The notes beneath the pieces are model-generated. The model was not told the DNA's origin and searched no databases. It saw nothing but the letters and a program-made list of their open reading frames with translations. DNA of 64,000 nucleotides from Thermoleophilia bacterium (GTDB lineage Bacteria; Actinomycetota; Thermoleophilia; RBG-16-64-13). Shown here piece after piece: positions 1-64,000 of this stretch. Each line of letters opens with the position of its first letter. The stretch's first letter is position 1. Position numbers and translations under genes: made by a program. The DNA lies in contig JAOSKU010000001.1 of NCBI GenBank assembly GCA_027493445.1, positions 1,878,822 to 1,942,821 on the forward strand. The letters are read 5' to 3'.

Positions 1-438
1 GCCAAGGAGAAACATCGGCGTAGCGTCGGCCGCTGCCCGTGCCGTCGCTGCTTCCAAAAGGTCAGGCCCGGGCGACCTGCCCAACGAACCCAAGCCGAGG
101 AGCTGGGCCCCGAATGCCAGCGGCGCCCCGTCAGGCAACCCGGTCGTCGTCTCTGCTTCCAGTGTGGCCGCGTAGGCCGGCACTCTCCGCCTGAGCATCG
201 CCGAGTGTCCGTTCACGAGCGCGTATACGTGCGCTCTGTGAGCAGCTGCGTCTTCCCAGATGAGGTCGAGTGCACGTCCGATGTCGGCGCGCGACACACG
301 CAAGCCCGCAACGTGAACGGTCTCGTCGCTGAACGCTCGTATGCCGTCGTGTTCGCCGCTGAGCGCTCGGCCATGTCCATGATGCTCTCGCGAGCTAGTC
401 ACAATCGGGCTCCTGGTCGTCTGAAACCCATTTGGCAT
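1..438 (-). CDS. possible 3'-partial hypothetical protein. The open frame runs off the left edge, with a candidate ATG at 438 preceded by AAAGGAAGG
   Basis: The minus frame is stop-free from about 560 to 1 with no recognisable motif. It may be a GC-driven spurious ORF. Confidence 0.2.
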   Translation of the reverse strand, partial: MPNGFQTTRSPIVTSSREHHGHGRALSGEHDGIRAFSDETVHVAGLRVSRADIGRALDLIWEDAAAHRAHVYALVNGHSAMLRRRVPAYAATLEAETTTGLPDGAPLAFGAQLLGLGSLGRSPGPDLLEAATARAAADATPMFLLG

Positions 439-765
439 CCTTCCTTTGCATCCTCGGCGTTCGGCCCATGTCGACCTAGCTCTTGGGCAGGCAGCGGGAC
501 GATTTCGTCATATCGACAAACCGAACACAAGAATCGCCGCGTCACAGAAGAACGCGGCATCTAAGCCTATGACCACAGTCAGACACCTTCGGGAAGGCGT
601 CTGACCTGCTGCTTCGACGGGCGGGTTACCCAAGCCCGTTATCAACCATGGACGAAGAGCGCAAGCTCACTTGGGGTCGAGACGTGTCCACGAGGGATAG
701 CGCCGGTTCACAATAGCAGTGGAAGAGATTGGTGATGACTTGGGCGTCAGGCTGGGGCACGGCTG

Positions 766-1647
766 TCAACTCGCCCGCAATTGATCGCGCAGTGCGCCGC
801 AAATCACTCGTGCGGTGTCCGCCACCACGAAGGCAGGCAGCAGTGCCTTGGGCGCGGAGAGCCAGGCGAAGCGCCAACGGTAGATCAAGCACGCGGGGGA
901 GCGCTTTGAGAAGAACATCCTAAAGAACTGCGTCCGTGACAACGCTTCGGTTCGAATGGACAGCCCCGACGACTCCACATCGGTTGAGACCGACGCTTCA
1001 TATGACATTAGCAGTAGATAGCCCGAGCGCGCTGCGCGTCGTGAGAACTCGTAGTCGGCGGCGTAGTGCGGCAGGCTCCTGGAGTTGAAGAGCCCGAGCT
1101 CGCGAAAACACGCCTCAGGTATCAACGTTCCGCGGCCTGGGAGGAACATCGGAACTGTCTGGCATAGTCCGTTGGCCCGACAGTCGAAGAGGCGCTTTCC
1201 ACCATTCAGCGACCAGCTCTTGGCAGTTAGCCACCTGATCATCGGGCCGCCATCGACGATCGTGTCGGGGGCCCTCAAGTCCACGCAGACCGACCCGACC
1301 AGGGCGGTCCCAACCGACTCCGCAAGATCCACCAGCTTGGCTACATAGTCTGGACTAATGGTAGTATCGTTGTTCAGCGTGAGAACGTAGTCGCCAGGTC
1401 GACACCTATCGAGAACCCACGAGACTCCCATGTTCGTCGCACCTGTCCACCAAAGGCTGCCGTCACCTTTCAGGATGACAACATTCGGAAACTGCGCATG
1501 AACAGCTTGGCTGGTGCCGTCCGTCGAACCGTCATCCACGAGTATGGTTGTTAGCTGTTCAAACCGCTGTTGCCGCAGAGATTCAAGACACCGAATAGTG
1601 TGACCTAGCCGATTGTGGACTGGGATGACGACATACACCTCGCTCAT
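766..1647 (-). CDS. family 2 glycosyltransferase (GT-A fold)
   Basis: N-terminal MSEVYVVIPVHNRL...LESL..Q, then DDGSTDGT, is the canonical GT2 signature. Confidence 0.8.
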   Translation of the reverse strand: MSEVYVVIPVHNRLGHTIRCLESLRQQRFEQLTTILVDDGSTDGTSQAVHAQFPNVVILKGDGSLWWTGATNMGVSWVLDRCRPGDYVLTLNNDTTISPDYVAKLVDLAESVGTALVGSVCVDLRAPDTIVDGGPMIRWLTAKSWSLNGGKRLFDCRANGLCQTVPMFLPGRGTLIPEACFRELGLFNSRSLPHYAADYEFSRRAARSGYLLLMSYEASVSTDVESSGLSIRTEALSRTQFFRMFFSKRSPACLIYRWRFAWLSAPKALLPAFVVADTARVICGALRDQLRAS

Positions 1648-3122
1648 ACCGATATCTCGGTTGGAACGCGAGTACGATTGTCGGCTCCACGGCTCGAGGT
1701 CACGACAGGCCGTCGAGCGCTGGCGTCACGACGCGTGAGATTCGCCCGGATTGCTCCCGCCAGACAGATGCCAACCAAGGTGAGCGAGTAGGGCTCGAAT
1801 GCATAGGCCACCCCGAATCCAGCGGATGCCCCCAAAGCAGCGAGCCCAATCTTCGCCAGTTCCGATGTTTTCCCTCCAGCCTCAACGCGGCTGGCCGAAG
1901 ACTTTGCTGAGCGCTGACAGGCAATCCATGCCTCTAGTCCTAGCCACAAGAGCAGCACCATGCCCACCAAGCCAAGGTGGACGAGTACCATCACGTACTG
2001 ACTATGCGGGAAGAGTTCTACTGTAGTGTTCATTTCAGGAACATAGGTGGCCCAATAGAGGCCAAGACCACGTCCAGCCAAGGGTGACGCGTAGAAGTAG
2101 TGAAGCGACGCCCTCCAAACCTGTTCGCGCCACATCGCAGTATCCTGAAGTGTGAGGACGGCATTAGTTCGCTCTCCCACAATACTCCATACATCTAGAA
2201 CGGTTGTGGCCGCGATTGCGGTAGCTGTAAAACAACCGAGGAGGAGCAGTCCGAGCCGTCGCACGATAGTTTTCAATCTGGAATCCAGGACCCAAAGGAT
2301 CCCAATTGCGACGATAGCGGCAAGCCATACTGAGCGGTGGGCATCGACCACAATTTCCAATCCGCCCAGCACGGTCAAAGGATAAAGAAGCATCTTTGGC
2401 CACAACACCCATGACCGGCAATACCATAGGGTGAGCAACCCAAGCAAGATTCCGAGTGACACGATGGCTGGAAATATGCGATGGGCTGGGCCAAATGTCC
2501 ATCCGTTCAGGTAAAGGACGGTAGGGGCTAACGCGATTGGCACCGCCACGGCAATGAAAGTGAACATCTTCATTGCTGCTTTAACCGTTCGGTCTCCATC
2601 CAAAGCAAGCACGAGGCATAGGGGAGCCGCAAGAACCAAATACCGGAAGCGTAATTCACCCGGAGCTGATATTCCTACAGCTGGAATATTCCGGATAGTT
2701 TCCAAGAATAACCATGAGGAGAAAGCCACTGTGGGAGCAAGAAGACGTCCCATCAGGAGGCGGGCTCTAATACTCCTCATGCGGAGCAGTGCCGCAACTA
2801 GCATCCCAGACATAACTGCATCCTGGAAACTGACCCCACCTCCAATGAGCAACGCATTAGGTTCAAATCCAGGTGTCATCTGGAAGATCGAATATCCGCC
2901 CATAGACAACAAGAGGAAAGCGACCGAGATCAATGGCCACCGGAAAGCAAGCCATGTGGCCGCCACCAAGCCAACTCCACCGTACACTACAAGAAGATGA
3001 CTGCCAAAGCCAATCATCCAACCGGCGAGCCAGACAATAAGAATACCGACGCAACTGAGTACTAGTCGGATTGTCATCCCACTCCGGTTGGAAGCAAGTC
3101 CTACATCGTTACTTCTGGTCAC
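1644..3122 (-). CDS. wzy: O-antigen polymerase/ligase-like polytopic membrane protein (Wzy type)
   Basis: 492 aa with at least 10 hydrophobic helices and a large loop. It lies within the glycan cluster and overlaps its neighbours by 4 bp. Confidence 0.6.
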   Translation of the reverse strand: MTRSNDVGLASNRSGMTIRLVLSCVGILIVWLAGWMIGFGSHLLVVYGGVGLVAATWLAFRWPLISVAFLLLSMGGYSIFQMTPGFEPNALLIGGGVSFQDAVMSGMLVAALLRMRSIRARLLMGRLLAPTVAFSSWLFLETIRNIPAVGISAPGELRFRYLVLAAPLCLVLALDGDRTVKAAMKMFTFIAVAVPIALAPTVLYLNGWTFGPAHRIFPAIVSLGILLGLLTLWYCRSWVLWPKMLLYPLTVLGGLEIVVDAHRSVWLAAIVAIGILWVLDSRLKTIVRRLGLLLLGCFTATAIAATTVLDVWSIVGERTNAVLTLQDTAMWREQVWRASLHYFYASPLAGRGLGLYWATYVPEMNTTVELFPHSQYVMVLVHLGLVGMVLLLWLGLEAWIACQRSAKSSASRVEAGGKTSELAKIGLAALGASAGFGVAYAFEPYSLTLVGICLAGAIRANLTRRDASARRPVVTSSRGADNRTRVPTEISV

Positions 3123-3730
3123 TTCTCGTACCTTTGCGCTCCTCTTCTGACAGCTCCAACAACGCGTGCCGGACTCCCTGCCACGATTGAACGGGCTGGA
3201 ACAGCCGAGGTCACAACCGCCCCAGCACCGACGACCGCACCCTCGCCCACATGCACTCCTTTGAGTATGATCGCACGCATTCCGACAAACACGTCGTTCT
3301 CAATGACCACCTCAGCAGCGAGTACGCCCCGCGTCTCATGCCGTCGCGGCACTATATGAACAGGGTGCAAGTCGGTGTCGGTGATCACGGAATCGGCGCC
3401 GAGCATAACTCGGTCACCGATGGTGACAGAGGACGCACAACAGACGGACGCCCCGCTCATGCCTACGTCGTCGCCGATCAAGATCGTGGCCCCTGGCTGC
3501 AACGCATCAATGACGCACGCGTGGGCTACACCCACCGCGGAGTACGTGCTTTCGGAGATCAAAACGAGGTTTCGCCCGGCGTGCACGTGAGCCCCTTTGA
3601 CACAACGCAGTATTGGCCAGCCATAAACCGAGACCCCGTTCCCAAAGGTGAATCCTTTCCTGCGTCTGACCAATGCAGACTGCACCCAGCGGGTCACCCG
3701 CCGTGCTCCTCGTATCCTATACAAAATCAC
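3119..3730 (-). CDS. hexapeptide-repeat (left-handed beta-helix) sugar O-/N-acetyltransferase
   Basis: Repeated [LIV]G..x..[LIV] hexapeptides (IGDDVGMSGASV, IGDRVMLGADSV, IENDVFVGMRAIILKGVHVGEGAVVGAGAVV). Confidence 0.7.
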   Translation of the reverse strand: MILYRIRGARRVTRWVQSALVRRRKGFTFGNGVSVYGWPILRCVKGAHVHAGRNLVLISESTYSAVGVAHACVIDALQPGATILIGDDVGMSGASVCCASSVTIGDRVMLGADSVITDTDLHPVHIVPRRHETRGVLAAEVVIENDVFVGMRAIILKGVHVGEGAVVGAGAVVTSAVPARSIVAGSPARVVGAVRRGAQRYEK

Positions 3731-4929
3731 GCTCTTGCTCTCTCGATGACGGCATCGGCGGTCCGAAGAATTCCTTCCCAGTAAGTTTCCAACTCTGGGA
3801 TCACTCGGTCTTCGCTGTAGCGCTCAAGATACCTCTGCTGTGCGTTTTCGCAGCGACGTCTCGTCTCGGCGTGATCGGTCAAAGCGGCCGCAAGGGTACG
3901 CTCGACTTCTGCCGCATTCCGAACGTCGCACAAATACCCGCACCTTCCTCCATCCAGGAGATCGGGGACATTGCCGCTTGAGCACCCAGCAACCACCGGC
4001 GTATTCGCTGCCATCGCCTCGAGAATCGTCATTCCAAAGGACTCCTCCAGGGCGGGGTGCACCATGAGCGTTGCAGTCGCGATCTCCGCCAAAGCACGAT
4101 CGTACGGAACCACTCCGAGGAATCTCACTCCATCAGCGAGGGCGTTCTCTCGGGCGAAGGATTCCGCAGCCTCCCCCGGCCCCATATCGTGGCCCACAAG
4201 GTGATACTCAGACGCGAGACCGCGTCGTCTCAGAGCGCCGAACGCACGAAGGCCCATGCTCACGTTCTTCCAGCCGTCGAATCCGTCCGAAACCGTTACC
4301 ACGCAGCCCTTGCGGCGCTTCGTGGGCCCGCCGTCGCGCACACCGGTGGCAACTGGCAAGAAGTTGGGAATCACCTGCATGTCACGCCCATGACGTCCAA
4401 ATGCCCTTTTCAGGTATTCCGAGTTCGCGACTCGGTGCTTGGCGCGCGTCGAAACATAGGCGCTGAGCAACCAGCGCAAGAACCTATAGGCGTCTCGCTT
4501 GTGCTTCAGGATCGTCCAGGCATGATCGTGGTAGTGAACAACGGTGGGCACACCAGAATCCAGCGCCGCTAGCGCGAACTCGTAGGACCACATGGCGTGA
4601 ACAAGATCGCACGGGTGCTGTGCCATCAGCGAGTTCAGCCACTGCCTCTCTTGCGCGAAAAAAGACACTGCAGACCTTGGGCGATAACGAGGAGCGACGC
4701 ACACGACCAGACGGCCCTGATCGATTACTGCAGGGCTCTCGACACCTTGAGACGTGGTATACAGGACGACGCTGTGCCCGCGCCGCAGCAGAGCGTTCAC
4801 GAAGTGCGATACTATCGGCGCTGGATAGCCCTCGGGAAGGACCGCCGGACGTCCACCTGGGTAATCCAGAAGATCCAGACTCATCGGTCCCGCAATGCCA
4901 ACGTTCAAAGTGTGCTCCGCGAGATCCAA
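3727..4929 (-). CDS. family 1 (GT4) glycosyltransferase
   Basis: C-terminal EESFGMTILEAMAANTPVVA motif (E-x7-E, GT-B fold). Confidence 0.8.
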   Translation of the reverse strand: MDLAEHTLNVGIAGPMSLDLLDYPGGRPAVLPEGYPAPIVSHFVNALLRRGHSVVLYTTSQGVESPAVIDQGRLVVCVAPRYRPRSAVSFFAQERQWLNSLMAQHPCDLVHAMWSYEFALAALDSGVPTVVHYHDHAWTILKHKRDAYRFLRWLLSAYVSTRAKHRVANSEYLKRAFGRHGRDMQVIPNFLPVATGVRDGGPTKRRKGCVVTVSDGFDGWKNVSMGLRAFGALRRRGLASEYHLVGHDMGPGEAAESFARENALADGVRFLGVVPYDRALAEIATATLMVHPALEESFGMTILEAMAANTPVVAGCSSGNVPDLLDGGRCGYLCDVRNAAEVERTLAAALTDHAETRRRCENAQQRYLERYSEDRVIPELETYWEGILRTADAVIERARA

Positions 4930-6017
4930 GGGTTCGGCACGGGGCGCACCGCCACGCCTTGGGTCTCTGCATCGGCGTGCGCCGCAAGGACATCTAACAT
5001 GTATATGAGAGTGCGATACGTAGTGAATCCACTCACTGCGATATTCCGGGCACGCTCGGCACGCTCTAGTGCAGCGTCAGGGTCCGCGGAGACCGCGAGG
5101 AACTGTTTCCAAGCCGTGTCCAGGTCGCGATACCAAAAGACTCCGGCGTCTGAGCCGAATACCTCGTCGTAGCCTTCGCCCTGGTAGTAGATTGACGGCC
5201 GTGCACTTGCCATGGCAATCGGTAGCCGGTCGGAAAAGTAATATCGCGTGAACCAGTTGTTGCACCCCAGTGAGGCAATCCCTAAGCCGTAAGCCTCCGC
5301 TTGCTTCTCGTAGTCAACCGGCCCTTGGGCACTCGCGCCTGTCCAACCGTGCCCAAAAACCGCGAATCGATTCCCAAGGCGTCGCTCGAACATGCGCACG
5401 AGTTTCCGACGCAGGATCGCGCCAGGCATGTCTTTGAACGGCAGCCGACTGCTGATTCGATTACCGATCATGACCAGGTCCCAATCGTATTCACTCCGCG
5501 CCGGCTGTGCGACGAATCGATCGTCGGTGCTCGCCGGGACATACCGGACATCCTCGCAACCAGCGCGATGGAGCAAGCCGACAAGCAGACCATCGCCTTG
5601 GACAAACGCGACATCGGAAACCGAGCAGAGCGCCAAGCACTCGCCTGGAAATGGGTTTCGATACGGGTGATACCAGTCCCCATCCCAGTAGCCGATGGCT
5701 GCCACCCCAACAGAGCGCAGGCGTGCGGCACAATTCGCAGCCGAATGAAGCCCCTGCGTGTGAGCCCACAGCACGATGTCCGCTCTCACTTCGTGCGCCC
5801 CTGCCACTACTTCGTCCGCTATCTCGTCGACAGTCAAACTCGAGTTCAAACGAGCAAGATACGGCACAACGCAGAATGATTCGACGATGCCTTCCTGCTG
5901 AAGACGCTCGAGGGCGTGGTACCAGTCGACAGCAGCCATGGGCCGCGACTCGTTGAGGACTAGCACCAACCGATGCTTGGATGAACCAACGGCCACGCCC
6001 GGAGGGCCGCCCATCAC
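4905..6017 (-). CDS. CgeB-like / DUF3880-type glycosyltransferase-like protein
   Basis: Resembles the CgeB family (spore-maturation / GT1-like). Family assignment is tentative. Confidence 0.4.
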   Translation of the reverse strand: MMGGPPGVAVGSSKHRLVLVLNESRPMAAVDWYHALERLQQEGIVESFCVVPYLARLNSSLTVDEIADEVVAGAHEVRADIVLWAHTQGLHSAANCAARLRSVGVAAIGYWDGDWYHPYRNPFPGECLALCSVSDVAFVQGDGLLVGLLHRAGCEDVRYVPASTDDRFVAQPARSEYDWDLVMIGNRISSRLPFKDMPGAILRRKLVRMFERRLGNRFAVFGHGWTGASAQGPVDYEKQAEAYGLGIASLGCNNWFTRYYFSDRLPIAMASARPSIYYQGEGYDEVFGSDAGVFWYRDLDTAWKQFLAVSADPDAALERAERARNIAVSGFTTYRTLIYMLDVLAAHADAETQGVAVRPVPNPWISRSTL

Positions 6018-6811
6018 AGCGACCTCAATCGCCCGAGGGCGCGCGTCAGCAAGGGCGCGCGGCGAGCATCGAGGTCTTCGTCGGGCGACCAGAATCCTCG
6101 TTTCGAGTAGTCGACAGTGATCCTATGTCGCTCGAAGAGATCGACTACCACATCGCGGTTCCAACGTCCTTTCACAATGCCCGTTGGCGTGTATGGAATC
6201 ATCTGGCCGATCTCGTCGTTGAACGCATCCCGGTTCAGGCAATAGATAGTACCGCCGAGACGAGACGCGCGTTTGGATCCCCATACCTCGAACTGCCAGG
6301 GCGTTTCGTGAGAGCGCAGGTACTTCAGCAATGCCACCTTCTTCCAAACCGCTGCCTGGAGCGTTAGGCGATATGCAGCGTTGCGGTCGACCTCCCAGAA
6401 CAGAGGGTCGTCCGTTGGACTCCACGGGCCGGAACCCCCGCATTCCATGAGCCGGACGCACTCGATTGGCTCGCGGTTCATGGCCTCGACGGCACGCTCC
6501 AATACATCTGTGCGTACGGGTCCGTTGAGGAAATAGTCATCCTGTAGGTAGACAATCAGGTCGGTCTCTATAGTGCTGAGTGCTCTCCTTACGGACTCTC
6601 CCCAAGCCAAGTGTTTTGGACTGCCGACGCCCACCCGGGTTGTCCGGATCGCCAATCCTTCCAAACAGAAGTCGCGCGTCTCCGTGTTCAGGACGATCAA
6701 GGGATAAGGAGGAGGCCAGTAGGCCTTTAGCAGCGTGAAGAAGGGTGGCCAGGTGTCGGAGAAAGAATCAGTGCTGTTGACAAACATGGTGTAGGCCGTT
6801 GTCTCTGACAT
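6014..6811 (-). CDS. hypothetical glycan-cluster protein with a DxD-like motif (QDDYFL), possibly a glycosyltransferase
   Basis: Good SD (GGGAGAGG) 7 nt before the ATG at 6811. The ORF extends to 6868 but that start lacks an SD. Confidence 0.4.
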   Translation of the reverse strand: MSETTAYTMFVNSTDSFSDTWPPFFTLLKAYWPPPYPLIVLNTETRDFCLEGLAIRTTRVGVGSPKHLAWGESVRRALSTIETDLIVYLQDDYFLNGPVRTDVLERAVEAMNREPIECVRLMECGGSGPWSPTDDPLFWEVDRNAAYRLTLQAAVWKKVALLKYLRSHETPWQFEVWGSKRASRLGGTIYCLNRDAFNDEIGQMIPYTPTGIVKGRWNRDVVVDLFERHRITVDYSKRGFWSPDEDLDARRAPLLTRALGRLRSL

Positions 6812-7373
6812 CAGACACCTCTCCCGGGCTGAATGTCTCCCGACCGAGGTGTGCGCACAACCCGGCAAGGATTCCCTGAGTCAAACACGTCTCATGGGGC
6901 ACGGCAGGCTACTGCCCTTCCCGTGCCTCCGATGCTCCCTCCCCCGGTGGGCAACGCTGACAGTGCCGTCACTTCGTCGTCGCGCACACCGCCTTGATCA
7001 CAGTGCATGGAATCCAAGTGTACCGAAGTCATCGGCGTCATCAATACTGGTAACTGCCGTTTTTCCAAAGCAACAGGCTCGCCGGAGTTGCAGGGCCCGC
7101 ACCTAAGACCTATGTGTCCCAAGGGCTAGCGCCCTCTCCGCACGAAAGTCGAGCCGACCAGACACTCGAAGCCAGATCTGGGCTGCGCCATGAGTGGGCA
7201 GCTGGATGGCGCTCCTGAGCATCGGCGCAATCGTGCGACGACCGAGCCCCCCGGTTAGCAGCCAAGGGCGCGACGTTGCGAGCATCCTTGGACCCTCCGG
7301 CCGATGCTTGGCTCCACGCTAACCATGACCTGCCACAGAGTGAGTCAACGAAACGCTTCGACGGGTATGGCAC

Positions 7374-9002
7374 TCACTCGGCTCCTTCTTCGACGGGACA
7401 CAGCCATGCCCTGTTACGCCTTGCGTACCATCTCATGAGGCGGCTCCCGCCCTCGTACATGCCGGGGCCGTACAGCCGGGAGTATAGACCCGAGAACTCC
7501 TTCTTCAGAAGCGGAGTAGGCGCAACGAGCGCTAGCCCGGCAACGGGGAGAAACCCCGCGAGAACCTCAACCAGCAGAACCGCAATCGCCGGAATGCCCA
7601 GTGCCTTCGCGCCCGCGTTCATCGGGACCCCGAGCGCTGCGACCATGATGCCTGCGAGGAGCATCACTCGATGCCTTCTGGCGAAAGCGCCCCGCGGCGA
7701 ATTCAGAATCTGGCGCGTGAGTAGCACGCATGCGAGCCAGTACGCTGCCTCGACCGCGCAGTATGCTGCAGCCACTCCGGACACTCCGTACGGGAGCGCG
7801 AGTGCCACCAATCCAACACCTACTACAAGGTACGCGACGTTCATCAGCAGTTTGGCGGTAAGCCGCGCGACAGAGTCAAACAAAACGCCCATCATGTGGG
7901 ACAGGAAAGTGAACGGCGCCGCGAGAGACATGAGGCGTAGCAGCGGCACGGCGGGCAGCCATTGCTGACCTAGCAGTACGGTGATTACTTCGCGCGCCGA
8001 CACGGCGACCATCACTGACAGAGGCACGGCGATAAGACCAGCAATCGAGTAGCTCGACAGGAAGGCGCCCCGCAGGCGTGATTGATCGTCTTGAACTGAG
8101 CTGAACGAAGGGAACAAGACCCGCGTCAATCCGGTGACGAGCTTCTCGGTTGAGTAGTTTGCCAAACGCTGGGCATTCGAGAAGTATCCTAAGGTTGAGG
8201 CTCCCAAGAATCTGCCTATCGCCACCGGCCCAATCGAGTAGCCGAGGAACTCAAAGAAGCTGATGACGGAAACGCGCCCTCCATAGCCGATCAAGGTGCG
8301 GTATCTCGATCCATCCATGCAAATGCCAATAGGGTGACGTACCGCGTTGTAGTTGAGGACTGCGGCTATCGCTGACTGGGATAGTAAGCCGAATACCACG
8401 CTCCAGACCCCATAGCCGAGTGCGGCAAGGGCCACACTCAAGGCACCGTACCCAATCAAATAGGAGAGCAACTCGTTCACCGCCAACCTGCGGAACGCTA
8501 ACCTTCTGCGCAGAAGGCTGGTTGACGTAACGGACAGGCCATCCAAGAGGAACATCAAGCTTACGACGCGAACCACTGACCCCGCAGCACGATCGTGGTA
8601 TACCAACCACGCCACCGATGGCCCGGCAAGCCAGAAGAAGACACTGAAGACAGCTCCAAGCGCGACGGCGACGGTTTGTGAAGCCAGGATGTCCTGATCG
8701 TAGATTCTTAGGCGCTGGACGAGCGCCGATCCCACGCCCATCTGCGCAAAGTACGACCCGAACCGAATGACCACGCCCGACATTGCCACAAGGCCAAATG
8801 CTTCGGGGCCAAGCAGCCGAGCCAGCGCGGCCGTCAGCCCAACCGCAGCTATTACGGATATTGCCGAAGAGGTATATGCCCATTTCACGCCCGAGAGCGC
8901 GCTCAAGGTCAGCGCTGAGCTCGCGCCGGTGTGCGGCTCGATTCCGGGCTCCCCGCGATTGCCCCCGCTATCGCGGTTTGCCACTGATGGGTCCTTCAGC
9001 AT
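7374..9002 (-). CDS. wzx: oligosaccharide/polysaccharide flippase (Wzx, MATE-like MOP superfamily)
   Basis: 542 aa and polytopic. The N-terminus LSGVKWAYTSSAISVIAAVGLTAALARLLGPEAFGLVAM matches the Wzx N-terminal signature. Confidence 0.7.
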   Translation of the reverse strand: MLKDPSVANRDSGGNRGEPGIEPHTGASSALTLSALSGVKWAYTSSAISVIAAVGLTAALARLLGPEAFGLVAMSGVVIRFGSYFAQMGVGSALVQRLRIYDQDILASQTVAVALGAVFSVFFWLAGPSVAWLVYHDRAAGSVVRVVSLMFLLDGLSVTSTSLLRRRLAFRRLAVNELLSYLIGYGALSVALAALGYGVWSVVFGLLSQSAIAAVLNYNAVRHPIGICMDGSRYRTLIGYGGRVSVISFFEFLGYSIGPVAIGRFLGASTLGYFSNAQRLANYSTEKLVTGLTRVLFPSFSSVQDDQSRLRGAFLSSYSIAGLIAVPLSVMVAVSAREVITVLLGQQWLPAVPLLRLMSLAAPFTFLSHMMGVLFDSVARLTAKLLMNVAYLVVGVGLVALALPYGVSGVAAAYCAVEAAYWLACVLLTRQILNSPRGAFARRHRVMLLAGIMVAALGVPMNAGAKALGIPAIAVLLVEVLAGFLPVAGLALVAPTPLLKKEFSGLYSRLYGPGMYEGGSRLMRWYARRNRAWLCPVEEGAE

Positions 9003-9829
9003 GCGGGAGAGGAGGTAGGGCCTCGGAATAGGAAGAAACCGCAGCCGTACTCAAGCGCCCTTGCGTCCCCTAGGCTCGCGTGCTCACGAAATGCACCTCC
9101 GTCGTCAACGAACGAAAACTCCATCAGCTCGCAGCCGGCGAACATCGCGACAACGGTCGCCGGATCGAATACTCGATGCGCGTTGAATACCACGCGCTCG
9201 CGGCCGACCGGGCAGCTCACGAAGAGATCGCCCCCGGGGGCTAGGACGCGGGACAGCTCTGCTGCGGCCTTTCGCGATCCGTCGGGGTCGATTAGGTCGC
9301 CATATCGGCCGAGCCCAATATGCTCGATCACATGGAGGCAGCTCAGTGATGTCACCGAACCCGTTTCGAGCGGCAGCGCACACAAGTCGCCAAAGCGCTG
9401 CTGCAGGTTCGGAACTTCGATGTCGATCGGCCGGATGTCGTAGTAGTCCAGGGGCAGCCAAGCACTCATCATCACGACGAACATGACCTGCGAGCCGACA
9501 TCGACGTGGTGGCCCCGACCCGCGGCTCGGATGCGTCGGGCCGCCCACCACGCCTGCACGACGTAGTGGTGGTCAACCGACTGACTCCCGCAGGACTCGC
9601 CGACCATCGCGCAAACCTCAGCAAGGGGTGCGCTACCTCCGGCTTGGTGGTAGCGCCAAAAGTCGAGCCAGAAGCGCGGGTAATCGGCCATGCGCATCCA
9701 GACCTGCAGATGCGACAACCGCCGCACTACATCCCTCGTTCGACGCGTGTGCGCCGCGACCGCGGGCCAGCGTTTCAATCGGCGAACAAATAAGTCCCGG
9801 GCGTCTGATGCTGCCGAGCGAGACATCAA
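8996..9829 (-). CDS. class I SAM-dependent methyltransferase (DUF268-like)
   Basis: CLHVIEHIGLGRYGD...LAPGGDLFVSCPVGRE matches the DUF268-type methyltransferase core. Confidence 0.6.
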   Translation of the reverse strand: MMSRSAASDARDLFVRRLKRWPAVAAHTRRTRDVVRRLSHLQVWMRMADYPRFWLDFWRYHQAGGSAPLAEVCAMVGESCGSQSVDHHYVVQAWWAARRIRAAGRGHHVDVGSQVMFVVMMSAWLPLDYYDIRPIDIEVPNLQQRFGDLCALPLETGSVTSLSCLHVIEHIGLGRYGDLIDPDGSRKAAAELSRVLAPGGDLFVSCPVGRERVVFNAHRVFDPATVVAMFAGCELMEFSFVDDGGAFREHASLGDARALEYGCGFFLFRGPTSSPAC

Positions 9830-10246
9830 CTACCGCCCGGCAACCACATCGGGGAGCGGCGGCGGCGTGGATGACTTTTCACCCTTATGCCCTGTTTCTT
9901 GCCACGGAACCCCAGCTGCTGGCACAGCTTGTCGTCGCTGGGCGGCTTTGGCGACATATTCAGCGGTCTCCACGGAGACCTGCTCGCGGGATTGCACCGC
10001 CAGCTCGTAGCTTTCGTCCGAGTGAGTCTCACTCACGATGCGGATGAGGCTAGTGTCGTGGGTCATGTGCCCGCAGCGCGCGAAAAAGCGCATACCCAAG
10101 TTCCGAGAACCGCAAATCAACGCCGATCGCGTATCCCCTTTCGAGAGGAGCTCAGGGAGGTAGTCTGCCTGCCGTCCGGTGATGCCGGCGATGCGTGCAG
10201 TTTTGAGCCCTCGGCCTGGTGCTTGTAGGTCATACGCAAGCCCTGC
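9830..10246 (-). pseudogene. gmd: GDP-mannose 4,6-dehydratase (gmd) N-terminal remnant, with no start codon and truncated after about 130 aa
   Basis: KTARIAGITGRQADYLPELLSKG...LIRIVSE..SDESYELAVQSREQVSVETAEY parallels the Gmd motifs ITGITGQDGSYLAELLLEKG, NLIRI..E.QPDEIYNLAAQSHVQVSFE.PEY. The frame has no ATG and ends after 96-130 codons. Confidence 0.55.
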
Positions 10247-10846
10247 CTAGCTCGATCTTAGGCCTCCGGGCAAGCAAAAACATCGCGATACGTCAAGGAG
10301 TTCATCCCACGTGTCATCGGGTATGATCCCCCCCCGGTATCGCGTCCTCGCGTCCCATAATCCCTGCACCAAGTCGGTACCTCGGCATCCCCCTCCCGTT
10401 GCTCCGCAACGCTTCCGGGAAGCCCCCAGCTCAAGCGCAGCAGGCCGTCGATGAAGCGGGCCGAGGTCGCCTTGGCTAGGCTACACGATAATGGTTTACC
10501 ATATCACACGCGAAGAGGTGAACCGGGCAGCACAGGCCGCCTCGCGGGTCCTGCTCTTCCCGACATCCAGGGATGCGTGTCGAAAACGTGGTTTCACCGA
10601 CTTTGCTCTCCGCCGGTCGCGCGAAGAGGAGAGCGAGGTAGCGGTCTCTTGCCACGGACGTTAGCAGAGCCACGGCGATGGTGCCCTTGTGCAAGTCCAG
10701 TCCCACAATGGTCAGAGAAGCTGTAGAGTTGTACATGGCCGGACCCCTTGATCGCATGTGGCTCGGCTCGGGGCCCATCTCCGAGCAATCCACGCCTATT
10801 GTGCGGCGCGAGGACCGGCCATTCCAAATTGACCAACGGAGGGCGC

Positions 10847-11692
10847 ATGAATACCCGCGCAATCGGAAAGAGGCTCTTGCCGCCGGCGCTCACGGACTTC
10901 GGGCAACGGCTGGGAATGCTGGGCGCCCGAGAGTGGGAATACGTTCCAGAGGGCTGGGCGCTGCGCGGGACGGGCGTGAGAGGATGGAACGTTGAGAAGG
11001 TGGTCGCCGAGGAGACGGCGAAGTGGCCCGGTTTCGTGGGTCTCGTAAACGGCACAGGTCCGCTCGGAATCGCACATGAGGCGCGAGCCGCATCCCAGCT
11101 TGACTACTCCGCTCACAACACCATTGCTGTTTTCGGCTACGTGCTCGCGAGAGCCGCGCACGCGAAGCACTCTATTGCGATCCTCGACTGGGGAGGCGGT
11201 CTCGGCCACTACTACGTGTTCAGCAGCGCGCTTCTCCCCGAGGTCGAGCTGGCGTACACCTGCAGAGACCTCCCCCTCATGTGCGCGGCAGGACGGCGAC
11301 TGCTGCCGGGCGTGACTTTCTGCGAGGATGATGCTTGCTGTCTCACTCGATCATATGACCTTGTCCATGCTGGCACTTCCCTCCAGTATTTTGAGGACTG
11401 GCGCGAGACTGCCAGCGCACTGGCCGGCGCGACATCCTCATACTTGTATGTGGCGCGCCTGCCCGTGGTAGAGGAGAGTGACTCGTTCGTTGTCTTGCAG
11501 CGCCCGTACCGATACGGTTATGAAACCGAGTATCTATGCTGGTACCTTCATCGTCGGGAGTTTCTGGCGCATCTCACATCCTGTGGACTCGAACTCGTAC
11601 GCGAATTCCTGATGATGGATCGGCCATTCGTCTATCATGCCCCTGAGCAGGGCGAGTACCGTGGCTTCCTATTCCGTCGGCGAGACCATTGA
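10847..11692 (+). CDS. LIC12133-family putative methyltransferase
   Basis: ILDWGGGLGHYY, and LVHAGTSLQYFEDW, match TIGR04325-type methyltransferases found in O-antigen loci. SD GGAGGG before ATG 10847. The ORF is open from 10748. Confidence 0.6.
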   Translation: MNTRAIGKRLLPPALTDFGQRLGMLGAREWEYVPEGWALRGTGVRGWNVEKVVAEETAKWPGFVGLVNGTGPLGIAHEARAASQLDYSAHNTIAVFGYVLARAAHAKHSIAILDWGGGLGHYYVFSSALLPEVELAYTCRDLPLMCAAGRRLLPGVTFCEDDACCLTRSYDLVHAGTSLQYFEDWRETASALAGATSSYLYVARLPVVEESDSFVVLQRPYRYGYETEYLCWYLHRREFLAHLTSCGLELVREFLMMDRPFVYHAPEQGEYRGFLFRRRDH

Positions 11693-11708
11693 AGGCGGAA
11701 GGCGTCGG

Positions 11709-12443
11709 ATGAGCGTGACTCGACGACTGCATGACGGGGAGAGCTTCGCGCCCGGCGTCATTGGAATCTTTGTTAATCCATTCTTCCTGGCTCGCCGCGG
11801 TCTCCATGAACAGCTGGTCACGCTGGCTCCGAGAATTCGCGGCCGCACGCTCGATGTCGGTTGCGGTCAAAAGCCCTATCGTGAACTCTTCGCCGCGGTC
11901 ACGAGCTACGTGGGGCTTGAGCTCGACACGCCGGAGAATCGCGCGGCCAAGGCTGCTGACGTCTATTACGACGGCTCCACGTTTCCTTTTGGGGACGACG
12001 AGTTCGATTCCGTCGTTGCCAGCCAAGTGCTCGAGCACGTTTTCGAGCCGGACGCGTTTCTGAGCGAGATCTGCCGAGTGCTCAAGCCTGGAGGTTCACT
12101 GCTAGTTACTGTCCCGTTCGTCTGGGACGAACACGAGCAGCCTAACGACTATGCTCGGTATTCGTCGTTCGGGCTGCATCACGTCTTAGAACGTAACGGT
12201 TTTCGCGTCATGGAGAGCCACAAGAGTGTCCTCGGGGTAGCCACCATCTTTCAACTCATCAACGCACTTGTGTACAAGCAAGCCAGTTCACACTCTCGCA
12301 GCACGGGCTGGCTGGCGGCTGGCATGCTTCTCATGGCTCCGCTAAGTGCTCTTGGCTGGCTGCTTGGGTGGCTGTGTCGGCCAGAGAGCAGCGACCTGTA
12401 TCTGGACAACGTCGTGCTGGCCTGCAAGGAGGTCAGTCCGTGA
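11709..12443 (+). CDS. class I SAM-dependent methyltransferase (Methyltransf_11-like)
   Basis: LDVGCGQKPY motif I and VLEHVFEPDAFLSEICRVLKPGGSLLVTVPF. SD GGAAGG before ATG 11709. Confidence 0.7.
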   Translation: MSVTRRLHDGESFAPGVIGIFVNPFFLARRGLHEQLVTLAPRIRGRTLDVGCGQKPYRELFAAVTSYVGLELDTPENRAAKAADVYYDGSTFPFGDDEFDSVVASQVLEHVFEPDAFLSEICRVLKPGGSLLVTVPFVWDEHEQPNDYARYSSFGLHHVLERNGFRVMESHKSVLGVATIFQLINALVYKQASSHSRSTGWLAAGMLLMAPLSALGWLLGWLCRPESSDLYLDNVVLACKEVSP

Positions 12444-13447
12444 GCCTTGCGCCCCCGTACGACTCCGCCGCTTTCGCTGGTGCCCGAGCGCTGGTCACTG
12501 GTGGACTCGGCTTCATCGGTTCGAACCTGGCACGCCGTCTCGTCGACCTCGGCGCCGAGGTTGTCCTGATGGATAATCTAGACCCCCGGTATGGCGGCAA
12601 TCGTTTCAATGTGGCCGGCATCGAGGATCGTGTCACCATCAATGTCTCCGACGTCCGGGATGACCAGAGCATGTTCCACCTGGTCCGCGGCCACGATTAC
12701 TTGTTCAACCTGGCCGGGCAGACGAGCCACATGGACTCTATGCAAGATCCGTACACGGATCTCGAGATCAATGTGCGAGCGCAGCTGTCTATCCTTGAGT
12801 CGTGCCGCAAACAGAATCCGGGGATCAAGATCGTCTTCGCCGGTACGAGACAGGTTTACGGCAAGCCGGAGTACCTTCCTGTTGACGAAAGACACCTATT
12901 GCGTCCAACCGACGTCAACGGTATCAACAAGATGGCAGGGGAGTGGTATCACATACTCTACAACAACGTGTATGGCATTCGTGCCTGCATCCTCCGGCTC
13001 ACCAACACCTATGGCCCCCGAATGCGGGTGAAGGATTCTCGGCAGACATTTCTCGGCATTTGGGTACGCAATGTCGTCGAAGGCAGGACGTTCGAAGTGT
13101 GGGGCGGGGAACAACTGCGGGACTTCACCTACGTGGACGATTGCGTAGAGGCGCTCCTCGCTGCGGCGGCAGGAAGCGCCGTCGATGGGCTGGCCCTCAA
13201 TGTAGGCGGTGCTAACGGACCGCATCAGCTCCAGGAGGTCGCAGAGCTCGTCGTCTCCGTCAGCGGGACTGGCGACTACGAACTCAAAGACTTCCCTGCA
13301 GACCGTGCCAAGATCGACATCGGCGATTACTACGCCGACGACGGACTTATTCGCACGGCGCTGGGCTGGGAGCCGCGCGTGAGTCTCGCAGAGGGACTGC
13401 GACGCACCGTCTCCTTCTACCGCCGGCACCTTGCTGAGTATGTGTAG
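12440..13447 (+). CDS. NAD-dependent nucleotide-sugar epimerase/dehydratase (extended SDR)
   Basis: ALVTGGLGFIGSNLARRLVDLGAEVVLMDNL Rossmann motif and a YxxxK region. GTG start forms a GTGA overlap with the upstream gene. Confidence 0.75.
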   Translation: MSLAPPYDSAAFAGARALVTGGLGFIGSNLARRLVDLGAEVVLMDNLDPRYGGNRFNVAGIEDRVTINVSDVRDDQSMFHLVRGHDYLFNLAGQTSHMDSMQDPYTDLEINVRAQLSILESCRKQNPGIKIVFAGTRQVYGKPEYLPVDERHLLRPTDVNGINKMAGEWYHILYNNVYGIRACILRLTNTYGPRMRVKDSRQTFLGIWVRNVVEGRTFEVWGGEQLRDFTYVDDCVEALLAAAAGSAVDGLALNVGGANGPHQLQEVAELVVSVSGTGDYELKDFPADRAKIDIGDYYADDGLIRTALGWEPRVSLAEGLRRTVSFYRRHLAEYV

Positions 13448-13468
13448 AACGTCGTGTGACGGTCGAAT

Positions 13469-14614
13469 TTGATCCCCCAGACCGACCCCCGCGCAAACTA
13501 TCTAGCCCACCGATCCGAGATCGATGCTGCAATCGCGGTCGTCCTTGATCGGGGAAGGTTCGTTCTCGGCGAGGAGGTCGCCGCCTTTGAACGCGAGTTC
13601 GCCGACTACTTGCAGGGCTCAGGAATGAGGGGCGTCGAGGCGGTTGGCGTGGCGAGCGGCACCGATGCTTTGCGGCTGGCGTTGCGAGCTTGTGGCGTCG
13701 GGACCGGCGACACCGTTATTACCGTGTCACACACGGCCGTTGCCACAGTGTCGGCCATCCAGCAGTGCGATGCGAAGCCGATATTGATCGATATCGAGCC
13801 TTCGACGATGACAATGGACCCGGTGGAACTGGAAGCCGCAATTGTCCGCTGCAAGGCTGCTGGCGCTCGCCCTTCAGCTGTGGTCCCTGTGCATCTGTAT
13901 GGTCATCCAGCCGCGATCAAGGAGATCGCGGCCGTAGCCGCACACTACGGCCTGCGAGTGATCGAAGACTGCGCGCAGGCGCACGGCGCTTCCGTCGATG
14001 GGCGGCATGTCGGAACCTTTGGAGACGCGGCCGCGTTCAGTTTCTACCCAACGAAAAATCTGGGCGCCTTCGGTGACGGTGGCGCGCTCGTGACCAATAA
14101 CCACGACATCGCTGAGCGCGTGCGCTCGCTGCGCGAGTACGGATGGCGCGACCGCTTCGTGAGCGTCGAGCCAGGTGTCAACAGCCGCCTCGATGAGATT
14201 CAGGCGGCGGTGTTGCGCGTGAAGCTTCCCCACCTCGACGCAGAGAACACGGCTCGTCGACGTTTCGCAGGCATCTATTCGGAGAAGCTCGCTCACACTG
14301 ACGCGGCTCTGCCAATCGAGGTGGCCGGTACCTGCCACGTGTTTCACCAGTACGTCATTCGCGTGACGCATCGGAACGCGGCGCGCGCTATTCTGAGCAA
14401 GCGGGGCATCAATACGCTTATTCATTATCCGGTACCCATCCACCTCCAGCCTGCCTATACTGGAGACATACGCATGCAAGACCCGCTGCGTCACACCGAG
14501 AAGGCGGCCAATGAGGTCTTGAGTCTCCCGATGTTCCCTGAGTTAGGTGATGAGCGCGCCGAAGAGGTGGCGGAGTCGGTCGCTCGCGCACTCACGGGTG
14601 ACAGCATGCCGTGA
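13469..14614 (+). CDS. DegT/DnrJ/EryC1/StrS-family PLP-dependent sugar aminotransferase
   Basis: SGTDALRLAL, FSFYPTKNLGAFGDGGALVTNN and the HLYG region are hallmarks of nucleotide-sugar 4- or 3-aminotransferases. Confidence 0.8.
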   Translation: MIPQTDPRANYLAHRSEIDAAIAVVLDRGRFVLGEEVAAFEREFADYLQGSGMRGVEAVGVASGTDALRLALRACGVGTGDTVITVSHTAVATVSAIQQCDAKPILIDIEPSTMTMDPVELEAAIVRCKAAGARPSAVVPVHLYGHPAAIKEIAAVAAHYGLRVIEDCAQAHGASVDGRHVGTFGDAAAFSFYPTKNLGAFGDGGALVTNNHDIAERVRSLREYGWRDRFVSVEPGVNSRLDEIQAAVLRVKLPHLDAENTARRRFAGIYSEKLAHTDAALPIEVAGTCHVFHQYVIRVTHRNAARAILSKRGINTLIHYPVPIHLQPAYTGDIRMQDPLRHTEKAANEVLSLPMFPELGDERAEEVAESVARALTGDSMP

Positions 14615-15598
14615 TGCATTTCTGCACCTATTTTGACGAGAATTATCTTGTCCGCGGGCTTGCTCTGTACCGTTCGCTGCAAGTCCACTGCAATCCGTTC
14701 GTCCTCTGGGTCCTTTGCTTTGACGAAGCCACCTACGGGGCGCTGTCGAAACTGGCTCAACCTGACCTACGGCCTGTGTCCCTGGAGGAGTTCGGAGGAG
14801 GGCGACCAGCCATTGATGCACGCCAAGAGGGGGCGTAGCAGCGTCGAGTACTATTTCACATGCACGCCGTCATGGCCGCTCTATCTGTTGAAAGCGGAAC
14901 CCGGCATTGAGACGCTCTCGTACGTGGATGCGGATTACCTCTTCTATTCTTGCCTGCAGCCCGCACTCGACGAAGTCGGCGAACGCTCCATCGGCATCAT
15001 CCGTCACCGGTTTCCTCCTCGCTTGCGAAAACTTGAGGTCTACGGCGTTTTCAATGTGGGCCTGCTCGTGATGCGAAACGATGTTGCAGCTCGCGAGTGT
15101 CTGAATTGGTGGAGGGAACGCTGCCTTGAGTGGTGCTATGACCGCGTGGAGCCAGGACGTTTCGCCGATCAGAAGTATCTTGACGATTTTCCCCGGCGCT
15201 TTTCGAGCGTGGGGGTAATCGAGCACAAGGGAGTTGGGCTTGCGCCGTGGAACTGGATGAACTACCGAATCGCGCACGAGGGGAATGGGGGCACGATCGA
15301 TGGGCAACCTTTGATCGCATACCACTTCCATGGCCTTCGGCTCTACGGAGAGAGATTCTATGACGTGCGTCTTGCGCGATACGGGCGGATGCCGCACGAC
15401 CTGCGGCGCTGGATCTACGGGGGCTATGTGAACGCTCTGCACTCCGCGCAGACGTGGGCCGGGAACGCACTGCCGGAGAGCGCGAAGAGAGCTGCACCGA
15501 TTCGCGCGGGGCACGGACTTCATCGGCTGGCTATCGCGGCAGCCCGTCGCGACTTGGTGCTGATCCGGAGGGGTCGCCGCTCGCTAACGAGCCGCTGA
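14611..15598 (+). CDS. glycosyltransferase of the MHFCTYFDxNYLxRGLALYxSL family, frame broken between about 14790 and 14835
   Basis: Frame 1 (14611-14838) carries the conserved N-terminus and frame 2 carries the remainder (VEYYFTCTPSWPLYLLKAEPG...DADYLFY). The break lies in the GG/GGGGG runs at 14794-14795 or 14829-14833. Confidence 0.6.
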
Positions 15599-16750
15599 CG
15601 CTGAACGCCGATCGGTGCCAAAGACGGATGCGAACGCTGCCTGGAACGCATCCGCCATGGCCGCCTGAGAGGTCTGAGCGACCCGGGCAAGCCCCGCGGA
15701 ACCCAAACGCACGCGCTCGCTCGGCGAGGTTAGCAGCCGGCGTAGCGCGACAGCGAGCTGCGACCGATCATGCTCTCGAACGACAAGCCCTGTGACGCCG
15801 TCCACGACGAGGCCGCCTGCGACGGCGCCTACGGCGTCCGATGCTATGACCGGTAACGCCTGACACATGGCCTCGTTGATGGCGAGACCCCAGCACTCCT
15901 TGATACTCGGAGAGGTGACGGAAGGCATGACGAAGACGTCGGCGGCCGCATATACGACAGGCATGCTGGCGGGCGGTACACCGCCCACGAGCTTGAGCTC
16001 CACTCCGGTAGCGGCTGCCTGGGCGGCAAGCTGCGCCGCGAGAGGACCTGTCCCTACGATGGCCACCACAGGTTGAAGGTCACGAACTGAGGCGGCGGCG
16101 GCAACGAGGTCATCAAGCCCTTTCTGAGCGACCAAACGCGCAACTGCAAGTATTAGCGGCCGACTGTCGGCACCAGCCTGGCGGCGGAACGCCTGCACTG
16201 CCTCGTCACCTACTGGACGGCCGTAGAATTCGTTATCCACCGCGTGCTCGGCGATGAAGACGCGTTCGGGCTGGACACCACTTCTTACCAGAAATCGCCT
16301 AACATGGCTCCCGTAGACGACCAGTGCATCCGAGTGTCGGTATAGGGTCCGTGTGAGCGGCCACGTGGCGCGGTGAAACGGTGTTGACGGGTGAGTCCAA
16401 AGCCCGGTCCACAGCAGGAATGGCTTATTCCGCAAACGCGTGATCGAGAAGGCAGTTGCTAACTCCGCTCGTCCGCTTAGCTCCATCAGCACGAGATCGT
16501 AGTCGCGCTTGGCCAACGCCACGGTGAGGGAGGGGTTGAGGCTCAAGTGCCGGGAAACGCGGCGACCTCTGCAGAGCGTTGCGTCAAGGCTAGCCGCGAG
16601 GCTTCCCGCGCTCTTCGCCAGATGCGCTTGCCAATATTGCTGATCTCCTTCAGAAAGGCAGATTATCTCAGCTCCAACCTGCGCTCGGAGTCGCGCCAAC
16701 AACGGCGTCGTGTAGTGGGTTGGAAAATCAACAATTATGAGCGGCCGCAT
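15584..16750 (-). CDS. family 1 (GT4) glycosyltransferase
   Basis: FVMPSVTSPSIKECWGLAINEAMCQALPVIASDAVGA is the GT-B E-x7-E region. SD AGGAG before ATG 16750. The ORF is open to 16810. Confidence 0.75.
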   Translation of the reverse strand: MRPLIIVDFPTHYTTPLLARLRAQVGAEIICLSEGDQQYWQAHLAKSAGSLAASLDATLCRGRRVSRHLSLNPSLTVALAKRDYDLVLMELSGRAELATAFSITRLRNKPFLLWTGLWTHPSTPFHRATWPLTRTLYRHSDALVVYGSHVRRFLVRSGVQPERVFIAEHAVDNEFYGRPVGDEAVQAFRRQAGADSRPLILAVARLVAQKGLDDLVAAAASVRDLQPVVAIVGTGPLAAQLAAQAAATGVELKLVGGVPPASMPVVYAAADVFVMPSVTSPSIKECWGLAINEAMCQALPVIASDAVGAVAGGLVVDGVTGLVVREHDRSQLAVALRRLLTSPSERVRLGSAGLARVAQTSQAAMADAFQAAFASVFGTDRRSASAAR

Positions 16751-17048
16751 AGCTCCTGCCGGTTGTGCTGTCAATATACGGTAACGTCGCGCGAAGCCGT
16801 ACGATCCCATATGGACTGTCGAAGAGAGAGCAATGTATCGTACCAGGATACCGGATCCGGTTCGACTCAGAGTTCATTTCTCAACGAAGGAACTTCCCCT
16901 CGCTCGGGCGAAACCGGTCCATCTGCTGCCAGAATGGGAAGGATGTCAACCGCGAGGGCATGGGTGACATCGCGGCCAATGGCATCATCCACGTATAGTT
17001 GTGACTGACGAGCTCAAGGGCCAGGCTTCTTCCCCCCCTTTTGCTAGA

Positions 17049-17957
17049 ATGGCTCACGGGCGGCACGGAAGCGGGGTTGACCACGACGTGAAGGGTATCT
17101 TGTTGGCGGGAGGTTCGGGGACGAGGCTCTATCCCGCCACCCGAGTGATGAGCAAGCAGCTCATGCCGGTTTACGACAAGCCGATGGTCTATTATCCCCT
17201 CTCCACCTTGATGATGGCTGGCATCCGGGAGATCCTCATCATCTCGACGCCCCAGGATCTGCCGCGCTTCGAGAAGCTCCTTGGGGACGGTTCTTGGCTG
17301 GGCATTTCTCTGAGGTACCTGGCTCAGCCTCGACCGGAGGGACTGGCTCAGGCTTTCATCCTCGGAAAAGGCTTTCTCGAGGGCGGACCGGCCTGTCTCA
17401 TCTTGGGCGATAATATCTTCTACGGCCAGGGCCTCATAGGGCGCCTGGAGGCTGCCACGCAGCTCGGCAGTGGAGCCATTATCTTCGGCTACCGGGTGAA
17501 CGACCCGGAGCATTACGGCGTGGTGGAGCTCCGCGAGGATGGCAGCGCCATCAGCATCGAGGAGAAGCCGGAGCACCCACGCTCGAACTACGCGGTCCCA
17601 GGTCTGTACTTCTACGATCACGAGGTCTGTGACATTGTCGCCGGCCTTGCGCCCTCCGCTCGCGGAGAACTTGAGATCACCGACGTCAATCGGACCTACC
17701 TTGAGCGCGGGTGCCTGCGGGTGGATAAGATCGGCCGCGGCATCGCTTGGTTGGATACGGGTACCCATGACGCCCTGCTGAAGGCGTCCCACTTTATCCA
17801 GGTGATAGAGGAGCGCCAGGGCTTGAAGGTAGCCTGCCTGGAGGAGATCGCCTATCGCCAGGGATACATCTCGAGAGAGGAGCTGCAAGCCCAGGCCGCC
17901 GTCATGGGAGGCAACGCCTACGGCATGTACCTTGAGCGAGTGGCCGAGGAGGGCTAA
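17049..17957 (+). CDS. rfbA: glucose-1-phosphate thymidylyltransferase
   Basis: [54 protein letters not shown] is near-identical to the RmlA consensus. The start is uncertain, with candidates at 17001, 17049 and 17088. Confidence 0.85.
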
Positions 17958-18257
17958 TGTTGGTATTGGAAGTCTTCGAAACCTCAGCCGACTCCTGACA
18001 GCGAATCAATGACTCAGGACACAACCACGCCCTGTTGCAACTCGAGAGACAGTCGATCGGCCCAAGAGCGCTCGAAACGCTCGTCACCGCACCTGGTGAT
18101 CTTCATGAGGGATTCGCGTTCGCCAGGGATGACCTGGACTCGCTTGACGATCAATCGACCAGAACGCCCACTACATGCCTGTCGTGGATGGCACGCTTCG
18201 GCTGGCCTCCACCACGGCCCCGGCGAACGGGCTAGTCCGGCCCGGGCGACCGCCAGG

Positions 18258-19280
18258 ATGCCGCAACCCGACACCGCGGGAGCCAGCGAAACCCCTTACT
18301 GTCCAACGACCATCCTGGTGACTGGCGGCTGCGGCTTCATTGGCTCCAACTTCATCAGGCACATTCTCGCCAGCGATTCCACTGTCAGTGTGGTGAATCT
18401 GGACGCCCTCACCTATGCGGGCAACCCCGACAACCTGGCTGATGTCGAGGCCGGTTTCCCCTCACGCTATCGCTTTATCCATGGGGACATCCGCCACCAT
18501 GGGGCCGTCCGCAAAGCCATGGCGGACTGCGACACCGTGGTCCACTTTGCCGCGGAGAGCCACGTCGACCGCTCCATCGTCCATGCCCGTGACTTCATCA
18601 CCACCAACGTCGAGGGTACCTACGTGCTGCTCGAGGAGGCGCATCGGGCGGGCATTCAGCGTTTTCTCCACATCTCAACGGATGAGGTATACGGCTCCAC
18701 CGAATCCGGGTCGTTCAGCGAGGATGACCCTTTGGCCCCCTCCAGCCCCTACTCGGCTTCCAAAGCGGCTGCGGATCTCCTGGTGCTATCGTATGGCACT
18801 ACCTTCGACCTGCCTGTTCTCATAACCCGCAGCACCAACAACTTCGGACCCTACCAGTTCCCGGAAAAGCTGATCCCCTTGTTCATCACTAACTTGCTGG
18901 AAGGATCGGTCGTACCTTTGTACGGGGACGGCCTGAACGTGCGCGACTGGATCTACGTGCTGGACAACTGCCGGGCCCTCGATACGGTACTTCGTCTGGG
19001 TGCGGTCGGCGACGTCTACAACGTGGGGGCGGCTAATGAGGTCACCAACCATTACGTCACCACCTCACTCCTTGAGTCGCTCGGCGCTGGCGAGGAGATG
19101 GTCAACTACGTTGCGGACCGTCCCGGACACGACCGCCGCTACTCGGTCACGACTCACAAGGTCCGGGGGCTAGGCTGGGCGCCAACCCGCGACTTCCGCC
19201 AGGCTCTATCAGAGACCGTCTCTTGGTACGTCAACAATCCGCATTGGTGGAAAAGGATGAAGGAGCGCGTGGCTTTCTAG
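18258..19280 (+). CDS. rfbB: dTDP-glucose 4,6-dehydratase
   Basis: ILVTGGCGFIGSNFIRHIL...LTYAGN...DICD region and the YSASKAA catalytic motif. The ORF is open from 18009, but the upstream 83 codons are unlike RmlB. Confidence 0.85.
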   Translation: MPQPDTAGASETPYCPTTILVTGGCGFIGSNFIRHILASDSTVSVVNLDALTYAGNPDNLADVEAGFPSRYRFIHGDIRHHGAVRKAMADCDTVVHFAAESHVDRSIVHARDFITTNVEGTYVLLEEAHRAGIQRFLHISTDEVYGSTESGSFSEDDPLAPSSPYSASKAAADLLVLSYGTTFDLPVLITRSTNNFGPYQFPEKLIPLFITNLLEGSVVPLYGDGLNVRDWIYVLDNCRALDTVLRLGAVGDVYNVGAANEVTNHYVTTSLLESLGAGEEMVNYVADRPGHDRRYSVTTHKVRGLGWAPTRDFRQALSETVSWYVNNPHWWKRMKERVAF

Positions 19281-19341
19281 GGCTGGAGAACTCGCCAGGT
19301 CTTCCACAGAAGTGGCCGGGCAAAACTGGACAGCCCTTTAG

Positions 19342-19689
19342 GTGATACCGCTCCCAGGCAGACGACCAGGAGGAGTATGCACGATGCACAGAAGACCGAG
19401 ACGGAATCACTCCCCGGCGTTCAAGGCCAAGGTGGCCCTGGAAGCCATCAGGGGTGAAGAGCCCCTCATCGTGATCGCTGAGCGGTTCGACGTGCACCCC
19501 AACCAGATCACCAAGTGGAAGCGGCAGCTCCTCGAGGGCGCAGCGACTGTCTTCGGGGAGGAAGAGAAGGCCAGGGAGGAGGGGCCCAGCGTCGCCGAAC
19601 TGCACGCGAAGATCGGCGAGCTCACCATGGAGTTGGGTTTTTTGTCCGGTGCGCTCGGTCGCATGAGCGGCCCGAGCGCAAGGCGATGA
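19342..19689 (+). CDS. IS3-family transposase OrfA (HTH)
   Basis: See the mobile-element entry above. Confidence 0.7.
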   Translation: MIPLPGRRPGGVCTMHRRPRRNHSPAFKAKVALEAIRGEEPLIVIAERFDVHPNQITKWKRQLLEGAATVFGEEEKAREEGPSVAELHAKIGELTMELGFLSGALGRMSGPSARR

Positions 19690-20050
19690 TCGACCGGACC
19701 TATCCTCTGTCGATCACGAGGCGGGCCGAACTTCTTGATCTCTCCCGCTCGAGCGTCTGCTACCAGCCCGCTCCGACGAGCGAGAGCGACCTGACCTTGA
19801 TGGCCGCCATGGACGAGATCCACCTGACCTACCCTTTTTATGGGATGAGGCGGATCCGGAACGAGCTCCGTGACCGGGGCTTCGTGGTGGGGCGCGGGCA
19901 CGTGGCCACCCTCATGCGGAAGATGGGCGTCCAGGCGCTCTATCCCAAGCGCCGGCTGTCCCTGCCGCACCCGGGGCACAGGATCTACCCCTACCTCCTG
20001 CGGGGGAGGGACATCGCCTGCGCCGGGGAAGTATGGGCGGCCGACGTCGA
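19342..20050 (+). mobile_element. IS3-family insertion sequence, 5' portion only. It carries orfA, a -1 slippery site and the N-terminal third of orfB, and is truncated by group II intron insertion at 20050/20051
   Basis: OrfA (19342-19689) has the HTH with FKAKVALEAIRGEEPLIVIAERF. The heptamer TTTTTTG lies at 19636-19642. The OrfB frame gives ERKAMIDRTYPLSITRRAELLDLSRSSVCYQP...GEVWAADV and then loses homology before the DDE W..DITY motif. Confidence 0.7.
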
Positions 20051-21068
20051 GCGCCACGAGGCGCTCTCCTACCGAGTGGAGGTGAAAGGACTCCACCGGC
20101 GGGCTGTCGCAGCAGCCCGCGCGAAGCTGAGGGCAGCCTGACCCTGGAGACGCAGGGAAGGGTGGCAAGCAGCCCTGACAACGACGGGACGGGTCGGCAC
20201 TGCCAGACGGCCCGGGTCCGGCAAGCAAGGCGGAAAGGTGTACGTAAGAAACCAGTGCTATAAGACCCCTAAAGTCGCACCACCAGCTCGAACCTGGCGG
20301 ATCTGGGCTGGGAAGCGGCGCGTACCCGCCGAGGCGGGGAACTCCTCTGCCGGTTCACATGTCGCTGGCAGGGAGGCCACACTGAAGAACTGCGGCGTAG
20401 GTGTGGCAAGGCCGCAGGGGCATAGCTGGGCACCTCCTCCGCCGATCGGTAGAAGAGTGAACGTGGGAACCCTCCGACGTCGCCCTCCCGCCCCGTGGTG
20501 GTGGGCAGGCCCGTCGTCGGCCGATGGCGCCGGAGGGGGCGGAGCCTGCATAGTAGTCCGAGGACGGGAAAGCCGTCCACATGGCGAAGGCAGGCAGCGA
20601 GTTCGCAGCAGAAGGACTGAAAAACCAGGAGGTCGCCCGTGAACACGGGTGCACCGTGGCCGAGCCTCCACGAGGCGGAAGCCCGGGTACTGGAGATTCA
20701 GACCAAGCTGCACCGCAGGGCCGGCGAAGACGAGGGTCGCCGGTTCGATGATCTTTTCAACCTCGTCTATGACCCGGCCTTCCTGCTCATAGCCTGGAGG
20801 CGGGTCCGGGAGAACAAGGGCGCCCGCACTGCTGGCGTCGACGGTGAGTCCGCTTGCAGCATCGAGACTCGTCGCGGCGTCGAGGCCTTCCTTTGCGATC
20901 TGCGCGGCCAACTCAAGGCCCGCACGTTTTGGCCTCAGCCTGTACGGGAGCGACTGATTCCCAAACCGGGGTCGCGGAAGCGACGTCGTCTGGGCATCCC
21001 CACCGTGCGGGATCGAGTAGTGCAGGCCGCCTTCAAGCTGGTGCTCGAACCCATCTTCGAGGCGGATT
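20051..21068 (+). mobile_element. group II intron copy 1, 5' part. Ribozyme domains I-III are followed by the start of the domain IV intron-encoded protein (RT domains 0-2, CDS 20639-21068). It is interrupted by the second intron
   Basis: The RT fragment shows GVDG, RLIPKPGSRKRRRLGIPTVRDRVVQ and LEPIFE. About 590 nt upstream (20051-20640) is paralogous to 21069-21670. The 5' end GAGCGCCACGAGGCGCT resembles the GUGCG consensus. Confidence 0.65.
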
Positions 21069-22527
21069 GTGCGCCACGAGGCGCTGTTTCACCGGGGGAG
21101 GTGAAAGACCTCCCTGGCTGGCCGTCGCAGCGGCCGGTTGGAAGCTGACGGCAGCCCGAGCTTGGGAGTGCAAGCATCGGGTGGGAGCAGCCGTGACGAC
21201 GTAGCGGAGGCGTGGTACTGCCAGACACGCCGGCCGCGCTAGCAAGATGGGAAGGGATAGCGATCGCGAACGAGTGCCTGACGCCCCTTGATTCGAAAAC
21301 GACCCAGAACCTGGTGGATGCGGGTCGGGGGCAGCGCTGCGGCGGCCGTAGTTTGTGGCCGCTGCTCTTGGGTGCCGCTTACTAGGTGCGGCGCGCGAGA
21401 CCGTGGGGAAGGGCTGCGGCGTACCCACGGTGAGGCTGCAGGGGTAAAGCTCGGTCCCGCCCCCGTCAACCGGTGGGCAGTGAACGTGGGAACCCTCCCG
21501 GTATCGCCCTCCCCGAAGGCCAGACAGGTCGTCGGCGGGCAGGCGCACTGTCAGCTGATGGTGCCGGGAGGGGGCAGAGCCCTCGTAGTAGTCGGAGCCC
21601 GGGAGAGCCGGGCACAGGGCGAAGGAGGGCAGCAGACTTGGCACGCGGTCCGGTCGCAAGGAGGTCGGCGGTGAATACCGTCGCGCCGTGGCCGTCGGTC
21701 TTGGAGGCCGAAGCCCGGGTACTTCATGTCCAGACCAAGTTCCACAAGTGGGCAGCAACCGATCAGACTCAGCAGTTCCACGATCTGTTCAACCTCGTTG
21801 GTGACCGGGCGACCCTGGTGGTGGCCTGGCAGCGGATACGGACGAATCGTGGCTCCCGCACGGCTGGAGTGGATGGAATCACCCGCCGCGACGTCGAGCA
21901 ACGCGTCGGCGTTGAGCGGTTTTTGGATGGCATCCGCTTGTCCTTGAAAGACGGGTCGTATCGGCCCCAACCGGTCCGTGAGCGCATGATCCCCAAGGCT
22001 GGCGGCAAGCTACGTCGGCTGGGGATCGCCACGCTGCGCGACCGGGTCGTGCAGATGGCGCTGAAGCTCGTGCTGGAACCGATCTTCGAGCCAGACCAGT
22101 ACCGGTCGAGCTACGCCTACCGGCCGGGACGCCGCGCTCAGGACGCCGTCGCCGAGATTGTTCACTTGGTGAACAACGGCTATGAGTGGGTGGTCGAGGG
22201 TGATGTGGAGGCCTGCTTCGATTCCATCGAGCATCGCTTGGTGGTGAAGCAGTTGCGTACTCGCCTCACCGACCATCGAGTCCTGGGGCTGTGCAAGGCG
22301 TTCCTGAAGGCCGGGGTGCTCACTGAACTGGGGCGGCTCCAACGAACGGTCACCGGCACGCCGCAGGGGGCATTATCTGCCCACTGTTTGCTAACCTGGC
22401 GCTGCACGCCGCTCTCGACGAGCACTTTGCCTCGGTGTGGGCGGCGCAGTCGAGGTATCGCAACCAGCGCACCTACCTGCGCTCCAAGGGGCAGGCCACC
22501 TATCGACTCATCCGCTATGCGGACTTA
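21069..22527 (+). mobile_element. group II intron copy 2, 5' part. It starts GTGCGCC inside the RT gene of copy 1. Its own RT (CDS 21671-22527, RT0-RT5) has a frame slip at the G run 22366-22370 and is broken in the YADD motif by an IS
   Basis: The RT shows GVDG, RLGIATLRDRVVQ, SYAYRPGRRAQDAV, ACFDSIEH and GTPQG, and after a one-base frame correction GIICPLFANLALH...RYAD, before the sequence is replaced. SD AAGGAGG precedes GTG 21671. Confidence 0.7.
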
Positions 22528-23940
22528 TGTTGAGCTCAACATAAGTCCGTGGGGGTATCCATTTAACCGGAGTAATCGAGATCGGCAGTTCTCCACGGGC
22601 GGTTCGCTGGAGGGCGCTCCAAGCTCGGGGGATGCCCGCGCGCCCGGGGTGGCGCAGGCGGTACTGCCCGGGGCCGCGGGCTGGCGATGAGGTCCTGGTA
22701 GCGCACCGGGTCGTGGCCGACGGCGAGATCGAGCAGCCGGTAGAACAGCATCCCGCTTGAGATTCACGGCGGCCAGTTCCTCGTCGGGCACCTTGATGCC
22801 CTTCTCGTAGGTGTTTTGGTCGAGTTCACAGCGCACCCGCAGTCCGGAGCGGGTCACGGTGGCCGCGATCAGGTTGACGATGACTTCGTGACTGATCAGA
22901 GGTTTGCCCCGCCAGTTCTGGGTGATGAACGAAAACAGGCGGTGCTCGATCCGGTTCCACTTGCTGGTGCCCGGGGAAGGTGAGAGACCCCGATCGTGAG
23001 CCCCGTCTCGTTGGCCAACTTCTGCAGTTCGACCTTCCACAGCCGGAGACGGTAGCCGTTGCTTCCCCCGCAGTCGGCGGTGATGAGGAGTCGGTGGGCG
23101 TCGGGGTACCTCTCTTTACCCATCGAGTGCCACCAGCGGAGAATGCTCTGCACGGCGAAAGCCGCGGTATCGTGGTCGGTGCCCACGCTGACCCAGCCCA
23201 GGTTGCCCGCCAGATCGTAGATCCCATAGGGGTTCGCCTTTCCCAACTCGGGGACCATGAAATCATGCACGCGCACCGCTTCTGGATCCCCCTTCGGACG
23301 CAGTTCTCGGCCCCCGTTCTTGAAGTCGCCCACCAGCTCCTTCTTCTTGGTGTCCACGGAGATGACCGGGTCGTTGCGGGCTTGGTACTCCTTGACCTTC
23401 TCGTTTAGGTGTCGAAACTGAGCGTCTCGATCGGGATGGGACGAGCCTTCCCGGGTCTTGCGGTTCCCCTGGAGGCTATAGCCCATGTCGTGCAGCAGTT
23501 CGGCGACCATGCGATGGCTCGTCTGGTGCCCCATCCGCGTGAGCTCATCGGCCAGGCGGCGAACGCTCTTTAAGGTCCAGCGCAAGGGCGACTCCGGATC
23601 GCCTCGGGTCTCCGGTTCCACCAGGCGCTCCAGGTCGTCGCGAAGGGTCGGATCCGTGTCCACGGTGCGCTTGCGTCCGCCGCCCTCTCGCCGGATGCGC
23701 CCGCGCGGCGCGAGGTCCGGATGGGCAAGCTCCCGAGATCCCGCCGTGATCGCCCGCCGCGAAACCCCCGTCACCCGGGCCACGAGCGTGTTCCCGCCCC
23801 GGCCGGCGGCCAACGCTTCCGCCGCGGCCACCAGGCGTCGGCTACGCTCATCTAGGAAGGGGGCCAAAAGCTCGAATCGTTCTTTGATGCCGGCCTCTCC
23901 ACCCATGCGGTGAAGCGTAGCACGGTCGGGCCGGTTTCGC
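22522..23940 (-). mobile_element. ISAzo13-family insertion sequence, truncated at the transposase C-terminal end. The transposase CDS is 22525-23906 with a frame slip at 22973-22976
   Basis: N-terminal HTH region, then VSHLPPGTSKWNRIEHRLFSFITQNWRGKPL, which is the ISAzo13 hallmark (YPPGTSKWNKIEHRLF). The expected distal FHGEWNY motif is absent. Confidence 0.65.
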
Positions 23941-24080
23941 TACTGTTATTTTGTGACAGGCCCTTAGAGGCGCCTAGCCTCTCGCTCTAGAAGCGTTCTC
24001 AAGGCTACAAACCGCGATCGGGCCCGAGCGAGCAGGGCTCCGTGCCCCCTCGTTATGCAGGTACGGTCTCCACTAATTGA

Positions 24081-25030
<950 letters not shown>

Positions 25031-25085
25031 CCGGTCTGGGGTCGTGGGCACGGCCTGTCCCCTTGCTTCCACCCACCCTAAGGGC

Positions 25086-25500
25086 CTAGCCCGATAGGGC
25101 CTCAGCCAGCCTGGCCGCCCGGGCCTTCTTGAAGGCGATGAGCCCGCAGGCCAGCATGAGCAGGGCCAGGTGGATCTCCTCCTTCTTGGACCAGCGGATG
25201 AGCAACGCCCGGTTACGATTGAGCCAGGAGTGACAGGCCTCCACCACGAGAGCGGCGGGCCCGCCAGCCGGGGGTCTTCGCCTTCTCTTGGATCTCCTCC
25301 CCCCGGCTACGGATGTGGGGGTGAGTTTGCAGTCGGGCAGGAGGGCCCGCACCTCGGCGCAGTCGTATCCCCGGTCCAGGCAGAGACCTTGAGGTGCTTC
25401 TTGCGTGGGCTCGGGCCGGGGGCGATGGGGATGGAATCAAGCGTGGCCTTCAGGAGCAGGTGGTCGTTGCGGTTGGCCCCGATATCTTATGGCCCTGGGC
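25086..25500 (-). pseudogene. IS5-family transposase C-terminal fragment (frameshifted and truncated)
   Basis: LDRGYDCAEVRALL... and ...VEACHSWLNRNRALLIRWSKK...LACGLIAFKKA are IS5-family C-terminal motifs, split over two frames. Confidence 0.5.
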
Positions 25501-25519
25501 CCGTAGTTCTTCGGCGAGG

Positions 25520-25888
25520 TTACTCAGACTCTTGGCCTTCGGAGCGCAGGGGCTGCTCGGGGTCGCCGCGGCTGTCCGTGTCTACCTGGCGCTCCAGATC
25601 GCCAAGCAGGCTGGGGTCCTTCTCCACCAGGGGCTTGCGGCCCGCACCCGGGCGACGAACCCGGCCGGGCTCAAACCTCTCCCCGCGCTTAAGCTCACCG
25701 CGGCCGCGCCGGATGGTGGAGCGCGCCATTCCAGTCGCTCGCGCAACCGCCGCCGTCCCGCCCCGCCCCTGGGCGTTGGCCTCCGCCGCCGCCCACAGCC
25801 GCATCCCGCGCTCGTCGAGCCGGACGGCAAGCATCTGGAATAGGCGATGGTAGCTCATTCCAACGACTTCCCCGATCAGAGGGAACAA
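25520..25888 (-). pseudogene. second ISAzo13-family transposase copy, N-terminal 120-aa fragment
   Basis: LAVRLDERGMRLWAAAEANAQGRGGTAAVARATGMARSTIRRGRGEL is collinear with the N-terminus of the 22525-23906 transposase (LAPFLDERSRRLVAAAEALAAGRGGNTLVARVTGVSRRAITAGSREL). Confidence 0.55.
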
Positions 25889-26098
25889 GCCACGCCCACC
25901 GTACGTATAGAAAGGCCTCGTCCCGCCTCTTGAATGGGCACAAAGCCATCTAGCAGGCCGCTGAAATACCCCGGTTGGAGCCCCTCCGATGTGCTCCGTT
26001 GCTCGGCTGCTTGACCCACGAACGGTCGGTTCTCGGATTGCCCGGGCGAAGACCGGGATTATGCCCCCTGGAGAGGCCGATTCCCCGCCCCTTTTTCC

Positions 26099-27268
26099 CT
26101 ATCTGGCGATGCACTCCGGAAGCAGCGATCTCATTCTCACCAGGTTGTAGGCGGCGGCCGTGAACTGGAAGATCCATCGGGCCTTGGCCCGCCCGCGGTG
26201 CCGGAGCTTGTGAAGCAGTCCGACTGTCTTCATCCAGCCGAAGGCCTCCTCCACCAGCTTGCGCTTCTTCTGGCTGAGGGCGTATCCCTCCCACCGTGTC
26301 GTGCGGCCATCGATGGCCGAGTACTTCTCTTTGCGAGCCACATGCGGGGTAACAACGTTAGTCCGTAGTTCGCCCACGAAGTCCTTGGTGTCGTAGTTCT
26401 TGTCGGCTGCGACAGTGAACCGGCCCTTGGTCTTTTTGCGCTCCTCCTTCACCAGCTCAAGACCCATCTCCCGCTCGGCGGTACCGGTGGCCCGGGAGAG
26501 ATCGGCCTGGACGATGAGACCGTGGCGGTTCTCGGTGAGGAGATGGCCGGCATAAGCGAGCCGGGCCGCTTCTCCGGGAGAGTGTTTGGCAAGAAGAGCT
26601 TCCGGATCGGTGGTGGAAGCGTGGGTGTCATTCCGGCGCCGCTCGCCGTGGAAATCCACACTCGGGTTGCGGTCGCGGCCTGCGCTTTCCGAGACTGGCT
26701 CGGCGGGGCTCGGGTCCTCCCCTGCACCCGGGTCATCTTTGCCTGGCCCCCGGCCGCCCTCCTGGCCCTCGGCCAATTCCTGTTTGGGCCGGAAGCTCTT
26801 GAGGGAGGCCGCCGCTTCCACCAAGGTGCCGTCCAGGCTGAAGTGCTCCCGGGAAAGGAGTTTCCCCGCCTGGGCCTGCTTCCTCACCTCCAGGAAGAAG
26901 GCCTCGGCCACCTCGCCCTCAAGCAGGCGCTCCCGGTTTTGGGTGAAGGTGGTGGGATGCCAGACGGGCTCGTTTAGATCGAGGCCCACAAACCAGCGAA
27001 AGAGCAGGTGATACTCGAGGTGTTCGCAGAGCTTGCGCTCCGAAGGGATGGCGTAGAGCACCTGAATAAGCAGGGCTCGCAGAAGGTACTCGGGCGGGAT
27101 GGAGGGGCGGCCGGCTTCACAGTAGATCTTGTCAAAGAGGGGGGAGAGACCGCAAAGCGCCTTATCGGTCATCTTGCGGATGGCCCGCAAGGGGTGATCT
27201 TTGGGGATGCGCTCCTCCAAGGGACCCAAGAATACAAACGACGGCTGCCTTGCCTCTTCTCCCCGCAT
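26099..27268 (-). CDS. IS5-family DDE transposase (DUF772 N-terminal region plus DDE_Tnp_1), apparently intact
   Basis: 389 aa. LRALLIQVLYAIPSERKLCEHLEYHLLFRWFVGLDL (DUF772) and C-terminal ...DKNYDTKDFV..., ...GWMKTVGLLHKLRHRG... Confidence 0.7.
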   Translation of the reverse strand: MRGEEARQPSFVFLGPLEERIPKDHPLRAIRKMTDKALCGLSPLFDKIYCEAGRPSIPPEYLLRALLIQVLYAIPSERKLCEHLEYHLLFRWFVGLDLNEPVWHPTTFTQNRERLLEGEVAEAFFLEVRKQAQAGKLLSREHFSLDGTLVEAAASLKSFRPKQELAEGQEGGRGPGKDDPGAGEDPSPAEPVSESAGRDRNPSVDFHGERRRNDTHASTTDPEALLAKHSPGEAARLAYAGHLLTENRHGLIVQADLSRATGTAEREMGLELVKEERKKTKGRFTVAADKNYDTKDFVGELRTNVVTPHVARKEKYSAIDGRTTRWEGYALSQKKRKLVEEAFGWMKTVGLLHKLRHRGRAKARWIFQFTAAAYNLVRMRSLLPECIAR

Positions 27269-27383
27269 CCCAACCCCCTCGCTTTATGCCAGTTTGCAGG
27301 GTAAACACTACCAAAAAGGGGCGCAAAAAGATAGGAAGTTGAGGCAATCGGAGGGCTAGGCGGGGGACTTTTTCAGCAGCCTG

Positions 27384-27557
27384 TTAGGCAGTCTTCCTCC
27401 CCCGAGCGGGCTTGGGAGGGAAGGAGACAAGGCGCTCAGGGTGCTGCTGCTCATGTTTCCGCAGATCGGCTGCCATGGCACGCAGATCGTAGCCAAACTG
27501 CTTGGCGTATTCCTGGCGAAGACGTCGCGTTTCTTCAACGATTGGATCGGCCTGCAT
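27384..27557 (-). CDS. small (57 aa) conserved-looking protein immediately downstream of the PIN gene, a candidate antitoxin/partner
   Basis: MQADPIVEETRRLRQEYAKQFGYDLRAMAADLRKHEQQ.... The start codon abuts the stop of the PIN gene. Family not recognised with certainty. Confidence 0.4.
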   Translation of the reverse strand: MQADPIVEETRRLRQEYAKQFGYDLRAMAADLRKHEQQHPERLVSFPPKPARGRKTA

Positions 27558-27559
27558 GG

Positions 27560-28045
27560 TTAGCCCTCCATGAGTTCCTCGGGTGTGCAGATCACAGGGC
27601 AGGCATAGCCTTCCTCTTCCACCAGCGTTTCGATCCGATGGCGGAGCAAGGCGTTCGCAAGATGCTTGTGGTTCCACGTCAGAAGATAGTCGATGCCGTT
27701 GACGGCGGCTACGGCGATGTGAAGGGCATCGGCCCCGGACTCTCGCGGGATCAACCCACTTGACACGAGGTATTCAGCGAGGGAAACGGCGGGATCGCTG
27801 ACCGCCAGGATGCCCATTCCCTGAACCACCGCGAGGCGCCCACGAGAGGCGTCCGAGTCACCTCGGCCCGCCTCTTGCTCCACGAGCTCAGAGACAACCA
27901 ATTCAAAGCGACAGGATCGCTCATCCCACCATTGACGGGTCAGCTCCTGATGGGCAGCTACGACCACGTCACGACTGGGGCGACTCGTCAGGTAGCTGAT
28001 AACACTGGTCTCGATGTACACCCGCTGCTTCATCGCCAAGAGCAT
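27560..28045 (-). CDS. PIN-domain nuclease (VapC-like toxin family)
   Basis: RVYIETSVISYL N-terminus (first acidic residue), GADALHIAVAAVNGIDYLLTWNHKHLAN C-terminal PIN motifs. Confidence 0.6.
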   Translation of the reverse strand: MLLAMKQRVYIETSVISYLTSRPSRDVVVAAHQELTRQWWDERSCRFELVVSELVEQEAGRGDSDASRGRLAVVQGMGILAVSDPAVSLAEYLVSSGLIPRESGADALHIAVAAVNGIDYLLTWNHKHLANALLRHRIETLVEEEGYACPVICTPEELMEG

Positions 28046-28793
28046 ATCAGATGCCGATTCGTGCTCAGTTTCGGCCGGTCCGGTGACAGGCTCAGCCGGC
28101 CGAAGTCGTTCGAACGATCTCCCGTTCGTGGGCCAGGCTATGCGCGCGTCGGCAACGCGGGCATCTCAGGCTTCTGAGTCCTTCCCCTTGCGCTTGATCA
28201 GGCCGGAAATGTCGAGTTAAGAGCGGCGACCACCCGCTCGGATACAATCCACATCTCTTCTTGGTCCAGGCGAACGGCCCGCCGGAGGAGGCTTCCTTGC
28301 GCACCGGGGCGACGCTCTCCCCGCAGGAGCCGGCCATACCAGCCAGGGCGCGCTCGATGGGTGTCGGCAACGGAATTGATGGGCGCCACGGTTCAAGTTG
28401 GACGAGAATATGGCCGCACGTGCGGCAGCGGGTGTCGCCGACCTACGATCGTCCTCTCCCCCAACTCCGCAGGCACCACATGACCGCGCGAGCGATGCAC
28501 CTACGGGCGTGCCGCCCGTTCGAGCATGTTCCGAGGCAAGATACGGCTTTGGTTGCATGGCGCCCAGGGAACCGGCCATGCGATCTTGACATCGCGGGAA
28601 TACGCGGTGCTTACAGGAAGACCGCAGCCATGTGGAAGGCCACCACTGGAGGAAGGTCGTTCGCCGGCGGATGTCGCAGCATGCCCGAGACGAACTCCGG
28701 CGGCGCCGAATTCCAGTACACCTTCTGGGAGAAGCGGTCGCAAGCCCGCAACAAATCGTTGCGGTACATTGGCATCTATGTCATATTACTGCT

Positions 28794-29435
28794 ATGAAGT
28801 ACGACGAGCTTCTTGAGATCCTCGGTGATGCACCCGTCTTTGATTCGTCTCTGTTGCGCGCGGGCGACGTCGACCCCGCCGGCGTGGCGAGCCAGCTCTC
28901 GCGCTGGGTCTCAACCGGAAGGCTGCTGCAGCTGCGCCGGCGCGTCTACGCCGTGCCGGCGGCCCGTCGTCGCCGGGCGCCTTATGCGTTCGAGACGGCG
29001 AACCTGCTCGTGCGCCCGTCCTACGTGAGTCTGGAGGCCGCCCTCAGCTTCCACGGGATGATCCCTGAGGCCGTGTTCACCACGACCAGCATCACAAGCG
29101 CACGGCCGGCACTCTATCGCACCCCCCTCGGCGATTTCGACTACCGCCACGTCTCGGAGGCTCTCTTCTGGGGCTACCAGAACACCGAGGTCGCCCCCGG
29201 GGTGAGCGCGCTGGTGGCCCGTCCCGAAAAAGCGCTGCTCGATCTGGTGTACCTGCGACCTCGCGGTGACGACCCCGCGTTCCTGCACGAACTGCGCCTC
29301 GAACGGCTGGAGCGACTGGACACGGCCGCTCTCGAAGGCATGGCGCAGCGTACCGGAAGACCCAAGCTGGCGCGGGCTGCGTGCCGGATCGCCGGGATCG
29401 CCGCCCGATACGCTGAAGAATACGAGACGCTGTGA
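28794..29435 (+). CDS. abiEi: AbiEi-family antitoxin/transcriptional regulator (type IV TA)
   Basis: MKYDELLEILGDAPVFDSSLLRAGDVDPAGVASQLSRWVSTGRLLQLRRRVYAV is the AbiEi_4 N-terminal domain. Confidence 0.75.
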   Translation: MKYDELLEILGDAPVFDSSLLRAGDVDPAGVASQLSRWVSTGRLLQLRRRVYAVPAARRRRAPYAFETANLLVRPSYVSLEAALSFHGMIPEAVFTTTSITSARPALYRTPLGDFDYRHVSEALFWGYQNTEVAPGVSALVARPEKALLDLVYLRPRGDDPAFLHELRLERLERLDTAALEGMAQRTGRPKLARAACRIAGIAARYAEEYETL

Positions 29436-30241
29436 AGGAACATGCCATCGGCATCGTCAGACGAACGGATATGGCCGGCGGCCTCAACCTCCTGCGCGAG
29501 TACGTGCAGTCCCGCATACTGGGCGTGATGCAGGAGGCCGGGGCGATGATACCTCTCGCCTTCATGGGAGGCACGGCCCTGAGGTTCATCTACCGGATTC
29601 CCCGTTACTCCGAGGACCTGGATTTCACAGTGGAGCACGCCACCGAGGGATACAGGCTGCGAACCCTGGCTTCGCGCATCGAACGCCGCCTACAGCGCGA
29701 GGGCTACACGGTACGCGTGCGAATCAGCGACTCCCGCGCGGTTGCCATGGCGATGGTGGGGTTCGTGGGGTTGCCTGCCGAAGCAGGTCTGTCCCCTCAC
29801 GCCAATCAGGTCCTGTGGGTCAAAATCGAAGTGGACACCACCCCGCCGGCGGGTGCCGGCCTGGCCGTGAGCGTGGTCGACCGATTCGGGCTGCTGCGGC
29901 TCCAACATCATGACCTGCCCTCGCTGTTCGCAGGCAAGGTGGCCGCCGTCCTGGCGAGGAGCTACACGAAAGGGCGGGACCTCTACGATCTGATGTGGTA
30001 TCTCACGCGTGGGGAGGGAGTCGAGCCCAACTTCGTGCTGCTCGCCAATGCGTTGCGGCAGACCGCTCCGGGCATGGTCAAGGCGGTCGAGGCAGATTGG
30101 CGAGGTGCCGTCCGAAGGAGGCTCGAGCATGTGGATTGGCAGGACGCGAGACGTGATGTCGCGCCCTTCCTCGAGCAGGGACGAGACGTGGAGCTCATCT
30201 CGGCTGAGACGTTCGCGGCCCTGTTGAGAGGCGCCGAGTAA
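29432..30241 (+). CDS. abiEii: AbiEii/AbiGii-family nucleotidyltransferase toxin (DUF1814)
   Basis: LAFMGGTALRFIYRIPRYSEDLDFTVE nucleotidyltransferase motif. 4-bp overlap with abiEi. Confidence 0.75.
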   Translation: MKEHAIGIVRRTDMAGGLNLLREYVQSRILGVMQEAGAMIPLAFMGGTALRFIYRIPRYSEDLDFTVEHATEGYRLRTLASRIERRLQREGYTVRVRISDSRAVAMAMVGFVGLPAEAGLSPHANQVLWVKIEVDTTPPAGAGLAVSVVDRFGLLRLQHHDLPSLFAGKVAAVLARSYTKGRDLYDLMWYLTRGEGVEPNFVLLANALRQTAPGMVKAVEADWRGAVRRRLEHVDWQDARRDVAPFLEQGRDVELISAETFAALLRGAE

Positions 30242-30467
30242 TCGGCGGCCCGGTCGCTCCGGGCGCCCCTTGCCACCTTCGGCTCCTGCATGCGGCGCCC
30301 GATGTCGCGCGAGACAGCGTGCACAGCGGCGGCCCTGGTCTTGAATGATGTGTTTGACAGCGGATTATGCATGGCTGTATCGTGAATTATGCAGGGTCGC
30401 TTCCGTGGCACGATCGCATTCCGGAGCTGCCCCCGCCACTGAATGTCAGAGAAGGGCTGCGATTTCC

Positions 30468-31589
30468 ATGGTCGCGCGGTTCACTGCGGTGCCCAAGGTG
30501 GATGAGGTAATCCTGCATCCGTTGGAGATACCGCTCGCGCATCCCTTTTCCACCTCCCAAGCGACCCAGCAGACCGGCCGCTTCATCCTGGTGGAAGTCC
30601 GGGCGGAGGGGCTGGTTGGTTTCGGGGAGGCTGACCCGCGCCCCCACATTACCGGGGAGACGGTCGCAAGCGCAATGGCCGTACTGGAACGCGAATTCAT
30701 CCCCGCCGCTCGTTCGCGCTCGGTTGCCGACCTGGTCGGTCTCCACGCCTCCATGGCGCCGGTCAAGCTGAACTTCTGTGCCAAAGCCGCTCTCGATATC
30801 GCCTTCCACGACCTGCTGGGCCAGGCTCTCGGCCTACCCGTGCGCGATCTCCTGGGAGGGTCGGCGCGGGAGCGGGTGGTGCTGAACGCATGGTCCGGAT
30901 TGTCGCAGGACCCGGAAGCCACCGCCGAGGAGCTTCTCTCCAAGGTAGCCGCGGGGTATGACCGGGCGGTCAAGGTCAAGGTGGGCAACAACCAGACGGC
31001 AGAGACTCAGCTGCTCGAACGGCTCGTTTCCCGGCTGCCGCCGAGTGTCGCCCTGATCGTCGATGCGAATCAAGCCTGGTCATACCCTGAAGCCCGGCAG
31101 CGGCTCTCGCGGCTCGCCGAGCTCGGAGTCACAATCGCCGAGCAACCAGTCGGGTGGCGAGACGTGGCCGGGCTCCGCCGGCTCAACCAGTGTCTGCCTC
31201 TGGCCGTCATGGCCGACGAGAGCGCCTGGACCGCGGCCGATGCGTTTCGCCTCTTGGCCGACGAGGCCGCCGGCATGCTCAACCTGAAACTTCTCAAATG
31301 CGGCGGGCTGCAGCCGGCGCGTGAGTTCCTATCTGTGGCGCAGGCCGCCGGTGCGCCCTGCATGGTCGGGAGCACCGTGCAGACGGCCGTGAGCGCGGCT
31401 GCCCAGGCCCATCTGGCCGCGGCCTCTCCCATTGTGACTCTGGCCGACATCGTTACCCCCAGCGACTTCCTGGTTGAGGACGTGGCAAGCGGCTTCGAAG
31501 TACGCGCCGGGGCGGCCGTGATCGGCGACAAGCCTGGCCTGGGAATCGAGATCGACAGACGGCTCCTTGAAAAGTACCGATTGGAGTAG
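30468..31589 (+). CDS. enolase-superfamily enzyme, mandelate racemase / muconate lactonizing (dipeptide epimerase or N-succinyl-amino-acid racemase-like)
   Basis: KVKVG, IVDANQAW, MADES and LKLLKCGGL metal/acid-base motif positions of the MR/MLE subgroup. The ORF is open from 30345. Confidence 0.7.
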   Translation: MVARFTAVPKVDEVILHPLEIPLAHPFSTSQATQQTGRFILVEVRAEGLVGFGEADPRPHITGETVASAMAVLEREFIPAARSRSVADLVGLHASMAPVKLNFCAKAALDIAFHDLLGQALGLPVRDLLGGSARERVVLNAWSGLSQDPEATAEELLSKVAAGYDRAVKVKVGNNQTAETQLLERLVSRLPPSVALIVDANQAWSYPEARQRLSRLAELGVTIAEQPVGWRDVAGLRRLNQCLPLAVMADESAWTAADAFRLLADEAAGMLNLKLLKCGGLQPAREFLSVAQAAGAPCMVGSTVQTAVSAAAQAHLAAASPIVTLADIVTPSDFLVEDVASGFEVRAGAAVIGDKPGLGIEIDRRLLEKYRLE

Positions 31590-32760
31590 GCGTGGAGATC
31601 TCGATCAAGGAGAGAGTCTGCGCGATGGTCGACGAGCTCCGGGGGAGCTGTTGGAGGTCTCCCGCCTGATCCATGAGAACCCCGAAACCCGCTTCGAGGA
31701 GCACAGGGCGGTGGAGTGGCTTTGCGCTGTGCTGGAATCGCGTGGTCACGCCGTCGAACGAGGAGTTGCTGGCCTGCCAACCGCTTTCCGAAGCTCGATG
31801 GAGCTGGCCGGTCAGGGACGAGTGGTGGCGTTTGTGGCCGAGTACGACGGTCTTCCCGTCATCGGTCACGGGTGTGGTCACAATCTCATCGCCGGAGCCT
31901 CGCTTGGCGCGTTTCTCGCCTTGGAGGCGGTGGGGGCGCACCTCCCCGGAACAGTCTCGCTACTGGGGACCCCCGGGGAGGAAGGCGGAGGGGGCAAGGT
32001 GACGATGCTCTCCCGAGGCGCCTTTGCCGGCTGCGATGCGGCACTCATGTTCCATCCCGCGCCGTTCACGGTCATGATCCCGGCCACCCTGACCACGGCC
32101 GACGTCACCGTTTCGTTTCGCGGCCGAGCGTCGCATGCAGCGGCGAATCCTGAGAATGGGATCAACGCGCTGGACGGTGTCATCAACACCTTCAACAGCA
32201 TGAACGCACTGCGCGGCTACATGCGCAGGGACGCGCGGGTCCATGGGATCATCACTCGCGGGGGCGAGAGCCAGAACGTCATACCTGAGGCGGCGGAAGC
32301 GGTCTTCAGCGTGCGGGCGAAGGACGTTGCGTATCGAAGCGCGCTGGTTCAGGAGCTCAAGCGGTGTGCTGAGGGTGCTGCGTTGGCCTCAGGAGCACGA
32401 GTCACGGTTACCAACCGAGGGGTTCGCAATTCGCTCACGACGAATCGCCGTCTGATCTCGTTCTTCACGGCGAATCTCGTCTCGCTGGGAGAGAGAACGA
32501 GGGCCGGCCAGCCGCGCCCTTTCTCCACCGATATGGGCGACGTCAGTCACTCTGTGCCCTCTATTCACCCGACGATCTCGATCTGCGAGGAAGGCGTGTC
32601 CCTGCACTCCACCGAGTTCGCACGTGCGGCCGGGTCGGAGCGAGGCCGCGAGGTGATGCTAACAGCAGCCAAGGCTCTGGCCATGACTGCCGTCGATCTG
32701 CTCACAGCCGTGCAGGAACCGCATTCCCGCCGGCGCGCCGCGGCCGGCGAGAGGAGGTGA
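31567..32760 (+). CDS. M20-family amidohydrolase (N-acyl-L-amino acid amidohydrolase / hippurate hydrolase-like)
   Basis: LIHENPETRFEE...GHGCGHNLIAGASLGA...G.PGEEGGGGK are the M20D metal-binding motifs. Confidence 0.75.
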   Translation: MKSTDWSRRGDLDQGESLRDGRRAPGELLEVSRLIHENPETRFEEHRAVEWLCAVLESRGHAVERGVAGLPTAFRSSMELAGQGRVVAFVAEYDGLPVIGHGCGHNLIAGASLGAFLALEAVGAHLPGTVSLLGTPGEEGGGGKVTMLSRGAFAGCDAALMFHPAPFTVMIPATLTTADVTVSFRGRASHAAANPENGINALDGVINTFNSMNALRGYMRRDARVHGIITRGGESQNVIPEAAEAVFSVRAKDVAYRSALVQELKRCAEGAALASGARVTVTNRGVRNSLTTNRRLISFFTANLVSLGERTRAGQPRPFSTDMGDVSHSVPSIHPTISICEEGVSLHSTEFARAAGSERGREVMLTAAKALAMTAVDLLTAVQEPHSRRRAAAGERR

Positions 32761-32819
32761 TGTCGGTCGGGTGGTGACACGTACCGGGCCTGTTGACGGC
32801 GTCTAGATAGGAGCTGTGC

Positions 32820-34709
32820 ATGAAGGGCGGTTACTGCGGCAAGATACTTAGAGTCGATCTGGATGCAGAGAACTTCACTGACGAACCGCTGCCCGAGGAT
32901 CCGGTTCTGCGCAAGTTCGTCGGAGGGTGGGGACTCGGTCTGTATTTCTATAGCAGGGAGTACAAGCCAGGCTTCGGATTCAAGGACCCGCGCACCCCTC
33001 TCATCTTCACGACCGGTCCGCTTACGGGCACCAGGGTTCCCTCGGCTACGAACACGACGGCCGTCACTTTGAACTCGGAGACCGGCTACACCACAGCCCG
33101 ATCACACTCGCACGGAGCTTTCGGACAGAAGCTGAAGGCGGCGGGCTATGACGGCATCATCATCACCGGGCGGGCGAAGAAGCCAGTGTATCTTTGGATC
33201 GACGACAGCGGTCCGAGGCTCTACGACGCGGCCGGCGTCTGGGGCCTTGACACGCATGATACAGAGGACGCCGTCAAGGCCGAGCGAGGTATCGAGGAGG
33301 GGCGCAAAGCAAGCGTTGCCGCCATCGGCCCGGCTGGCGAGAACGTCTGCCACGGAGCTCTGATCCAGAACGACAAGCATCACTCTTTCTCCCATGCCGG
33401 CACCGGAGCGGTCATGGGCGCCAAGAACCTCAAGGCAATCGGAACGGCGGGGACCGCCAAGGTGCCCGTACATGACCCGGCAGCGCTCAAGGAGTCGGCC
33501 AAGCTCTGGCGGGAGAGCCTGCTCGGCTGCGAGATGGGGCAGTTCTGGGTAGCCGGTGGCAAGGATGCAGCAGGCCGGCACTCGGTGTGGGAGTACGATA
33601 AGAGGGAGAGCCTCATCTCGGCCCAGAACTTCCAGCGGGTAAGCCCACCCGAGTGGCTTGATGACATCGAAGACATCGCCGAGGTGCGCAAGAAAGGTTG
33701 CCCGGGGTGTCCGCTCGGCTGTTCCTATGAGGTCGAGATCCACAAAGGGCCTTTTGCGGGCCAGGTCTTCACTCCTTCCGGCGGCGGCGAGAACATGGAG
33801 GGGAGCGCCTCGATCATCGGCGTCTACGACACCGCGCGGGTCTACATGCTCACCGACACCAATGATCGGATGGGGTTCGAAGCCGGAGCCGCGGGGACCA
33901 CACTGGCGCTTGCCATTGAGGCATACAAGAAAGGGCTACTGACCAGGGAGGACACTGATGGTCTCGAACTCCGTTGGGGCGACGCGGACCTAGGCGCGGC
34001 CCTGATCCGCAAGATGGCCCACCGCGAAGGTGCGTTTGGGGAGATTTTGGCACTTGGAGCACCCGGACTTGCCCGGCGCATCGGCGGTGAGGCCCTCGAC
34101 ATGGTGGCCCATGTGAAGGGCGGCAGCATCAACCACCACGACTGGCGGGCCTCCTGGGGCATCTTCTTTGGTCAGATCGTCGGCGGCGCCTCCGGCTGGC
34201 CGGCCCCGGGCGTCACGAACTTCACCACGGAGCCTTCGATTGGCTACGATACCTTCCAGGAGCCGCTGACCCCGGAGGGCAAGCCCCTCGCCTCCCGCAT
34301 GACGGGCATGCTCAAGTTCTATAACGACTCCGTCGGCACTTGCTGGAACTCCCTCTGGGGAGTGCCGCGCAGCCTGCAGTCAACCACGGAGTGCATCGCG
34401 GCGGCCACCGGTTGGGACTTCACCCCAGAGGAGGCGCTCACGTTGGGAGAACGGCTGATGAACCTGGAACGGGTGTGCAACCTGCGAAACGGCTTCACAA
34501 AGACGGACGACTTCGACATCGGCCCGCGCCTTCTGCAGGCCCCCACTGAGGGACGGGCGAAGGGCCGCTCAATCAAGCCCTTCTTGCCTGGGATGATCGA
34601 CGAATACTATGAGCTCATGGGCTGGGATGTGAAGACGGGCCGGCCTTACCGGGCAACCCTCGAGCGTCTCGGGTTGGAGGAGTACGCTCTGTTCGTCTGG
34701 ACTGACTGA
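32820..34709 (+). CDS. aldehyde:ferredoxin oxidoreductase family (tungsto/molybdopterin enzyme)
   Basis: N-terminal MKGGYCGKILRVDLDAENFTDEPL is the AOR signature. 629 aa. Confidence 0.8.
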   Translation: MKGGYCGKILRVDLDAENFTDEPLPEDPVLRKFVGGWGLGLYFYSREYKPGFGFKDPRTPLIFTTGPLTGTRVPSATNTTAVTLNSETGYTTARSHSHGAFGQKLKAAGYDGIIITGRAKKPVYLWIDDSGPRLYDAAGVWGLDTHDTEDAVKAERGIEEGRKASVAAIGPAGENVCHGALIQNDKHHSFSHAGTGAVMGAKNLKAIGTAGTAKVPVHDPAALKESAKLWRESLLGCEMGQFWVAGGKDAAGRHSVWEYDKRESLISAQNFQRVSPPEWLDDIEDIAEVRKKGCPGCPLGCSYEVEIHKGPFAGQVFTPSGGGENMEGSASIIGVYDTARVYMLTDTNDRMGFEAGAAGTTLALAIEAYKKGLLTREDTDGLELRWGDADLGAALIRKMAHREGAFGEILALGAPGLARRIGGEALDMVAHVKGGSINHHDWRASWGIFFGQIVGGASGWPAPGVTNFTTEPSIGYDTFQEPLTPEGKPLASRMTGMLKFYNDSVGTCWNSLWGVPRSLQSTTECIAAATGWDFTPEEALTLGERLMNLERVCNLRNGFTKTDDFDIGPRLLQAPTEGRAKGRSIKPFLPGMIDEYYELMGWDVKTGRPYRATLERLGLEEYALFVWTD

Positions 34710-34723
34710 AGGAGAGGGATGAC

Positions 34724-36034
34724 ATGAAGCGGCGTATCATTTGGGCCCTGGCGGCGGCCCTCCTGCTTACCATTGGTCTACTCTCTGGTTCCTGCGCCGG
34801 CGAGGAAGCCACAACGACAACATCCGCCGAGGAGCCTGCCACTACAGAGTCCACGGCTCCGAGCACCACGGCGGCCGCCCTTGACCGGCCGGTCAAGATT
34901 GGCGGTACTCTTCCACTGTCCGGGCCCGCGGCGGGGGACGGGCAGCGCTTCCTGGACGGGCGCAAGCTGGCGGTCAAGAAGATCAACGCGGCCGGAGGGG
35001 TGCTCGGCCAGCAAATCGAGCTGGTGGTAGTCGACGACGGCTTCGAGCCGGCCAAAGTGCCCTCTCTGTACGAGAACCTGGTCCGGCAGGACAAGCTGGA
35101 CGTGCTGCTGTCGTCCTACGGAGCGCCCATGACAATGCCGGCGATGGCGGTCGCCGACAAGTATGACAAGCTTGTGCTGAGCGGCTACTCGTCCTCGACC
35201 GGGCTCATGGAGCAGTATGGGGGCAAGCGCTTCTTCACCGTAGCGGCCCAGCCCAAGGACAAGATGTACGTCAACTGGTTCTACCGGGGCCTGACCGACT
35301 TCCTTGCGGATTTCGATTCCTGGAATACGAAAGCCGACGTCCAGAAGCCCACCAAGATAGCCGTGCTCAACGAGAATCAGCTCTGGGGGATTGAGCAGCA
35401 TGACTTGTGGAAACCGCATGCCGAGCAACAAGGCTGGGAGATCGTCGTCGACGAGTTCGTGGAGATGAACCAGATGGAGTTCTCCTCCCTGATCTCGAAG
35501 ATCAAGTCGGCGAACCCCGACGTGATCATGACAGAGTTCTTCTACTTCCGTTCGGTGCCCTTCGTGAAGCAGCTGAAGGAGCAAGGCGTCAAGGCTGACT
35601 TCGTCGCCTGCAGCGAGGCAGGGACGACTGCCGATTGGGCCGACGAGACCAAAGGCGCCGGCGCCGTCGGCAACAACGTCATCACTTTCGACTACCTTCC
35701 CGCCGCCTACACCGGCGGCGGTAGTGAGGAGTTTCGCGCCGACTTCAAGGCCGAGTACGGCCGCGACCCTGGCTTTCTCGAGGCAGCCGGCTACGCTGAG
35801 GTCCAGGTGCTGGCGCAGGCCATCGAGACCGCGGGCAGCATCGAGACGGACGCGCTGCGGGACGCCCTGCTCAGCGGAAGCTTCGAGACTGTCTACACCT
35901 CGGCGAAGTTCGACAGCATGGGCCTGAACGCCGAGTTCAATCCGGTCGTAGGGCAATGGATCGACGGTCGGCTTGAGAGTGTCTACCCGAAGGACGCAGC
36001 CACCGCGGAGCTGGTCTATCCCTTTGCCCAGTGA
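34724..36034 (+). CDS. ABC transporter substrate-binding protein, branched-chain amino acid (LivK/LivJ) type, lipoprotein
   Basis: N-terminal lipobox LLSGSCAG, a Thr/Ala-rich linker, and periplasmic binding protein type 1 features. Confidence 0.7.
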   Translation: MKRRIIWALAAALLLTIGLLSGSCAGEEATTTTSAEEPATTESTAPSTTAAALDRPVKIGGTLPLSGPAAGDGQRFLDGRKLAVKKINAAGGVLGQQIELVVVDDGFEPAKVPSLYENLVRQDKLDVLLSSYGAPMTMPAMAVADKYDKLVLSGYSSSTGLMEQYGGKRFFTVAAQPKDKMYVNWFYRGLTDFLADFDSWNTKADVQKPTKIAVLNENQLWGIEQHDLWKPHAEQQGWEIVVDEFVEMNQMEFSSLISKIKSANPDVIMTEFFYFRSVPFVKQLKEQGVKADFVACSEAGTTADWADETKGAGAVGNNVITFDYLPAAYTGGGSEEFRADFKAEYGRDPGFLEAAGYAEVQVLAQAIETAGSIETDALRDALLSGSFETVYTSAKFDSMGLNAEFNPVVGQWIDGRLESVYPKDAATAELVYPFAQ

Positions 36035-36133
36035 ATCTCCATCGAGTGCTCTTCGGTGGACAAGCGCCGGCCTTCGCCGGCGCTTGTCCACCCGGCTTGC
36101 CGTCTGCCGCGGCTGTGACTGGACCAGACGAGG

Positions 36134-37023
36134 ATGCACGTGAGTTCGTTTGCCGAAGCCGCTTTTCAAGTGGTGGTCTTCGGCCTGCTGGCCGGGAGCA
36201 TTTATAGCCTTCTCGGACTCGGCCTCACGCTCATCATGGGTGTGGGCAAGATCCTTAACATCAGCCATGGGGACCTGGGTATTCTGGGCGCCTATGCGGC
36301 CTACGCGGCCTTCATCGGCTGGGGTGTCGATCCCCTGCTCATGCTGGTGGTTGTCATCCCCTTGCTCGGCCTTCTGGGCGGGGGATCCAGCGTTTTGTGA
36401 TCAGCCCAGCCATCACCGACCCCAAGTTCCGGACCACCGCCTCGGTCATGATCACCTACGGACTGGCCCTGGTCATCGCTAATGGGCTCACGGTGACGGC
36501 CTCGCCCAGCTACCGTTTTCTCAGCCTGAGCTACGCCTATTCCGGCGTCGAGGTGCTCGGCACCACCATCAATGTCCCGCGCCTGCTGGTGCTGGTCACT
36601 GCGTTCGTTGTCATGGCGCTGCTCGTGGCTCTGCTTCGCACCCGGCTCGGAAAGGCGATTCTGGCATCGGCGCAAGACCAGACCCTGGCCATGTTGGTCG
36701 GGGTGAACAACCGGCGGGTCGCAGCCCTTACGTTCGCCATCTCCTCTGGGCTCGCCGCAGTAGCCGGCGTCCTGTATATCCTCAACAACCCCCTCTATCC
36801 CGCCGTCGGCCTCGGTCTGACTATCAAAGGCTTGACCGTCATGGTGCTTGGCGGCATCGGCAATGTCCCCGGGGCGATGGTCGCCGGGCTCATTCTCGGT
36901 CTGGCCGAGTCCTTCACGTCGTTCTACATCGGCGACCTCTACCGGGACGTCATCGCATACTTGGTGCTCATCGTCGTGCTCCTCGTTCGTCCGAGCGGCA
37001 TCTTCCGGAGTCTGGAGGGATGA
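36134..37023 (+). CDS. livH: branched-chain amino acid ABC permease (LivH type), frame broken at G run 36380-36384
   Basis: 36134-36400 and 36397-37023 join as ...LLGLLGGGIQRFVISPAITD... if one G is added. Confidence 0.7.
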
Positions 37024-37051
37024 CCGACCAGGTGCCGGAGCGGAGAGCTTT

Positions 37052-38014
37052 GTGATCGGGCGCTACGGCATTGCGGGGGCATACGGCCTGGGTATGGCTG
37101 GAGCGGCTCTCGTCCTGGCGTTGCCCATCTTCGCACCGGGGATGGTCGGCTATGCGATCGGGCTCTTCATGTACGCCACCCTGGCAATGGGCTGGAACCT
37201 GCAGGGCGGCTACCTGGGCGATCTTTCCTTTGGCCACGTCGCGTTTTTCGGCCTGGGCGGGTATGGGGTTGCCCTCCTCATCGAGAACCACATCCTCGAC
37301 TGGGGCCCAATCAACGTGATTGTTGGTGCTCTCGGAGCGGCAGCTTTTGCAGCGGTGATCGGCGTACCGTTCCTGAGACTCAAGGGCTTCTACTTCGCCA
37401 TCGGAACCCTCGGCCTGTCGGGACTCCTTGCCCTGGTGTTCAAGAACCTGCTCGAGGATGTCACCCATGGTGCCGCGGGCATCATGGTGCCTGCGCCTCA
37501 GCCCTACCATATCGAGACCTTCTACTACTCCATACTAGGGATTGCTGTTCTCACCCTGGTCGGGTCCGCGATCCTCATACGTTCGCGAGTTGGCCTTGCT
37601 TTCCGCGCCGTGCGTGACAACCCGGAGGCCGCCTATTCACTGGGGATTCACGTGACGTTCTACCGTGTGCTCGGCTTCGCCGTGAGCGCTTTCGTCGTAG
37701 GGTTGGTGGGGGGCTTCTACGCCTACTACACCAACTACCTGAATCCGGACGGCATGTTCGCCGCCACCGTCAGTTTTGAGATGCTGGTCATGGTGTTCCT
37801 GGGTGGAGCCGGAACTCTGGGCGGCCCCCTTCTCGGTGCCGTTGTCTTCTATGTCCTCCAGGAAGTGGGACGGCAATACATCGGGCAGGGCTTCTACATC
37901 CTGCCGGCCTTGATTCTCATCATCGTGTTCATGTTCCTGCCCAGTGGACTCATGGGAGTGCCCCTGGGCCGCCGCCCGCGTTTTGGATTCTCCCGGAAGG
38001 TAGGCCGCAGGTGA
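37052..38014 (+). CDS. livM: branched-chain amino acid ABC permease (LivM type)
   Basis: Polytopic. The start is uncertain. The ORF is open from 36848 and overlaps livH. Confidence 0.65.
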   Translation: MIGRYGIAGAYGLGMAGAALVLALPIFAPGMVGYAIGLFMYATLAMGWNLQGGYLGDLSFGHVAFFGLGGYGVALLIENHILDWGPINVIVGALGAAAFAAVIGVPFLRLKGFYFAIGTLGLSGLLALVFKNLLEDVTHGAAGIMVPAPQPYHIETFYYSILGIAVLTLVGSAILIRSRVGLAFRAVRDNPEAAYSLGIHVTFYRVLGFAVSAFVVGLVGGFYAYYTNYLNPDGMFAATVSFEMLVMVFLGGAGTLGGPLLGAVVFYVLQEVGRQYIGQGFYILPALILIIVFMFLPSGLMGVPLGRRPRFGFSRKVGRR

Positions 38015-38751
38015 GCCTGCTCGAAGCACGTAGTATCGGAAAATCATTCGGGGGCGTGGTAGCGCTGGACGGCGTTGACATGGAGCTCCACGAGGGAGAG
38101 ATACTTGGGCTTATCGGACCGAACGGTTCGGGCAAGACAACGTTGTTCAATGTGCTGAGCGGCTTCTACAAGCCGGACCGCGGCTCTGTCCGCTACCGCG
38201 GTCGAGACATCACCGGGTGGCGCCCGGACCGGATATGCCGGGTCGGCATTGGCAGGACCTTCCAGCTGATCCACCCTTTCGAAACCATGAGCGTTCTGGA
38301 GAACGTGCTCGTCGGAGCGACCTTCGGCAAGCGCGGCCGGGAGCATCGCGGCTGCCGACAGCGCGCCTCGGAGGTTCTTGCTGAGGTGGGGTTGGCGACC
38401 AAAGCGCAGGGGGCCGTCGGCAGTCTCACCATGGCCGAGCTTCGGCACCTGGAGCTGGCCCGCGCGCTTGCCACGGCTCCTCGGGTGCTCTTCTTGGACG
38501 AGGCCATGGCCGGTCTGACCAACACCGAAACCGAGGATCTGATGCGGGAGGTGCGGGCTATCAGGGATCGGGGGGTGACGGTGTTCATCATAGAGCACGT
38601 GATGAAGGCCATCATGGGACTCTCGAACCGAGTAATGGTGCTGGAGTCGGGGAGGAAAATCGCCGAGGGCGCCCCCGAGGACGTGGTGAGCGACCGGCGG
38701 GTGATAGAGGCGTACCTGGGCAAGGACGGAGCGACACATGCTGCGGGTTGA
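38011..38751 (+). CDS. livG: ABC transporter ATP-binding protein (LivG type)
   Basis: Walker A GPNGSGKTT, signature LSGGQ-like and Walker B LFLDE. Confidence 0.8.
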   Translation: MSLLEARSIGKSFGGVVALDGVDMELHEGEILGLIGPNGSGKTTLFNVLSGFYKPDRGSVRYRGRDITGWRPDRICRVGIGRTFQLIHPFETMSVLENVLVGATFGKRGREHRGCRQRASEVLAEVGLATKAQGAVGSLTMAELRHLELARALATAPRVLFLDEAMAGLTNTETEDLMREVRAIRDRGVTVFIIEHVMKAIMGLSNRVMVLESGRKIAEGAPEDVVSDRRVIEAYLGKDGATHAAG

Positions 38752-39442
38752 GAACCTGTGCGCTGGCTACGGGCCAACTCGTGTGCTCTGGGACGTGGGA
38801 CTCGCCGTGGAGGAGCACGAGACGGTCATCATTGCGGGTTCCAACGGCGCCGGCAAGAGCACCCTTCTCAAGTGCATAGCGGGTGTGATGGAGCCCCAGG
38901 CAGGCGCGATCACCTTCAAGGAGCAGCGAATCGAGGGCCGCCCCGCGTACGACTTGGTGGCCCGGGGGCTCAGCTTGATACCGGAGGGGGGCCGAGTATT
39001 CCCCCACATGAGCGTAGCGGACAATCTCCAGATGGGAGCGCACCTGCTCAGAGATCGGGCTGCTCGGCAGGCGGCTCTGGACTCTGTCTACCATCTCTTC
39101 GCGGATCTGTACGAGAAGCGAAATCAGTATGCGCGCACCTTGAGCGGAGGGCAAAGGCAGATGCTGGCGATAGGCATAGGTCTCATGAGCCGACCAGCGC
39201 TTCTGATGGTGGACGAACCTTCCTCGGGTCTTTCTCCGCTCCTGGTGGGCTACTTGATGGACATGCTTACGAAGGTCACGGATTCGGGCCTGAGCGTGTT
39301 GCTTGTCGAGCAGAACATCCGCTCCGCCCTCGAGATAGCCGACCGGGGATACGTCATGGAGAACGGACGGATCATCATGGAGGGGACCAGTTCCGCGTTG
39401 AAGGAAAATGATTTCGTGCGCGAGGCCTACCTGGGCTTGTAG
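38738..39442 (+). CDS. livF: ABC transporter ATP-binding protein (LivF type)
   Basis: GSNGAGKST, LSGGQRQMLAIG and LLMVDEPSSGL. Confidence 0.8.
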   Translation: MLRVENLCAGYGPTRVLWDVGLAVEEHETVIIAGSNGAGKSTLLKCIAGVMEPQAGAITFKEQRIEGRPAYDLVARGLSLIPEGGRVFPHMSVADNLQMGAHLLRDRAARQAALDSVYHLFADLYEKRNQYARTLSGGQRQMLAIGIGLMSRPALLMVDEPSSGLSPLLVGYLMDMLTKVTDSGLSVLLVEQNIRSALEIADRGYVMENGRIIMEGTSSALKENDFVREAYLGL

Positions 39443-39448
39443 GAGCCG

Positions 39449-39640
39449 GTGCGAGGCAGGCGCCTCGTCGCTCCGGGGTTGCTCTGGTACGAGATGAGCG
39501 AGGTGCCCCAACTCGCTCTCGACAGTGGACTCACCGCTTGTGACGCCGCGTATCTTTCGCTGGCGCAGTCACTCCGGGCGCCCCTTGCCACCTTCGACCG
39601 GCGGCTGGGGGACGTCGCGACGCAGGCGACGGGCACAGCA
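39449..39640 (+). pseudogene. possible VapC (PIN) C-terminal remnant
   Basis: ...LTACDAAYLSLAQSLRAPLATFDRRL matches the PIN C-terminal consensus (sYDAaYlaLAr.lgaPLvTlDrrL). Nothing PIN-like lies upstream. Confidence 0.3.
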
Positions 39641-39646
39641 GGAGGA

Positions 39647-40039
39647 CTAGACCTCCGCCGCGCGCTTGATCTTCCCGATCGAAAGGAACATCGCCCGGTA
39701 TCTGGTGCGAGAGGTGGGTCCGCCGCTGACTGTGTCGAGGGCGACAAAGCCGAGCTGTTCGTAGAACGACACGCGATTGGCCAGAGCAGCCACGAGTATC
39801 CCCAGGCAGCCCACCCGGCGCCGCTGCTCCAGCGGCGCCCGCAGCATCATGTCCCGCACAAGGGCGCGCCCGAGCCCCAGGCCCTGGTGGCGGAGGTCGA
39901 CCGCCAAGCGAGCCAAGCGAACAACCGGCAGCGGACACTGTGTCCGTGCCGGCGGCCTTTGCTGCAGCCCCAAACGGCCGGAGGGCGCGTGACCTTCCCG
40001 CAGCTGGCCCTGCGGCTGCCAGATCGTGTCCTCCCGCAA
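39647..40039 (-). CDS. GNAT-family N-acetyltransferase
   Basis: LARLAVDLRHQGLGLGRALVRDMM...FYEQLGFVALD is the GNAT motif A/B region. The start is uncertain. Confidence 0.55.
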   Translation of the reverse strand: MREDTIWQPQGQLREGHAPSGRLGLQQRPPARTQCPLPVVRLARLAVDLRHQGLGLGRALVRDMMLRAPLEQRRRVGCLGILVAALANRVSFYEQLGFVALDTVSGGPTSRTRYRAMFLSIGKIKRAAEV

Positions 40040-40077
40040 CCTTGCAAATCAGGTAACGCAGCTCCATAATTGCATAC

Positions 40078-41265
40078 ATGATCGAACGCAGACTAGCTTC
40101 CGAACTCGACCGGCGCCTGGAGCAGGTGCCCGCCGTGGCCTTGCTCGGACCGCGGCAGGCCGGCAAGACGACGCTGGCCCTGGCCGTGGGCCAGGCGCAT
40201 GGGGCGCTGTACATCGACCTCGAGTCGGAACGCGATCGGGCCAAGCTCAGCGAGCCTGAGCTCTATCTGGCCGATCACTTCGGGCGGCTGGTGATCCTCG
40301 ATGAAATCCATCGCGCGCCCGACCTGTTCCCATCGCTGCGTGGTCTGATCGACCGGGCGCGCCGCGAAGGCCATCGCAACGGTCTCTATCTGCTGCTCGG
40401 ATCAGCCTCGTTGGATCTGCTCAAGCAATCGGGCGAGACTCTGGCCGGACGTATCAGCTACCTCGGATTGAGCCCCTTCTCCGTGCTTGAGATCCGCGGG
40501 CAGCCGATCGAGAGGCCCATCGAGCGGCTCTGGCTGCGTGGCGGCTTTCCGGAGAGCTTCCTGGCCGCGGATGACGCCCAAAGCCTGCGCTGGCGGGAAG
40601 ACTTCATCCGCACCTACCTGGAGCGTGACATCCCCCAGTTCGGACCGCGGATCGCCGCCGAGACCCTGCGCCGCTTCTGGACTATGCTCGCCCATCATCA
40701 AGGCGGCCTGCTCAACGTGGCGCAATTGGCGCGCAACCTGGGCGTGGACGGCAAGACCGCGGCCCGCTATATCGACCTGCTCTCCGACCTGCTGCTGGTG
40801 CGGCGACTGCCGGCCTGGCACACGAACCTGGGCAAGCGGCTCGTCAAATCGCCCAAGGTCTACGTGCGCGACAGCGGTCTTCTGCATGCACTGCTAGCCA
40901 TCGGCGACAAGGACACCTTGCTGAGCCATCCCGTGGTGGGCGCAAGCTGGGAAGGCTTCGTCATCGAGAACCTGCTCGCCTCGGCACCGCGGGGCGTCCA
41001 GGGCTACTTCTACCGCACCAGCGGCGGCGCCGAGATCGACCTGCTGCTGGCCTGGCCCGACGGTCGCCTGTGGGCCGTGGAGGTCAAGCGCAGCCTCACG
41101 CCCCGACCGGAGCGCGGCTTCCACGCCGCCTGCGCCGACCTTGGGCCCGAGCGCCGGTTCGTGGTGTATCCAGGGCGGGAAACCTACCCCATCGCCGCCG
41201 AAACCACGGCCGTGCCCTTGGAGGAACTCGCCCGGCGTCTGGGGCAGCAGGTAAATCACCCTTGA
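40078..41265 (+). CDS. AAA-family ATPase with DUF4143 domain (COG1373-type)
   Basis: Walker A GPRQAGKTT, Walker B LVILDEIH, and a C-terminal DUF4143-like region. Confidence 0.65.
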   Translation: MIERRLASELDRRLEQVPAVALLGPRQAGKTTLALAVGQAHGALYIDLESERDRAKLSEPELYLADHFGRLVILDEIHRAPDLFPSLRGLIDRARREGHRNGLYLLLGSASLDLLKQSGETLAGRISYLGLSPFSVLEIRGQPIERPIERLWLRGGFPESFLAADDAQSLRWREDFIRTYLERDIPQFGPRIAAETLRRFWTMLAHHQGGLLNVAQLARNLGVDGKTAARYIDLLSDLLLVRRLPAWHTNLGKRLVKSPKVYVRDSGLLHALLAIGDKDTLLSHPVVGASWEGFVIENLLASAPRGVQGYFYRTSGGAEIDLLLAWPDGRLWAVEVKRSLTPRPERGFHAACADLGPERRFVVYPGRETYPIAAETTAVPLEELARRLGQQVNHP

Positions 41266-41384
41266 CAGCGAGTGTTGACCGGCTTCACCTTTGCTGTTAG
41301 CATATAAGTGCAAGCCGCATATAGTTTGTAGGCGGTGCATTCACTTGTTTCCCCGGATCTTCTGGCGAGCAGGAGGTGAGAAAC

Positions 41385-41797
41385 ATGGAAGGCTGCGGTA
41401 GACGAGGGCCCCGAGGTCCTGGCGGCGGCCGTTACCGCCGGGCGGTGCTCGAGCCCGCCATCCTGCTCTCCCTGCTCTCTGAGGAGCGGCACGGCTACGA
41501 CCTGATCGAGCCGGTCGAAGGGCTGGTAGCGGGGAGGTGTGCGTTGACCCCGGCAGCGTGTATCGGCTGCTGCGGGGCATGGAAGACGAAGGGCTCGTAT
41601 CCTCCGCTTGGGAGATCACCGCCCGCGGGCCCAATCGACGCACCTATACGATCACGGGGCAAGGTCGGGAAGCGCTGGCGGCGGCCGCCGAGGAGCTTCG
41701 GCGGCGAGCGCGGGCTTTAGCTGCGCTCGCCCAGGCGGCTGAGTTGGGCCTCGCGGGTGAGAGGCCGGCCGAACGAGTGAGCGCGAGAGAGGAGTAG
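41385..41797 (+). CDS. PadR-family transcriptional regulator, frame broken at G run 41531-41534
   Basis: ...AILLSLLSEERHGYDLIEPVEGLVAG then, after adding one G, EVCVDPGSVYRLLRGMEDEGLVSSAWEITARGPNRRTYTITGQGREAL. SD AGGAGG 10 nt before the ATG. Confidence 0.65.
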
Positions 41798-41799
41798 TC

Positions 41800-41979
41800 A
41801 TGCCTCGCCACGATGGAACAGGACCGGAAGGTAAGGGCCCGGGCACGGGGCGCATGCTCGGCAACTGCGTCGTGTACGCCGCCGACTTCTTCCGCAACCT
41901 TCGGCGCAGGCCGCTGAGACCCCTGCGCCGGCTGCGGGAACCGCCGGCAGACTCCAACAGGCAACGGAACCGGGAATGA
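41800..41979 (+). CDS. DUF5320-like small protein (59 aa)
   Basis: MPRHDGTGPEGKGPGTGRMLGNC resembles the DUF5320 N-terminus MPRGDGTGPMGMGPMTGRG. It is coupled to PadR with a 2-nt gap and overlaps the GntR start (ATGA). Too short to appear in the ORF track. Confidence 0.45.
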   Translation: MPRHDGTGPEGKGPGTGRMLGNCVVYAADFFRNLRRRPLRPLRRLREPPADSNRQRNRE

Positions 41980-42719
41980 GCGCGCGGCTGCTTCAGGAGC
42001 ACGAGCAGCGATGCGGCCTCGAGCGTCCCCGTCTTGCCGACCTGCTGGCGGGCCGGATAGCGGAGACCGTCAGAAAAGAGGGTCTGCAAGACGGCGGGCG
42101 TCTCGGTTTTGAGCATGAGCTTCTGGAGCGCTACGACACCAGCCGGGCGGTTCTGCGAGAGGCCTTGCGCATGCTGGAGCGGGACGGAGTGGTGGCCACG
42201 AAACCGGGGCCGCGCGGCGGCGTCTTCGGTAGTACGCCCGACAGCGCCGGCGTCGTCCGCCTACTGGAGCTCTACAGCGACTTCCATGGTGTTCCCTCCG
42301 TCCAGCGCGAGCAGGCCCTGGTCGAGCTCGAGGTAGTGGCAGCTCAGCTGGCCGCCGCGCGCAGAACCAACGCGGACTTGGCCGATCTCAATCGGATCCA
42401 TAGGGCGTCGCTCCGGAGTGGCCGCACTGGGCACGACGCGGGCAGCACGCGGGCCTATCTCGATTTCCACGGAATCATCCTCCGTGCTGCGCACAACTCG
42501 ATCGTGCACCTCCTGCGTAACGCTCTGCTGGATCTCAGCCCCACGCCTCTCTGGGTCCGACCCAAGGATGAAGGCGCAAAGGCCGTGCCCTCCGCGCACC
42601 AGGAGATCCTGGAAGCGATCGCCGAGAGCGACCCTTCTCGCACCGGCTCCTGCATGCGGCGCCACCTCGAGGGGCGTCTGCTCCCTGGCCCTCGACCGGC
42701 CCGGGAAGATCGCGGCTGA
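41976..42719 (+). CDS. GntR-family (FadR/FCD subfamily) transcriptional regulator
   Basis: A GntR wHTH-like region near the N-terminus and a C-terminal FCD-like helical domain. Confidence 0.6.
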   Translation: MSARLLQEHEQRCGLERPRLADLLAGRIAETVRKEGLQDGGRLGFEHELLERYDTSRAVLREALRMLERDGVVATKPGPRGGVFGSTPDSAGVVRLLELYSDFHGVPSVQREQALVELEVVAAQLAAARRTNADLADLNRIHRASLRSGRTGHDAGSTRAYLDFHGIILRAAHNSIVHLLRNALLDLSPTPLWVRPKDEGAKAVPSAHQEILEAIAESDPSRTGSCMRRHLEGRLLPGPRPAREDRG

Positions 42720-43277
42720 ACGCGCGACCGGAGACAGCTGCGGGCAGAGGCGGGCCCAGGGGGCCGCGGGCCGCTTCACCTGGCTCATCAGGAGACGCAA
42801 TGCCGGTTTCCATGACACCACAACACGGCGCGGTCAGCTGTCTGCGTCCTGCTTCCGGAGAGCGACGGCTACTCCAAAGTCCCGCCACCGGCCGGCCGCC
42901 AATTCCCGATGCTGGACGGTCATGGTTCGAGCAGGGCTTCCACGATAGCGACGATCCGGTCGCGGATCACGGGATCGTCCACCCCGCGCGAACGGTTCCC
43001 CTGCAACGGCGGATGTTGATCAGGGAATCGAACTCGATGCGGTCCGGGCCGGGGCCATGATCTCCAGATCCGTGGTCGAAATGGGGTTGTCGATGATCTT
43101 CACCGCCCGAATTTAGCAGGCCTGGGCATCTGTGCGTCGAGGCCACGCTGTCGAGTGCGGCCTGGCCGCCACCGGGAGGCGACGACTCAGCCTTGGAGCA
43201 TATGCCACCATTGACCATAATGAATGCCAAATGGCGACAGTTGGAGAGCCGGCAGCAGTGGGTAGAGGAGCGTAATC

Positions 43278-43733
43278 ATGCCTACGGCCACAGTTGTTCC
43301 CCGATCCCTTCTTTCGGTTGAAGCCCTGCTCGGTGGCCAGGGCGTGTTGCAGGCCAAGCCCCGCTCCTCGATGGATTGGGTGGCGGTCATACGCCGGGGC
43401 ATCCCAGCACCGGCGGTGCAGTCGCTCACGAAGTCACTCCGCATGACCCAGGCCGAACTGGCGACAGCTCTGGGCATCTCCGAGCGCACGTTGGCCCGCC
43501 GGAAGAGGGAGGACACATTCAACAGCGAGGAGTCGGCCAAGCTGGTACGGCTGGCGCGGGTCGTCGAGCGGGCCCAAGAGGTGTTCGAAGACTTCGATGC
43601 GGCCCTGGACTGGGTGAAATCGCCGAATGCGGCCCTGGCCGGTGCGACTCCGCTCAGCCTGCTCGACATCGATATGGGCGCGGAAAGCGTCCTGGACACG
43701 CTGGGACGCATCGAACACGGCGTCTTTGGCTGA
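43278..43733 (+). CDS. ParS/Xre/MbcA-type antitoxin (DUF2384) for RES toxin
   Basis: HTH MTQAELATALGISERTLARRKRE and C-terminal ...ALDWVKSPNAALAGATPLSLLD, the toxin-binding domain. Confidence 0.7.
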   Translation: MPTATVVPRSLLSVEALLGGQGVLQAKPRSSMDWVAVIRRGIPAPAVQSLTKSLRMTQAELATALGISERTLARRKREDTFNSEESAKLVRLARVVERAQEVFEDFDAALDWVKSPNAALAGATPLSLLDIDMGAESVLDTLGRIEHGVFG

Positions 43734-43743
43734 CCGAGGGTCC

Positions 43744-44204
43744 ATGCGCACCGTCTGGCGGTTGGTCACGGCCCGCTTCGCGGAATCGGCCTTCACCGGC
43801 GACGGCGCACGGCTCTACGGTGGGCGCTGGAATCGAAAGGGCGTTGCCCTTGTCTATACGTCCGGCTCCCAATCGTTGGCCATGTTGGAGATGCTGGTAC
43901 AGGACGACCCCCTGCGCGCCCGCTACGTCATGATCCCGGCGACCATCCCCCGAGGAGTCGCGATCGAACGGGTCGCGGTTGAAACCCTTCCCCCCGGCTG
44001 GCGGGAACTCGGGGCCCGCGAGCAGCTGCAGGCCATCGGCTCGGAATGGGCCAAGAGCGGGTCGAGTGCTGTGCTGGCCGTGCCCAGCGCCGTGATCCCC
44101 GCCGAGCATAATTACCTGCTCAACCCCCTGCATCCGCTTTCGCCAAGATCGAGATCGGCGAGCCGCAGACGTTCATCACCGACCTGCGGCTGATCAAGGA
44201 ATGA
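43744..44204 (+). CDS. RES-domain toxin (NAD+ -targeting family), frame broken near the T run 44138-44140
   Basis: R (GGRWN), E (LEMLV) and S motif. The true C-terminus ...NPLHP.FAKIEIGEPQTFITDLRLIKE is recovered after a 1-nt insertion. Confidence 0.7.
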
Positions 44205-44310
44205 GCGCAGGGCAAAGATGGCCCCCTGGAACGGGCTGGCGGAATCGCTGCGATCTCGACCGGCCCCCGGGGTTCCCTTCCAGTCGCCATGGCGGGCCCA
44301 CGAGACATAT

Positions 44311-44338
44311 TTGGCAGCAAAGCTTTCAGTGCTAGCAT
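44311..44338 (+). promoter_or_regulatory. sigma70-like promoter candidate. TTGGCA, 16-nt spacer, TAGCAT
   Basis: It lies about 40 nt upstream of the AGGAGG RBS of the RHH antitoxin gene. Confidence 0.3.
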
Positions 44339-44380
44339 GATGGTGGCCCCAGCCATCCGGAGGAGGCGCACCTGGCCGTC

Positions 44381-44563
44381 TTGACAATACGCGGCCTGCC
44401 TGAAGAGGTGCGCGGCCTCCTGCGCCTGCGGGTCGCCAAAGCGGGCCGCAGTACGGAGGCGGAGGTCCGCGCCATCCTGGTGGAGGCCAAGATCCCCGCC
44501 TACACGGCCGATGGCGCCTGGCTATCCCTGGACACGGGCATCCGCGTGAAGACCATCCGGTGA
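44381..44563 (+). CDS. ribbon-helix-helix antitoxin (FitA/VapB, Arc/MetJ-like), with no cognate toxin gene adjacent
   Basis: (M)TIRGLPEEVRGLLRLRVAKAGRSTEAEVRAIL matches the LTIRNLDDEL..RLR.RAA.HGRSMEEEVR.IL consensus. TTG start. Confidence 0.55.
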   Translation: MTIRGLPEEVRGLLRLRVAKAGRSTEAEVRAILVEAKIPAYTADGAWLSLDTGIRVKTIR

Positions 44564-44593
44564 GACAGGCGAAATCGCGCATCCACCATCGGA

Positions 44594-47365
44594 TCAGCTT
44601 GGTTCGCCCGTCACCGTCACACTTCCCTTCTGGATCCAGCCCGAGTCCAGCCCGCCGTCGTCTTCGGCGCGCAGCCACACGGTCTTCTGACCGAGGAAGG
44701 TGCTCTTGAAAGTCATGGACACCGCGAGCGTGAGGGGGGTGCCCGACTTGACCATGGAGCTCTGAGCGAGATCGATGGCCACCCGCTCGTTCTCCAGAGT
44801 ACCGGTTGTGCCCAAGGTGCCGCTCAACCAGGCCGTGTTGGCCGCGTTTCGCAGAAAGATCTTGTTGCGGTTCTCGTCTAGGTAGATGTACACCCCGCCG
44901 ACCCCGGTGATCGCCGTGCCCACGATCATCCGCATCCGCTTCAGGTTGGTCGCCCCGTTGGGATCGGCAAAGACGGCGGTGAAGATCTGGGCCTGCCCGG
45001 CCGGTAGATCTGCGAGCACGGCCGGATCCAAGGAGACGACCGCGGGCGCGCCCGTGGGCGCGTCGGCGGCAAAGGAGGCCGCGATGGTGTGATCGGCGCC
45101 GATGTCGGCGAAGTCGTAGGTGCCGATCGGCCCCACCGAGGCTCCGTCCACCACCACGTCGGAGATGTGGTAGCCGGCGTCGGGGGTGATGGTGAAGGTC
45201 AGGGAGGCCCCCGGGTTCACCGTCTGGGCGGTCGCCGGGGATATCTGACCGCCGGGGCCGGCGGAGGGGGTGATGGTGTAGGTGGTCGCGGCGGCGGCAA
45301 AGGAGGCCGCGATGGTGTGATCGGCGCCGATGTCGGCGAAGTCGTAGGTGCCGACCGGCCCCACCGAGGCTCCGTCCACCACCACGTCGGAGATGTGGTA
45401 GCCAGCGTCGGGGGTGATGGTGAAGGTCAGGGAGGCCCCCGGGTTCACCGTCTGGGCGGTCGCCGGGGATATCTGACCGCCGGGGCCGGCGGAGGGGGTG
45501 ATGGTGTAGGTGGTCGCGGCGGGCGCCGCGGTCACCGTCACACTTCCCTTCTGGATCCAGCCCGAGTCCAGCCCGCCGTCGTCTTCGGCGCGCAGCCACA
45601 CGGTCTTCTGACCGAGGAAGGTGCTCTTGAAAGTCATGGACACCGCGAGCGTGAGGGTGGTGCCCGACTTGACCATGGAGCTCTGAGCGAGATCGATGGC
45701 CACCCGCTCGTTCTCCAGAGTACCGGTTGTGCCCAAGGTGCCGCTCAACCAGGCCGTGTTGGCCGCGTTTCGCAGAAAGATCTTGTTGCGGTTCTCGTCT
45801 AGGTAGATGTACACCCCGCCGACCCCGGTGATCGCCGTGCCCACGATCATCCGCATCCGCTTCAGGTTGGTCGCCCCGTTGGGATCGGCAAAGACGGCGG
45901 TGAAGATCTGGGCCTGCCCGGCCGGTAGATCTGCGAGCACGGCCGGATCCAAGGAGACGACCGCGGGCGCGCCCGTGGGCGCGTCGGCGGCAAAGGAGGC
46001 CGCGATGGTGTGATCGGCGCCGATGTCGGCGAAGTCGTAGGTGCCGATCGGCCCCACCGAGGCTCCGTCCACCACCACGTCGGAGATGTGGTAGCCGGCG
46101 TCGGGGGTGATGGTGAAGGTCAGGGAGGCCCCCGGGTTCACCGTCTGGGCGGTCGCCGGGGATATCTGACCGCCGGGGCCGGCGGAGGGGGTGATGGTGT
46201 AGGTGGTCGCGGCGGCGGCAAAGGAGGCCGCGATGGTGTGATCGGCGCCGATGTCGGCGAAGTCGTAGGTGCCGACCGGCCCCACCGAGGCTCCGTCCAC
46301 CACCACGTCGGAGATGTGGTAGCCAGCGTCGGGGGTGATGGTGAAGGTCAGGGAGGCCCCCGGGTTCACCGTCTGGGCGGTCGCCGGGGATATCTGACCG
46401 CCGGGGCCGGCGGAGGGGGTGATGGTGTAGGTGGTGCCCGTGACCTGGACCACGTAGGTGTCGCCGCCCCCCATGTCAGCGTAGTCGCTGGGGGACACCT
46501 CTACGAGCACCGTTCCCGCCGCGTCCATGACGCGGAGGCGGTCCAAGGGAAAGAGCAGGCTCTGGCAATCGACCACCGCTGCCCCAGCGCTCTCAGTGGC
46601 TGAGGCCGTCTTTCCGCCCGAGGCGGCCTCCACCAATCCCCCGGCGGGAACTCCCTGGACCGTGACGTGATAGTCGGTGCGGGCCTCGAGCCAATCTGCG
46701 TCACCCGCCTTGGTGCTCGTCCCCCATCCGACCCGGTCAACAGCAACTTCGTTGTGGAGCCCTGCATCGACGACACCGTCGAGGCTGGAGCCGAAGCGCG
46801 CCACGATATGCCCGGTCTCGGTCTTGAGCAGCCTCGCGTGAGTGTAGACGTCCGCCGTCATGGGTTCAGCGCTGGACACGCCCAAATCGGTGGACGTGCC
46901 GCCGGAGTAACGGCCGACACTCCAAGGCCCCCCGGGAGTGTTCACGTCGTATTCTAGGCGGTACCCGGCCCAGTTGTTCGAGCCTGACTTCGCGGTGGCA
47001 TGCGCCAGATACAGGTAGATATTCCCGCCATTCGCGGGGTCGGTATTCCGAGTCCGCGCGGTCACCACTCGCGCGCCCGTCTGCCCGAGACGGGCCACCT
47101 TGTCTGATGTAGTTGTGTTGTGGACCAGCGCACCCCCCGTGACTGCGAAACCCGTGAGTGATCTGATCGCCTGGTAGTTGAGGAGGGTGTCGCTGTCGAA
47201 ATCATCGAGCTCGATGAGTCCGGATGAGAGACGGGTCATCGTGGCCGTGGCTGCAAGCGCCGGAGTCGCCGCGACTCCGATGGCCGCCAGCAGCACGATC
47301 ACCAGAACCACGGCCACCTGGCCGGAGTGCCGCCAAGTGCGCCGAAAAGCCGCTGCCAGTGTCAT
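44594..47365 (-). CDS. secreted cell-surface protein. It has four divergent InlB-B-repeat (PF18998-like) domains and two copies of an unknown ~140-aa domain
   Basis: Signal peptide MTLAAAFRRTWRHSGQVAVVLVIVLLAAIGVAATPALA. Four repeats of TYTITPSAGPGGQISPATAQTVNPGASLTFTITPDAGYHISDVVVDGASVGP.GTYDFADIGADHTIAASF. SD GAGGAGG before ATG 47365. The ORF is open to 47398. Confidence 0.7.
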   Translation of the reverse strand: MTLAAAFRRTWRHSGQVAVVLVIVLLAAIGVAATPALAATATMTRLSSGLIELDDFDSDTLLNYQAIRSLTGFAVTGGALVHNTTTSDKVARLGQTGARVVTARTRNTDPANGGNIYLYLAHATAKSGSNNWAGYRLEYDVNTPGGPWSVGRYSGGTSTDLGVSSAEPMTADVYTHARLLKTETGHIVARFGSSLDGVVDAGLHNEVAVDRVGWGTSTKAGDADWLEARTDYHVTVQGVPAGGLVEAASGGKTASATESAGAAVVDCQSLLFPLDRLRVMDAAGTVLVEVSPSDYADMGGGDTYVVQVTGTTYTITPSAGPGGQISPATAQTVNPGASLTFTITPDAGYHISDVVVDGASVGPVGTYDFADIGADHTIAASFAAAATTYTITPSAGPGGQISPATAQTVNPGASLTFTITPDAGYHISDVVVDGASVGPIGTYDFADIGADHTIAASFAADAPTGAPAVVSLDPAVLADLPAGQAQIFTAVFADPNGATNLKRMRMIVGTAITGVGGVYIYLDENRNKIFLRNAANTAWLSGTLGTTGTLENERVAIDLAQSSMVKSGTTLTLAVSMTFKSTFLGQKTVWLRAEDDGGLDSGWIQKGSVTVTAAPAATTYTITPSAGPGGQISPATAQTVNPGASLTFTITPDAGYHISDVVVDGASVGPVGTYDFADIGADHTIAASFAAAATTYTITPSAGPGGQISPATAQTVNPGASLTFTITPDAGYHISDVVVDGASVGPIGTYDFADIGADHTIAASFAADAPTGAPAVVSLDPAVLADLPAGQAQIFTAVFADPNGATNLKRMRMIVGTAITGVGGVYIYLDENRNKIFLRNAANTAWLSGTLGTTGTLENERVAIDLAQSSMVKSGTPLTLAVSMTFKSTFLGQKTVWLRAEDDGGLDSGWIQKGSVTVTGEPS
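44612..46447. repeat. direct tandem duplication of 2 x 921 bp, near-identical (one substitution seen, at 44733 vs 45654)
   Basis: 44886-45092 and 45807-46013 translate identically on the opposite strand. Copy boundaries lie at GTCACCGTCACACTTCCC, about 44612 and 45533. Confidence 0.85.
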
Positions 47366-47666
47366 CGAGCCACCTCCTCGGAACAGGGAGCCTTGCATGC
47401 GCCCATCCTGTTCTCGGTTTCCCAGCGCCCACCCCAGCCGGTGGCCGCGAGAGACCGAACCGTGCGAAGCGCTTCAAACGCGCTCTCGACAGATCCTCGC
47501 CGTACCTTTTCTTATACCATAGAGGAGCACAGGCCGGATGGGAAACTCGAACTCTTACCTTTCGCCTCCACCCCACCTTTACTTCCCCGCGAAGCAGTAC
47601 TAGCATGGCGGGTAGGGCGTCGATGCTCCGTAGTCCCGCACCTGGACCTGGGAAGGAGGTGCTGCG

Positions 47667-47942
47667 GTGTCGGAAGAAGAGCTCGGGGCGGAACAGGAGA
47701 TCGGGGTTGTCACCCACTACTTCAGCAGGATAGGCGTGGGAGCCATCCGGCTGATAGGCGGGACTCTGAGGCTGGGTGACTCCATCCACATCCTCGGCCA
47801 CACCACCGACCTCGAACAGGTGGTGGAGTCCATGGAGATCGAGCACCAGCTGGTGACCGAGGCGCAGACCGGCCAGGAAGTGGGCATCCGAGTCTTGGAC
47901 CACGTACGCGACCACGACAAGGTCTTCAAGGTGATCGAGTAG
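47667..47942 (+). CDS. translation-elongation-factor-like small beta-barrel protein (EF-Tu domain-2-like)
   Basis: EIGVVTHYFSRIGVGAIRLIGGTLRLGDSIHILGHTTD...VESMEIEHQLV resembles the 90-aa elongation-factor-like proteins. Confidence 0.45.
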   Translation: MSEEELGAEQEIGVVTHYFSRIGVGAIRLIGGTLRLGDSIHILGHTTDLEQVVESMEIEHQLVTEAQTGQEVGIRVLDHVRDHDKVFKVIE

Positions 47943-47984
47943 CCGCCAGGGCGGCGACAGCGGCCGGCCTAGCGGGCGCAGCGC

Positions 47985-50354
47985 TTGCCCGCGGGGGTGG
48001 GCACTCGCTACAGTGAGCGGGTGACCACCTCTTCCTCAGTATCCCGCTCCACCCGCGGGCGCCTCGGTCTGGGCCTGGCCGCCTTCCTGGCGGCCGTAGA
48101 GCTGGGCCTGGCCTTCCGCGCCGGGTCGTACTTCCCCCGTTCGTGGTTGCCCCTGGCCCTGGCGGTCGCCGCGGTCGCGTTGGTGCTGGTGGGCTTCGGA
48201 CCGCGCCCTCACTTCAGCCGAGGGCAGGCTTTGCTGCTGGGGGCGTTCGGTCTGCAGGCTGTCTGGACCGGCGTGAGCCTGGCCTGGGCCGGCAGCTCCA
48301 CCAACGCCTGGCAGGAAGCGGACCGGACCCTGCTCTACGTGATCGGTGTGGGTTTGGCCGCCCTCGCCGTGCGCTGGGCCGGCAGCCGGGGTCTACGCTG
48401 GCTGGCGGCTCTGCTCTTGGGAGCCATCGGCGTGGTGGCCCTGGCCACGCTCGGGCGGCTGGCCGCAGGAAGCGAGCTCGTACGGCTCTTCACGGGCGGG
48501 CGCCTGCAGTACCCGGTGACCTACTGGAACGGCCTGGCCGCCCTGCTCATGATGGGTTTCTGGCTGGCGCTGGGGCTGAGCACCGCTCCCCGGCGGGCGT
48601 GGTGGCGGCAGGCCCTGCTCCTGGGGACAGCGGTGGCCCTGGCCGAGGTGGCGCTGCTGCCTCAGTCCCGGGGAGCCCTCTGGAGCTTCTTCCTGGTTGC
48701 GCCCTGGCTGCTGGTACTGAGCGCCCACCGCTTCCGGGCGGTGGCCAACCTGGGCTTCGTCTGCCTCACGGTGGCGCTGGCCTGGCCCAAGCTGATCGGA
48801 GTGTTCCAGCCGGCCCGGCTGGCGGCTCGAGGAGGGGGCGCGCAGGCGGGCGCAGCCGGGGTCGTTCCCCTGCCTACGGCGGTGGAACAGGCGTTGCTGG
48901 CGTTGCTGCTTTCGGTGCTGGCCGCGGCGGCCTTCGGAGCAGTGAGCACGCTGGTGGAGGCCCGCCTCTCCCCCCTCGAGCGCCGCTGGGCGCGGGCCAT
49001 CGGCGCCGGACTGGTGATGATGGCCCTGGTGGTGGCCGGCTTCGGGGTGGTGGGTCTGCAGCGGGCCAAGGGCGACCTGAGCGAACTAGCTCGCGACACG
49101 TGGAGTCAGGTGGCCGCAGACCGAGGGCCGGGGGGAGAGACGAGCTCCCGTTTCAGCGACGTAGGGCTGAATGGCCGCCTCGAGCAGTGGCGTATCGCTT
49201 GGCGGGCCTTCGAGGAGCAGCCCCTGCTGGGCTTGGGCGCCCAGAACTACGAGTTCTACTTCTTCCAGCACCGCACCACGGGGTTGGCGGTGCGCCAGCC
49301 GCACAGCCAACCGATGCAGCTGCTGTCGGAGCTGGGACTGCCGGGGGCGGCCCTGTGGCTGCTCTTCGTGGGCGGCGTGCTGATCCGCGGGACGCGTGTG
49401 CGCTTCCGGATGACCCGGGGAGTGAACCGGGCGGCGGTCACGGCCGCTCTGCTGGCGGTGGGCTCTTGGTTCATCCACTCCTCGGCCGACTGGCTCTGGC
49501 AGCTGGGGGGAGTCTCCTGGCCGGCGGTGCTCTTGCTGGGCGGACTGCTGGCGGTGAGGAGCGGGGAGACGGAGACCGGGACGCGCGAAGCGAGCGGGGG
49601 ACGCAGAGCCGGCGGCCGCGGGGCCGCGGAGGGGAGCGGAGCGGGCGGGAGCGGAGCGGGCGGGCGGATACTACAGGGCGTGGTGATCACGACGGCGGCG
49701 GCGCTGCTGGTGTCGGGCTCGGTCTCTTACCTTTCGCTGCGCTACTTGGCTCTGGCCTCGGCGGGCAATGGCACGCCCGAACAGGCACTCGCGGCGACTC
49801 ACACCGCCGGACAGCTGGATCCATTCACACCTGAGGGAGCGATGGCCGAGGCCCAGGTGTATCGGGAGGCGGCCCGGGCAGCGGCCGCCTCATCGGGTCC
49901 CGCCCGGGCCTGGGCGGCTCTGGACAACCTGGCCCTGGCAGCCGCCGCCCGGCAACGGGCGGCCGAACGCGAGCCACTGAGCTGGTTCATCGCCTACCAG
50001 ACCGGCCTCGCCCTGCTTGAGTACCGGGAGGCGGCCATCGAGGCGGGCGCACTCGACGCCCCAGGGGATGGGCCGCTCGACTCCGGCTCCGGCGAGGCGC
50101 CGGCCGCGGGGGCTTGGTCGTTGCTCCGCGGCCTCGCCCGATCCCCAGCCGCCGGTCCGGGAGAAGCCCCGGGCTCGCTGGCCTCCACGCAGGACCGCCG
50201 CGAGACGGTGGCGCGCTTCCGGGCGCTCACCCAACGGGAACTGACCGACCTGGCCCTCTCCTACCTGGAGCAGGCCGAAGGACTGAACCCCAGGGAGCAG
50301 CTGGTGAGCCGGGCCGTCGAGCGCAGCCGTGGAGGGGAGCCGAGTGAGCACTGA
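47985..50354 (+). CDS. O-antigen ligase family (Wzy_C) polytopic membrane protein with a ~300-aa Ala-rich, TPR-like C-terminal extension
   Basis: Wzy_C hallmark NYEFYFFQHRTTGLAVRQPHSQPMQLLSELGLPGAALWLL. About 10 TM helices. Confidence 0.65.
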   Translation: MPAGVGTRYSERVTTSSSVSRSTRGRLGLGLAAFLAAVELGLAFRAGSYFPRSWLPLALAVAAVALVLVGFGPRPHFSRGQALLLGAFGLQAVWTGVSLAWAGSSTNAWQEADRTLLYVIGVGLAALAVRWAGSRGLRWLAALLLGAIGVVALATLGRLAAGSELVRLFTGGRLQYPVTYWNGLAALLMMGFWLALGLSTAPRRAWWRQALLLGTAVALAEVALLPQSRGALWSFFLVAPWLLVLSAHRFRAVANLGFVCLTVALAWPKLIGVFQPARLAARGGGAQAGAAGVVPLPTAVEQALLALLLSVLAAAAFGAVSTLVEARLSPLERRWARAIGAGLVMMALVVAGFGVVGLQRAKGDLSELARDTWSQVAADRGPGGETSSRFSDVGLNGRLEQWRIAWRAFEEQPLLGLGAQNYEFYFFQHRTTGLAVRQPHSQPMQLLSELGLPGAALWLLFVGGVLIRGTRVRFRMTRGVNRAAVTAALLAVGSWFIHSSADWLWQLGGVSWPAVLLLGGLLAVRSGETETGTREASGGRRAGGRGAAEGSGAGGSGAGGRILQGVVITTAAALLVSGSVSYLSLRYLALASAGNGTPEQALAATHTAGQLDPFTPEGAMAEAQVYREAARAAAASSGPARAWAALDNLALAAAARQRAAEREPLSWFIAYQTGLALLEYREAAIEAGALDAPGDGPLDSGSGEAPAAGAWSLLRGLARSPAAGPGEAPGSLASTQDRRETVARFRALTQRELTDLALSYLEQAEGLNPREQLVSRAVERSRGGEPSEH

Positions 50355-50385
50355 AGAGTCCGGCCCCTCCGGGCAGGCTGACCCC

Positions 50386-51306
50386 ATGACCGCCCGCGCA
50401 CCTGACACCGGCGCACCACCGCCACCCAGCACCGCGGACCTCCCGGCCGCCCTGGAACTGCCTCAGCCGACCGCCCTGGTCGGCGTGGCCGGGACGCCGC
50501 CGGCCGGCGCGCCGTGGCCCACGGTCGCGCCGCCCGCACGCCTGGCCCCCGGAATCGCGGACCGCCTGCGCGACAGGCGCCCGGCCCTATTCCTCGATTA
50601 CGACGGCACCCTCACCCCCATCGTGTCCCGTCCCGAGCTGGCCCGACTGGCCCCCGAGACTCGGGAGGCGGTGCGCGCCCTGGCCACCGCCGGACATCCG
50701 GTGGCCGTGGTCAGCGGACGAGATCTCGACGACGTGCGCGCTCTGGTCAACCTGCCCCAGCTGGTCTACGCGGGCAGCCACGGGTTCGACATCGCCGGGC
50801 CGGGCGGCCTGCGTCTGCAGCACCCCGAAGCCCTGCGGCTCCTGCCCCACCTGGACGGCGCCCAGGATCTCCTCGCCGCCCGCCTGGCCGGCGTGCCTGG
50901 CGTACAGATCGAGCGCAAGCGTTTCAGCCTGGCGGTCCACTACCGGCAGGTCGCACCCGGGAACATACCGGCCCTGGAGCAGGCCGTGGCCGAAGCCGCC
51001 CACCCCGGCCTGCGCCGCGCCGGGGGCAAGATGGTCTTCGAGCTGCAACCGGCCCTCGACTGGCACAAGGGCCGAGCGGTGGAGTGGGTGCTCGATTCCC
51101 TGGACCTGAACCGTCCCCAGATCCTGCCCCTCTACCTGGGTGACGACCTCACCGACGAGGACGCGTTCCGCGCCCTGCAAGGGCGCGGCCTGGGCATCGT
51201 GGTACGGGACCAACCGCCCCGGCCCACGGCCGCCGACTACGCCTTGGCCGATCCCGCGGAGGTGCGTCTGTTCCTCGAGGCGCTCGCCCGGGTCTGGCCG
51301 GGGTAG
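50386..51306 (+). CDS. otsB: trehalose-6-phosphate phosphatase (HAD-IIB)
   Basis: LFLDYDGTLTPIV, VAVVSGRDLDDV and LGDDLTDEDAF. The ORF is open from 50329 and overlaps the upstream gene. Confidence 0.7.
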   Translation: MTARAPDTGAPPPPSTADLPAALELPQPTALVGVAGTPPAGAPWPTVAPPARLAPGIADRLRDRRPALFLDYDGTLTPIVSRPELARLAPETREAVRALATAGHPVAVVSGRDLDDVRALVNLPQLVYAGSHGFDIAGPGGLRLQHPEALRLLPHLDGAQDLLAARLAGVPGVQIERKRFSLAVHYRQVAPGNIPALEQAVAEAAHPGLRRAGGKMVFELQPALDWHKGRAVEWVLDSLDLNRPQILPLYLGDDLTDEDAFRALQGRGLGIVVRDQPPRPTAADYALADPAEVRLFLEALARVWPG

Positions 51307-51321
51307 TCAAGAGCCGGGCGC

Positions 51322-52699
51322 TCAGGCCACCGGTGCTCTCCCCGCCAACTGCGCCCCCAGCCGCTTGGCCAGGGCCATGATCGTCAGCATGGGCGGCATT
51401 CCCGGGGCTACCGGCAACACGCCGGCATCGCACACGAAGAGGTTGGCCACCTCTGTCTGCAGGTCGCGGTCGACCACCACCCCGATGGCCGCCGTCCCCC
51501 GGATGCGCCCCCTGCACCGCGCTGACCTGGATCGAATGGGGATCGGCCCCCGCGCGCACGAGGATCTCTCGCGCCAGCCCTGAGCCGCGCTCCAGCCGCG
51601 CTCGGTCGGCAGGGGTCGGCCGCTTGCTGACCGAGCCATCGGCCAGCACGCGGCCGCTGGGATCGTCGGCTATCTTGGTCATGATTCCCAGCAGCCGTCC
51701 GGGGCGCAGGCGAAGACCGGCCGTCCCGGCCTCGATCAAACGCACCCGCCGGGGCACGTTCACGTACGGCGAGAGGATGAACCCCTCCTCCCGGAACTGG
51801 CGCGCCACCAGCGCCATGGCCGGCTCGTGCAGCTGATTGAGGCCCCGGGTGACGCCGTAGGTGTTGATCAGGAGGTCCATGAACAGACCCTCCCCGGCCC
51901 GCGCCAACCCCGAGCGGAGCAAGATCGCGGGCGTGCCCAGCCCCCCGGCGGCCACGATCACCGTCGACGCCCCCAAGATCACCTCCCCCTCCGGCCCGGT
52001 GGCCACCACCCCGACGGCCGAACCCTGCCGCACGACCACCCGCTCCACCTTGTGGCGGTAGAGGACGCGGGCGCCCCAGCGCTGGGCCTGAAGCAGGTAG
52101 CGGGCCGCGGTCCACTTGGCGTCGTGGGCGCAGCCCAGGGTGCACACGCCGCAGGCCTTGCAGGCGCCTGCGTCGATGACCTTGGGCATGGGCTCCAGGA
52201 CCACGCCCACCTCGGCCGCCGCCGCCCGCAGGGTTTGCGAGGCCTCCGAGAGCAGGCTTTCGGCGATGGGGGCCGCCCCGGTCTCGGATTCGACCTCGGC
52301 GAGCTCGGCCTGCAGATCGAGACCCAGCCCGGAGAGCTCCCTCTCCAGACAGCGGGTCATGTTGCCGCAGGCCACTACGGTGGAGCCCCCGGCGGCCAGG
52401 GCCCGCCACAGGATCACGCCCTCCCTCGACCTCGCCGGCATATGAAGCACCGGGCTGGCGTCGTAGATGCGGGCGGCATCGGCGAAAGTGCCCAGGCGGA
52501 ACGCCGGCGGCCCCCCCTCCACTACCAGGACATCGGCACCCCGGCGGGCCAGCTCCCGGGCCAGAGTGGCTCCTCCGGCCCCGGAGCCCACCACCACATA
52601 CTCGTGCTTCTCCGCACGCAGCCCAACCACCTCCCGCGGTGGACGCCAGCGATATTTCGAGCTTCTTCGCATAAGAAGTGTAGTTGTTCGCCCGCCCAT
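51322..52699 (-). CDS. GMC-family FAD-dependent oxidoreductase, frame broken at C run 51496-51500
   Basis: N-terminal [32 protein letters not shown], and C-terminal [13 protein letters not shown]...[11 protein letters not shown]...MALA in the second frame. The [11 protein letters not shown] insert is unusual. Confidence 0.6.
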
Positions 52700-52830
52700 G
52701 AGCAAGCCCCGCCTGTGAGCATCGAGACCGGGGAGAGCGGAGTCCGGACGGCGGCTGTGGCGGCGGCTGGGGCGCGCGGGCGGTGGCCGCTGCGTGGCCG
52801 CGGCCCAGGGATCGGGGAGGGGCCTTGGGC

Positions 52831-53757
52831 TCAGGCTCCCTCGCGGGCCACCGGGTTGGTGAGAGCGCCGATGCCGTCGATCTCCACGGTCACCTGGTCG
52901 CCCTCGACAAGCCAGCGGGGCGGTCGCCGGGCGAACCCCACGCCGGCGGGCGTACCCGTCACGATCAGATCTCCCGGCTCCAGGGTCATGGTGCGGCTGA
53001 TGTGGCTCACCAGATCGGCCACCGTGAAGACCATCTGCGCCGTGCTGGATTCCTGCATCAGCTCGCCGCTCACCCAGCAGCGAATACTTAGAGCTTGAGG
53101 ATCGGGGATCTCGTCGGCCGTCACCAGCCAGGGACCCGTGGGCAGGAACGTATCGATCGCCTTGCCCCACAGCCACTGGCTGATGCGGCGCTGCATGGAC
53201 CGGGCCGAGACGTCGTTGGCGCACAGGTAGCCGCCCACATAGCTCAGAGCGTCCTCGCGCCCGACCCGGGCGCAGCGCCGGCCGATGACCACACCGAGCT
53301 CGGCCTCGTAGTCCACCATCTCCACCCCGGACGGGATGACGATGGCCTCCCCCGGACCGATCACCGAGTTGGCGAACTTGGGGAAGAGCACGGGTACTTC
53401 GGGCACCACCTGGCCCGACTCGGCGGCGTGATCCCGGTAGTTGAGGCCGATGCACACGACCTTGCCCGGCCGAGAAACCGGTGCCCTCAGGCGCAGCGAC
53501 GACAAGGGCGCCGCGGAGATCGACGAGGTTACCGTGGCCGCCGCTGTGTGGGCCTCCGAGGCGGGAGTGGCCGCCGCGGCAATGGGGGATGTCGTCGCGG
53601 GCCGCGCGGCCGCCGAGGCCGTGGCGGTCTCGGCGGCCGCCGCCCGGGCCCGCTCCGCCGTGAGCCCCTCCAGGTAGGCCACGAGGTCGTTACCCAGTGG
53701 CACTACGAGGTCGCCCTCCACTCGGCCGAAGCCACCCTCGAAGCTCACCAGACGCAC
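52831..53757 (-). CDS. fumarylacetoacetate hydrolase (FAH) family protein
   Basis: N-terminal VRLVSFEGGFGRVEGDLVVPLG, a ~50-aa Ala/Thr-rich insert, and the FAH catalytic region KVVCIGLNYRDHA...DYEAELGVVIG. GTG start. Confidence 0.7.
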   Translation of the reverse strand: MRLVSFEGGFGRVEGDLVVPLGNDLVAYLEGLTAERARAAAAETATASAAARPATTSPIAAAATPASEAHTAAATVTSSISAAPLSSLRLRAPVSRPGKVVCIGLNYRDHAAESGQVVPEVPVLFPKFANSVIGPGEAIVIPSGVEMVDYEAELGVVIGRRCARVGREDALSYVGGYLCANDVSARSMQRRISQWLWGKAIDTFLPTGPWLVTADEIPDPQALSIRCWVSGELMQESSTAQMVFTVADLVSHISRTMTLEPGDLIVTGTPAGVGFARRPPRWLVEGDQVTVEIDGIGALTNPVAREGA

Positions 53758-53759
53758 GC

Positions 53760-54494
53760 CTACCCCCGACCCAAGACCCGTTCCCGGATGGCCTTCGCCC
53801 CTTTCTCGAGGGTGCTCGCCACCAGGAAGCCGGCCAGCAGCAGCACGCTGGCGAACATCTCCGCCGGATAGAGCCCGGTTGTGTTCCCCAGCCGGGCGCG
53901 GGAGCCGGCGAAGGCGATGACCAGAGTGCCGGCCGCGATCAGCACGTTGGCCCACATGCGGTAGGCGTACTCCTTCTTTCGCGCGAAACGATAGATGGAG
54001 AGCACCGCCCCGCCCAGCAGGAAGATGCTCCCCGGGATGTTGAAGAAGAGCGACATGATGCGCGGGAAGGAGCCGCTGGGGCCGAGCGCCTCTCCCCCGA
54101 CGGTGATGCCCGGCTCGAGCCTGTCCAGGCGCAGGTCGGCGGTCAGCACCCCCGCCAGGAAGACCACCAGGGCCACCAGGGTGAAGGCCAGGTAGAGGTC
54201 GCCCCACCGGCGGCGCCGGGCCACCAGGTAGAGCGAGCCCAGTCCCAGGAACCCCACCAGCGACGCAGCCAGGACGATGTAGAACCGGTAGATAGTGGGA
54301 TCCCAGGCGTGGCGGTACTCCGACCAGGCCTCCATGGCGGCGGCGACCGCATAGAAGAGCAGGCCCGCGGTCCAGGCCGCTTGGTGCGGCCGCCGCCGCG
54401 CCCACCACTGTTGGAACACCAGCCCCGTGAACACGAACCCCAGAACGGCCGTAGCCAGCGCCCAGGCCCAATGTGACCAAAACGCCTGCGACAC
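53760..54494 (-). CDS. hypothetical integral membrane protein (about 7 TM)
   Basis: Hydrophobicity pattern only. Confidence 0.4.
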   Translation of the reverse strand: MSQAFWSHWAWALATAVLGFVFTGLVFQQWWARRRPHQAAWTAGLLFYAVAAAMEAWSEYRHAWDPTIYRFYIVLAASLVGFLGLGSLYLVARRRRWGDLYLAFTLVALVVFLAGVLTADLRLDRLEPGITVGGEALGPSGSFPRIMSLFFNIPGSIFLLGGAVLSIYRFARKKEYAYRMWANVLIAAGTLVIAFAGSRARLGNTTGLYPAEMFASVLLLAGFLVASTLEKGAKAIRERVLGRG

Positions 54495-54704
54495 AGCCCC
54501 CTCCCCTAGCCGCCACCCGCGCCGGCGGGCGGCGCGCTTCCGCCGCTCATCGTACCGCCTGGCCGTGGCCGGCGCCAGCAGGCGCCGGCCCCCATAAAGT
54601 TAACGCAGGCCTTCCTCAACGTTTCCACACCCGTTACATCGCAGCCCGCTCGGTCTCCTATGCTGGCGCTAGCGAGCAACAGGGCAACAGTGAAAGGGGG
54701 ACCC

Positions 54705-55499
54705 ATGTCCCGGCACCCGAGCTACGGCACCGTGGATGTCGTGCCGCTCCCGGCACGGCCTGGCCTCCAGGTGGGGGGCGGACACCGACCCGTCCTGCTG
54801 GCCCGCTTCGATCCGACGCGCGATCTGAGCGCGTCCACACTACTCGCGACAGACCCGGGGATCGACGGCATCGACGTCGACATCCAGATGTGCAAGACAG
54901 GTGAGCCGGTGGTCTTCTCCCGAGACAGGATCGGCATCTTCGACGGGCACGCCGGCTACGTCAGCGAAGGAAGCCTGGACAGCGCCAAGGCATTGGCGGC
55001 GAAGACCGGAGAGCGGGTGCTCGCACTCTCGGAGCTGCTGAGCCTGATCGCCGACCCCCACTCCCCGGTCCTGTCCGTGCGCCTCCTTCGCCGGGGGACC
55101 GCCATCCCAGTGCTGCAAGTCCTCGAAAGAGCAGCGGCCCGCGGCCGCCTGCGATGGGATCGCGTCCTCGTCTGCTCGCCCATCCTGAACGAGCTCGCGC
55201 AGCTGAAGTACCTGAGCCCAGGCGTGACCACCGCATTCGTGACGGAAACCGCGGAGGCTAACTACGACATGGTCCACACCCAGTTCCAGCCCGACTGCTT
55301 CTTCATCGCTCACGAGCACGCCGACCTCATCCGGGTCTCGTTCCTGCACGACCTGGGGGCCCGTGTCTTCGTCTGGAAAGTGAGCACCGAGACTGAGATC
55401 GACCGAGCGGTGAGCCTGGGAGTGGACGGCATCGTAACCGACCGTCCCATCCCGTGGCGCCCGAGAGCGGTGGGCCGACCGGAAGCGTCGACCTGGTGA
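54705..55499 (+). CDS. glycerophosphodiester phosphodiesterase (GDPD/GP-PDE) family protein
   Basis: C-terminal VSLGVDGIVTDRP hallmark and an internal GDPD-like region. Confidence 0.55.
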   Translation: MSRHPSYGTVDVVPLPARPGLQVGGGHRPVLLARFDPTRDLSASTLLATDPGIDGIDVDIQMCKTGEPVVFSRDRIGIFDGHAGYVSEGSLDSAKALAAKTGERVLALSELLSLIADPHSPVLSVRLLRRGTAIPVLQVLERAAARGRLRWDRVLVCSPILNELAQLKYLSPGVTTAFVTETAEANYDMVHTQFQPDCFFIAHEHADLIRVSFLHDLGARVFVWKVSTETEIDRAVSLGVDGIVTDRPIPWRPRAVGRPEASTW

Positions 55500-56245
55500 G
55501 ACCGGTCCTGGACAAAGTCGAGAAACGACCCCTCCAACCGGTCGAGGGCCAGACGATCGTCGTCGTGGAGGACGACGCCACTCTCTCCGAGCTCCTGAAC
55601 TACAATTTGCGCCAGGCCGGCTACCTGGTCGTCCAGGAGTGTGGCGGCCGCGCCGCCATCAAGAAGGCCACCGAGGCCGAAGTCGACCTGGTGCTCCTCG
55701 ACGTGATGCTCCCCGGGCAGGACGGTGTCAGCGTCGCGCGCGCCCTCAAGGCGGCGCGCCCCCGGCTGCCCGTGATCTTGCTGACGGCCTGCGATGGGAA
55801 AGACGCAGTGCTGGCCGGCTTCCAGGCCGGGGCCGACGACTATGTCACCAAGCCGTTCGACATGGACGAGCTGCTGGCCCGGATCCGGGCCCGCCTGCCT
55901 CGGAGGATCCCGGGGGCCGGCTATCCCGAGCCGGCCACATTACTGGAAGGGTTCGAGCTGGACAGCACCGCCCACGTCCTCCGCTCGTCCGCGGGCGAAC
56001 TCTGTCTGCGACCGAAAGAACACGACCTGCTGGCCTTGCTCTTCTCGTCCCCCGGACACCTTTTCCCCCGGAACGAGATCGTGGAGCGAGTGTGGGGACA
56101 TCGCTACCTTCCGGGCTCGCGCACGCTCGACGTCCACATTGGATGGCTCAGGGAGAAGATGGCCCTCCTGGATCGTGAGGGCCCTTCCATCCAGACCATC
56201 CGGGGGGTGGGCTACCGCCTGGTCGCCCGATCTCCAGACTCTTAA
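55496..56245 (+). CDS. OmpR/PhoB-family response regulator (REC domain plus winged helix)
   Basis: TIVVVEDD...DLVLLDVMLPGQDG...DDYVTKPF plus a C-terminal winged helix. GTGA overlap start at 55496 (alternatively 55454). It lies next to pstS. Confidence 0.75.
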   Translation: MRPVLDKVEKRPLQPVEGQTIVVVEDDATLSELLNYNLRQAGYLVVQECGGRAAIKKATEAEVDLVLLDVMLPGQDGVSVARALKAARPRLPVILLTACDGKDAVLAGFQAGADDYVTKPFDMDELLARIRARLPRRIPGAGYPEPATLLEGFELDSTAHVLRSSAGELCLRPKEHDLLALLFSSPGHLFPRNEIVERVWGHRYLPGSRTLDVHIGWLREKMALLDREGPSIQTIRGVGYRLVARSPDS

Positions 56246-56325
56246 CCGAGGTTTTGCCGCGCGTTAACATCGGGGGCCCGCGAGCTTGGTAGGTTGGCTA
56301 CGTCACGAGAGGAGCATGGATTCGG

Positions 56326-57492
56326 ATGAACAAGGAGGAAGAGGTGCACAAACGTAGCAAGCCGGCGTACTTGGCAGGCCTGGCTCTGGTCGCGCTGCTC
56401 GGCGCCCTGGCTCTGGCCGGCTGCGGCGGCGATGATACCTCGACGAGCGAGACCACCGCCCCGCCCACCACCACAGCAGCAGAGACGGTCACGACCAGCG
56501 GCAAGACCACCACCACGGCCGCCGCCCTGCAGGCCAGCCTGAGCAGCGCGGGCGCCACGTTCCCCGAACCGCTCTACCTGGAGTGGATCGGCGCGTTCCA
56601 GTCGGATGTCCAGCCGGACGTGAGCATCAACTACCAGGGCATCGGCTCGGGCGGGGGCATCCAGCAGTTCACACAGCTGACCGTCGACTTCGGGGCCAGC
56701 GACGCCCCCATGAAGGACGAGGAGATCGCCGCGGCTGAGGCCGCAGCCGGGGCCAAGGTGCTGCACATTCCCACTGTATTCGGCGCGGTCACGCTGGCCT
56801 ACAACCTGGAAGGCGTTACCGATCTCCAACTGGACCAGGACACCCTGGCCGGTATCTTCCTGGGCGACATCACCATGTGGAACGACCCGATGATCGCGGC
56901 GCTGAACTCAGGCGCAACTCTTCCCGATGAGGCCATCCAGGTGGTCCACCGCTCCGATTCCTCGGGCACGACCAGCATCTTCACCGGTTACATGACCCAG
57001 ATCTCCCCCACCTGGGAGACCGAGGTAGGCCCGGGCAAGGAGGTTCAGTGGCCGGTCGGCATCGGTGGTCAGGGCAATGACGGCGTGGCCGCCGTAATCC
57101 AGCAACAGGGCGGCAGCATTGGGTACGTGGAGCTCTCCTACGCCCTGGAATCCAGGCTCCCGGTGGCCACGCTCAAGAACAAGGCGGGCAACTTCGTCAA
57201 GCCCTCGCTGGAATCTACCTCGGCGGCCGCCGTGGGCGTCACCTTCCCGGCCGACCTGCGCTTCTCGCTGAGCGACAGCGAGGCTTCGGGCGCGTACCCC
57301 ATCGTGGGCGCCACCTGGATCCTGGCCTACGACAGGATGCAGGATCCGGCCAAGGCCGAGGCCCTGAAGGCCTTCCTGACTTGGGCCCTCACGGACGGTG
57401 ACAGCATCGCCCAGGAGCTCAACTACGCGCCGCTTCCCGAGGAGCTGCAGAGCCTCGCGCTGGAGAAGGTTGACGCGATCAGTGTGAAGTAG
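56326..57492 (+). CDS. pstS: phosphate ABC transporter substrate-binding lipoprotein
   Basis: Lipobox LALAGCGG. ...SINYQGIGSGGGIQQF..., and VHRSDSSGTTSIFT. Confidence 0.8.
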   Translation: MNKEEEVHKRSKPAYLAGLALVALLGALALAGCGGDDTSTSETTAPPTTTAAETVTTSGKTTTTAAALQASLSSAGATFPEPLYLEWIGAFQSDVQPDVSINYQGIGSGGGIQQFTQLTVDFGASDAPMKDEEIAAAEAAAGAKVLHIPTVFGAVTLAYNLEGVTDLQLDQDTLAGIFLGDITMWNDPMIAALNSGATLPDEAIQVVHRSDSSGTTSIFTGYMTQISPTWETEVGPGKEVQWPVGIGGQGNDGVAAVIQQQGGSIGYVELSYALESRLPVATLKNKAGNFVKPSLESTSAAAVGVTFPADLRFSLSDSEASGAYPIVGATWILAYDRMQDPAKAEALKAFLTWALTDGDSIAQELNYAPLPEELQSLALEKVDAISVK

Positions 57493-57541
57493 AAAGCGCG
57501 CTCAGGAGTCGCCGCGGACCCACCCCCCCGCGGCCAATCAC

Positions 57542-57572
57542 GGCGGAAGCGGCGCCCGGCGCCGCTTCCGCC
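57542..57572 (+). terminator. GC-rich hairpin. 14-bp perfect stem GGCGGAAGCGGCGC / GCGCCGCTTCCGCC with a 3-nt loop, and no U tract
   Basis: It lies about 50 nt after the pstS stop. Confidence 0.45.
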
Positions 57573-57634
57573 GCCTCCATTCCGGGGTTGCACACGCCGG
57601 TTGGAGGGGTATCTCAATATCCGGAGGATCTCGA

Positions 57635-57988
57635 ATGAAGAGCCGCAAAGAACAGCCTACCTGCTGCCCCTGTCTCGTTCCCATGGCAATCGCCGAGCTT
57701 GCCCGTAGGCAGGCCGAGGCTCGCGCCCAGTATCCCGTGACTCGGGGCGAGATCCGCCTGCCACGATCCACCGCGCAGATCGTCCTCGAACACGCGATCT
57801 TTCTCCTCATCCTCAACTGGAACCTGGCTTTGGTGAACCTGTCCCGCACCCCCGACGCTCTCTGGTTCCCGTGGGCCGCGCTCATCTCCGCCGGGTTGTT
57901 GCTGTTCGACGTGGTCGGACTGGCCTTCCACCGGAGGATTCAGACCGTCCTGGACGCGCGGCGGGCGGCGGCACCCCTGCGAATGTGA
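57635..57988 (+). CDS. small hypothetical membrane protein (2 TM)
   Basis: ORF with two hydrophobic segments. Confidence 0.3.
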   Translation: MKSRKEQPTCCPCLVPMAIAELARRQAEARAQYPVTRGEIRLPRSTAQIVLEHAIFLLILNWNLALVNLSRTPDALWFPWAALISAGLLLFDVVGLAFHRRIQTVLDARRAAAPLRM

Positions 57989-58038
57989 CCCCGTGGCCAG
58001 CCTGGCTCCGGCGCCGTCGCCCTGGTACCATGCACGCC

Positions 58039-59592
58039 ATGTCTGAAGCCATGCGCTACCACGACACTCGCGGCCTCGACCCCTCGCGCCCCACCTTCAC
58101 CGAGGTGGTCATCAAGGGGATCGCCCAGGGCGGGGGCCTCTACGTGCCCGACGCCCTGCCTAGCCTCAACCTCGACCAGATCTTGAATCTCTGCCGTCTG
58201 TCCTACGCCCAGCGGGCGGACGAGATCTTCCGGCTCTTCGGGGTCGACGTGCCCTCCGAGCGCACCGCCGCCTTGCTGGCTCAAGCTTTCGGGGACAACT
58301 TCGACCACCCGGCGGTCGCGCCCGTCGTAGCGATCACCCCGGAGATACACGTGCTGGAGCTCTGGCACGGGCCTACCTCCGCCTTCAAGGACATGGCCCT
58401 ACAGTGCATGCCCCACTTCTTCAGCGAGGCCATCGCCATGCGCCGGGCGGCCGGCCACGACGTGCCCGACTACCTGGTGCTGGTGGCCACCTCGGGCGAC
58501 ACGGGTAAAGCCGCACTCGAGGGTTTCGCCGACCGCCCCAGCACGCGCATCGCGATCTTCTATCCGGCGGAAGGCGTCTCCGATATCCAGCGCAGGCAGA
58601 TGGTGACCCAGCGGGGCGGCAACGTGGCCGTCTTCGGGGTCCACGGCAACTTCGACGACTGCCAGGCGGCCGTCAAAGCCGCCTTCAACGACGCTCCCTT
58701 CAACGACGCCCTGCGCGCCGCCCTCCACACCGAGCTCTCCTCCGCCAACTCCATCAACTGGGGCCGGCTGCTCCCCCAGATCGTCTACTACGCCAGCGCC
58801 TACGCCGATATGGTGGCCGCGAGCGCCCTATCGGCCGGCGACCCGCTGGACGTCTGCGTGCCCACGGGCAACTTCGGCAACATCCTGGCCGCGTTCTACG
58901 CCAAACGCATGGGCGTTCCCCTGGGGCGACTCCTCTGCGCTTCGAACGAGAACAACGTGCTGAGCGACTTCATCGACACCGGCGTCTACGACATCGCCGA
59001 GCGGGCTTTCGTGCAGACGCCCTCCCCCTCGATGGACATCCTCATCAGCTCCAACCTGGAACGTGCCCTCTACGAGCTCGGCCGGGACCCCGAACGTGTG
59101 CGCGGTTGGATGAACGACCTGGCCGCCACGCGCCGCTTCCAGATCGACGACGGCACCTACGCCTCCCTGCGCGAGCACTTCGTGGGGGACTACTGCTCCA
59201 ACGAGGAGAGCCTGGCCACCATCGCCCGCATCCACGCGGCCACCGGCTACCTGCTCGACCCCCACACCGCCGTGGCCTGGACGGTGGCCGAGAAGCACCG
59301 CGTCGACGGTCCCGTGCTGGTGGTGGCCACGGCCCACTGGGCCAAGTTTGGCGAGGATGTCTACCGGGCCCTCAGCGCCGTCCCCTACGACGCCCCCCTG
59401 CCTGCCGGGGCAGCCGGCATGAGCGGCCTCGAGCTGCTGCGCGAGGTGCGGAGACTGGCTCCGGGGCAGCACGTGCCTGCCCCCCTGGCCGAGCTCGACA
59501 CGCTCCCCGAACGCTTCACCAAGACCGTGGAAGGTACCCGCCAGGGGGTCGAGGACGCCGTGCGGGAGTGGCTCGAAGCAGCCGCGGAGTAG
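58039..59592 (+). CDS. thrC: threonine synthase (long form)
   Basis: N-terminal MRYHDTRG, and SAFKDMALQ with the PLP lysine. About 517 aa. Confidence 0.8.
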   Translation: MSEAMRYHDTRGLDPSRPTFTEVVIKGIAQGGGLYVPDALPSLNLDQILNLCRLSYAQRADEIFRLFGVDVPSERTAALLAQAFGDNFDHPAVAPVVAITPEIHVLELWHGPTSAFKDMALQCMPHFFSEAIAMRRAAGHDVPDYLVLVATSGDTGKAALEGFADRPSTRIAIFYPAEGVSDIQRRQMVTQRGGNVAVFGVHGNFDDCQAAVKAAFNDAPFNDALRAALHTELSSANSINWGRLLPQIVYYASAYADMVAASALSAGDPLDVCVPTGNFGNILAAFYAKRMGVPLGRLLCASNENNVLSDFIDTGVYDIAERAFVQTPSPSMDILISSNLERALYELGRDPERVRGWMNDLAATRRFQIDDGTYASLREHFVGDYCSNEESLATIARIHAATGYLLDPHTAVAWTVAEKHRVDGPVLVVATAHWAKFGEDVYRALSAVPYDAPLPAGAAGMSGLELLREVRRLAPGQHVPAPLAELDTLPERFTKTVEGTRQGVEDAVREWLEAAAE

Positions 59593-59689
59593 ACGGCGCC
59601 GGCTCCTGCCCAGTGCGGGATCCCAGATAGGTGCGTTTCCCGGCACGCGCCGGGACGCTTTCGACGCAACGCCGCGGGAGCCGCCACCC

Positions 59690-60100
59690 TCACGAAGGGA
59701 GAAGCACGAGCTCCAGACCGGGTATGCCCTCGAAGTCTCTGGCGTTGCGGGTGAGGAACCCATAGCCGTGCTGGATCGCCTGGCTGGCCAGCCACACGTC
59801 CTGCACGCGGTAGCGATGATGGCGGCCCTGCCGGCGGAGTTGAGCCGCGATGTCGCCGAAGATCTCGCCAGTGATTCCATCGATCAGGAGGGTCGGCTTG
59901 CGACGCAATCGGCGCAACGCGGCGAGTCGCTTCTGCCGAATGTCCGGATCTGAGGCCAGCTCCGCCCCATATGCAAGTTCCGCCAGCGTGACCGGTGAGA
60001 GGTAGATGGGTTCGCTTGCGGTGATGGAGGCCACGTCGCTTGGAGACAGCCGTCCCTGCTCCACATCGATCCAGATGCAGGTGTCGATCAGGACGCCCAC
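59690..60100 (-). CDS. vapC: PIN-domain toxin VapC
   Basis: VLIDTCIWID N-terminus. The ORF is open to 60142, overlapping the antitoxin. GTG start at 60100 or 60094. Confidence 0.7.
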   Translation of the reverse strand: MGVLIDTCIWIDVEQGRLSPSDVASITASEPIYLSPVTLAELAYGAELASDPDIRQKRLAALRRLRRKPTLLIDGITGEIFGDIAAQLRRQGRHHRYRVQDVWLASQAIQHGYGFLTRNARDFEGIPGLELVLLPS

Positions 60101-60107
60101 GCGGTGA

Positions 60108-60386
60108 TCAGCTACCGGAGCCGTGAGTCCCCCACGGGTCACGGGCCTCCTCGCTCAGCGCTCCACGGCGGCGGCTCTCGTCCAGCCACCCGGCCGCTGC
60201 ATCCTCGGGGAGGGTGCGGTAGAGATCGGCCATGGCCTCCAGAGCGGTCTGACGCCCGGGGACAGGAAGGATCAGCGCCACCTGCTGCTGGTTGCGCTCC
60301 ACGACGATCTCCTCCTGGTCGCTCACCAGCTGGTCGAGCACTTGGCGGAGATTGCGGGCCAGCTCCGTCGCAGTGATCGTGCGCAC
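60108..60386 (-). CDS. Phd/YefM-type antitoxin
   Basis: MRTITATELARNLRQVLDQLVSDQEEIVVERNQQQVALILPV. Confidence 0.7.
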   Translation of the reverse strand: MRTITATELARNLRQVLDQLVSDQEEIVVERNQQQVALILPVPGRQTALEAMADLYRTLPEDAAAGWLDESRRRGALSEEARDPWGTHGSGS

Positions 60387-60462
60387 GACATGCCTCCTCC
60401 AATGCAGATTCTCTGTGTTGATCTGATTTTACGCTACTCTGCCAGGCTACGCCACATCACGC

Positions 60463-62166
60463 TCACTCGGCTTCGAGGGCCTGCAGCGCGTTCTCCAGGA
60501 GCTGCGCCGCCTCGCCCCGGGTCATCGAGCCCCAGGGGTCAAGGGCCCCCAGGGGCAGCCCCTCCAGCAGCCCGCTCGCCTCGGCCGACCGGGCGGTATC
60601 TCGGTGAGGGACGTCGAGATCGTCGTCCCACGCGCCGCGGAAGCCGGCGGACGCCACCGCCAGCACGCCCGGCGCCTCCGCCTGGAGGGCGCGCACCACC
60701 ATGGTCACGGCCTGCCCGCGGGTGATCTCGCCCCGCGGAGCGAAGGTGCCTGCGTCGAGGCCGGTCACGAAACCCCGCGCGGCCGCCACGGCGATGTAGT
60801 TGTCGGGGTAGAGGGTGCCCGGGCCGCCGTCTTCCACGTCGGCGAAGGGGCAGACGTCGGCCTCGCCGACCGGCGCCCGAAAGGCCAGCACCAGCATCTT
60901 GGCGAACTGCTGGCGCCAGAGGGGATCGAAGGCGCCCATGTCGCCGCCGGCGTACCCCTGCATGATGCCGCGGGCGCGCAGATCGGCCAGGGCCTGGTCG
61001 TAGGTGTGAGGCTGGTAGGGGTTCACACCCTGGTCGGGCCGGCCCACGTGGGCGGAGAGCTCCTCCCACACCTGGCGCAGCCGGGCGCGCTCGGTTGCGG
61101 TGAGACCCAGGTCGGAGCCGGAGTCGAGGCGCGGATGGGCGGGAAGCACGCGGTACTGGGTTCGGCCGCCGCTCCAGGACTGCTGCACGTAGACCGGCAG
61201 GTAGCGTAGCCCGGTGACGCGGGCGCCCTCGGCGTCTTTCTCGACGTCGGCGTAGAGCAGCAGGCCGCTGTCCCGGTAGCGCAGGCGCTGAGTAGAGACG
61301 AAGTTGCCCAGGGAGTAGGCGGCGTAGCGATACCCTCCCCCCGGCACGCTCACCCGCTCGATGGGCTGGACGACGTGAGGGTGGGCTCCCACCACCAGGT
61401 CGACCCCGCCCCGCAGCAGGGCGGTGGCGAGCGCACGCTGCTGCTCGGTGGCGTAGCGCTGGTACTCGTTCCCGAAGTGGAGAAAAGCCACCACCACATC
61501 GGCGCCCTCGGCCCGCGCCCGAGCCGCCTCGCCGAGCACCGTCTGCTGGGAGAGCAGGTTGACCGCATGGGGGCGGCCGGCGGGCAGCGGGAGACCGTTC
61601 AGGTAGTCGGTGTAGTTCAGGAAGGCCACTCGCACCCCGCGCACGCCGACGCTGAAGACCCGGGCCTGCTCGGCGGCAGTGCGGTTGGTGCCCACGTGGG
61701 CTAGGCTGGCCCGGTCGAGAGCGTCGAGGGTGTTGACCACGCCCGGCCAACCCATGTCCAGGCTGTGGTTGTTGGCGGTTCCCATGAGGTCGAAGCCGGT
61801 GGCCCGCAACGCGGGGGCCAGGTCGGCGGGCGAGTTGAAAGTGGGGTACCCGTGGTAGCCGTAGGCAGCCCCGGCCAGCCGGGTCTCGAGGTTGGCCACG
61901 GCGTAGTCGGCCTCCCGTACGTAAGGGGCGATAGGCGCGAAGATCCGCTCGAACTGGTAGCGGCCGGTGCCCGGATCGTACACCGAGTCGCCCAGGGGCT
62001 TGTGCATGAGTAGGTCGCCGGCGAAAACCAGGGTGATATGGGTGAGACCGGCGGCGGTCTGGGCTACGTCGGCGCGGGCGACGGTACTCCCCGACAGGAG
62101 CAAGACCATGCAGGCCAAGGCCAGCGGGGCCAGGAGACGCCACAGCCCTCGGCGTGTGGCGGTCAT
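60463..62166 (-). CDS. CapA-family (PGA_cap metallophosphatase-like) protein fused to three C-terminal SLH domains, with a signal peptide
   Basis: N-terminal ...LVFAGDLLMH... CapA region, and C-terminal repeats such as ...YPDNYIAVAAARGFVTGLDAGTFAPRGEITRGQAVTMVVRAL that are SLH-like. Confidence 0.6.
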   Translation of the reverse strand: MTATRRGLWRLLAPLALACMVLLLSGSTVARADVAQTAAGLTHITLVFAGDLLMHKPLGDSVYDPGTGRYQFERIFAPIAPYVREADYAVANLETRLAGAAYGYHGYPTFNSPADLAPALRATGFDLMGTANNHSLDMGWPGVVNTLDALDRASLAHVGTNRTAAEQARVFSVGVRGVRVAFLNYTDYLNGLPLPAGRPHAVNLLSQQTVLGEAARARAEGADVVVAFLHFGNEYQRYATEQQRALATALLRGGVDLVVGAHPHVVQPIERVSVPGGGYRYAAYSLGNFVSTQRLRYRDSGLLLYADVEKDAEGARVTGLRYLPVYVQQSWSGGRTQYRVLPAHPRLDSGSDLGLTATERARLRQVWEELSAHVGRPDQGVNPYQPHTYDQALADLRARGIMQGYAGGDMGAFDPLWRQQFAKMLVLAFRAPVGEADVCPFADVEDGGPGTLYPDNYIAVAAARGFVTGLDAGTFAPRGEITRGQAVTMVVRALQAEAPGVLAVASAGFRGAWDDDLDVPHRDTARSAEASGLLEGLPLGALDPWGSMTRGEAAQLLENALQALEAE

Positions 62167-62370
62167 CGCGGCGTCGACGGCGGCCGGCTCATGCCCCTCC
62201 TTTTCTGCGCGTCCGGCTCAGGGTAGAACAAGCAGCCGCCAAAAGTCCAGAGGATGTGTCCGTTAGGGCGGGCTGGGCGCCTCTGTCCGGCTGCTGTGAG
62301 CTACTCTGCCGTGCGGGCGGATAGTGACCATGGTACTATGACCATGGTCATATAGCATGGGAGGTGCCTC

Positions 62371-62604
62371 TTGGCCGAGACCGTCTCGAAATCAAAGTTC
62401 AAAGCCAGGGCGCTCGAGTACCTGCGCCACGTGGAGCAGAGCGGCCAGGAGCTGATCATCACCGACCGCGGCCGCCCGGTTGCGAAGGTGGTTCCCTTGT
62501 CCACGGACGTCGACAGCCTGCTCGCACCTTTTCGCGGCGCGCTGAGCTGGTACAAGGAGCCCACGGAGCCCGTGGGCGAGGACGATTGGGAGGCCCTGAA
62601 GTGA
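62371..62604 (+). CDS. Phd/YefM-type antitoxin
   Basis: KFKARALEYLRHVEQSGQELIITDRGRPVAKVVPL. Confidence 0.7.
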   Translation: MAETVSKSKFKARALEYLRHVEQSGQELIITDRGRPVAKVVPLSTDVDSLLAPFRGALSWYKEPTEPVGEDDWEALK

Positions 62605-62996
62605 TTCTGCTGGACACTCATGCCTGGATCTGGTGGCTCGCTCAACCCCACTCTCTTTCGCCCGCGGCCCGCGCGGCCATCGAGGGAAGCATCGAGGGCG
62701 AAGGGGTAGGGGTGTCAAGCATCAGCGTCTGGGAGCTCGCCCTTCTGGTGCACAAGGGACGCTTGGGCCTTGCGATGGACCCGGCCGCCTGGGTCGAAGC
62801 CTGCGAGGCGCTCCCGTTTCTGGCCTTCTACCCCGTGGACAACACGGTGGCCCTGCGGGCGGTCTCCTTGCCGCCCGCGTTTCACGCCGATCCGGCCGAT
62901 CGCATGATCGTCGCCACCGCTCTGGTTTACGGAATGAGGGTGGTGACCAAGGACGAGCGCATGCGGGCATCCGGGCTCGTTGGCGCCATCTGGTAG
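62601..62996 (+). CDS. vapC: PIN-domain toxin VapC
   Basis: (V)ILLDTHAWIWW. GTGA overlap with the antitoxin stop. Confidence 0.7.
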   Translation: MILLDTHAWIWWLAQPHSLSPAARAAIEGSIEGEGVGVSSISVWELALLVHKGRLGLAMDPAAWVEACEALPFLAFYPVDNTVALRAVSLPPAFHADPADRMIVATALVYGMRVVTKDERMRASGLVGAIW

Positions 62997-63223
62997 GGGC
63001 GGCTGGGGCCGCGAACCGTGCGCCTACATCCTCGCGATGGCGGCGCCGAAAACGAGCGCGCTCGGGCCCGAGTCCGGCGGCCTCACTGGAAGGCGGCGTG
63101 GGTCCACCCTCCGCGCACGGCACGAAGGTCAATACGAACACCACCGGAAGCCCGAGCGGAAGGACGCCGCGGTGCTGTCTCCGAGATCCCCTCACCGGTC
63201 CGCGTAGTCGATCGAGCGGTCTC

Positions 63224-64000
63224 TTATATCACGTCGAAGACGTGGTCCAGGAGCATCACGCAGGTGCAGCCCGCCAGGTCGGCCACGTTTGCCGAGGCGG
63301 TGACGCCGCCCATGGTCCGGGCCGCCACCACCGGGTCGGTGCCCGGGGGCAGGTTGTCCACCGTCTGCACGAACAGCACCACGCCCCAGCGGTCCGGAGG
63401 CTCGGTCTTCGCCAGGTCGAGGTGCCCGGTGTAGACGAAACGGTACTCGTCCCGCTTCTTGCGCGGAGCGGGCGCGGCCACCCAGGCGCACATGCCCACG
63501 AGGAAGCCCTCCCCGCCGCCTCCTCCGACGTCGACCCGCTGGATGTTCGGACCGCTCAGGCTGAGCACCTGCAGCTTTCCCTGCTCGGCGGTGCCGGCGG
63601 CGCTGTCGAGCAGCAGACCGGAGGCGTCGTAGGCCCGGACCTCCACCGGCCGGGCCATGTGGAACACCTCGAGCGTGACCTTCGAGGCCGGGGGCAGTTC
63701 CACGCGCATGCCCTGCCAGGGTATCTGGAGCACGGTGACGGCCTGTGGGTCGCCCGCCGGCCAGGGCCCCACGAAACGGCCGGGTTGCCCGGCACTGAAC
63801 CGGAAGACGTCCACCGAGAAGGGAAAGTGGGCCGGTTGGCCGGGCTTGGCTGGAGGCGGGAACCCGTGGAAGCAGACCTCCTTCCGCGGCTGTGTCTCGC
63901 ACTCCCCCGGGCTCAGCACGCGCGACATCAGGCGGTCGCGGTGGTCGCTCGGGAAGCAGTGAGCCACCACGAAGTAGTCGGCGGCGTACGCGGTGCGCTG
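63224..64000 (-). CDS. hypothetical protein, 5'-partial (runs off the window end)
   Basis: Open frame continues upstream of 63970 to the window edge. No recognisable motif. Confidence 0.3.
   Translation of the reverse strand, partial: QRTAYAADYFVVAHCFPSDHRDRLMSRVLSPGECETQPRKEVCFHGFPPPAKPGQPAHFPFSVDVFRFSAGQPGRFVGPWPAGDPQAVTVLQIPWQGMRVELPPASKVTLEVFHMARPVEVRAYDASGLLLDSAAGTAEQGKLQVLSLSGPNIQRVDVGGGGGEGFLVGMCAWVAAPAPRKKRDEYRFVYTGHLDLAKTEPPDRWGVVLFVQTVDNLPPGTDPVVAARTMGGVTASANVADLAGCTCVMLLDHVFDVI

What the first reader, a model, noticed from the sequence alone, without database searches (positions are those of the whole stretch)
30253..30300. Short chimeric repeat scar downstream of abiEii that matches two distant loci
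30257-30281 (25 nt, CTCCGGGCGCCCCTTGCCACCTTCG) is identical to 39572-39596, inside the putative VapC remnant, where it is in the same reading frame (SLRAPLATF). The directly adjoining 30280-30299 (20 nt, CGGCTCCTGCATGCGGCGCC) is identical to 42644-42663, at the 3' end of the GntR gene and also in frame (GSCMRR). Two unrelated exact matches fused head to tail at the boundary of the mobile/TA island look like a recombination footprint. It could be a deletion or insertion junction, or a small mosaic repeat family.
Basis: seen in the sequence. Interest (0 to 1): 0.5.

Follow-up and report, generated by a model that had tools for sequence, protein, structure and literature searches.

The report
Mosaic gene-fragment scar beside abiE
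The 45-base "chimera" is real, but it is an ordinary non-functional scar: the last remains of a dead vapC toxin gene joined to a 20-base piece of a nearby GntR regulator gene, left by sloppy DNA repair or deletion in a fast-changing toxin-antitoxin island.

Summary
Both exact matches exist and are not chance. They are the two longest dispersed exact direct repeats in the window apart from one 20-mer in a duplicated RT-gene region, and they overlap by 2 nt (CG). The junction appears in five independent short-read assemblies and, with one substitution, in relatives about 4% diverged. It is therefore old and not an assembly artefact.

The left half is not a specific copy of 39572-39596. It is the conserved core of a widespread vapC/PIN family, and the same 25-mer occurs in intact vapC genes from other metagenomes. 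The local copy matches the family at 35-36 of 40 nt. It carries a different allele (Arg codon) from the 39.5 kb remnant, and its homology runs upstream to about 30232, into the abiEii stop codon.

The right half is native coding sequence of the FCD/GntR gene (last helix, AMRRHLE) and is out of place at 30.2 kb.

I found no repeat family, integrase, RNA structure, Rfam hit or firm sequence constraint. The neighbouring vapC remnant shows two more microhomology deletion junctions.

Best reading: a neutral illegitimate-recombination scar (a captured or templated fragment, or a collapsed cassette) at the edge of a recently exchanged abiE cassette. Interest is low.

The parts
30232..30281 (+). Relic of the 3' part of a vapC (PIN) gene. 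It corresponds to codons ...DAAY-(gap)-SLA(R)SLRAPLATF. X' (30257-30281) is its fully conserved core. Its left end overlaps the last codons and stop codon of abiEii.
   Evidence: 25/25 to the window remnant, L024 and L025; 35-36/40 to vapC family members. Upstream 30 nt aligns to the family with p about 0.001 for the L010 haplotype and 0.04 for the window. The protein alignment shows AARSLRAPLATF against the family motif LA(Q/R)SLRAPLATFDRRLG.
30280..30299 (+). Y': a 20-nt fragment (18 nt beyond the CG overlap) identical to the 3' region of the FCD/GntR gene, in the same orientation, joined to the vapC relic at a 2-nt microhomology.
   Evidence: Exact and unique pair in the window. The 20-mer occurs only 5 times in 596 Gb of genomes, always in unrelated contexts. 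It is native in GntR, not here.
30300..30333 (+). Possible continuation of the vapC relic after the patch. GATGTCGCG... reads DVAR in a shifted frame, compared with family ...GDVAR...
   Evidence: Local alignment to 39610-39645 has p about 0.006-0.01 against random window segments. It is not significant against other family members or for the L010 haplotype. Suggestive only.
29432..30241 (+). abiEii toxin gene. With abiEi (28794-29435) it forms a cassette that is nearly identical in diverged relatives.
   Evidence: Pfam AbiEii E=3e-24. There are 8 mismatches to L010 in 28757-30227, against 8-10% third-codon divergence in the operon.
30354..30383 (+). Sigma-70-like promoter of the downstream operon (TTGACA-18-TATCGT), with two ATTATGCA motifs around the -10 hexamer.
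   Evidence: 10 of 12 consensus positions; 0.0 expected in shuffles. Sequence read.
30468..39442 (+). Metabolic operon: dipeptide-epimerase-like enolase, M20 peptidase, aldehyde:ferredoxin oxidoreductase, and a Liv-type ABC transporter.
   Evidence: Pfam; gene calls in L005 and L010.
39449..39646 (+). Decayed vapC remnant that holds X (39572-39596). It is 5'-truncated at the synteny break 39455/39456 (GCGAG microhomology) and has a 111-nt in-frame internal deletion at 39505 (TG microhomology).
   Evidence: PIN hit. Comparison with intact vapC genes in L024 and L025. Break relative to L010.
41976..42719 (+). GntR/FCD regulator gene. Y (42644-42663) encodes G224-R229 of the last FCD helix.
   Evidence: Pfam GntR + FCD. 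The homologue alignment gives consensus AMRRHLE with H230 and L231 invariant. Y is identical in the relative's gene in L018.
39435..39455 (-). Inverted near-copy (19/21, 14 nt exact) of GntR 42637-42657. It lies directly after the ABC ATPase stop codon and ends at the synteny break. Its relation to the scar is unresolved.
   Evidence: (I4).

Best explanation
30232-30333 is a neutral, non-coding scar made of gene debris. A vapC toxin gene of a widespread PIN family once lay between the abiE cassette and the promoter of the epimerase/peptidase/AFOR/ABC operon. Deletion removed all of it except roughly its last 25 codons.

Within that relic, the codons for DRRLG (about 13 nt) are replaced by 18 nt that are identical to the coding sequence of the last helix of the FCD/GntR regulator, whose gene now lies 12 kb downstream. 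The join shares 2 nt (CG).

Shown:
- both fragments are native elsewhere and foreign here;
- the junction is old and inherited;
- the same neighbourhood carries other microhomology deletion junctions.

Inferred: the GntR piece entered during illegitimate (end-joining or template-switching) repair of a break, either as a captured or templated 'filler' fragment. Alternatively it is what remains after microhomology-mediated deletions collapsed a former vapC...GntR cassette copy. I see no sign that the scar does anything today.
For: - Exact, unique, abutting matches that are not chance.
- Independent assemblies and diverged relatives carry the junction.
- X is the conserved core of a vapC family. 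It is identical in the window remnant, L024 and L025, which differ by 8-15% over 122 nt. The family has 164 homologues, with motif LA(Q/R)SLRAPLATFDRRLG.
- The relic matches the family at 35-36/40. It has the Arg allele seen in P0295/L028, not the Gln of the 39.5 kb remnant.
- Homology continues upstream to about 30232.
- Y encodes a conserved FCD helix in GntR, so GntR is the native context.
- The flanks of Y' do not resemble the GntR flanks (p=0.10 and 0.47), so only a short piece was transferred.
- The vapC remnant at 39.5 kb has two further deletion junctions with 2-5 nt microhomology.
- TA arrays of relatives are full of fragment repeats.
- No gene is called across the scar.
- The RNA fold z-score is 0.0, there is no Rfam match, and the only promoter-like site is the + strand operon promoter.
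- Divergence of the scar between haplotypes (11/115) is near the third-codon rate of the operon, 8-10%.
- Experimental precedent: DSB repair scars in Streptomyces ambofaciens carried 30-83 bp endogenous inserts (PMC5869714).
Against: - No allele without the patch, and none with a full cassette, was found, so the event itself is not observed.
- The resumption of vapC homology after Y' is only weakly supported (p about 0.006-0.01 uncorrected against the window remnant; not significant for the other vapC family members tested (L024, L025, L026, L020, L028, L029) or for the L010 haplotype against any of them). This leaves 'internal patch' and 'collapsed cassette' undistinguished.
- The 43-nt core differs at 1 position between haplotypes, against 10/75 in its immediate flanks (Fisher p=0.04). 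That could hint at constraint.
- A third GntR-like piece in inverted orientation at the other end of the conserved block is not explained by a single event.
- The whole 4.6-Mb source genome could not be searched for further copies.
Confidence: 0.7

Rival explanations
1. Recent short-tract gene conversion: the 30.2 kb locus is an old diverged paralogous sequence whose 25-nt and 20-nt tracts were recently overwritten from the 39.5 kb vapC remnant and the 42.6 kb GntR gene.
For: 100% identity of the tracts beside flanks of about 70% identity. The core is less diverged between haplotypes than its flanks.
Against: The identity of X needs no recent event, because the same 25-mer is conserved in vapC genes of other organisms. 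The relic carries another allele just upstream of X (CGG Arg and GTCG, against CAG and GTCA). The junction predates the split from relatives about 4% diverged. There is no flanking homology to GntR that could support conversion.
Confidence: 0.08
2. Attachment-site or transposon-end reading: the direct 25-nt repeats (30257 and 39572) are attL/attR-like cores or target duplications flanking a mobile 9.3-kb operon. Alternatively, the Y-like pieces at 30280 (+) and 39435 (-) are terminal inverted repeats.
For: The X copies bracket the whole operon. A Y-like inverted piece lies at the operon's 3' end, exactly at a synteny break.
Against: There is no integrase, transposase or recombinase between the repeats. 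Relative L010 has the left copy and the operon but no vapC copy on the right. X lies in frame inside a conserved PIN motif and continues naturally into DRRL on the right. The conserved block starts at 28757, not at X'.
Confidence: 0.04
3. Functional element: the 43-nt core has been co-opted. Examples would be an RNA segment pairing with, or mimicking, the GntR and vapC transcripts, a terminator for abiEii, or a protein-binding site upstream of the operon promoter.
For: The core shows 1/43 differences between haplotypes against 10/75 in the flanks (p=0.04). It lies 55 nt upstream of the -35 hexamer. An 8-bp inverted repeat, CGGGCGCC/GGCGCCCG, spans it.
Against: The fold is no more stable than shuffles (z=0.0). 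There is no Rfam family and no minus-strand promoter. Against the neutral rate the conservation is not significant (about 4 differences expected, 1 seen, P about 0.09). Only two haplotypes are known.
Confidence: 0.05
4. Dispersed short repeat family (REP/MITE-like), which would make the adjacency uninformative.
For: Three Y-related pieces exist in 64 kb.
Against: X has 0 hits in 185,579 species genomes. Y has 5 hits with unrelated flanks. A degenerate X pattern in JGI metagenomes hit only vapC genes. Both sequences are in-frame coding sequence of conserved protein motifs. There is no stable hairpin.
Confidence: 0.03
5. Chance coincidence or assembly chimera.
For: None beyond the short lengths involved.
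Against: Shuffle expectations are 0.00 and 0.04. Only three dispersed exact repeats of 19 nt or more exist in the window. Eight independent assemblies carry the junction.
Confidence: 0.01

Closest known systems
Short endogenous DNA insertions ('filler' or captured fragments) at illegitimate double-strand-break repair scars. Shown experimentally in Streptomyces ambofaciens (PMC5869714); capture of DNA by NHEJ shown in Sinorhizobium meliloti (PMC6379672); filler DNA is classic at eukaryotic end-joining junctions (PMC1976456, PMC8395108).
   Same: A patch of tens of nucleotides, perfectly matching another place in the same genome, sits at a junction with 0-few nt of microhomology. The host is an actinomycete-lineage bacterium. 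Hoff et al. saw inserts of 30, 42 and 83 bp from near and far loci.
   Different: Here the event is ancient and only inferred. The patch is shorter (18-20 nt). No pre-event allele is known, the presence of Ku/LigD in this genome was not checked, and a serial-deletion origin is not excluded.
Toxin-antitoxin pseudogene remnants in TA/defence islands (decayed vapC/PIN genes).
   Same: The left half and probably the tail are a truncated vapC of a well-populated family. A second, larger remnant lies 9 kb away. A relative (L020) also carries a truncated, chimeric copy of the same family.
   Different: The relic is interrupted by a piece of an unrelated regulator gene and supplies the stop codon region of abiEii.
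Microhomology-mediated deletion junctions.
   Same: There is a 2-nt overlap at X'/Y'. The order and orientation of the two pieces match the order of vapC and GntR in the intact segment, as a deletion of 39597-42643 would give. Two other such junctions lie in the neighbouring vapC remnant.
   Different: The sequence to the right of Y' is not the GntR tail, so at least one more event would be needed. The flanks are not those of a recent duplicate.

Membership tests
vapC/PIN gene remnant (left half) | Sequence homology to PIN-domain toxin genes over more than a chance-length stretch, in register with the conserved C-terminal motif (...yDAaYlaLA...PLaTfD...). | tested here: met
   35-36/40 nt to five family members and 29 nt exact to L025. 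The translated relic aligns as AARSLRAPLATF. Upstream extension has p about 0.001 for the L010 haplotype.
vapC/PIN gene remnant (left half) | Loss of coding integrity (no start, truncated, catalytic residues missing). | tested here: met
   Only about 17-25 codons remain. The fourth acidic residue (TfD) is replaced at the junction (F-G). The frame shifts after the patch.
Captured or templated filler fragment at an illegitimate repair junction (right half) | A short insert identical to a sequence that is native elsewhere in the same genome. | tested here: met
   20/20 to GntR codons 223-229, which lie in a conserved FCD helix. The 20-mer is otherwise essentially absent from 596 Gb of genomes.
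Captured or templated filler fragment at an illegitimate repair junction (right half) | Recipient sequence continues on both sides of the insert. | tested here: inconclusive
   The left side is clear. The right side is weak (p 0.006-0.01 against the window's own remnant; not significant for other comparisons).
Captured or templated filler fragment at an illegitimate repair junction (right half) | A pre-event allele lacking the insert, or end-joining machinery (Ku, LigD) in the genome. | not testable with these tools
   All known haplotypes carry the patch.
REP/MITE-like dispersed repeat | Many copies per genome, mostly intergenic. | tested here: not met
   Two copies of each half in 64 kb at up to 3 mismatches. 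There are no related hits in the species genome collection. Metagenome hits are vapC genes only. A whole-genome count for the source MAG was not possible.
REP/MITE-like dispersed repeat | Stable palindromic or hairpin structure. | tested here: not met
   MFE -48.9 kcal/mol against a shuffle mean of -48.9, z=0.0.
attL/attR of an integrated element | Identical cores flanking a segment that encodes, or is served by, a site-specific recombinase, and that is absent as a unit from empty sites. | tested here: not met
   There is no recombinase between the repeats. The relative keeps the left copy and the operon but lacks the right copy.
Gene conversion tract | Donor and recipient share flanking homology. 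| tested here: not met
   For Y', the flanks compared with GntR give p=0.10 and 0.47. For X', conversion is unnecessary because the tract is conserved across the family.
Structured or known non-coding RNA | Match to a curated family, or a fold better than shuffles. | tested here: not met
   The only Rfam hit is spurious (E=0.88) and lies elsewhere. Fold z=0.0.

The most novel reading that the evidence does not exclude
The 43-nt core is not neutral debris. It would be a co-opted element kept by selection, consistent with 1 difference in 43 nt between haplotypes against 10 in the 75 flanking nt. One possibility is an RNA or DNA segment that couples read-through from abiEii, or the operon promoter, to the GntR regulator through its perfect 20-nt identity with the GntR message. 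The inverted GntR-like piece at the operon's 3' end would then be its partner.
Probability: 0.05. Interest if true: 0.5.

Novelty: new member of a known kind. Interest (0 to 1): 0.15.

Why it matters
On its own it matters little. It adds no gene or mechanism, and annotators should simply leave it unannotated or mark it as a vapC pseudogene fragment.

Its modest value is as a clean natural example, in an uncultivated Thermoleophilia genome, of how toxin-antitoxin islands decay:
- genes are whittled down by microhomology deletions;
- short pieces of nearby genes end up in the junctions;
- one relic even supplies the stop codon of a neighbouring abiEii gene.

It also marks to within a few bases the edge of an abiE cassette that was recently exchanged between lineages about 4% apart. 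If such mosaic scars were mined systematically, they could show how much end-joining-type repair shapes wild bacterial genomes.

Tried and rejected
- **Chance:** rejected by shuffles and the exhaustive repeat scan.
- **Assembly artefact:** rejected by eight independent assemblies.
- **Repeat family:** X and Y scans of the species-genome collection and a degenerate X scan of JGI metagenomes found only chance hits or vapC genes.
- **att sites or a mobile operon:** no recombinase, and the relative lacks the right-hand copy.
- **RNA element or terminator:** fold z=0, no Rfam hit, no minus-strand promoter.
- **GntR once directly upstream of the operon, leaving Y' as its in-place remnant:** the GntR tail and downstream sequence do not match 30300-30467.
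- **Inversion between 39442-39455 and 42637-42650:** the pre-inversion GntR would lack its conserved last helix, so rejected (reasoning).
- **Y native at 30.2 kb and copied into GntR:** rejected, because FCD homologues conserve AMRRHLE there.
- **Integron-like attC sites in the TA arrays of relatives:** only paralogous gene-fragment repeats were seen.
- **Searches that led nowhere:**
  - The P0288 context (L027) was not syntenic.
  - The AbiE locus of L020 shares no nucleotide similarity downstream of abiEii.
  - The last 4 kb of the relative's 22-kb contig could not be fetched. It remains unknown whether an intact vapBC-GNAT-DUF4143 follows the extra TA cassettes there.

Full report
**1.

30257-30281 is identical to 39572-39596 (X, 25 nt). 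30280-30299 is identical to 42644-42663 (Y, 20 nt). Neither has a further copy in the window even at three mismatches, and dinucleotide shuffles give 0.00 and 0.04 expected matches.

An exhaustive scan for exact repeats shows that, outside one tandem-repeat gene, the window holds only three dispersed exact repeats of 19 nt or more. Two of them are X and Y, which abut with a 2-nt overlap, CG. In 596 Gb of species-representative genomes, Y occurs five times with unrelated flanks and X never occurs. Chance is excluded.

The 43-nt junction is identical in five independent Logan short-read assemblies. With one C-to-G change in X', it is present in three ENA contigs of relatives. It is therefore not an assembly chimera.

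**2. Context**

The source is a Thermoleophilia MAG with a 4.6-Mb contig. Pfam gives the following order:
- transposase and reverse-transcriptase debris (19.3-28 kb);
- abiEi-abiEii (28794-30241);
- a 226-nt spacer that holds the chimera and a promoter-like site, TTGACA-18-TATCGT, at 30354-30383;
- an operon at 30468-39442: dipeptide-epimerase-like enolase, M20 peptidase, aldehyde:ferredoxin oxidoreductase and a Liv-type ABC transporter;
- a PIN/VapC remnant (39449-39646, holds X);
- GNAT (minus strand), a DUF4143 ATPase, PadR and DUF5320;
- a GntR/FCD regulator (41976-42719, holds Y).

**3. What the left half is**

A degenerate X pattern in JGI metagenomes hit three loci, and all are vapC genes. 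Two of them (L024, L025) are intact 133-codon genes. The family is large: 164 homologues at E<=1e-10, with the C-terminal motif LA(Q/R)SLRAPLATFDRRLG.

The exact 25-mer X is shared by the window remnant, L024 and L025, although these differ by 8-15% over 122 nt. X is therefore a locally conserved core of the family, and identity to 39572-39596 does not indicate copying from that locus.

The 30.2 kb copy matches family members at 35-36 of 40 nt and is 29 nt exact to L025. It carries GTCG and an Arg codon (CGG), as in the P0295/L028 allele, where the 39.5 kb remnant has GTCA and Gln. Homology continues upstream to about 30232, that is into abiEii's last codons and stop codon. The test gives p about 0.001 for the L010 haplotype and 0.04 for the window haplotype.

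The left half is thus the relic of a separate vapC gene.

**4. What the right half is**

In GntR, Y encodes G224-R229 inside the last FCD helix. Homologues at about 30-35% identity conserve AMRRHLE there, with H230 and L231 invariant. The GntR gene is therefore the native context.

At 30.2 kb only 20 nt match. The flanks do not resemble the GntR flanks (p=0.10 and 0.47).

After Y' the sequence GATGTCGCG... resembles the vapC tail and reads DVAR in a shifted frame. The statistics are weak: p about 0.006-0.01 against the window's own remnant, and not significant for other family members or for the L010 haplotype.

Two sub-histories remain open.
- (a) An 18-nt GntR-derived patch replaced about 13 nt (the DRRLG codons) inside the vapC relic.
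- (b) A former vapC...GntR cassette copy collapsed by a deletion at the CG microhomology, followed by a further deletion to the right of Y'.

The same order and orientation of the two pieces as in the intact segment fits (b). The return to vapC-like sequence fits (a).

**5. Age and boundary**

The window and relative L010 share only 28757-39455, so abiE, scar and operon travel together. What lies left of 28757 and right of 39455 differs.

Within the block, 28757-30227 shows only 8 mismatches. 30228-30342 shows 11, and operon third-codon positions differ by 8-10%. The abiE cassette was therefore exchanged recently between lineages, and the edge of that exchange falls within a few bases of the relic's left end.

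Scar divergence (11/115) is close to the neutral rate. The 43-nt core has 1 difference against 10/75 in its flanks (Fisher p=0.04; about 0.09 against the neutral expectation). That is too weak, with only two haplotypes, to claim constraint.

**6. No sign of function**

- No gene is called across the spacer, and NCBI protein numbering is consecutive across it.
- The fold z-score is 0.0.
- There is no Rfam family.
- There is no minus-strand promoter.

**7. The neighbourhood shows the same kind of damage**

Compared with intact vapC genes, the 39.5 kb remnant is 5'-truncated exactly at the synteny break with L010. GCGAG is shared there by the operon flank and vapC. The remnant also has a 111-nt in-frame internal deletion with TG microhomology.

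A more distant relative (L020) carries another truncated, chimeric copy of the same vapC family. The TA arrays of relatives are full of fragment repeats.

**8. Comparison with what is known**

Short endogenous inserts of 30, 42 and 83 bp at double-strand-break repair scars were found experimentally in Streptomyces ambofaciens (PMC5869714). NHEJ-mediated capture of DNA was shown in Sinorhizobium (PMC6379672). Filler DNA is classic at eukaryotic end-joining junctions.

The present scar works like such a junction. Membership cannot be proven, because no pre-event allele is known and Ku/LigD could not be checked. Readings as a REP-like repeat, an att site, a gene conversion tract or an RNA family each fail a defining feature that was tested.

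**9. Verdict**

This is a real but ordinary footprint: gene debris at the edge of a mobile abiE cassette in a decaying toxin-antitoxin island.

Three points are not supported:
- that the two halves are unrelated exact copies of the two named loci;
- that 19342-30241 is a single insertion between those loci;
- that it is a mosaic repeat family.

One loose end remains. An inverted 19/21 match (14 nt exact) to GntR 42637-42657 lies directly after the operon's stop codon and ends at the 39455 break. Both edges of the conserved block therefore carry pieces resembling the same 27-nt stretch of GntR. I could not decide between chance, break-guiding microhomology and a second captured fragment.

Noticed in passing
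window 39435-39455 (minus strand) vs 42637-42657: Inverted 19/21 match (14 nt exact, GGAGCCGGTGCGAG) between the sequence just after the ABC ATPase stop codon and the GntR 3' region overlapping Y. It ends exactly at the synteny break with relative L010. About 0.01 such matches are expected per window. There is no covariation in relatives.
   Followed up: partly
window 28757-30227 vs L010 5245-6715 and L019: The abiEi-abiEii cassette is about 99.5% identical between lineages whose adjacent operon differs by 8-10% at third-codon positions. Divergence switches on sharply at 30228, and sequence to the left of 28757 is unrelated. This suggests a recent exchange of the abiE cassette.
   Followed up: partly
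window 39449-39646: The vapC remnant has two deletion junctions relative to intact homologues (L024, L025). One is a 5' truncation at a GCGAG microhomology. The other is a 111-nt in-frame internal deletion at about 39505 with TG microhomology.
   Followed up: yes
window 30354-30400: The operon promoter-like site TTGACA-18-TATCGT has two copies of ATTATGCA, one in the spacer and one just downstream of the -10 hexamer. These may be an operator for a repressor (GntR or PadR?).
   Followed up: no
window 44594-47398 (minus strand): A 934-aa repeat protein (divergent InlB B-repeat / Fn3-like) contains a perfect 921-nt tandem duplication (44610-45530 and 45531-46451). Relative L018 has it only once, so this is strain-level copy-number variation.
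   Followed up: partly
window 22520-22549: A 30-nt perfect palindrome, CGGACTTATGTTGAGCTCAACATAAGTCCG, lies inside the 3' part of the reverse-transcriptase ORF (21473-22690). It is the longest exact inverted repeat in the window.
   Followed up: no
window 20051-21498: Two RVT_N-containing ORFs (20639-21148 and 21473-22690) and repeats spaced 1020-1023 nt apart (including an exact 20-mer at 20456 and 21479) suggest a partial tandem duplication of a group-II-intron-type RT 5' region inside the transposon-rich segment.
   Followed up: no
L020 5076-5243 and 6154-6321: In a more distant relative, the homologous vapC is also only a C-terminal remnant. It is fused to a segment that is repeated 1078 nt downstream (27 nt exact, about 80% over 170 nt). 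This is another chimeric relic of the same toxin family.
   Followed up: partly
L010 16035-18077 vs window 39456-42790: Downstream of the operon the relative carries an Unstab_antitox gene and MNT/HEPN pairs, where the window has the vapC remnant-GNAT-DUF4143-PadR-DUF5320-GntR segment. The relative's PadR-DUF5320-GntR lies on another contig (L018) that starts inside DUF4143.
   Followed up: partly

Follow-up and report, generated by a model that had tools for sequence, protein, structure and literature searches.

Eight co-directional genes on the plus strand between positions 30,468 and 39,442 of the analyzed window, a stretch of 64,000 nucleotides from a Thermoleophilia bacterium, form one conserved block of ~9 kb that encodes an enolase-superfamily enzyme, an M20D amidohydrolase, an aldehyde:ferredoxin oxidoreductase (AOR) family protein and a LivKHMGF-type ABC importer. 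These genes constitute a rare, uncharacterized operon that recurs in unrelated anaerobes. Our preferred reading, to which we give a probability of about 45%, is that the operon imports and breaks down an amino-acid-like compound with a blocked α-amino group (N-acylated or otherwise N-substituted), a process that would involve an aldehyde/carboxylate redox step. The gene content, the family placement and the co-conservation of the eight genes were observed directly, as were the intact catalytic residues.

The first gene (30468..31589) encodes an MLE-subgroup enzyme of 373 aa recognized by the Pfam models MR_MLE_N/C, whose start agrees with the 373-aa cluster representative P0001. Upstream of it, a consensus scan revealed a candidate sigma-70-like promoter on the plus strand (30354..30383, TTGACA-18-TATCGT), a pattern-only prediction with 10 of 12 matches. 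The second gene, which is frameshifted in the window, codes for an HmrA/PM20D2-like M20D amidohydrolase (31592..32760; TIGR01891 and alignment to the relative L001) and is followed by the gene for an AOR/WOR-family pyranopterin (W or Mo) [4Fe-4S] oxidoreductase of 629 aa and single-subunit type (32820..34709; AFOR_N/AFOR_C). The importer genes comprise those for a HAAT (LivK/J-type) substrate-binding lipoprotein (34724..36034; Peripla_BP_6 at 2e-54), a LivH-type permease (36134..37023; BPD_transp_2), a LivM-type permease (37052..38014; BPD_transp_2), a LivG-type ATPase (38011..38751; ABC_tran and BCA_ABC_TP_C, LivG model 213 bits) and, as the final gene of the block, a LivF-type ATPase (38738..39442; ABC_tran, LivF model 217 bits). 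The GTG start of livM at 37052 was inferred from the 320-aa ortholog in L001. The first five intergenic spacers measure 2, 59, 14, 99 and 28 nt, and the last two gene pairs overlap by 4 and 14 nt; this compact spacing counts towards an operon architecture. All genes named in the sequence-only reading of this DNA (MR_MLE, M20, AFOR, Liv components and a GNAT-like ORF) were recovered with Pfam and TIGR01891 at or near the positions it had proposed. Scanning the window for Rfam families and tRNAs yielded no hits. IS elements and toxin-antitoxin modules flank the eight-gene block.

Frameshifts and synteny were called against L001, a 96%-identical relative, over 10.8 kb of alignment. Relative to L001, a G6 run at ~31640 inside the M20 gene is one G short in the window, which breaks the reading frame after ~16 codons (near codon 17). 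According to the alignment, the true M20 start is the GTG at 31592, 2 nt past the TAG of the enolase-family gene, and the longest M20 ORF (31567-32760) is a by-product of the deletion. The 23-nt translational overlap of the two genes that had been described earlier is therefore an artifact. A second G6-to-G5 deletion at ~36379 splits livH into two pieces (36134-36400 and 36397-37023), which cover positions 3-67 and 92-269 of the BPD_transp_2 profile, whereas LivH of L001 is intact (296 aa). These two deletions are the only coding indels in the alignment. All five components of the HAAT system, i.e., the binding protein, two permeases and two ATPases, are present, but the importer, previously called complete, is so only if the deletions are sequencing errors. 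The presence of two frameshifted genes in the window weighs against the preferred reading.

Synteny with L001 stops at 39455, 13 nt past the livF stop codon, and the GNAT-like ORF (39647-40039, minus strand, opposite to the module) lies past this break. It comprises only the C-terminal half of the GNAT fold, matching positions 29-83 of the 84 in the Pfam profile and aligning to residues ~82-162 of annotated homologs of 161-164 aa that are located after DUF1778 genes. The N-terminal half is absent in every frame, and no antitoxin is present at the locus. With its half length and no adjacent DUF1778 antitoxin, the ORF is the remnant of a broken DUF1778-associated toxin (TacT/KacT type) rather than a functional member of that group, and it does not belong to the module, being absent from all orthologous clusters examined. 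The proposal that it supplies a succinyltransferase as the third enzyme of the pathway is contradicted by these findings. A GntR/FCD gene (41976-42719) was also considered as module regulator and rejected, as the synteny break, toxin remnants and a DUF4143 ATPase separate it from the block.

The module was found in at least eight further independent metagenomic/MAG contexts with shuffled gene order. In all nine contexts counted (the window, L001, L008, L010, L011, L013, L101, L102 and L106), the enolase-family gene is accompanied by an AOR ortholog of at least 70% identity and by an M20D ortholog. Seven of them show a Liv-type transporter or binding protein; in L008 its place is taken by an NCS1 permease, and the sequence of L011 is not long enough to reveal one. 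The AOR and enolase-family genes are adjacent in 7/9 contexts. With E, M and A denoting the enolase-family, M20 and AOR genes, the orders include E-M-A-transporter, E-A-transporter-M, A-E-M-transporter and NCS1-E-A-M. The GC content of the loci ranges from 0.35 to 0.65, and the hosts include Thermoleophilia and Bacillota. AORs of the clade at ≥70% identity were seen only with the enolase-family gene, and AORs at 51-62% identity occur without these partner genes. The recurrence of the same gene set under shuffled order in unrelated organisms indicates a functional unit, and the earlier grouping of the enolase-family, M20, AOR and Liv importer genes into one unit is thereby confirmed.

The transporters of the module are of the HAAT or NCS1 type and never of the Dpp/Opp type, so that the module differs from the context expected of the dipeptide epimerase family, with a Dpp/Opp peptide transporter or murein-peptide enzymes. 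RpiR/SIS regulators, which form two orthologous pairs, occur in four contexts; they are more typical of sugar/sugar-acid pathways and weigh against the preferred reading. A scan of metagenome contigs with the AOR clade alignment (two short patterns) recovered generic AORs of 28-34% identity only and no copies of the module. In L004-L007, which represent one clade member, the M20 and enolase-family genes occur with flavin oxidoreductases and no AOR. A 359-aa "gene" between the enolase-family and M20 genes of L102 is not protein-like, matches no family and was treated as an insertion, and a bicupin found only in L101, with weak cupin matches, was not used.

In an alignment of 12 clade sequences, residues K169/K171, D199, E225, D250, K274 and K277 of the enolase-family protein are invariant, and they align with YkfB residues. 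The protein thus carries the MLE-subgroup signature, i.e., KxK at the end of strand 2, K at the end of strand 6 and the Asp/Glu/Asp metal ligands. K277, three positions past the strand-6 Lys, is the positively charged second-shell residue characteristic of racemases and epimerases; its equivalents, R266 in AmyNSAR and K271 in BsDE, are needed for racemase/epimerase turnover (bioRxiv 10.1101/2022.03.03.481873). As MLE-type cycloisomerases carry this residue too, it is necessary but not sufficient for a racemase/epimerase assignment and leaves room for a lyase or cycloisomerase reaction. A role as muconate cycloisomerase was ranked low, with 210-268 bits for MLE structures versus 345-364 for epimerases and 194 bits on the mucon_cyclo model versus a cut-off of 335.

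The closest PDB relatives by sequence are YkfB, BC0371 and 3JVA (345-364 bits). The AlphaFold2 model of the protein (pLDDT 93) gave 2P88 (BC0371) as top Foldseek match, with a TM score of 0.92 and an rmsd of 1.8 Å, and the NSAR/OSBS structures (Amycolatopsis, Deinococcus and Geobacillus type) ranked below position 11. The protein therefore belongs to an orphan clade beside the dipeptide epimerases and the BC0371-type N-succinyl-amino-acid racemase, outside NSAR/OSBS. This clade is very rare, with a single representative at 50% identity among 1.84 billion, and its nearest outgroup, P0012 (36% identity), adjoins a Dpp/Opp peptide transporter. The racemase-amidohydrolase pairing put forward earlier keeps a reasonable logic with BC0371 as the closest structure, but its NSAR part fails, as the protein scores only 160-193 bits against NSAR/OSBS structures. 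A position in the dipeptide-epimerase clade with unrelated neighbors had been named as an argument against that proposal; this argument holds only by half, since the protein does fall in or beside this clade, yet its neighbors are not unrelated.

All solved dipeptide epimerases compared (1TKK, 3JVA, 3Q45, 3R0K) have D-x-D in a column where the window protein has D327-I-V329 and the clade members D-I-(L/A/S/V), with the second Asp gone. The corresponding D321 and D323 of YkfB (1TKK), at the end of strand 8, bind the α-ammonium group of the dipeptide. In addition, the position of YkfB Arg24 is occupied by Ala. The absence of the ammonium-binding motif suggests an N-blocked substrate. The dipeptide epimerases (YkfB 1TKK, 3JVA, 3RIT) share with the module protein the subgroup, the top profile score (364 bits), the two-base residues including the K271 equivalent and, where they are paired with dipeptidases, the logic of an epimerase followed by a peptidase. 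Unlike the module protein, they possess Arg24 and both Asp residues of DxD; further differences are their Dpp/Opp instead of HAAT/NCS1 transporters and the AOR that is co-conserved in the module.

BC0371, the N-succinyl-Arg/Lys racemase of B. cereus (2P88/2P8B/2P8C), scored 357 bits, has the same Lys/Lys and Asp/Glu/Asp set, and likewise falls among the dipeptide epimerases yet lacks DxD (E-L-T versus D-I-V in the window protein). However, the identity is only ~30%, and a loop reading V-A-D-D-H in BC0371 is D-P-R-P-H in the window protein, so that the Arg/Lys specificity is unlikely to transfer. To our knowledge, neither an AOR nor a Liv importer occurs with BC0371. This enzyme was reported to cluster with Ala-Glu epimerases, to be devoid of the residues typical of that family and to prefer N-succinyl-Arg (PMC2948282).

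The M20 protein scored 188 bits on TIGR01891 (cut-off 153.75), placing it in M20D, and its metal-ligand motifs HGCGHN, PGEEGGGGK and MFHPAP plus a C-terminal His align with HmrA of S. aureus (3RAM) and human PM20D2 (7YH4), an Xaa-Arg/β-alanyl-lysine dipeptidase, both matched over the full length at E ~1e-59. It does not form a specialized clade, as hundreds of non-module homologs are equally similar (49-55% identity), which weighs against the preferred reading. An allantoin/ureide pathway (NCS1, M20, bicupin, glyoxylate) was rejected, since the protein reached merely ~18-25 bits on allantoate amidohydrolase models.

The AOR-family protein, 100% identical to a protein of an NCBI Thermoleophilia MAG, matched AFOR_N (2e-60), AFOR_C (7e-74) and the structure 1AOR (E 1e-80) and retains the [4Fe-4S] ligands (CxxCxxxC and a distal Cys), in line with membership in the broad AOR/WOR family. 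It shares with AOR of Pyrococcus furiosus (PfAOR) and other Class I single-subunit ferredoxin-linked enzymes the two-domain fold, the four [4Fe-4S] cysteines and the lack of partner-subunit genes nearby, but the identity to PfAOR is only ~33%. Its second shell was examined by aligning 28 AOR-family sequences with MAFFT and by aligning the protein to five structures with HMMER. The second-shell residues T243, Y427 and H448, which aldehyde-oxidizing AORs conserve, are replaced by R, H and G/P, respectively (GT243 to GR, AY427DPR to HHDWR, GGCH448IK to SGWPAPG, the latter with a 3-residue insertion "GWPAPG"), and the E313 region reads GGGENMEG, with ambiguous positional equivalence of its Glu. 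The protein thus differs from AOR sensu stricto, the aldehyde-oxidizing type, and belongs to an uncharacterized subfamily with a non-canonical second shell. As H448 and T243 are missing, aldehyde oxidation by the module AOR is a supposition, and this weighs against the preferred reading. A physiological role has been defined for only 5 of the 92 WOR clades (PMC13328260).

The binding protein has an N-terminal signal with Cys followed by a Thr/Glu-rich linker, and its orthologs in other module copies are 59-73% identical. Its PDB matches (best E 1e-21) include binders of amino acids, aromatic acids and urea, and do not discriminate among ligand classes.

For the preferred reading, we infer the substrate class, the order of the steps and the AOR reaction as follows. 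The compound would be imported by the Liv-type ABC system, or by the NCS1 permease in one relative. The enolase-family enzyme would take the proton beside the carboxylate and invert the center through a 1,1-proton transfer that involves two lysines, like BC0371 and the dipeptide epimerases, and the M20D enzyme would cleave the amide of the L-form to yield an L-amino acid and an acid. The AOR-family W/Mo enzyme would contribute a ferredoxin-linked aldehyde/carboxylate step to the same pathway, most likely by oxidizing a substrate form that carries an aldehyde, which would give the carboxylate needed by the other two enzymes; alternatively, it may oxidize an aldehyde derived from a product. A more specific version is possible but rather doubtful: the AOR might act directly on the imported compound, converting, e.g., an N-acyl α-amino aldehyde, or a different N-blocked amino-acid derivative with an aldehyde group, to the carboxylate, which the enolase-family enzyme would epimerize or dehydrate before cleavage by M20D. 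Genes forming aldehydes from amino acids (transaminase, decarboxylase) were found in none of the module contexts, which weighs against the pathway.

If the locus instead encoded an ordinary dipeptide epimerase and a dipeptidase for dipeptides with D-residues, e.g., from cell-wall peptides, general amino-acid fermentation would be what the Liv importer and the AOR serve, the AOR detoxifying 2-oxoacid-derived aldehydes from elsewhere in metabolism. The top sequence and structure neighbors, the Dpp/Opp transporter beside the outgroup P0012 and the dipeptidase activity of PM20D2 fit this explanation, as do the generic AORs near Liv ATPases found elsewhere and the view that PfAOR clears amino-acid-derived aldehydes (PMC13328260). 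We nevertheless regard it as unlikely, because the Asp that would hold the dipeptide amino terminus, the second one of DxD, is missing from the clade, no module copy has a Dpp/Opp transporter, and a generic AOR role fails to explain an AOR clade restricted to, and usually adjacent to, the enolase-family gene. More improbable still is that the enolase-family enzyme is a dehydratase/lyase for an N-acyl β-hydroxy α-amino acid, e.g., an N-acetyl-hexosaminate derived from an AOR-oxidized amino-sugar aldehyde, and that M20 deacylates the enamide to a 2-oxo acid, ammonia and an acid. This scheme gives each enzyme a necessary role, and it agrees with the RpiR/SIS regulators, with the frequent AOR-enolase adjacency expected for consecutive steps, and with the dehydratases in the MLE subgroup (OSBS and cis-3-hydroxy-L-proline dehydratase models, E 1e-33 to 1e-36). 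It was, however, derived from chemistry alone; no context contains a sugar-type transporter, kinase or aldolase, the transporters are of amino-acid or NCS1 types, and the closest characterized relatives are all 1,1-proton-transfer enzymes.

In the known irreversible D-to-L conversion, represented by the operon of Geobacillus kaustophilus, a GNAT succinylates free D-amino acids, an NSAR/OSBS enzyme racemizes the N-succinyl form and an M20 L-desuccinylase releases the L-form (bioRxiv 10.1101/2022.03.03.481873). The module resembles this system in the adjacency of a racemase-like and an M20-family gene and in its closest solved structure being an N-succinyl-amino-acid racemase. Its operation here is very improbable, as the GNAT is half a toxin gene outside the block shared with L001, the enolase-family protein lies outside NSAR/OSBS, and the importer and the AOR would be left unexplained. 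That the genes are chance neighbors with no common function in a mobile, toxin-antitoxin-rich region could be argued from the elements at the block flanks and the two frameshifts, but this idea is refuted by the recurrence of the gene set in different orders and with different flanks.

Pairs of racemases and amidohydrolases were already known; the co-inheritance of an AOR-family protein with such a pair is not known to us, and our literature search found no paper linking all three. Through the module, one uncharacterized WOR subfamily gains constant enzyme partners together with a dedicated binding protein, each of them amenable to ligand screening, and the enolase-family clade would extend a textbook superfamily by a new specificity. 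If the AOR and its partners share a substrate, the operon would open a new route for N-blocked amino-acid derivatives under anaerobic conditions. Should the AOR act first, on the imported compound, this would be an undescribed W/Mo-dependent catabolic pathway and the first physiological role for a large uncharacterized WOR subfamily.

Eight closely packed genes, all on the plus strand, occupy 30.3-39.5 kb of the window. The first encodes a 373-aa MR/MLE enolase-superfamily protein (30468-31589). Next come the gene of an M20 amidohydrolase, whose authentic start codon is a GTG at 31592, 2 nt after the stop codon of the enolase-family gene, that of an AOR-family protein of 629 aa (32820-34709), and those of a Liv-type ABC importer. 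The importer consists of a binding lipoprotein of the Peripla_BP_6 family (34724-36034), a pair of BPD_transp_2 permeases, and two ATPases resembling LivG and LivF, the last of which ends at 39442. Spacers of 2, 59, 14, 99, and 28 nt separate the first six genes, and the genes at the remaining two junctions overlap by 4 and 14 nt. A promoter-like site was predicted ahead of the first gene at 30354-30383. The AOR protein is a 100% match to a Thermoleophilia MAG protein in NCBI, which is encoded on a 4.6-Mb contig.

The gene calls of the sequence-only reading were largely right. As reference for indels we used L001, a metagenomic relative with 96% identity, and aligned 10.8 kb of shared sequence. 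Only two coding indels were found, both of them losses of one G in G6 runs on the window side. The loss near 31640 puts M20 out of frame after ~16 codons, and the loss near 36379 splits LivH in two. Because of the former, and because the authentic M20 start is the GTG at 31592, the previously described translational overlap with the enolase-family gene, starting at TTG 31567, is a by-product of the frameshift. Homopolymer-length errors are typical of long-read assemblies, and the single-G losses at 31640 and 36379 suggest such errors in the 4.6-Mb MAG contig; alternatively, both losses may reflect real decay of M20 and LivH. Other genes of the same assembly may likewise be split by homopolymer errors.

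Further contexts were found by tracing relatives of the enolase-family and AOR proteins in public assemblies. With E, M, A, and T denoting the enolase-family, M20, AOR, and Liv transporter genes, the arrangement is E-M-A-T in the window and L001, E-A-T-M in L013 (a Bacillota MAG) and L106, with RpiR next in L013, RpiR-bicupin-A-E-M-T in L101, RpiR-A-E-(insertion)-M-T in L102, A-E-M-binding protein in L010, A-E-M in L011, NCS1-E-A-M with RpiR alongside in L008, and T-E in L009. Compared with their window counterparts, the AORs are 70-77% identical, the enolase-family proteins 44-54%, the M20 proteins 48-61%, and the binding proteins 59-73%, and the GC content of the loci ranges from 0.35 to 0.65. 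All nine AORs with at least 70% identity to the window AOR lie within the module, those with 51-62% identity lie outside it, and AOR and the enolase-family gene are side by side in seven of the nine contexts. A chance juxtaposition of the eight genes is excluded, and the proposal of a functional island was borne out by a module that recurs with shuffled gene order. In L102, the ~1.1 kb inserted between the enolase-family gene and M20 (5449-6528) was called as a 359-aa gene; this call is not protein-like and showed no family match.

An enolase-family branch with 44% identity, found in L004 (1-17043) and in L005-L007, retains M20 without AOR. Here the order is M-E, with genes for a flavin reductase and an FAD-dependent oxidoreductase behind the pair and two old-yellow-enzyme-type reductase genes upstream; an aldo-keto reductase, a glyoxalase-fold protein, and a UPF0261/PEP-hydrolase pair are also encoded in the surroundings. 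These surroundings may offer a different redox route for substrates of the same class.

[quoted passage not shown] The match of the ORF at 39647-40039 (minus strand) is limited to the C-terminal half of the GNAT fold, and an N-terminal half was not present in any frame at this locus; the gene of a DUF4143 ATPase begins at 40078 on the opposite strand. Its homologues are GNATs of 161-164 aa encoded directly after DUF1778 antitoxin genes and present in more than 2,000 plasmid records, and the fragment aligns to approximately residues 82-162 of these proteins. This half of a DUF1778-associated GNAT toxin (about 39647-39930, minus strand) lies back to back with a remnant of a PIN/VapC domain, its last third (39449-39640, plus strand). 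Synteny with L001 stops at 39455, 13 nt past the LivF stop codon and exactly where both toxin remnants lie, and a GNAT was found in none of the orthologous clusters. The window GNAT is what is left of a toxin gene, and the surrounding region abounds in toxin-antitoxin genes and IS elements.

The module is located within a mobile, defence-rich stretch (21473-30241 and 40078-44193) with a reverse transcriptase (21473-22690), ISAzo13-type (22896-23906) and IS5/DUF772 (26099-27268) transposases, a PIN protein (27560-28045), an AbiEi/AbiEii pair (28632-30241), the DUF4143 AAA ATPase (40078-41265), a GntR/FCD regulator (41976-42719), and an Xre/ParS-RES toxin-antitoxin pair (43278-44193). At 44112-47398 (minus strand), a surface-type protein of 934 aa carries InlB B-repeat and Fn3-like domains; the DNA there is repetitive, as an overlapping alternative-frame ORF has long exact internal repeats. 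Between 48000 and 54000 the GC content reaches 0.71-0.74, compared to about 0.60-0.67 over most of the remaining window; this high-GC region encodes a second O-antigen-ligase-like protein (47985-50354), a trehalose phosphatase (50329-51306), and a GMC-type oxidoreductase (51149-53455). A cell-envelope polysaccharide cluster (1-20000) comprises Wzy-like, GT4 glycosyltransferase, flippase, and DegT aminotransferase genes and an NAD-dependent epimerase/dehydratase-family gene of the GDP-mannose 4,6-dehydratase-like kind, and an SLH-domain PGA_cap protein is encoded at 60463-62166.

In the enolase-family clade the MLE-subgroup catalytic residues K169/K171, D199, E225, D250, and K274 are invariant, as is K277, whose counterparts R266 in AmyNSAR and K271 in BsDE are required for two-base racemisation/epimerisation (bioRxiv 10.1101/2022.03.03.481873). 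The clade profile scored 364 bits against the dipeptide epimerase YkfB, 357 bits against BC0371 (2P88), 345 bits against 3JVA, 210-268 bits against muconate cycloisomerases, and 160-193 bits against classical NSAR/OSBS, so that the protein is placed beside the dipeptide epimerases and BC0371 and not with the NSAR/OSBS enzymes of the proposed pathway. The AlphaFold2 model (pLDDT 93) best matched 2P88 (TM 0.92), with dipeptide epimerases next. The Asp-x-Asp motif kept in four solved dipeptide epimerases is D-I-x in the window clade and E-L-T in BC0371, and Arg24 of YkfB is replaced by Ala. BC0371 itself was reported to cluster with Ala-Glu epimerases without the typical residues of that family and to prefer N-succinyl-Arg (PMC2948282). 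Taken together, the residues, profile scores, structural match, loss of Asp-x-Asp and Arg24, and the BC0371 precedent favour a racemase or epimerase acting on an N-blocked substrate; from its sequence, the enzyme may also be a lyase or cycloisomerase. The clade is very rare, with one representative above 300 bits among 1.84 billion 50%-identity representatives, and its nearest outgroup (36% identity) adjoins a Dpp/Opp peptide transporter.

The M20 protein passes the M20D amidohydrolase model and aligns end to end with HmrA and human PM20D2, a Xaa-Arg dipeptidase, with conserved metal-ligand motifs. Similar proteins number in the thousands, and many non-module homologues are equally close, so that M20 tells little about specificity.

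In the module AOR, the two AFOR domains are present and none of the four cluster cysteines is missing. Aldehyde-oxidising AORs conserve four second-shell residues, Thr243, Glu313, Tyr427, and His448 (PMC12096430, PMC13328260). When aligned to five structures with HMMER and within a set of 28 sequences with MAFFT, the PfAOR motifs GT243, PEYE313, AY427DPR, and GGCH448IK correspond in the module AOR clade to GR, GGGENMEG (with ambiguous equivalence of the Glu), HHDWR, and SGWPAPG. The altered motifs, GGGE(N/A)(M/L)EG, (H/N/W/L)HDWR, and GWPAPG without the canonical His448, are common to the whole subfamily (51-77% identity), including the relatives in L014, L103, and L105. This subfamily has thousands of members in metagenomes, among them Chloroflexota, Bathyarchaeia, and Halalkaliarchaeum; a characterised member of this AOR/WOR subfamily was not found, the best PDB identity being ~33%. 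One AOR with 51% identity neighbours a TPP enzyme, a TRAP transporter, and a Mo-hydroxylase, which fits aldehyde oxidation.

Importer, racemase-type enzyme, amide hydrolase, and pyranopterin oxidoreductase are inherited together. Their substrate would be an amino-acid-like compound whose amino group is blocked and whose α-centre would be inverted by the enolase-family enzyme before M20 releases an L-amino acid; we infer that AOR interconverts aldehyde and carboxylate in this pathway. A free carboxylate is required by enolase-superfamily as well as M20D enzymes. As AOR and the enolase-family gene also form the most constantly adjacent pair, a first step in which AOR would create the carboxylate is favoured. 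A sugar-acid-like route with the enolase-family enzyme as dehydratase is kept alive by RpiR-family (HTH_6 and SIS) regulators, which lie beside the module in each of the four contexts from outside the Thermoleophilia whose flanks are visible (L008, 7182-8039, minus strand; L013, 9910-10755; L101, 748-1641; L102, 365-1246) and fall into two pairs of orthologues (51% and 45% identity); none was found in the window or L001. The gene combination of the module is rare, conserved, and unreported, and it builds on a known racemase-hydrolase logic.
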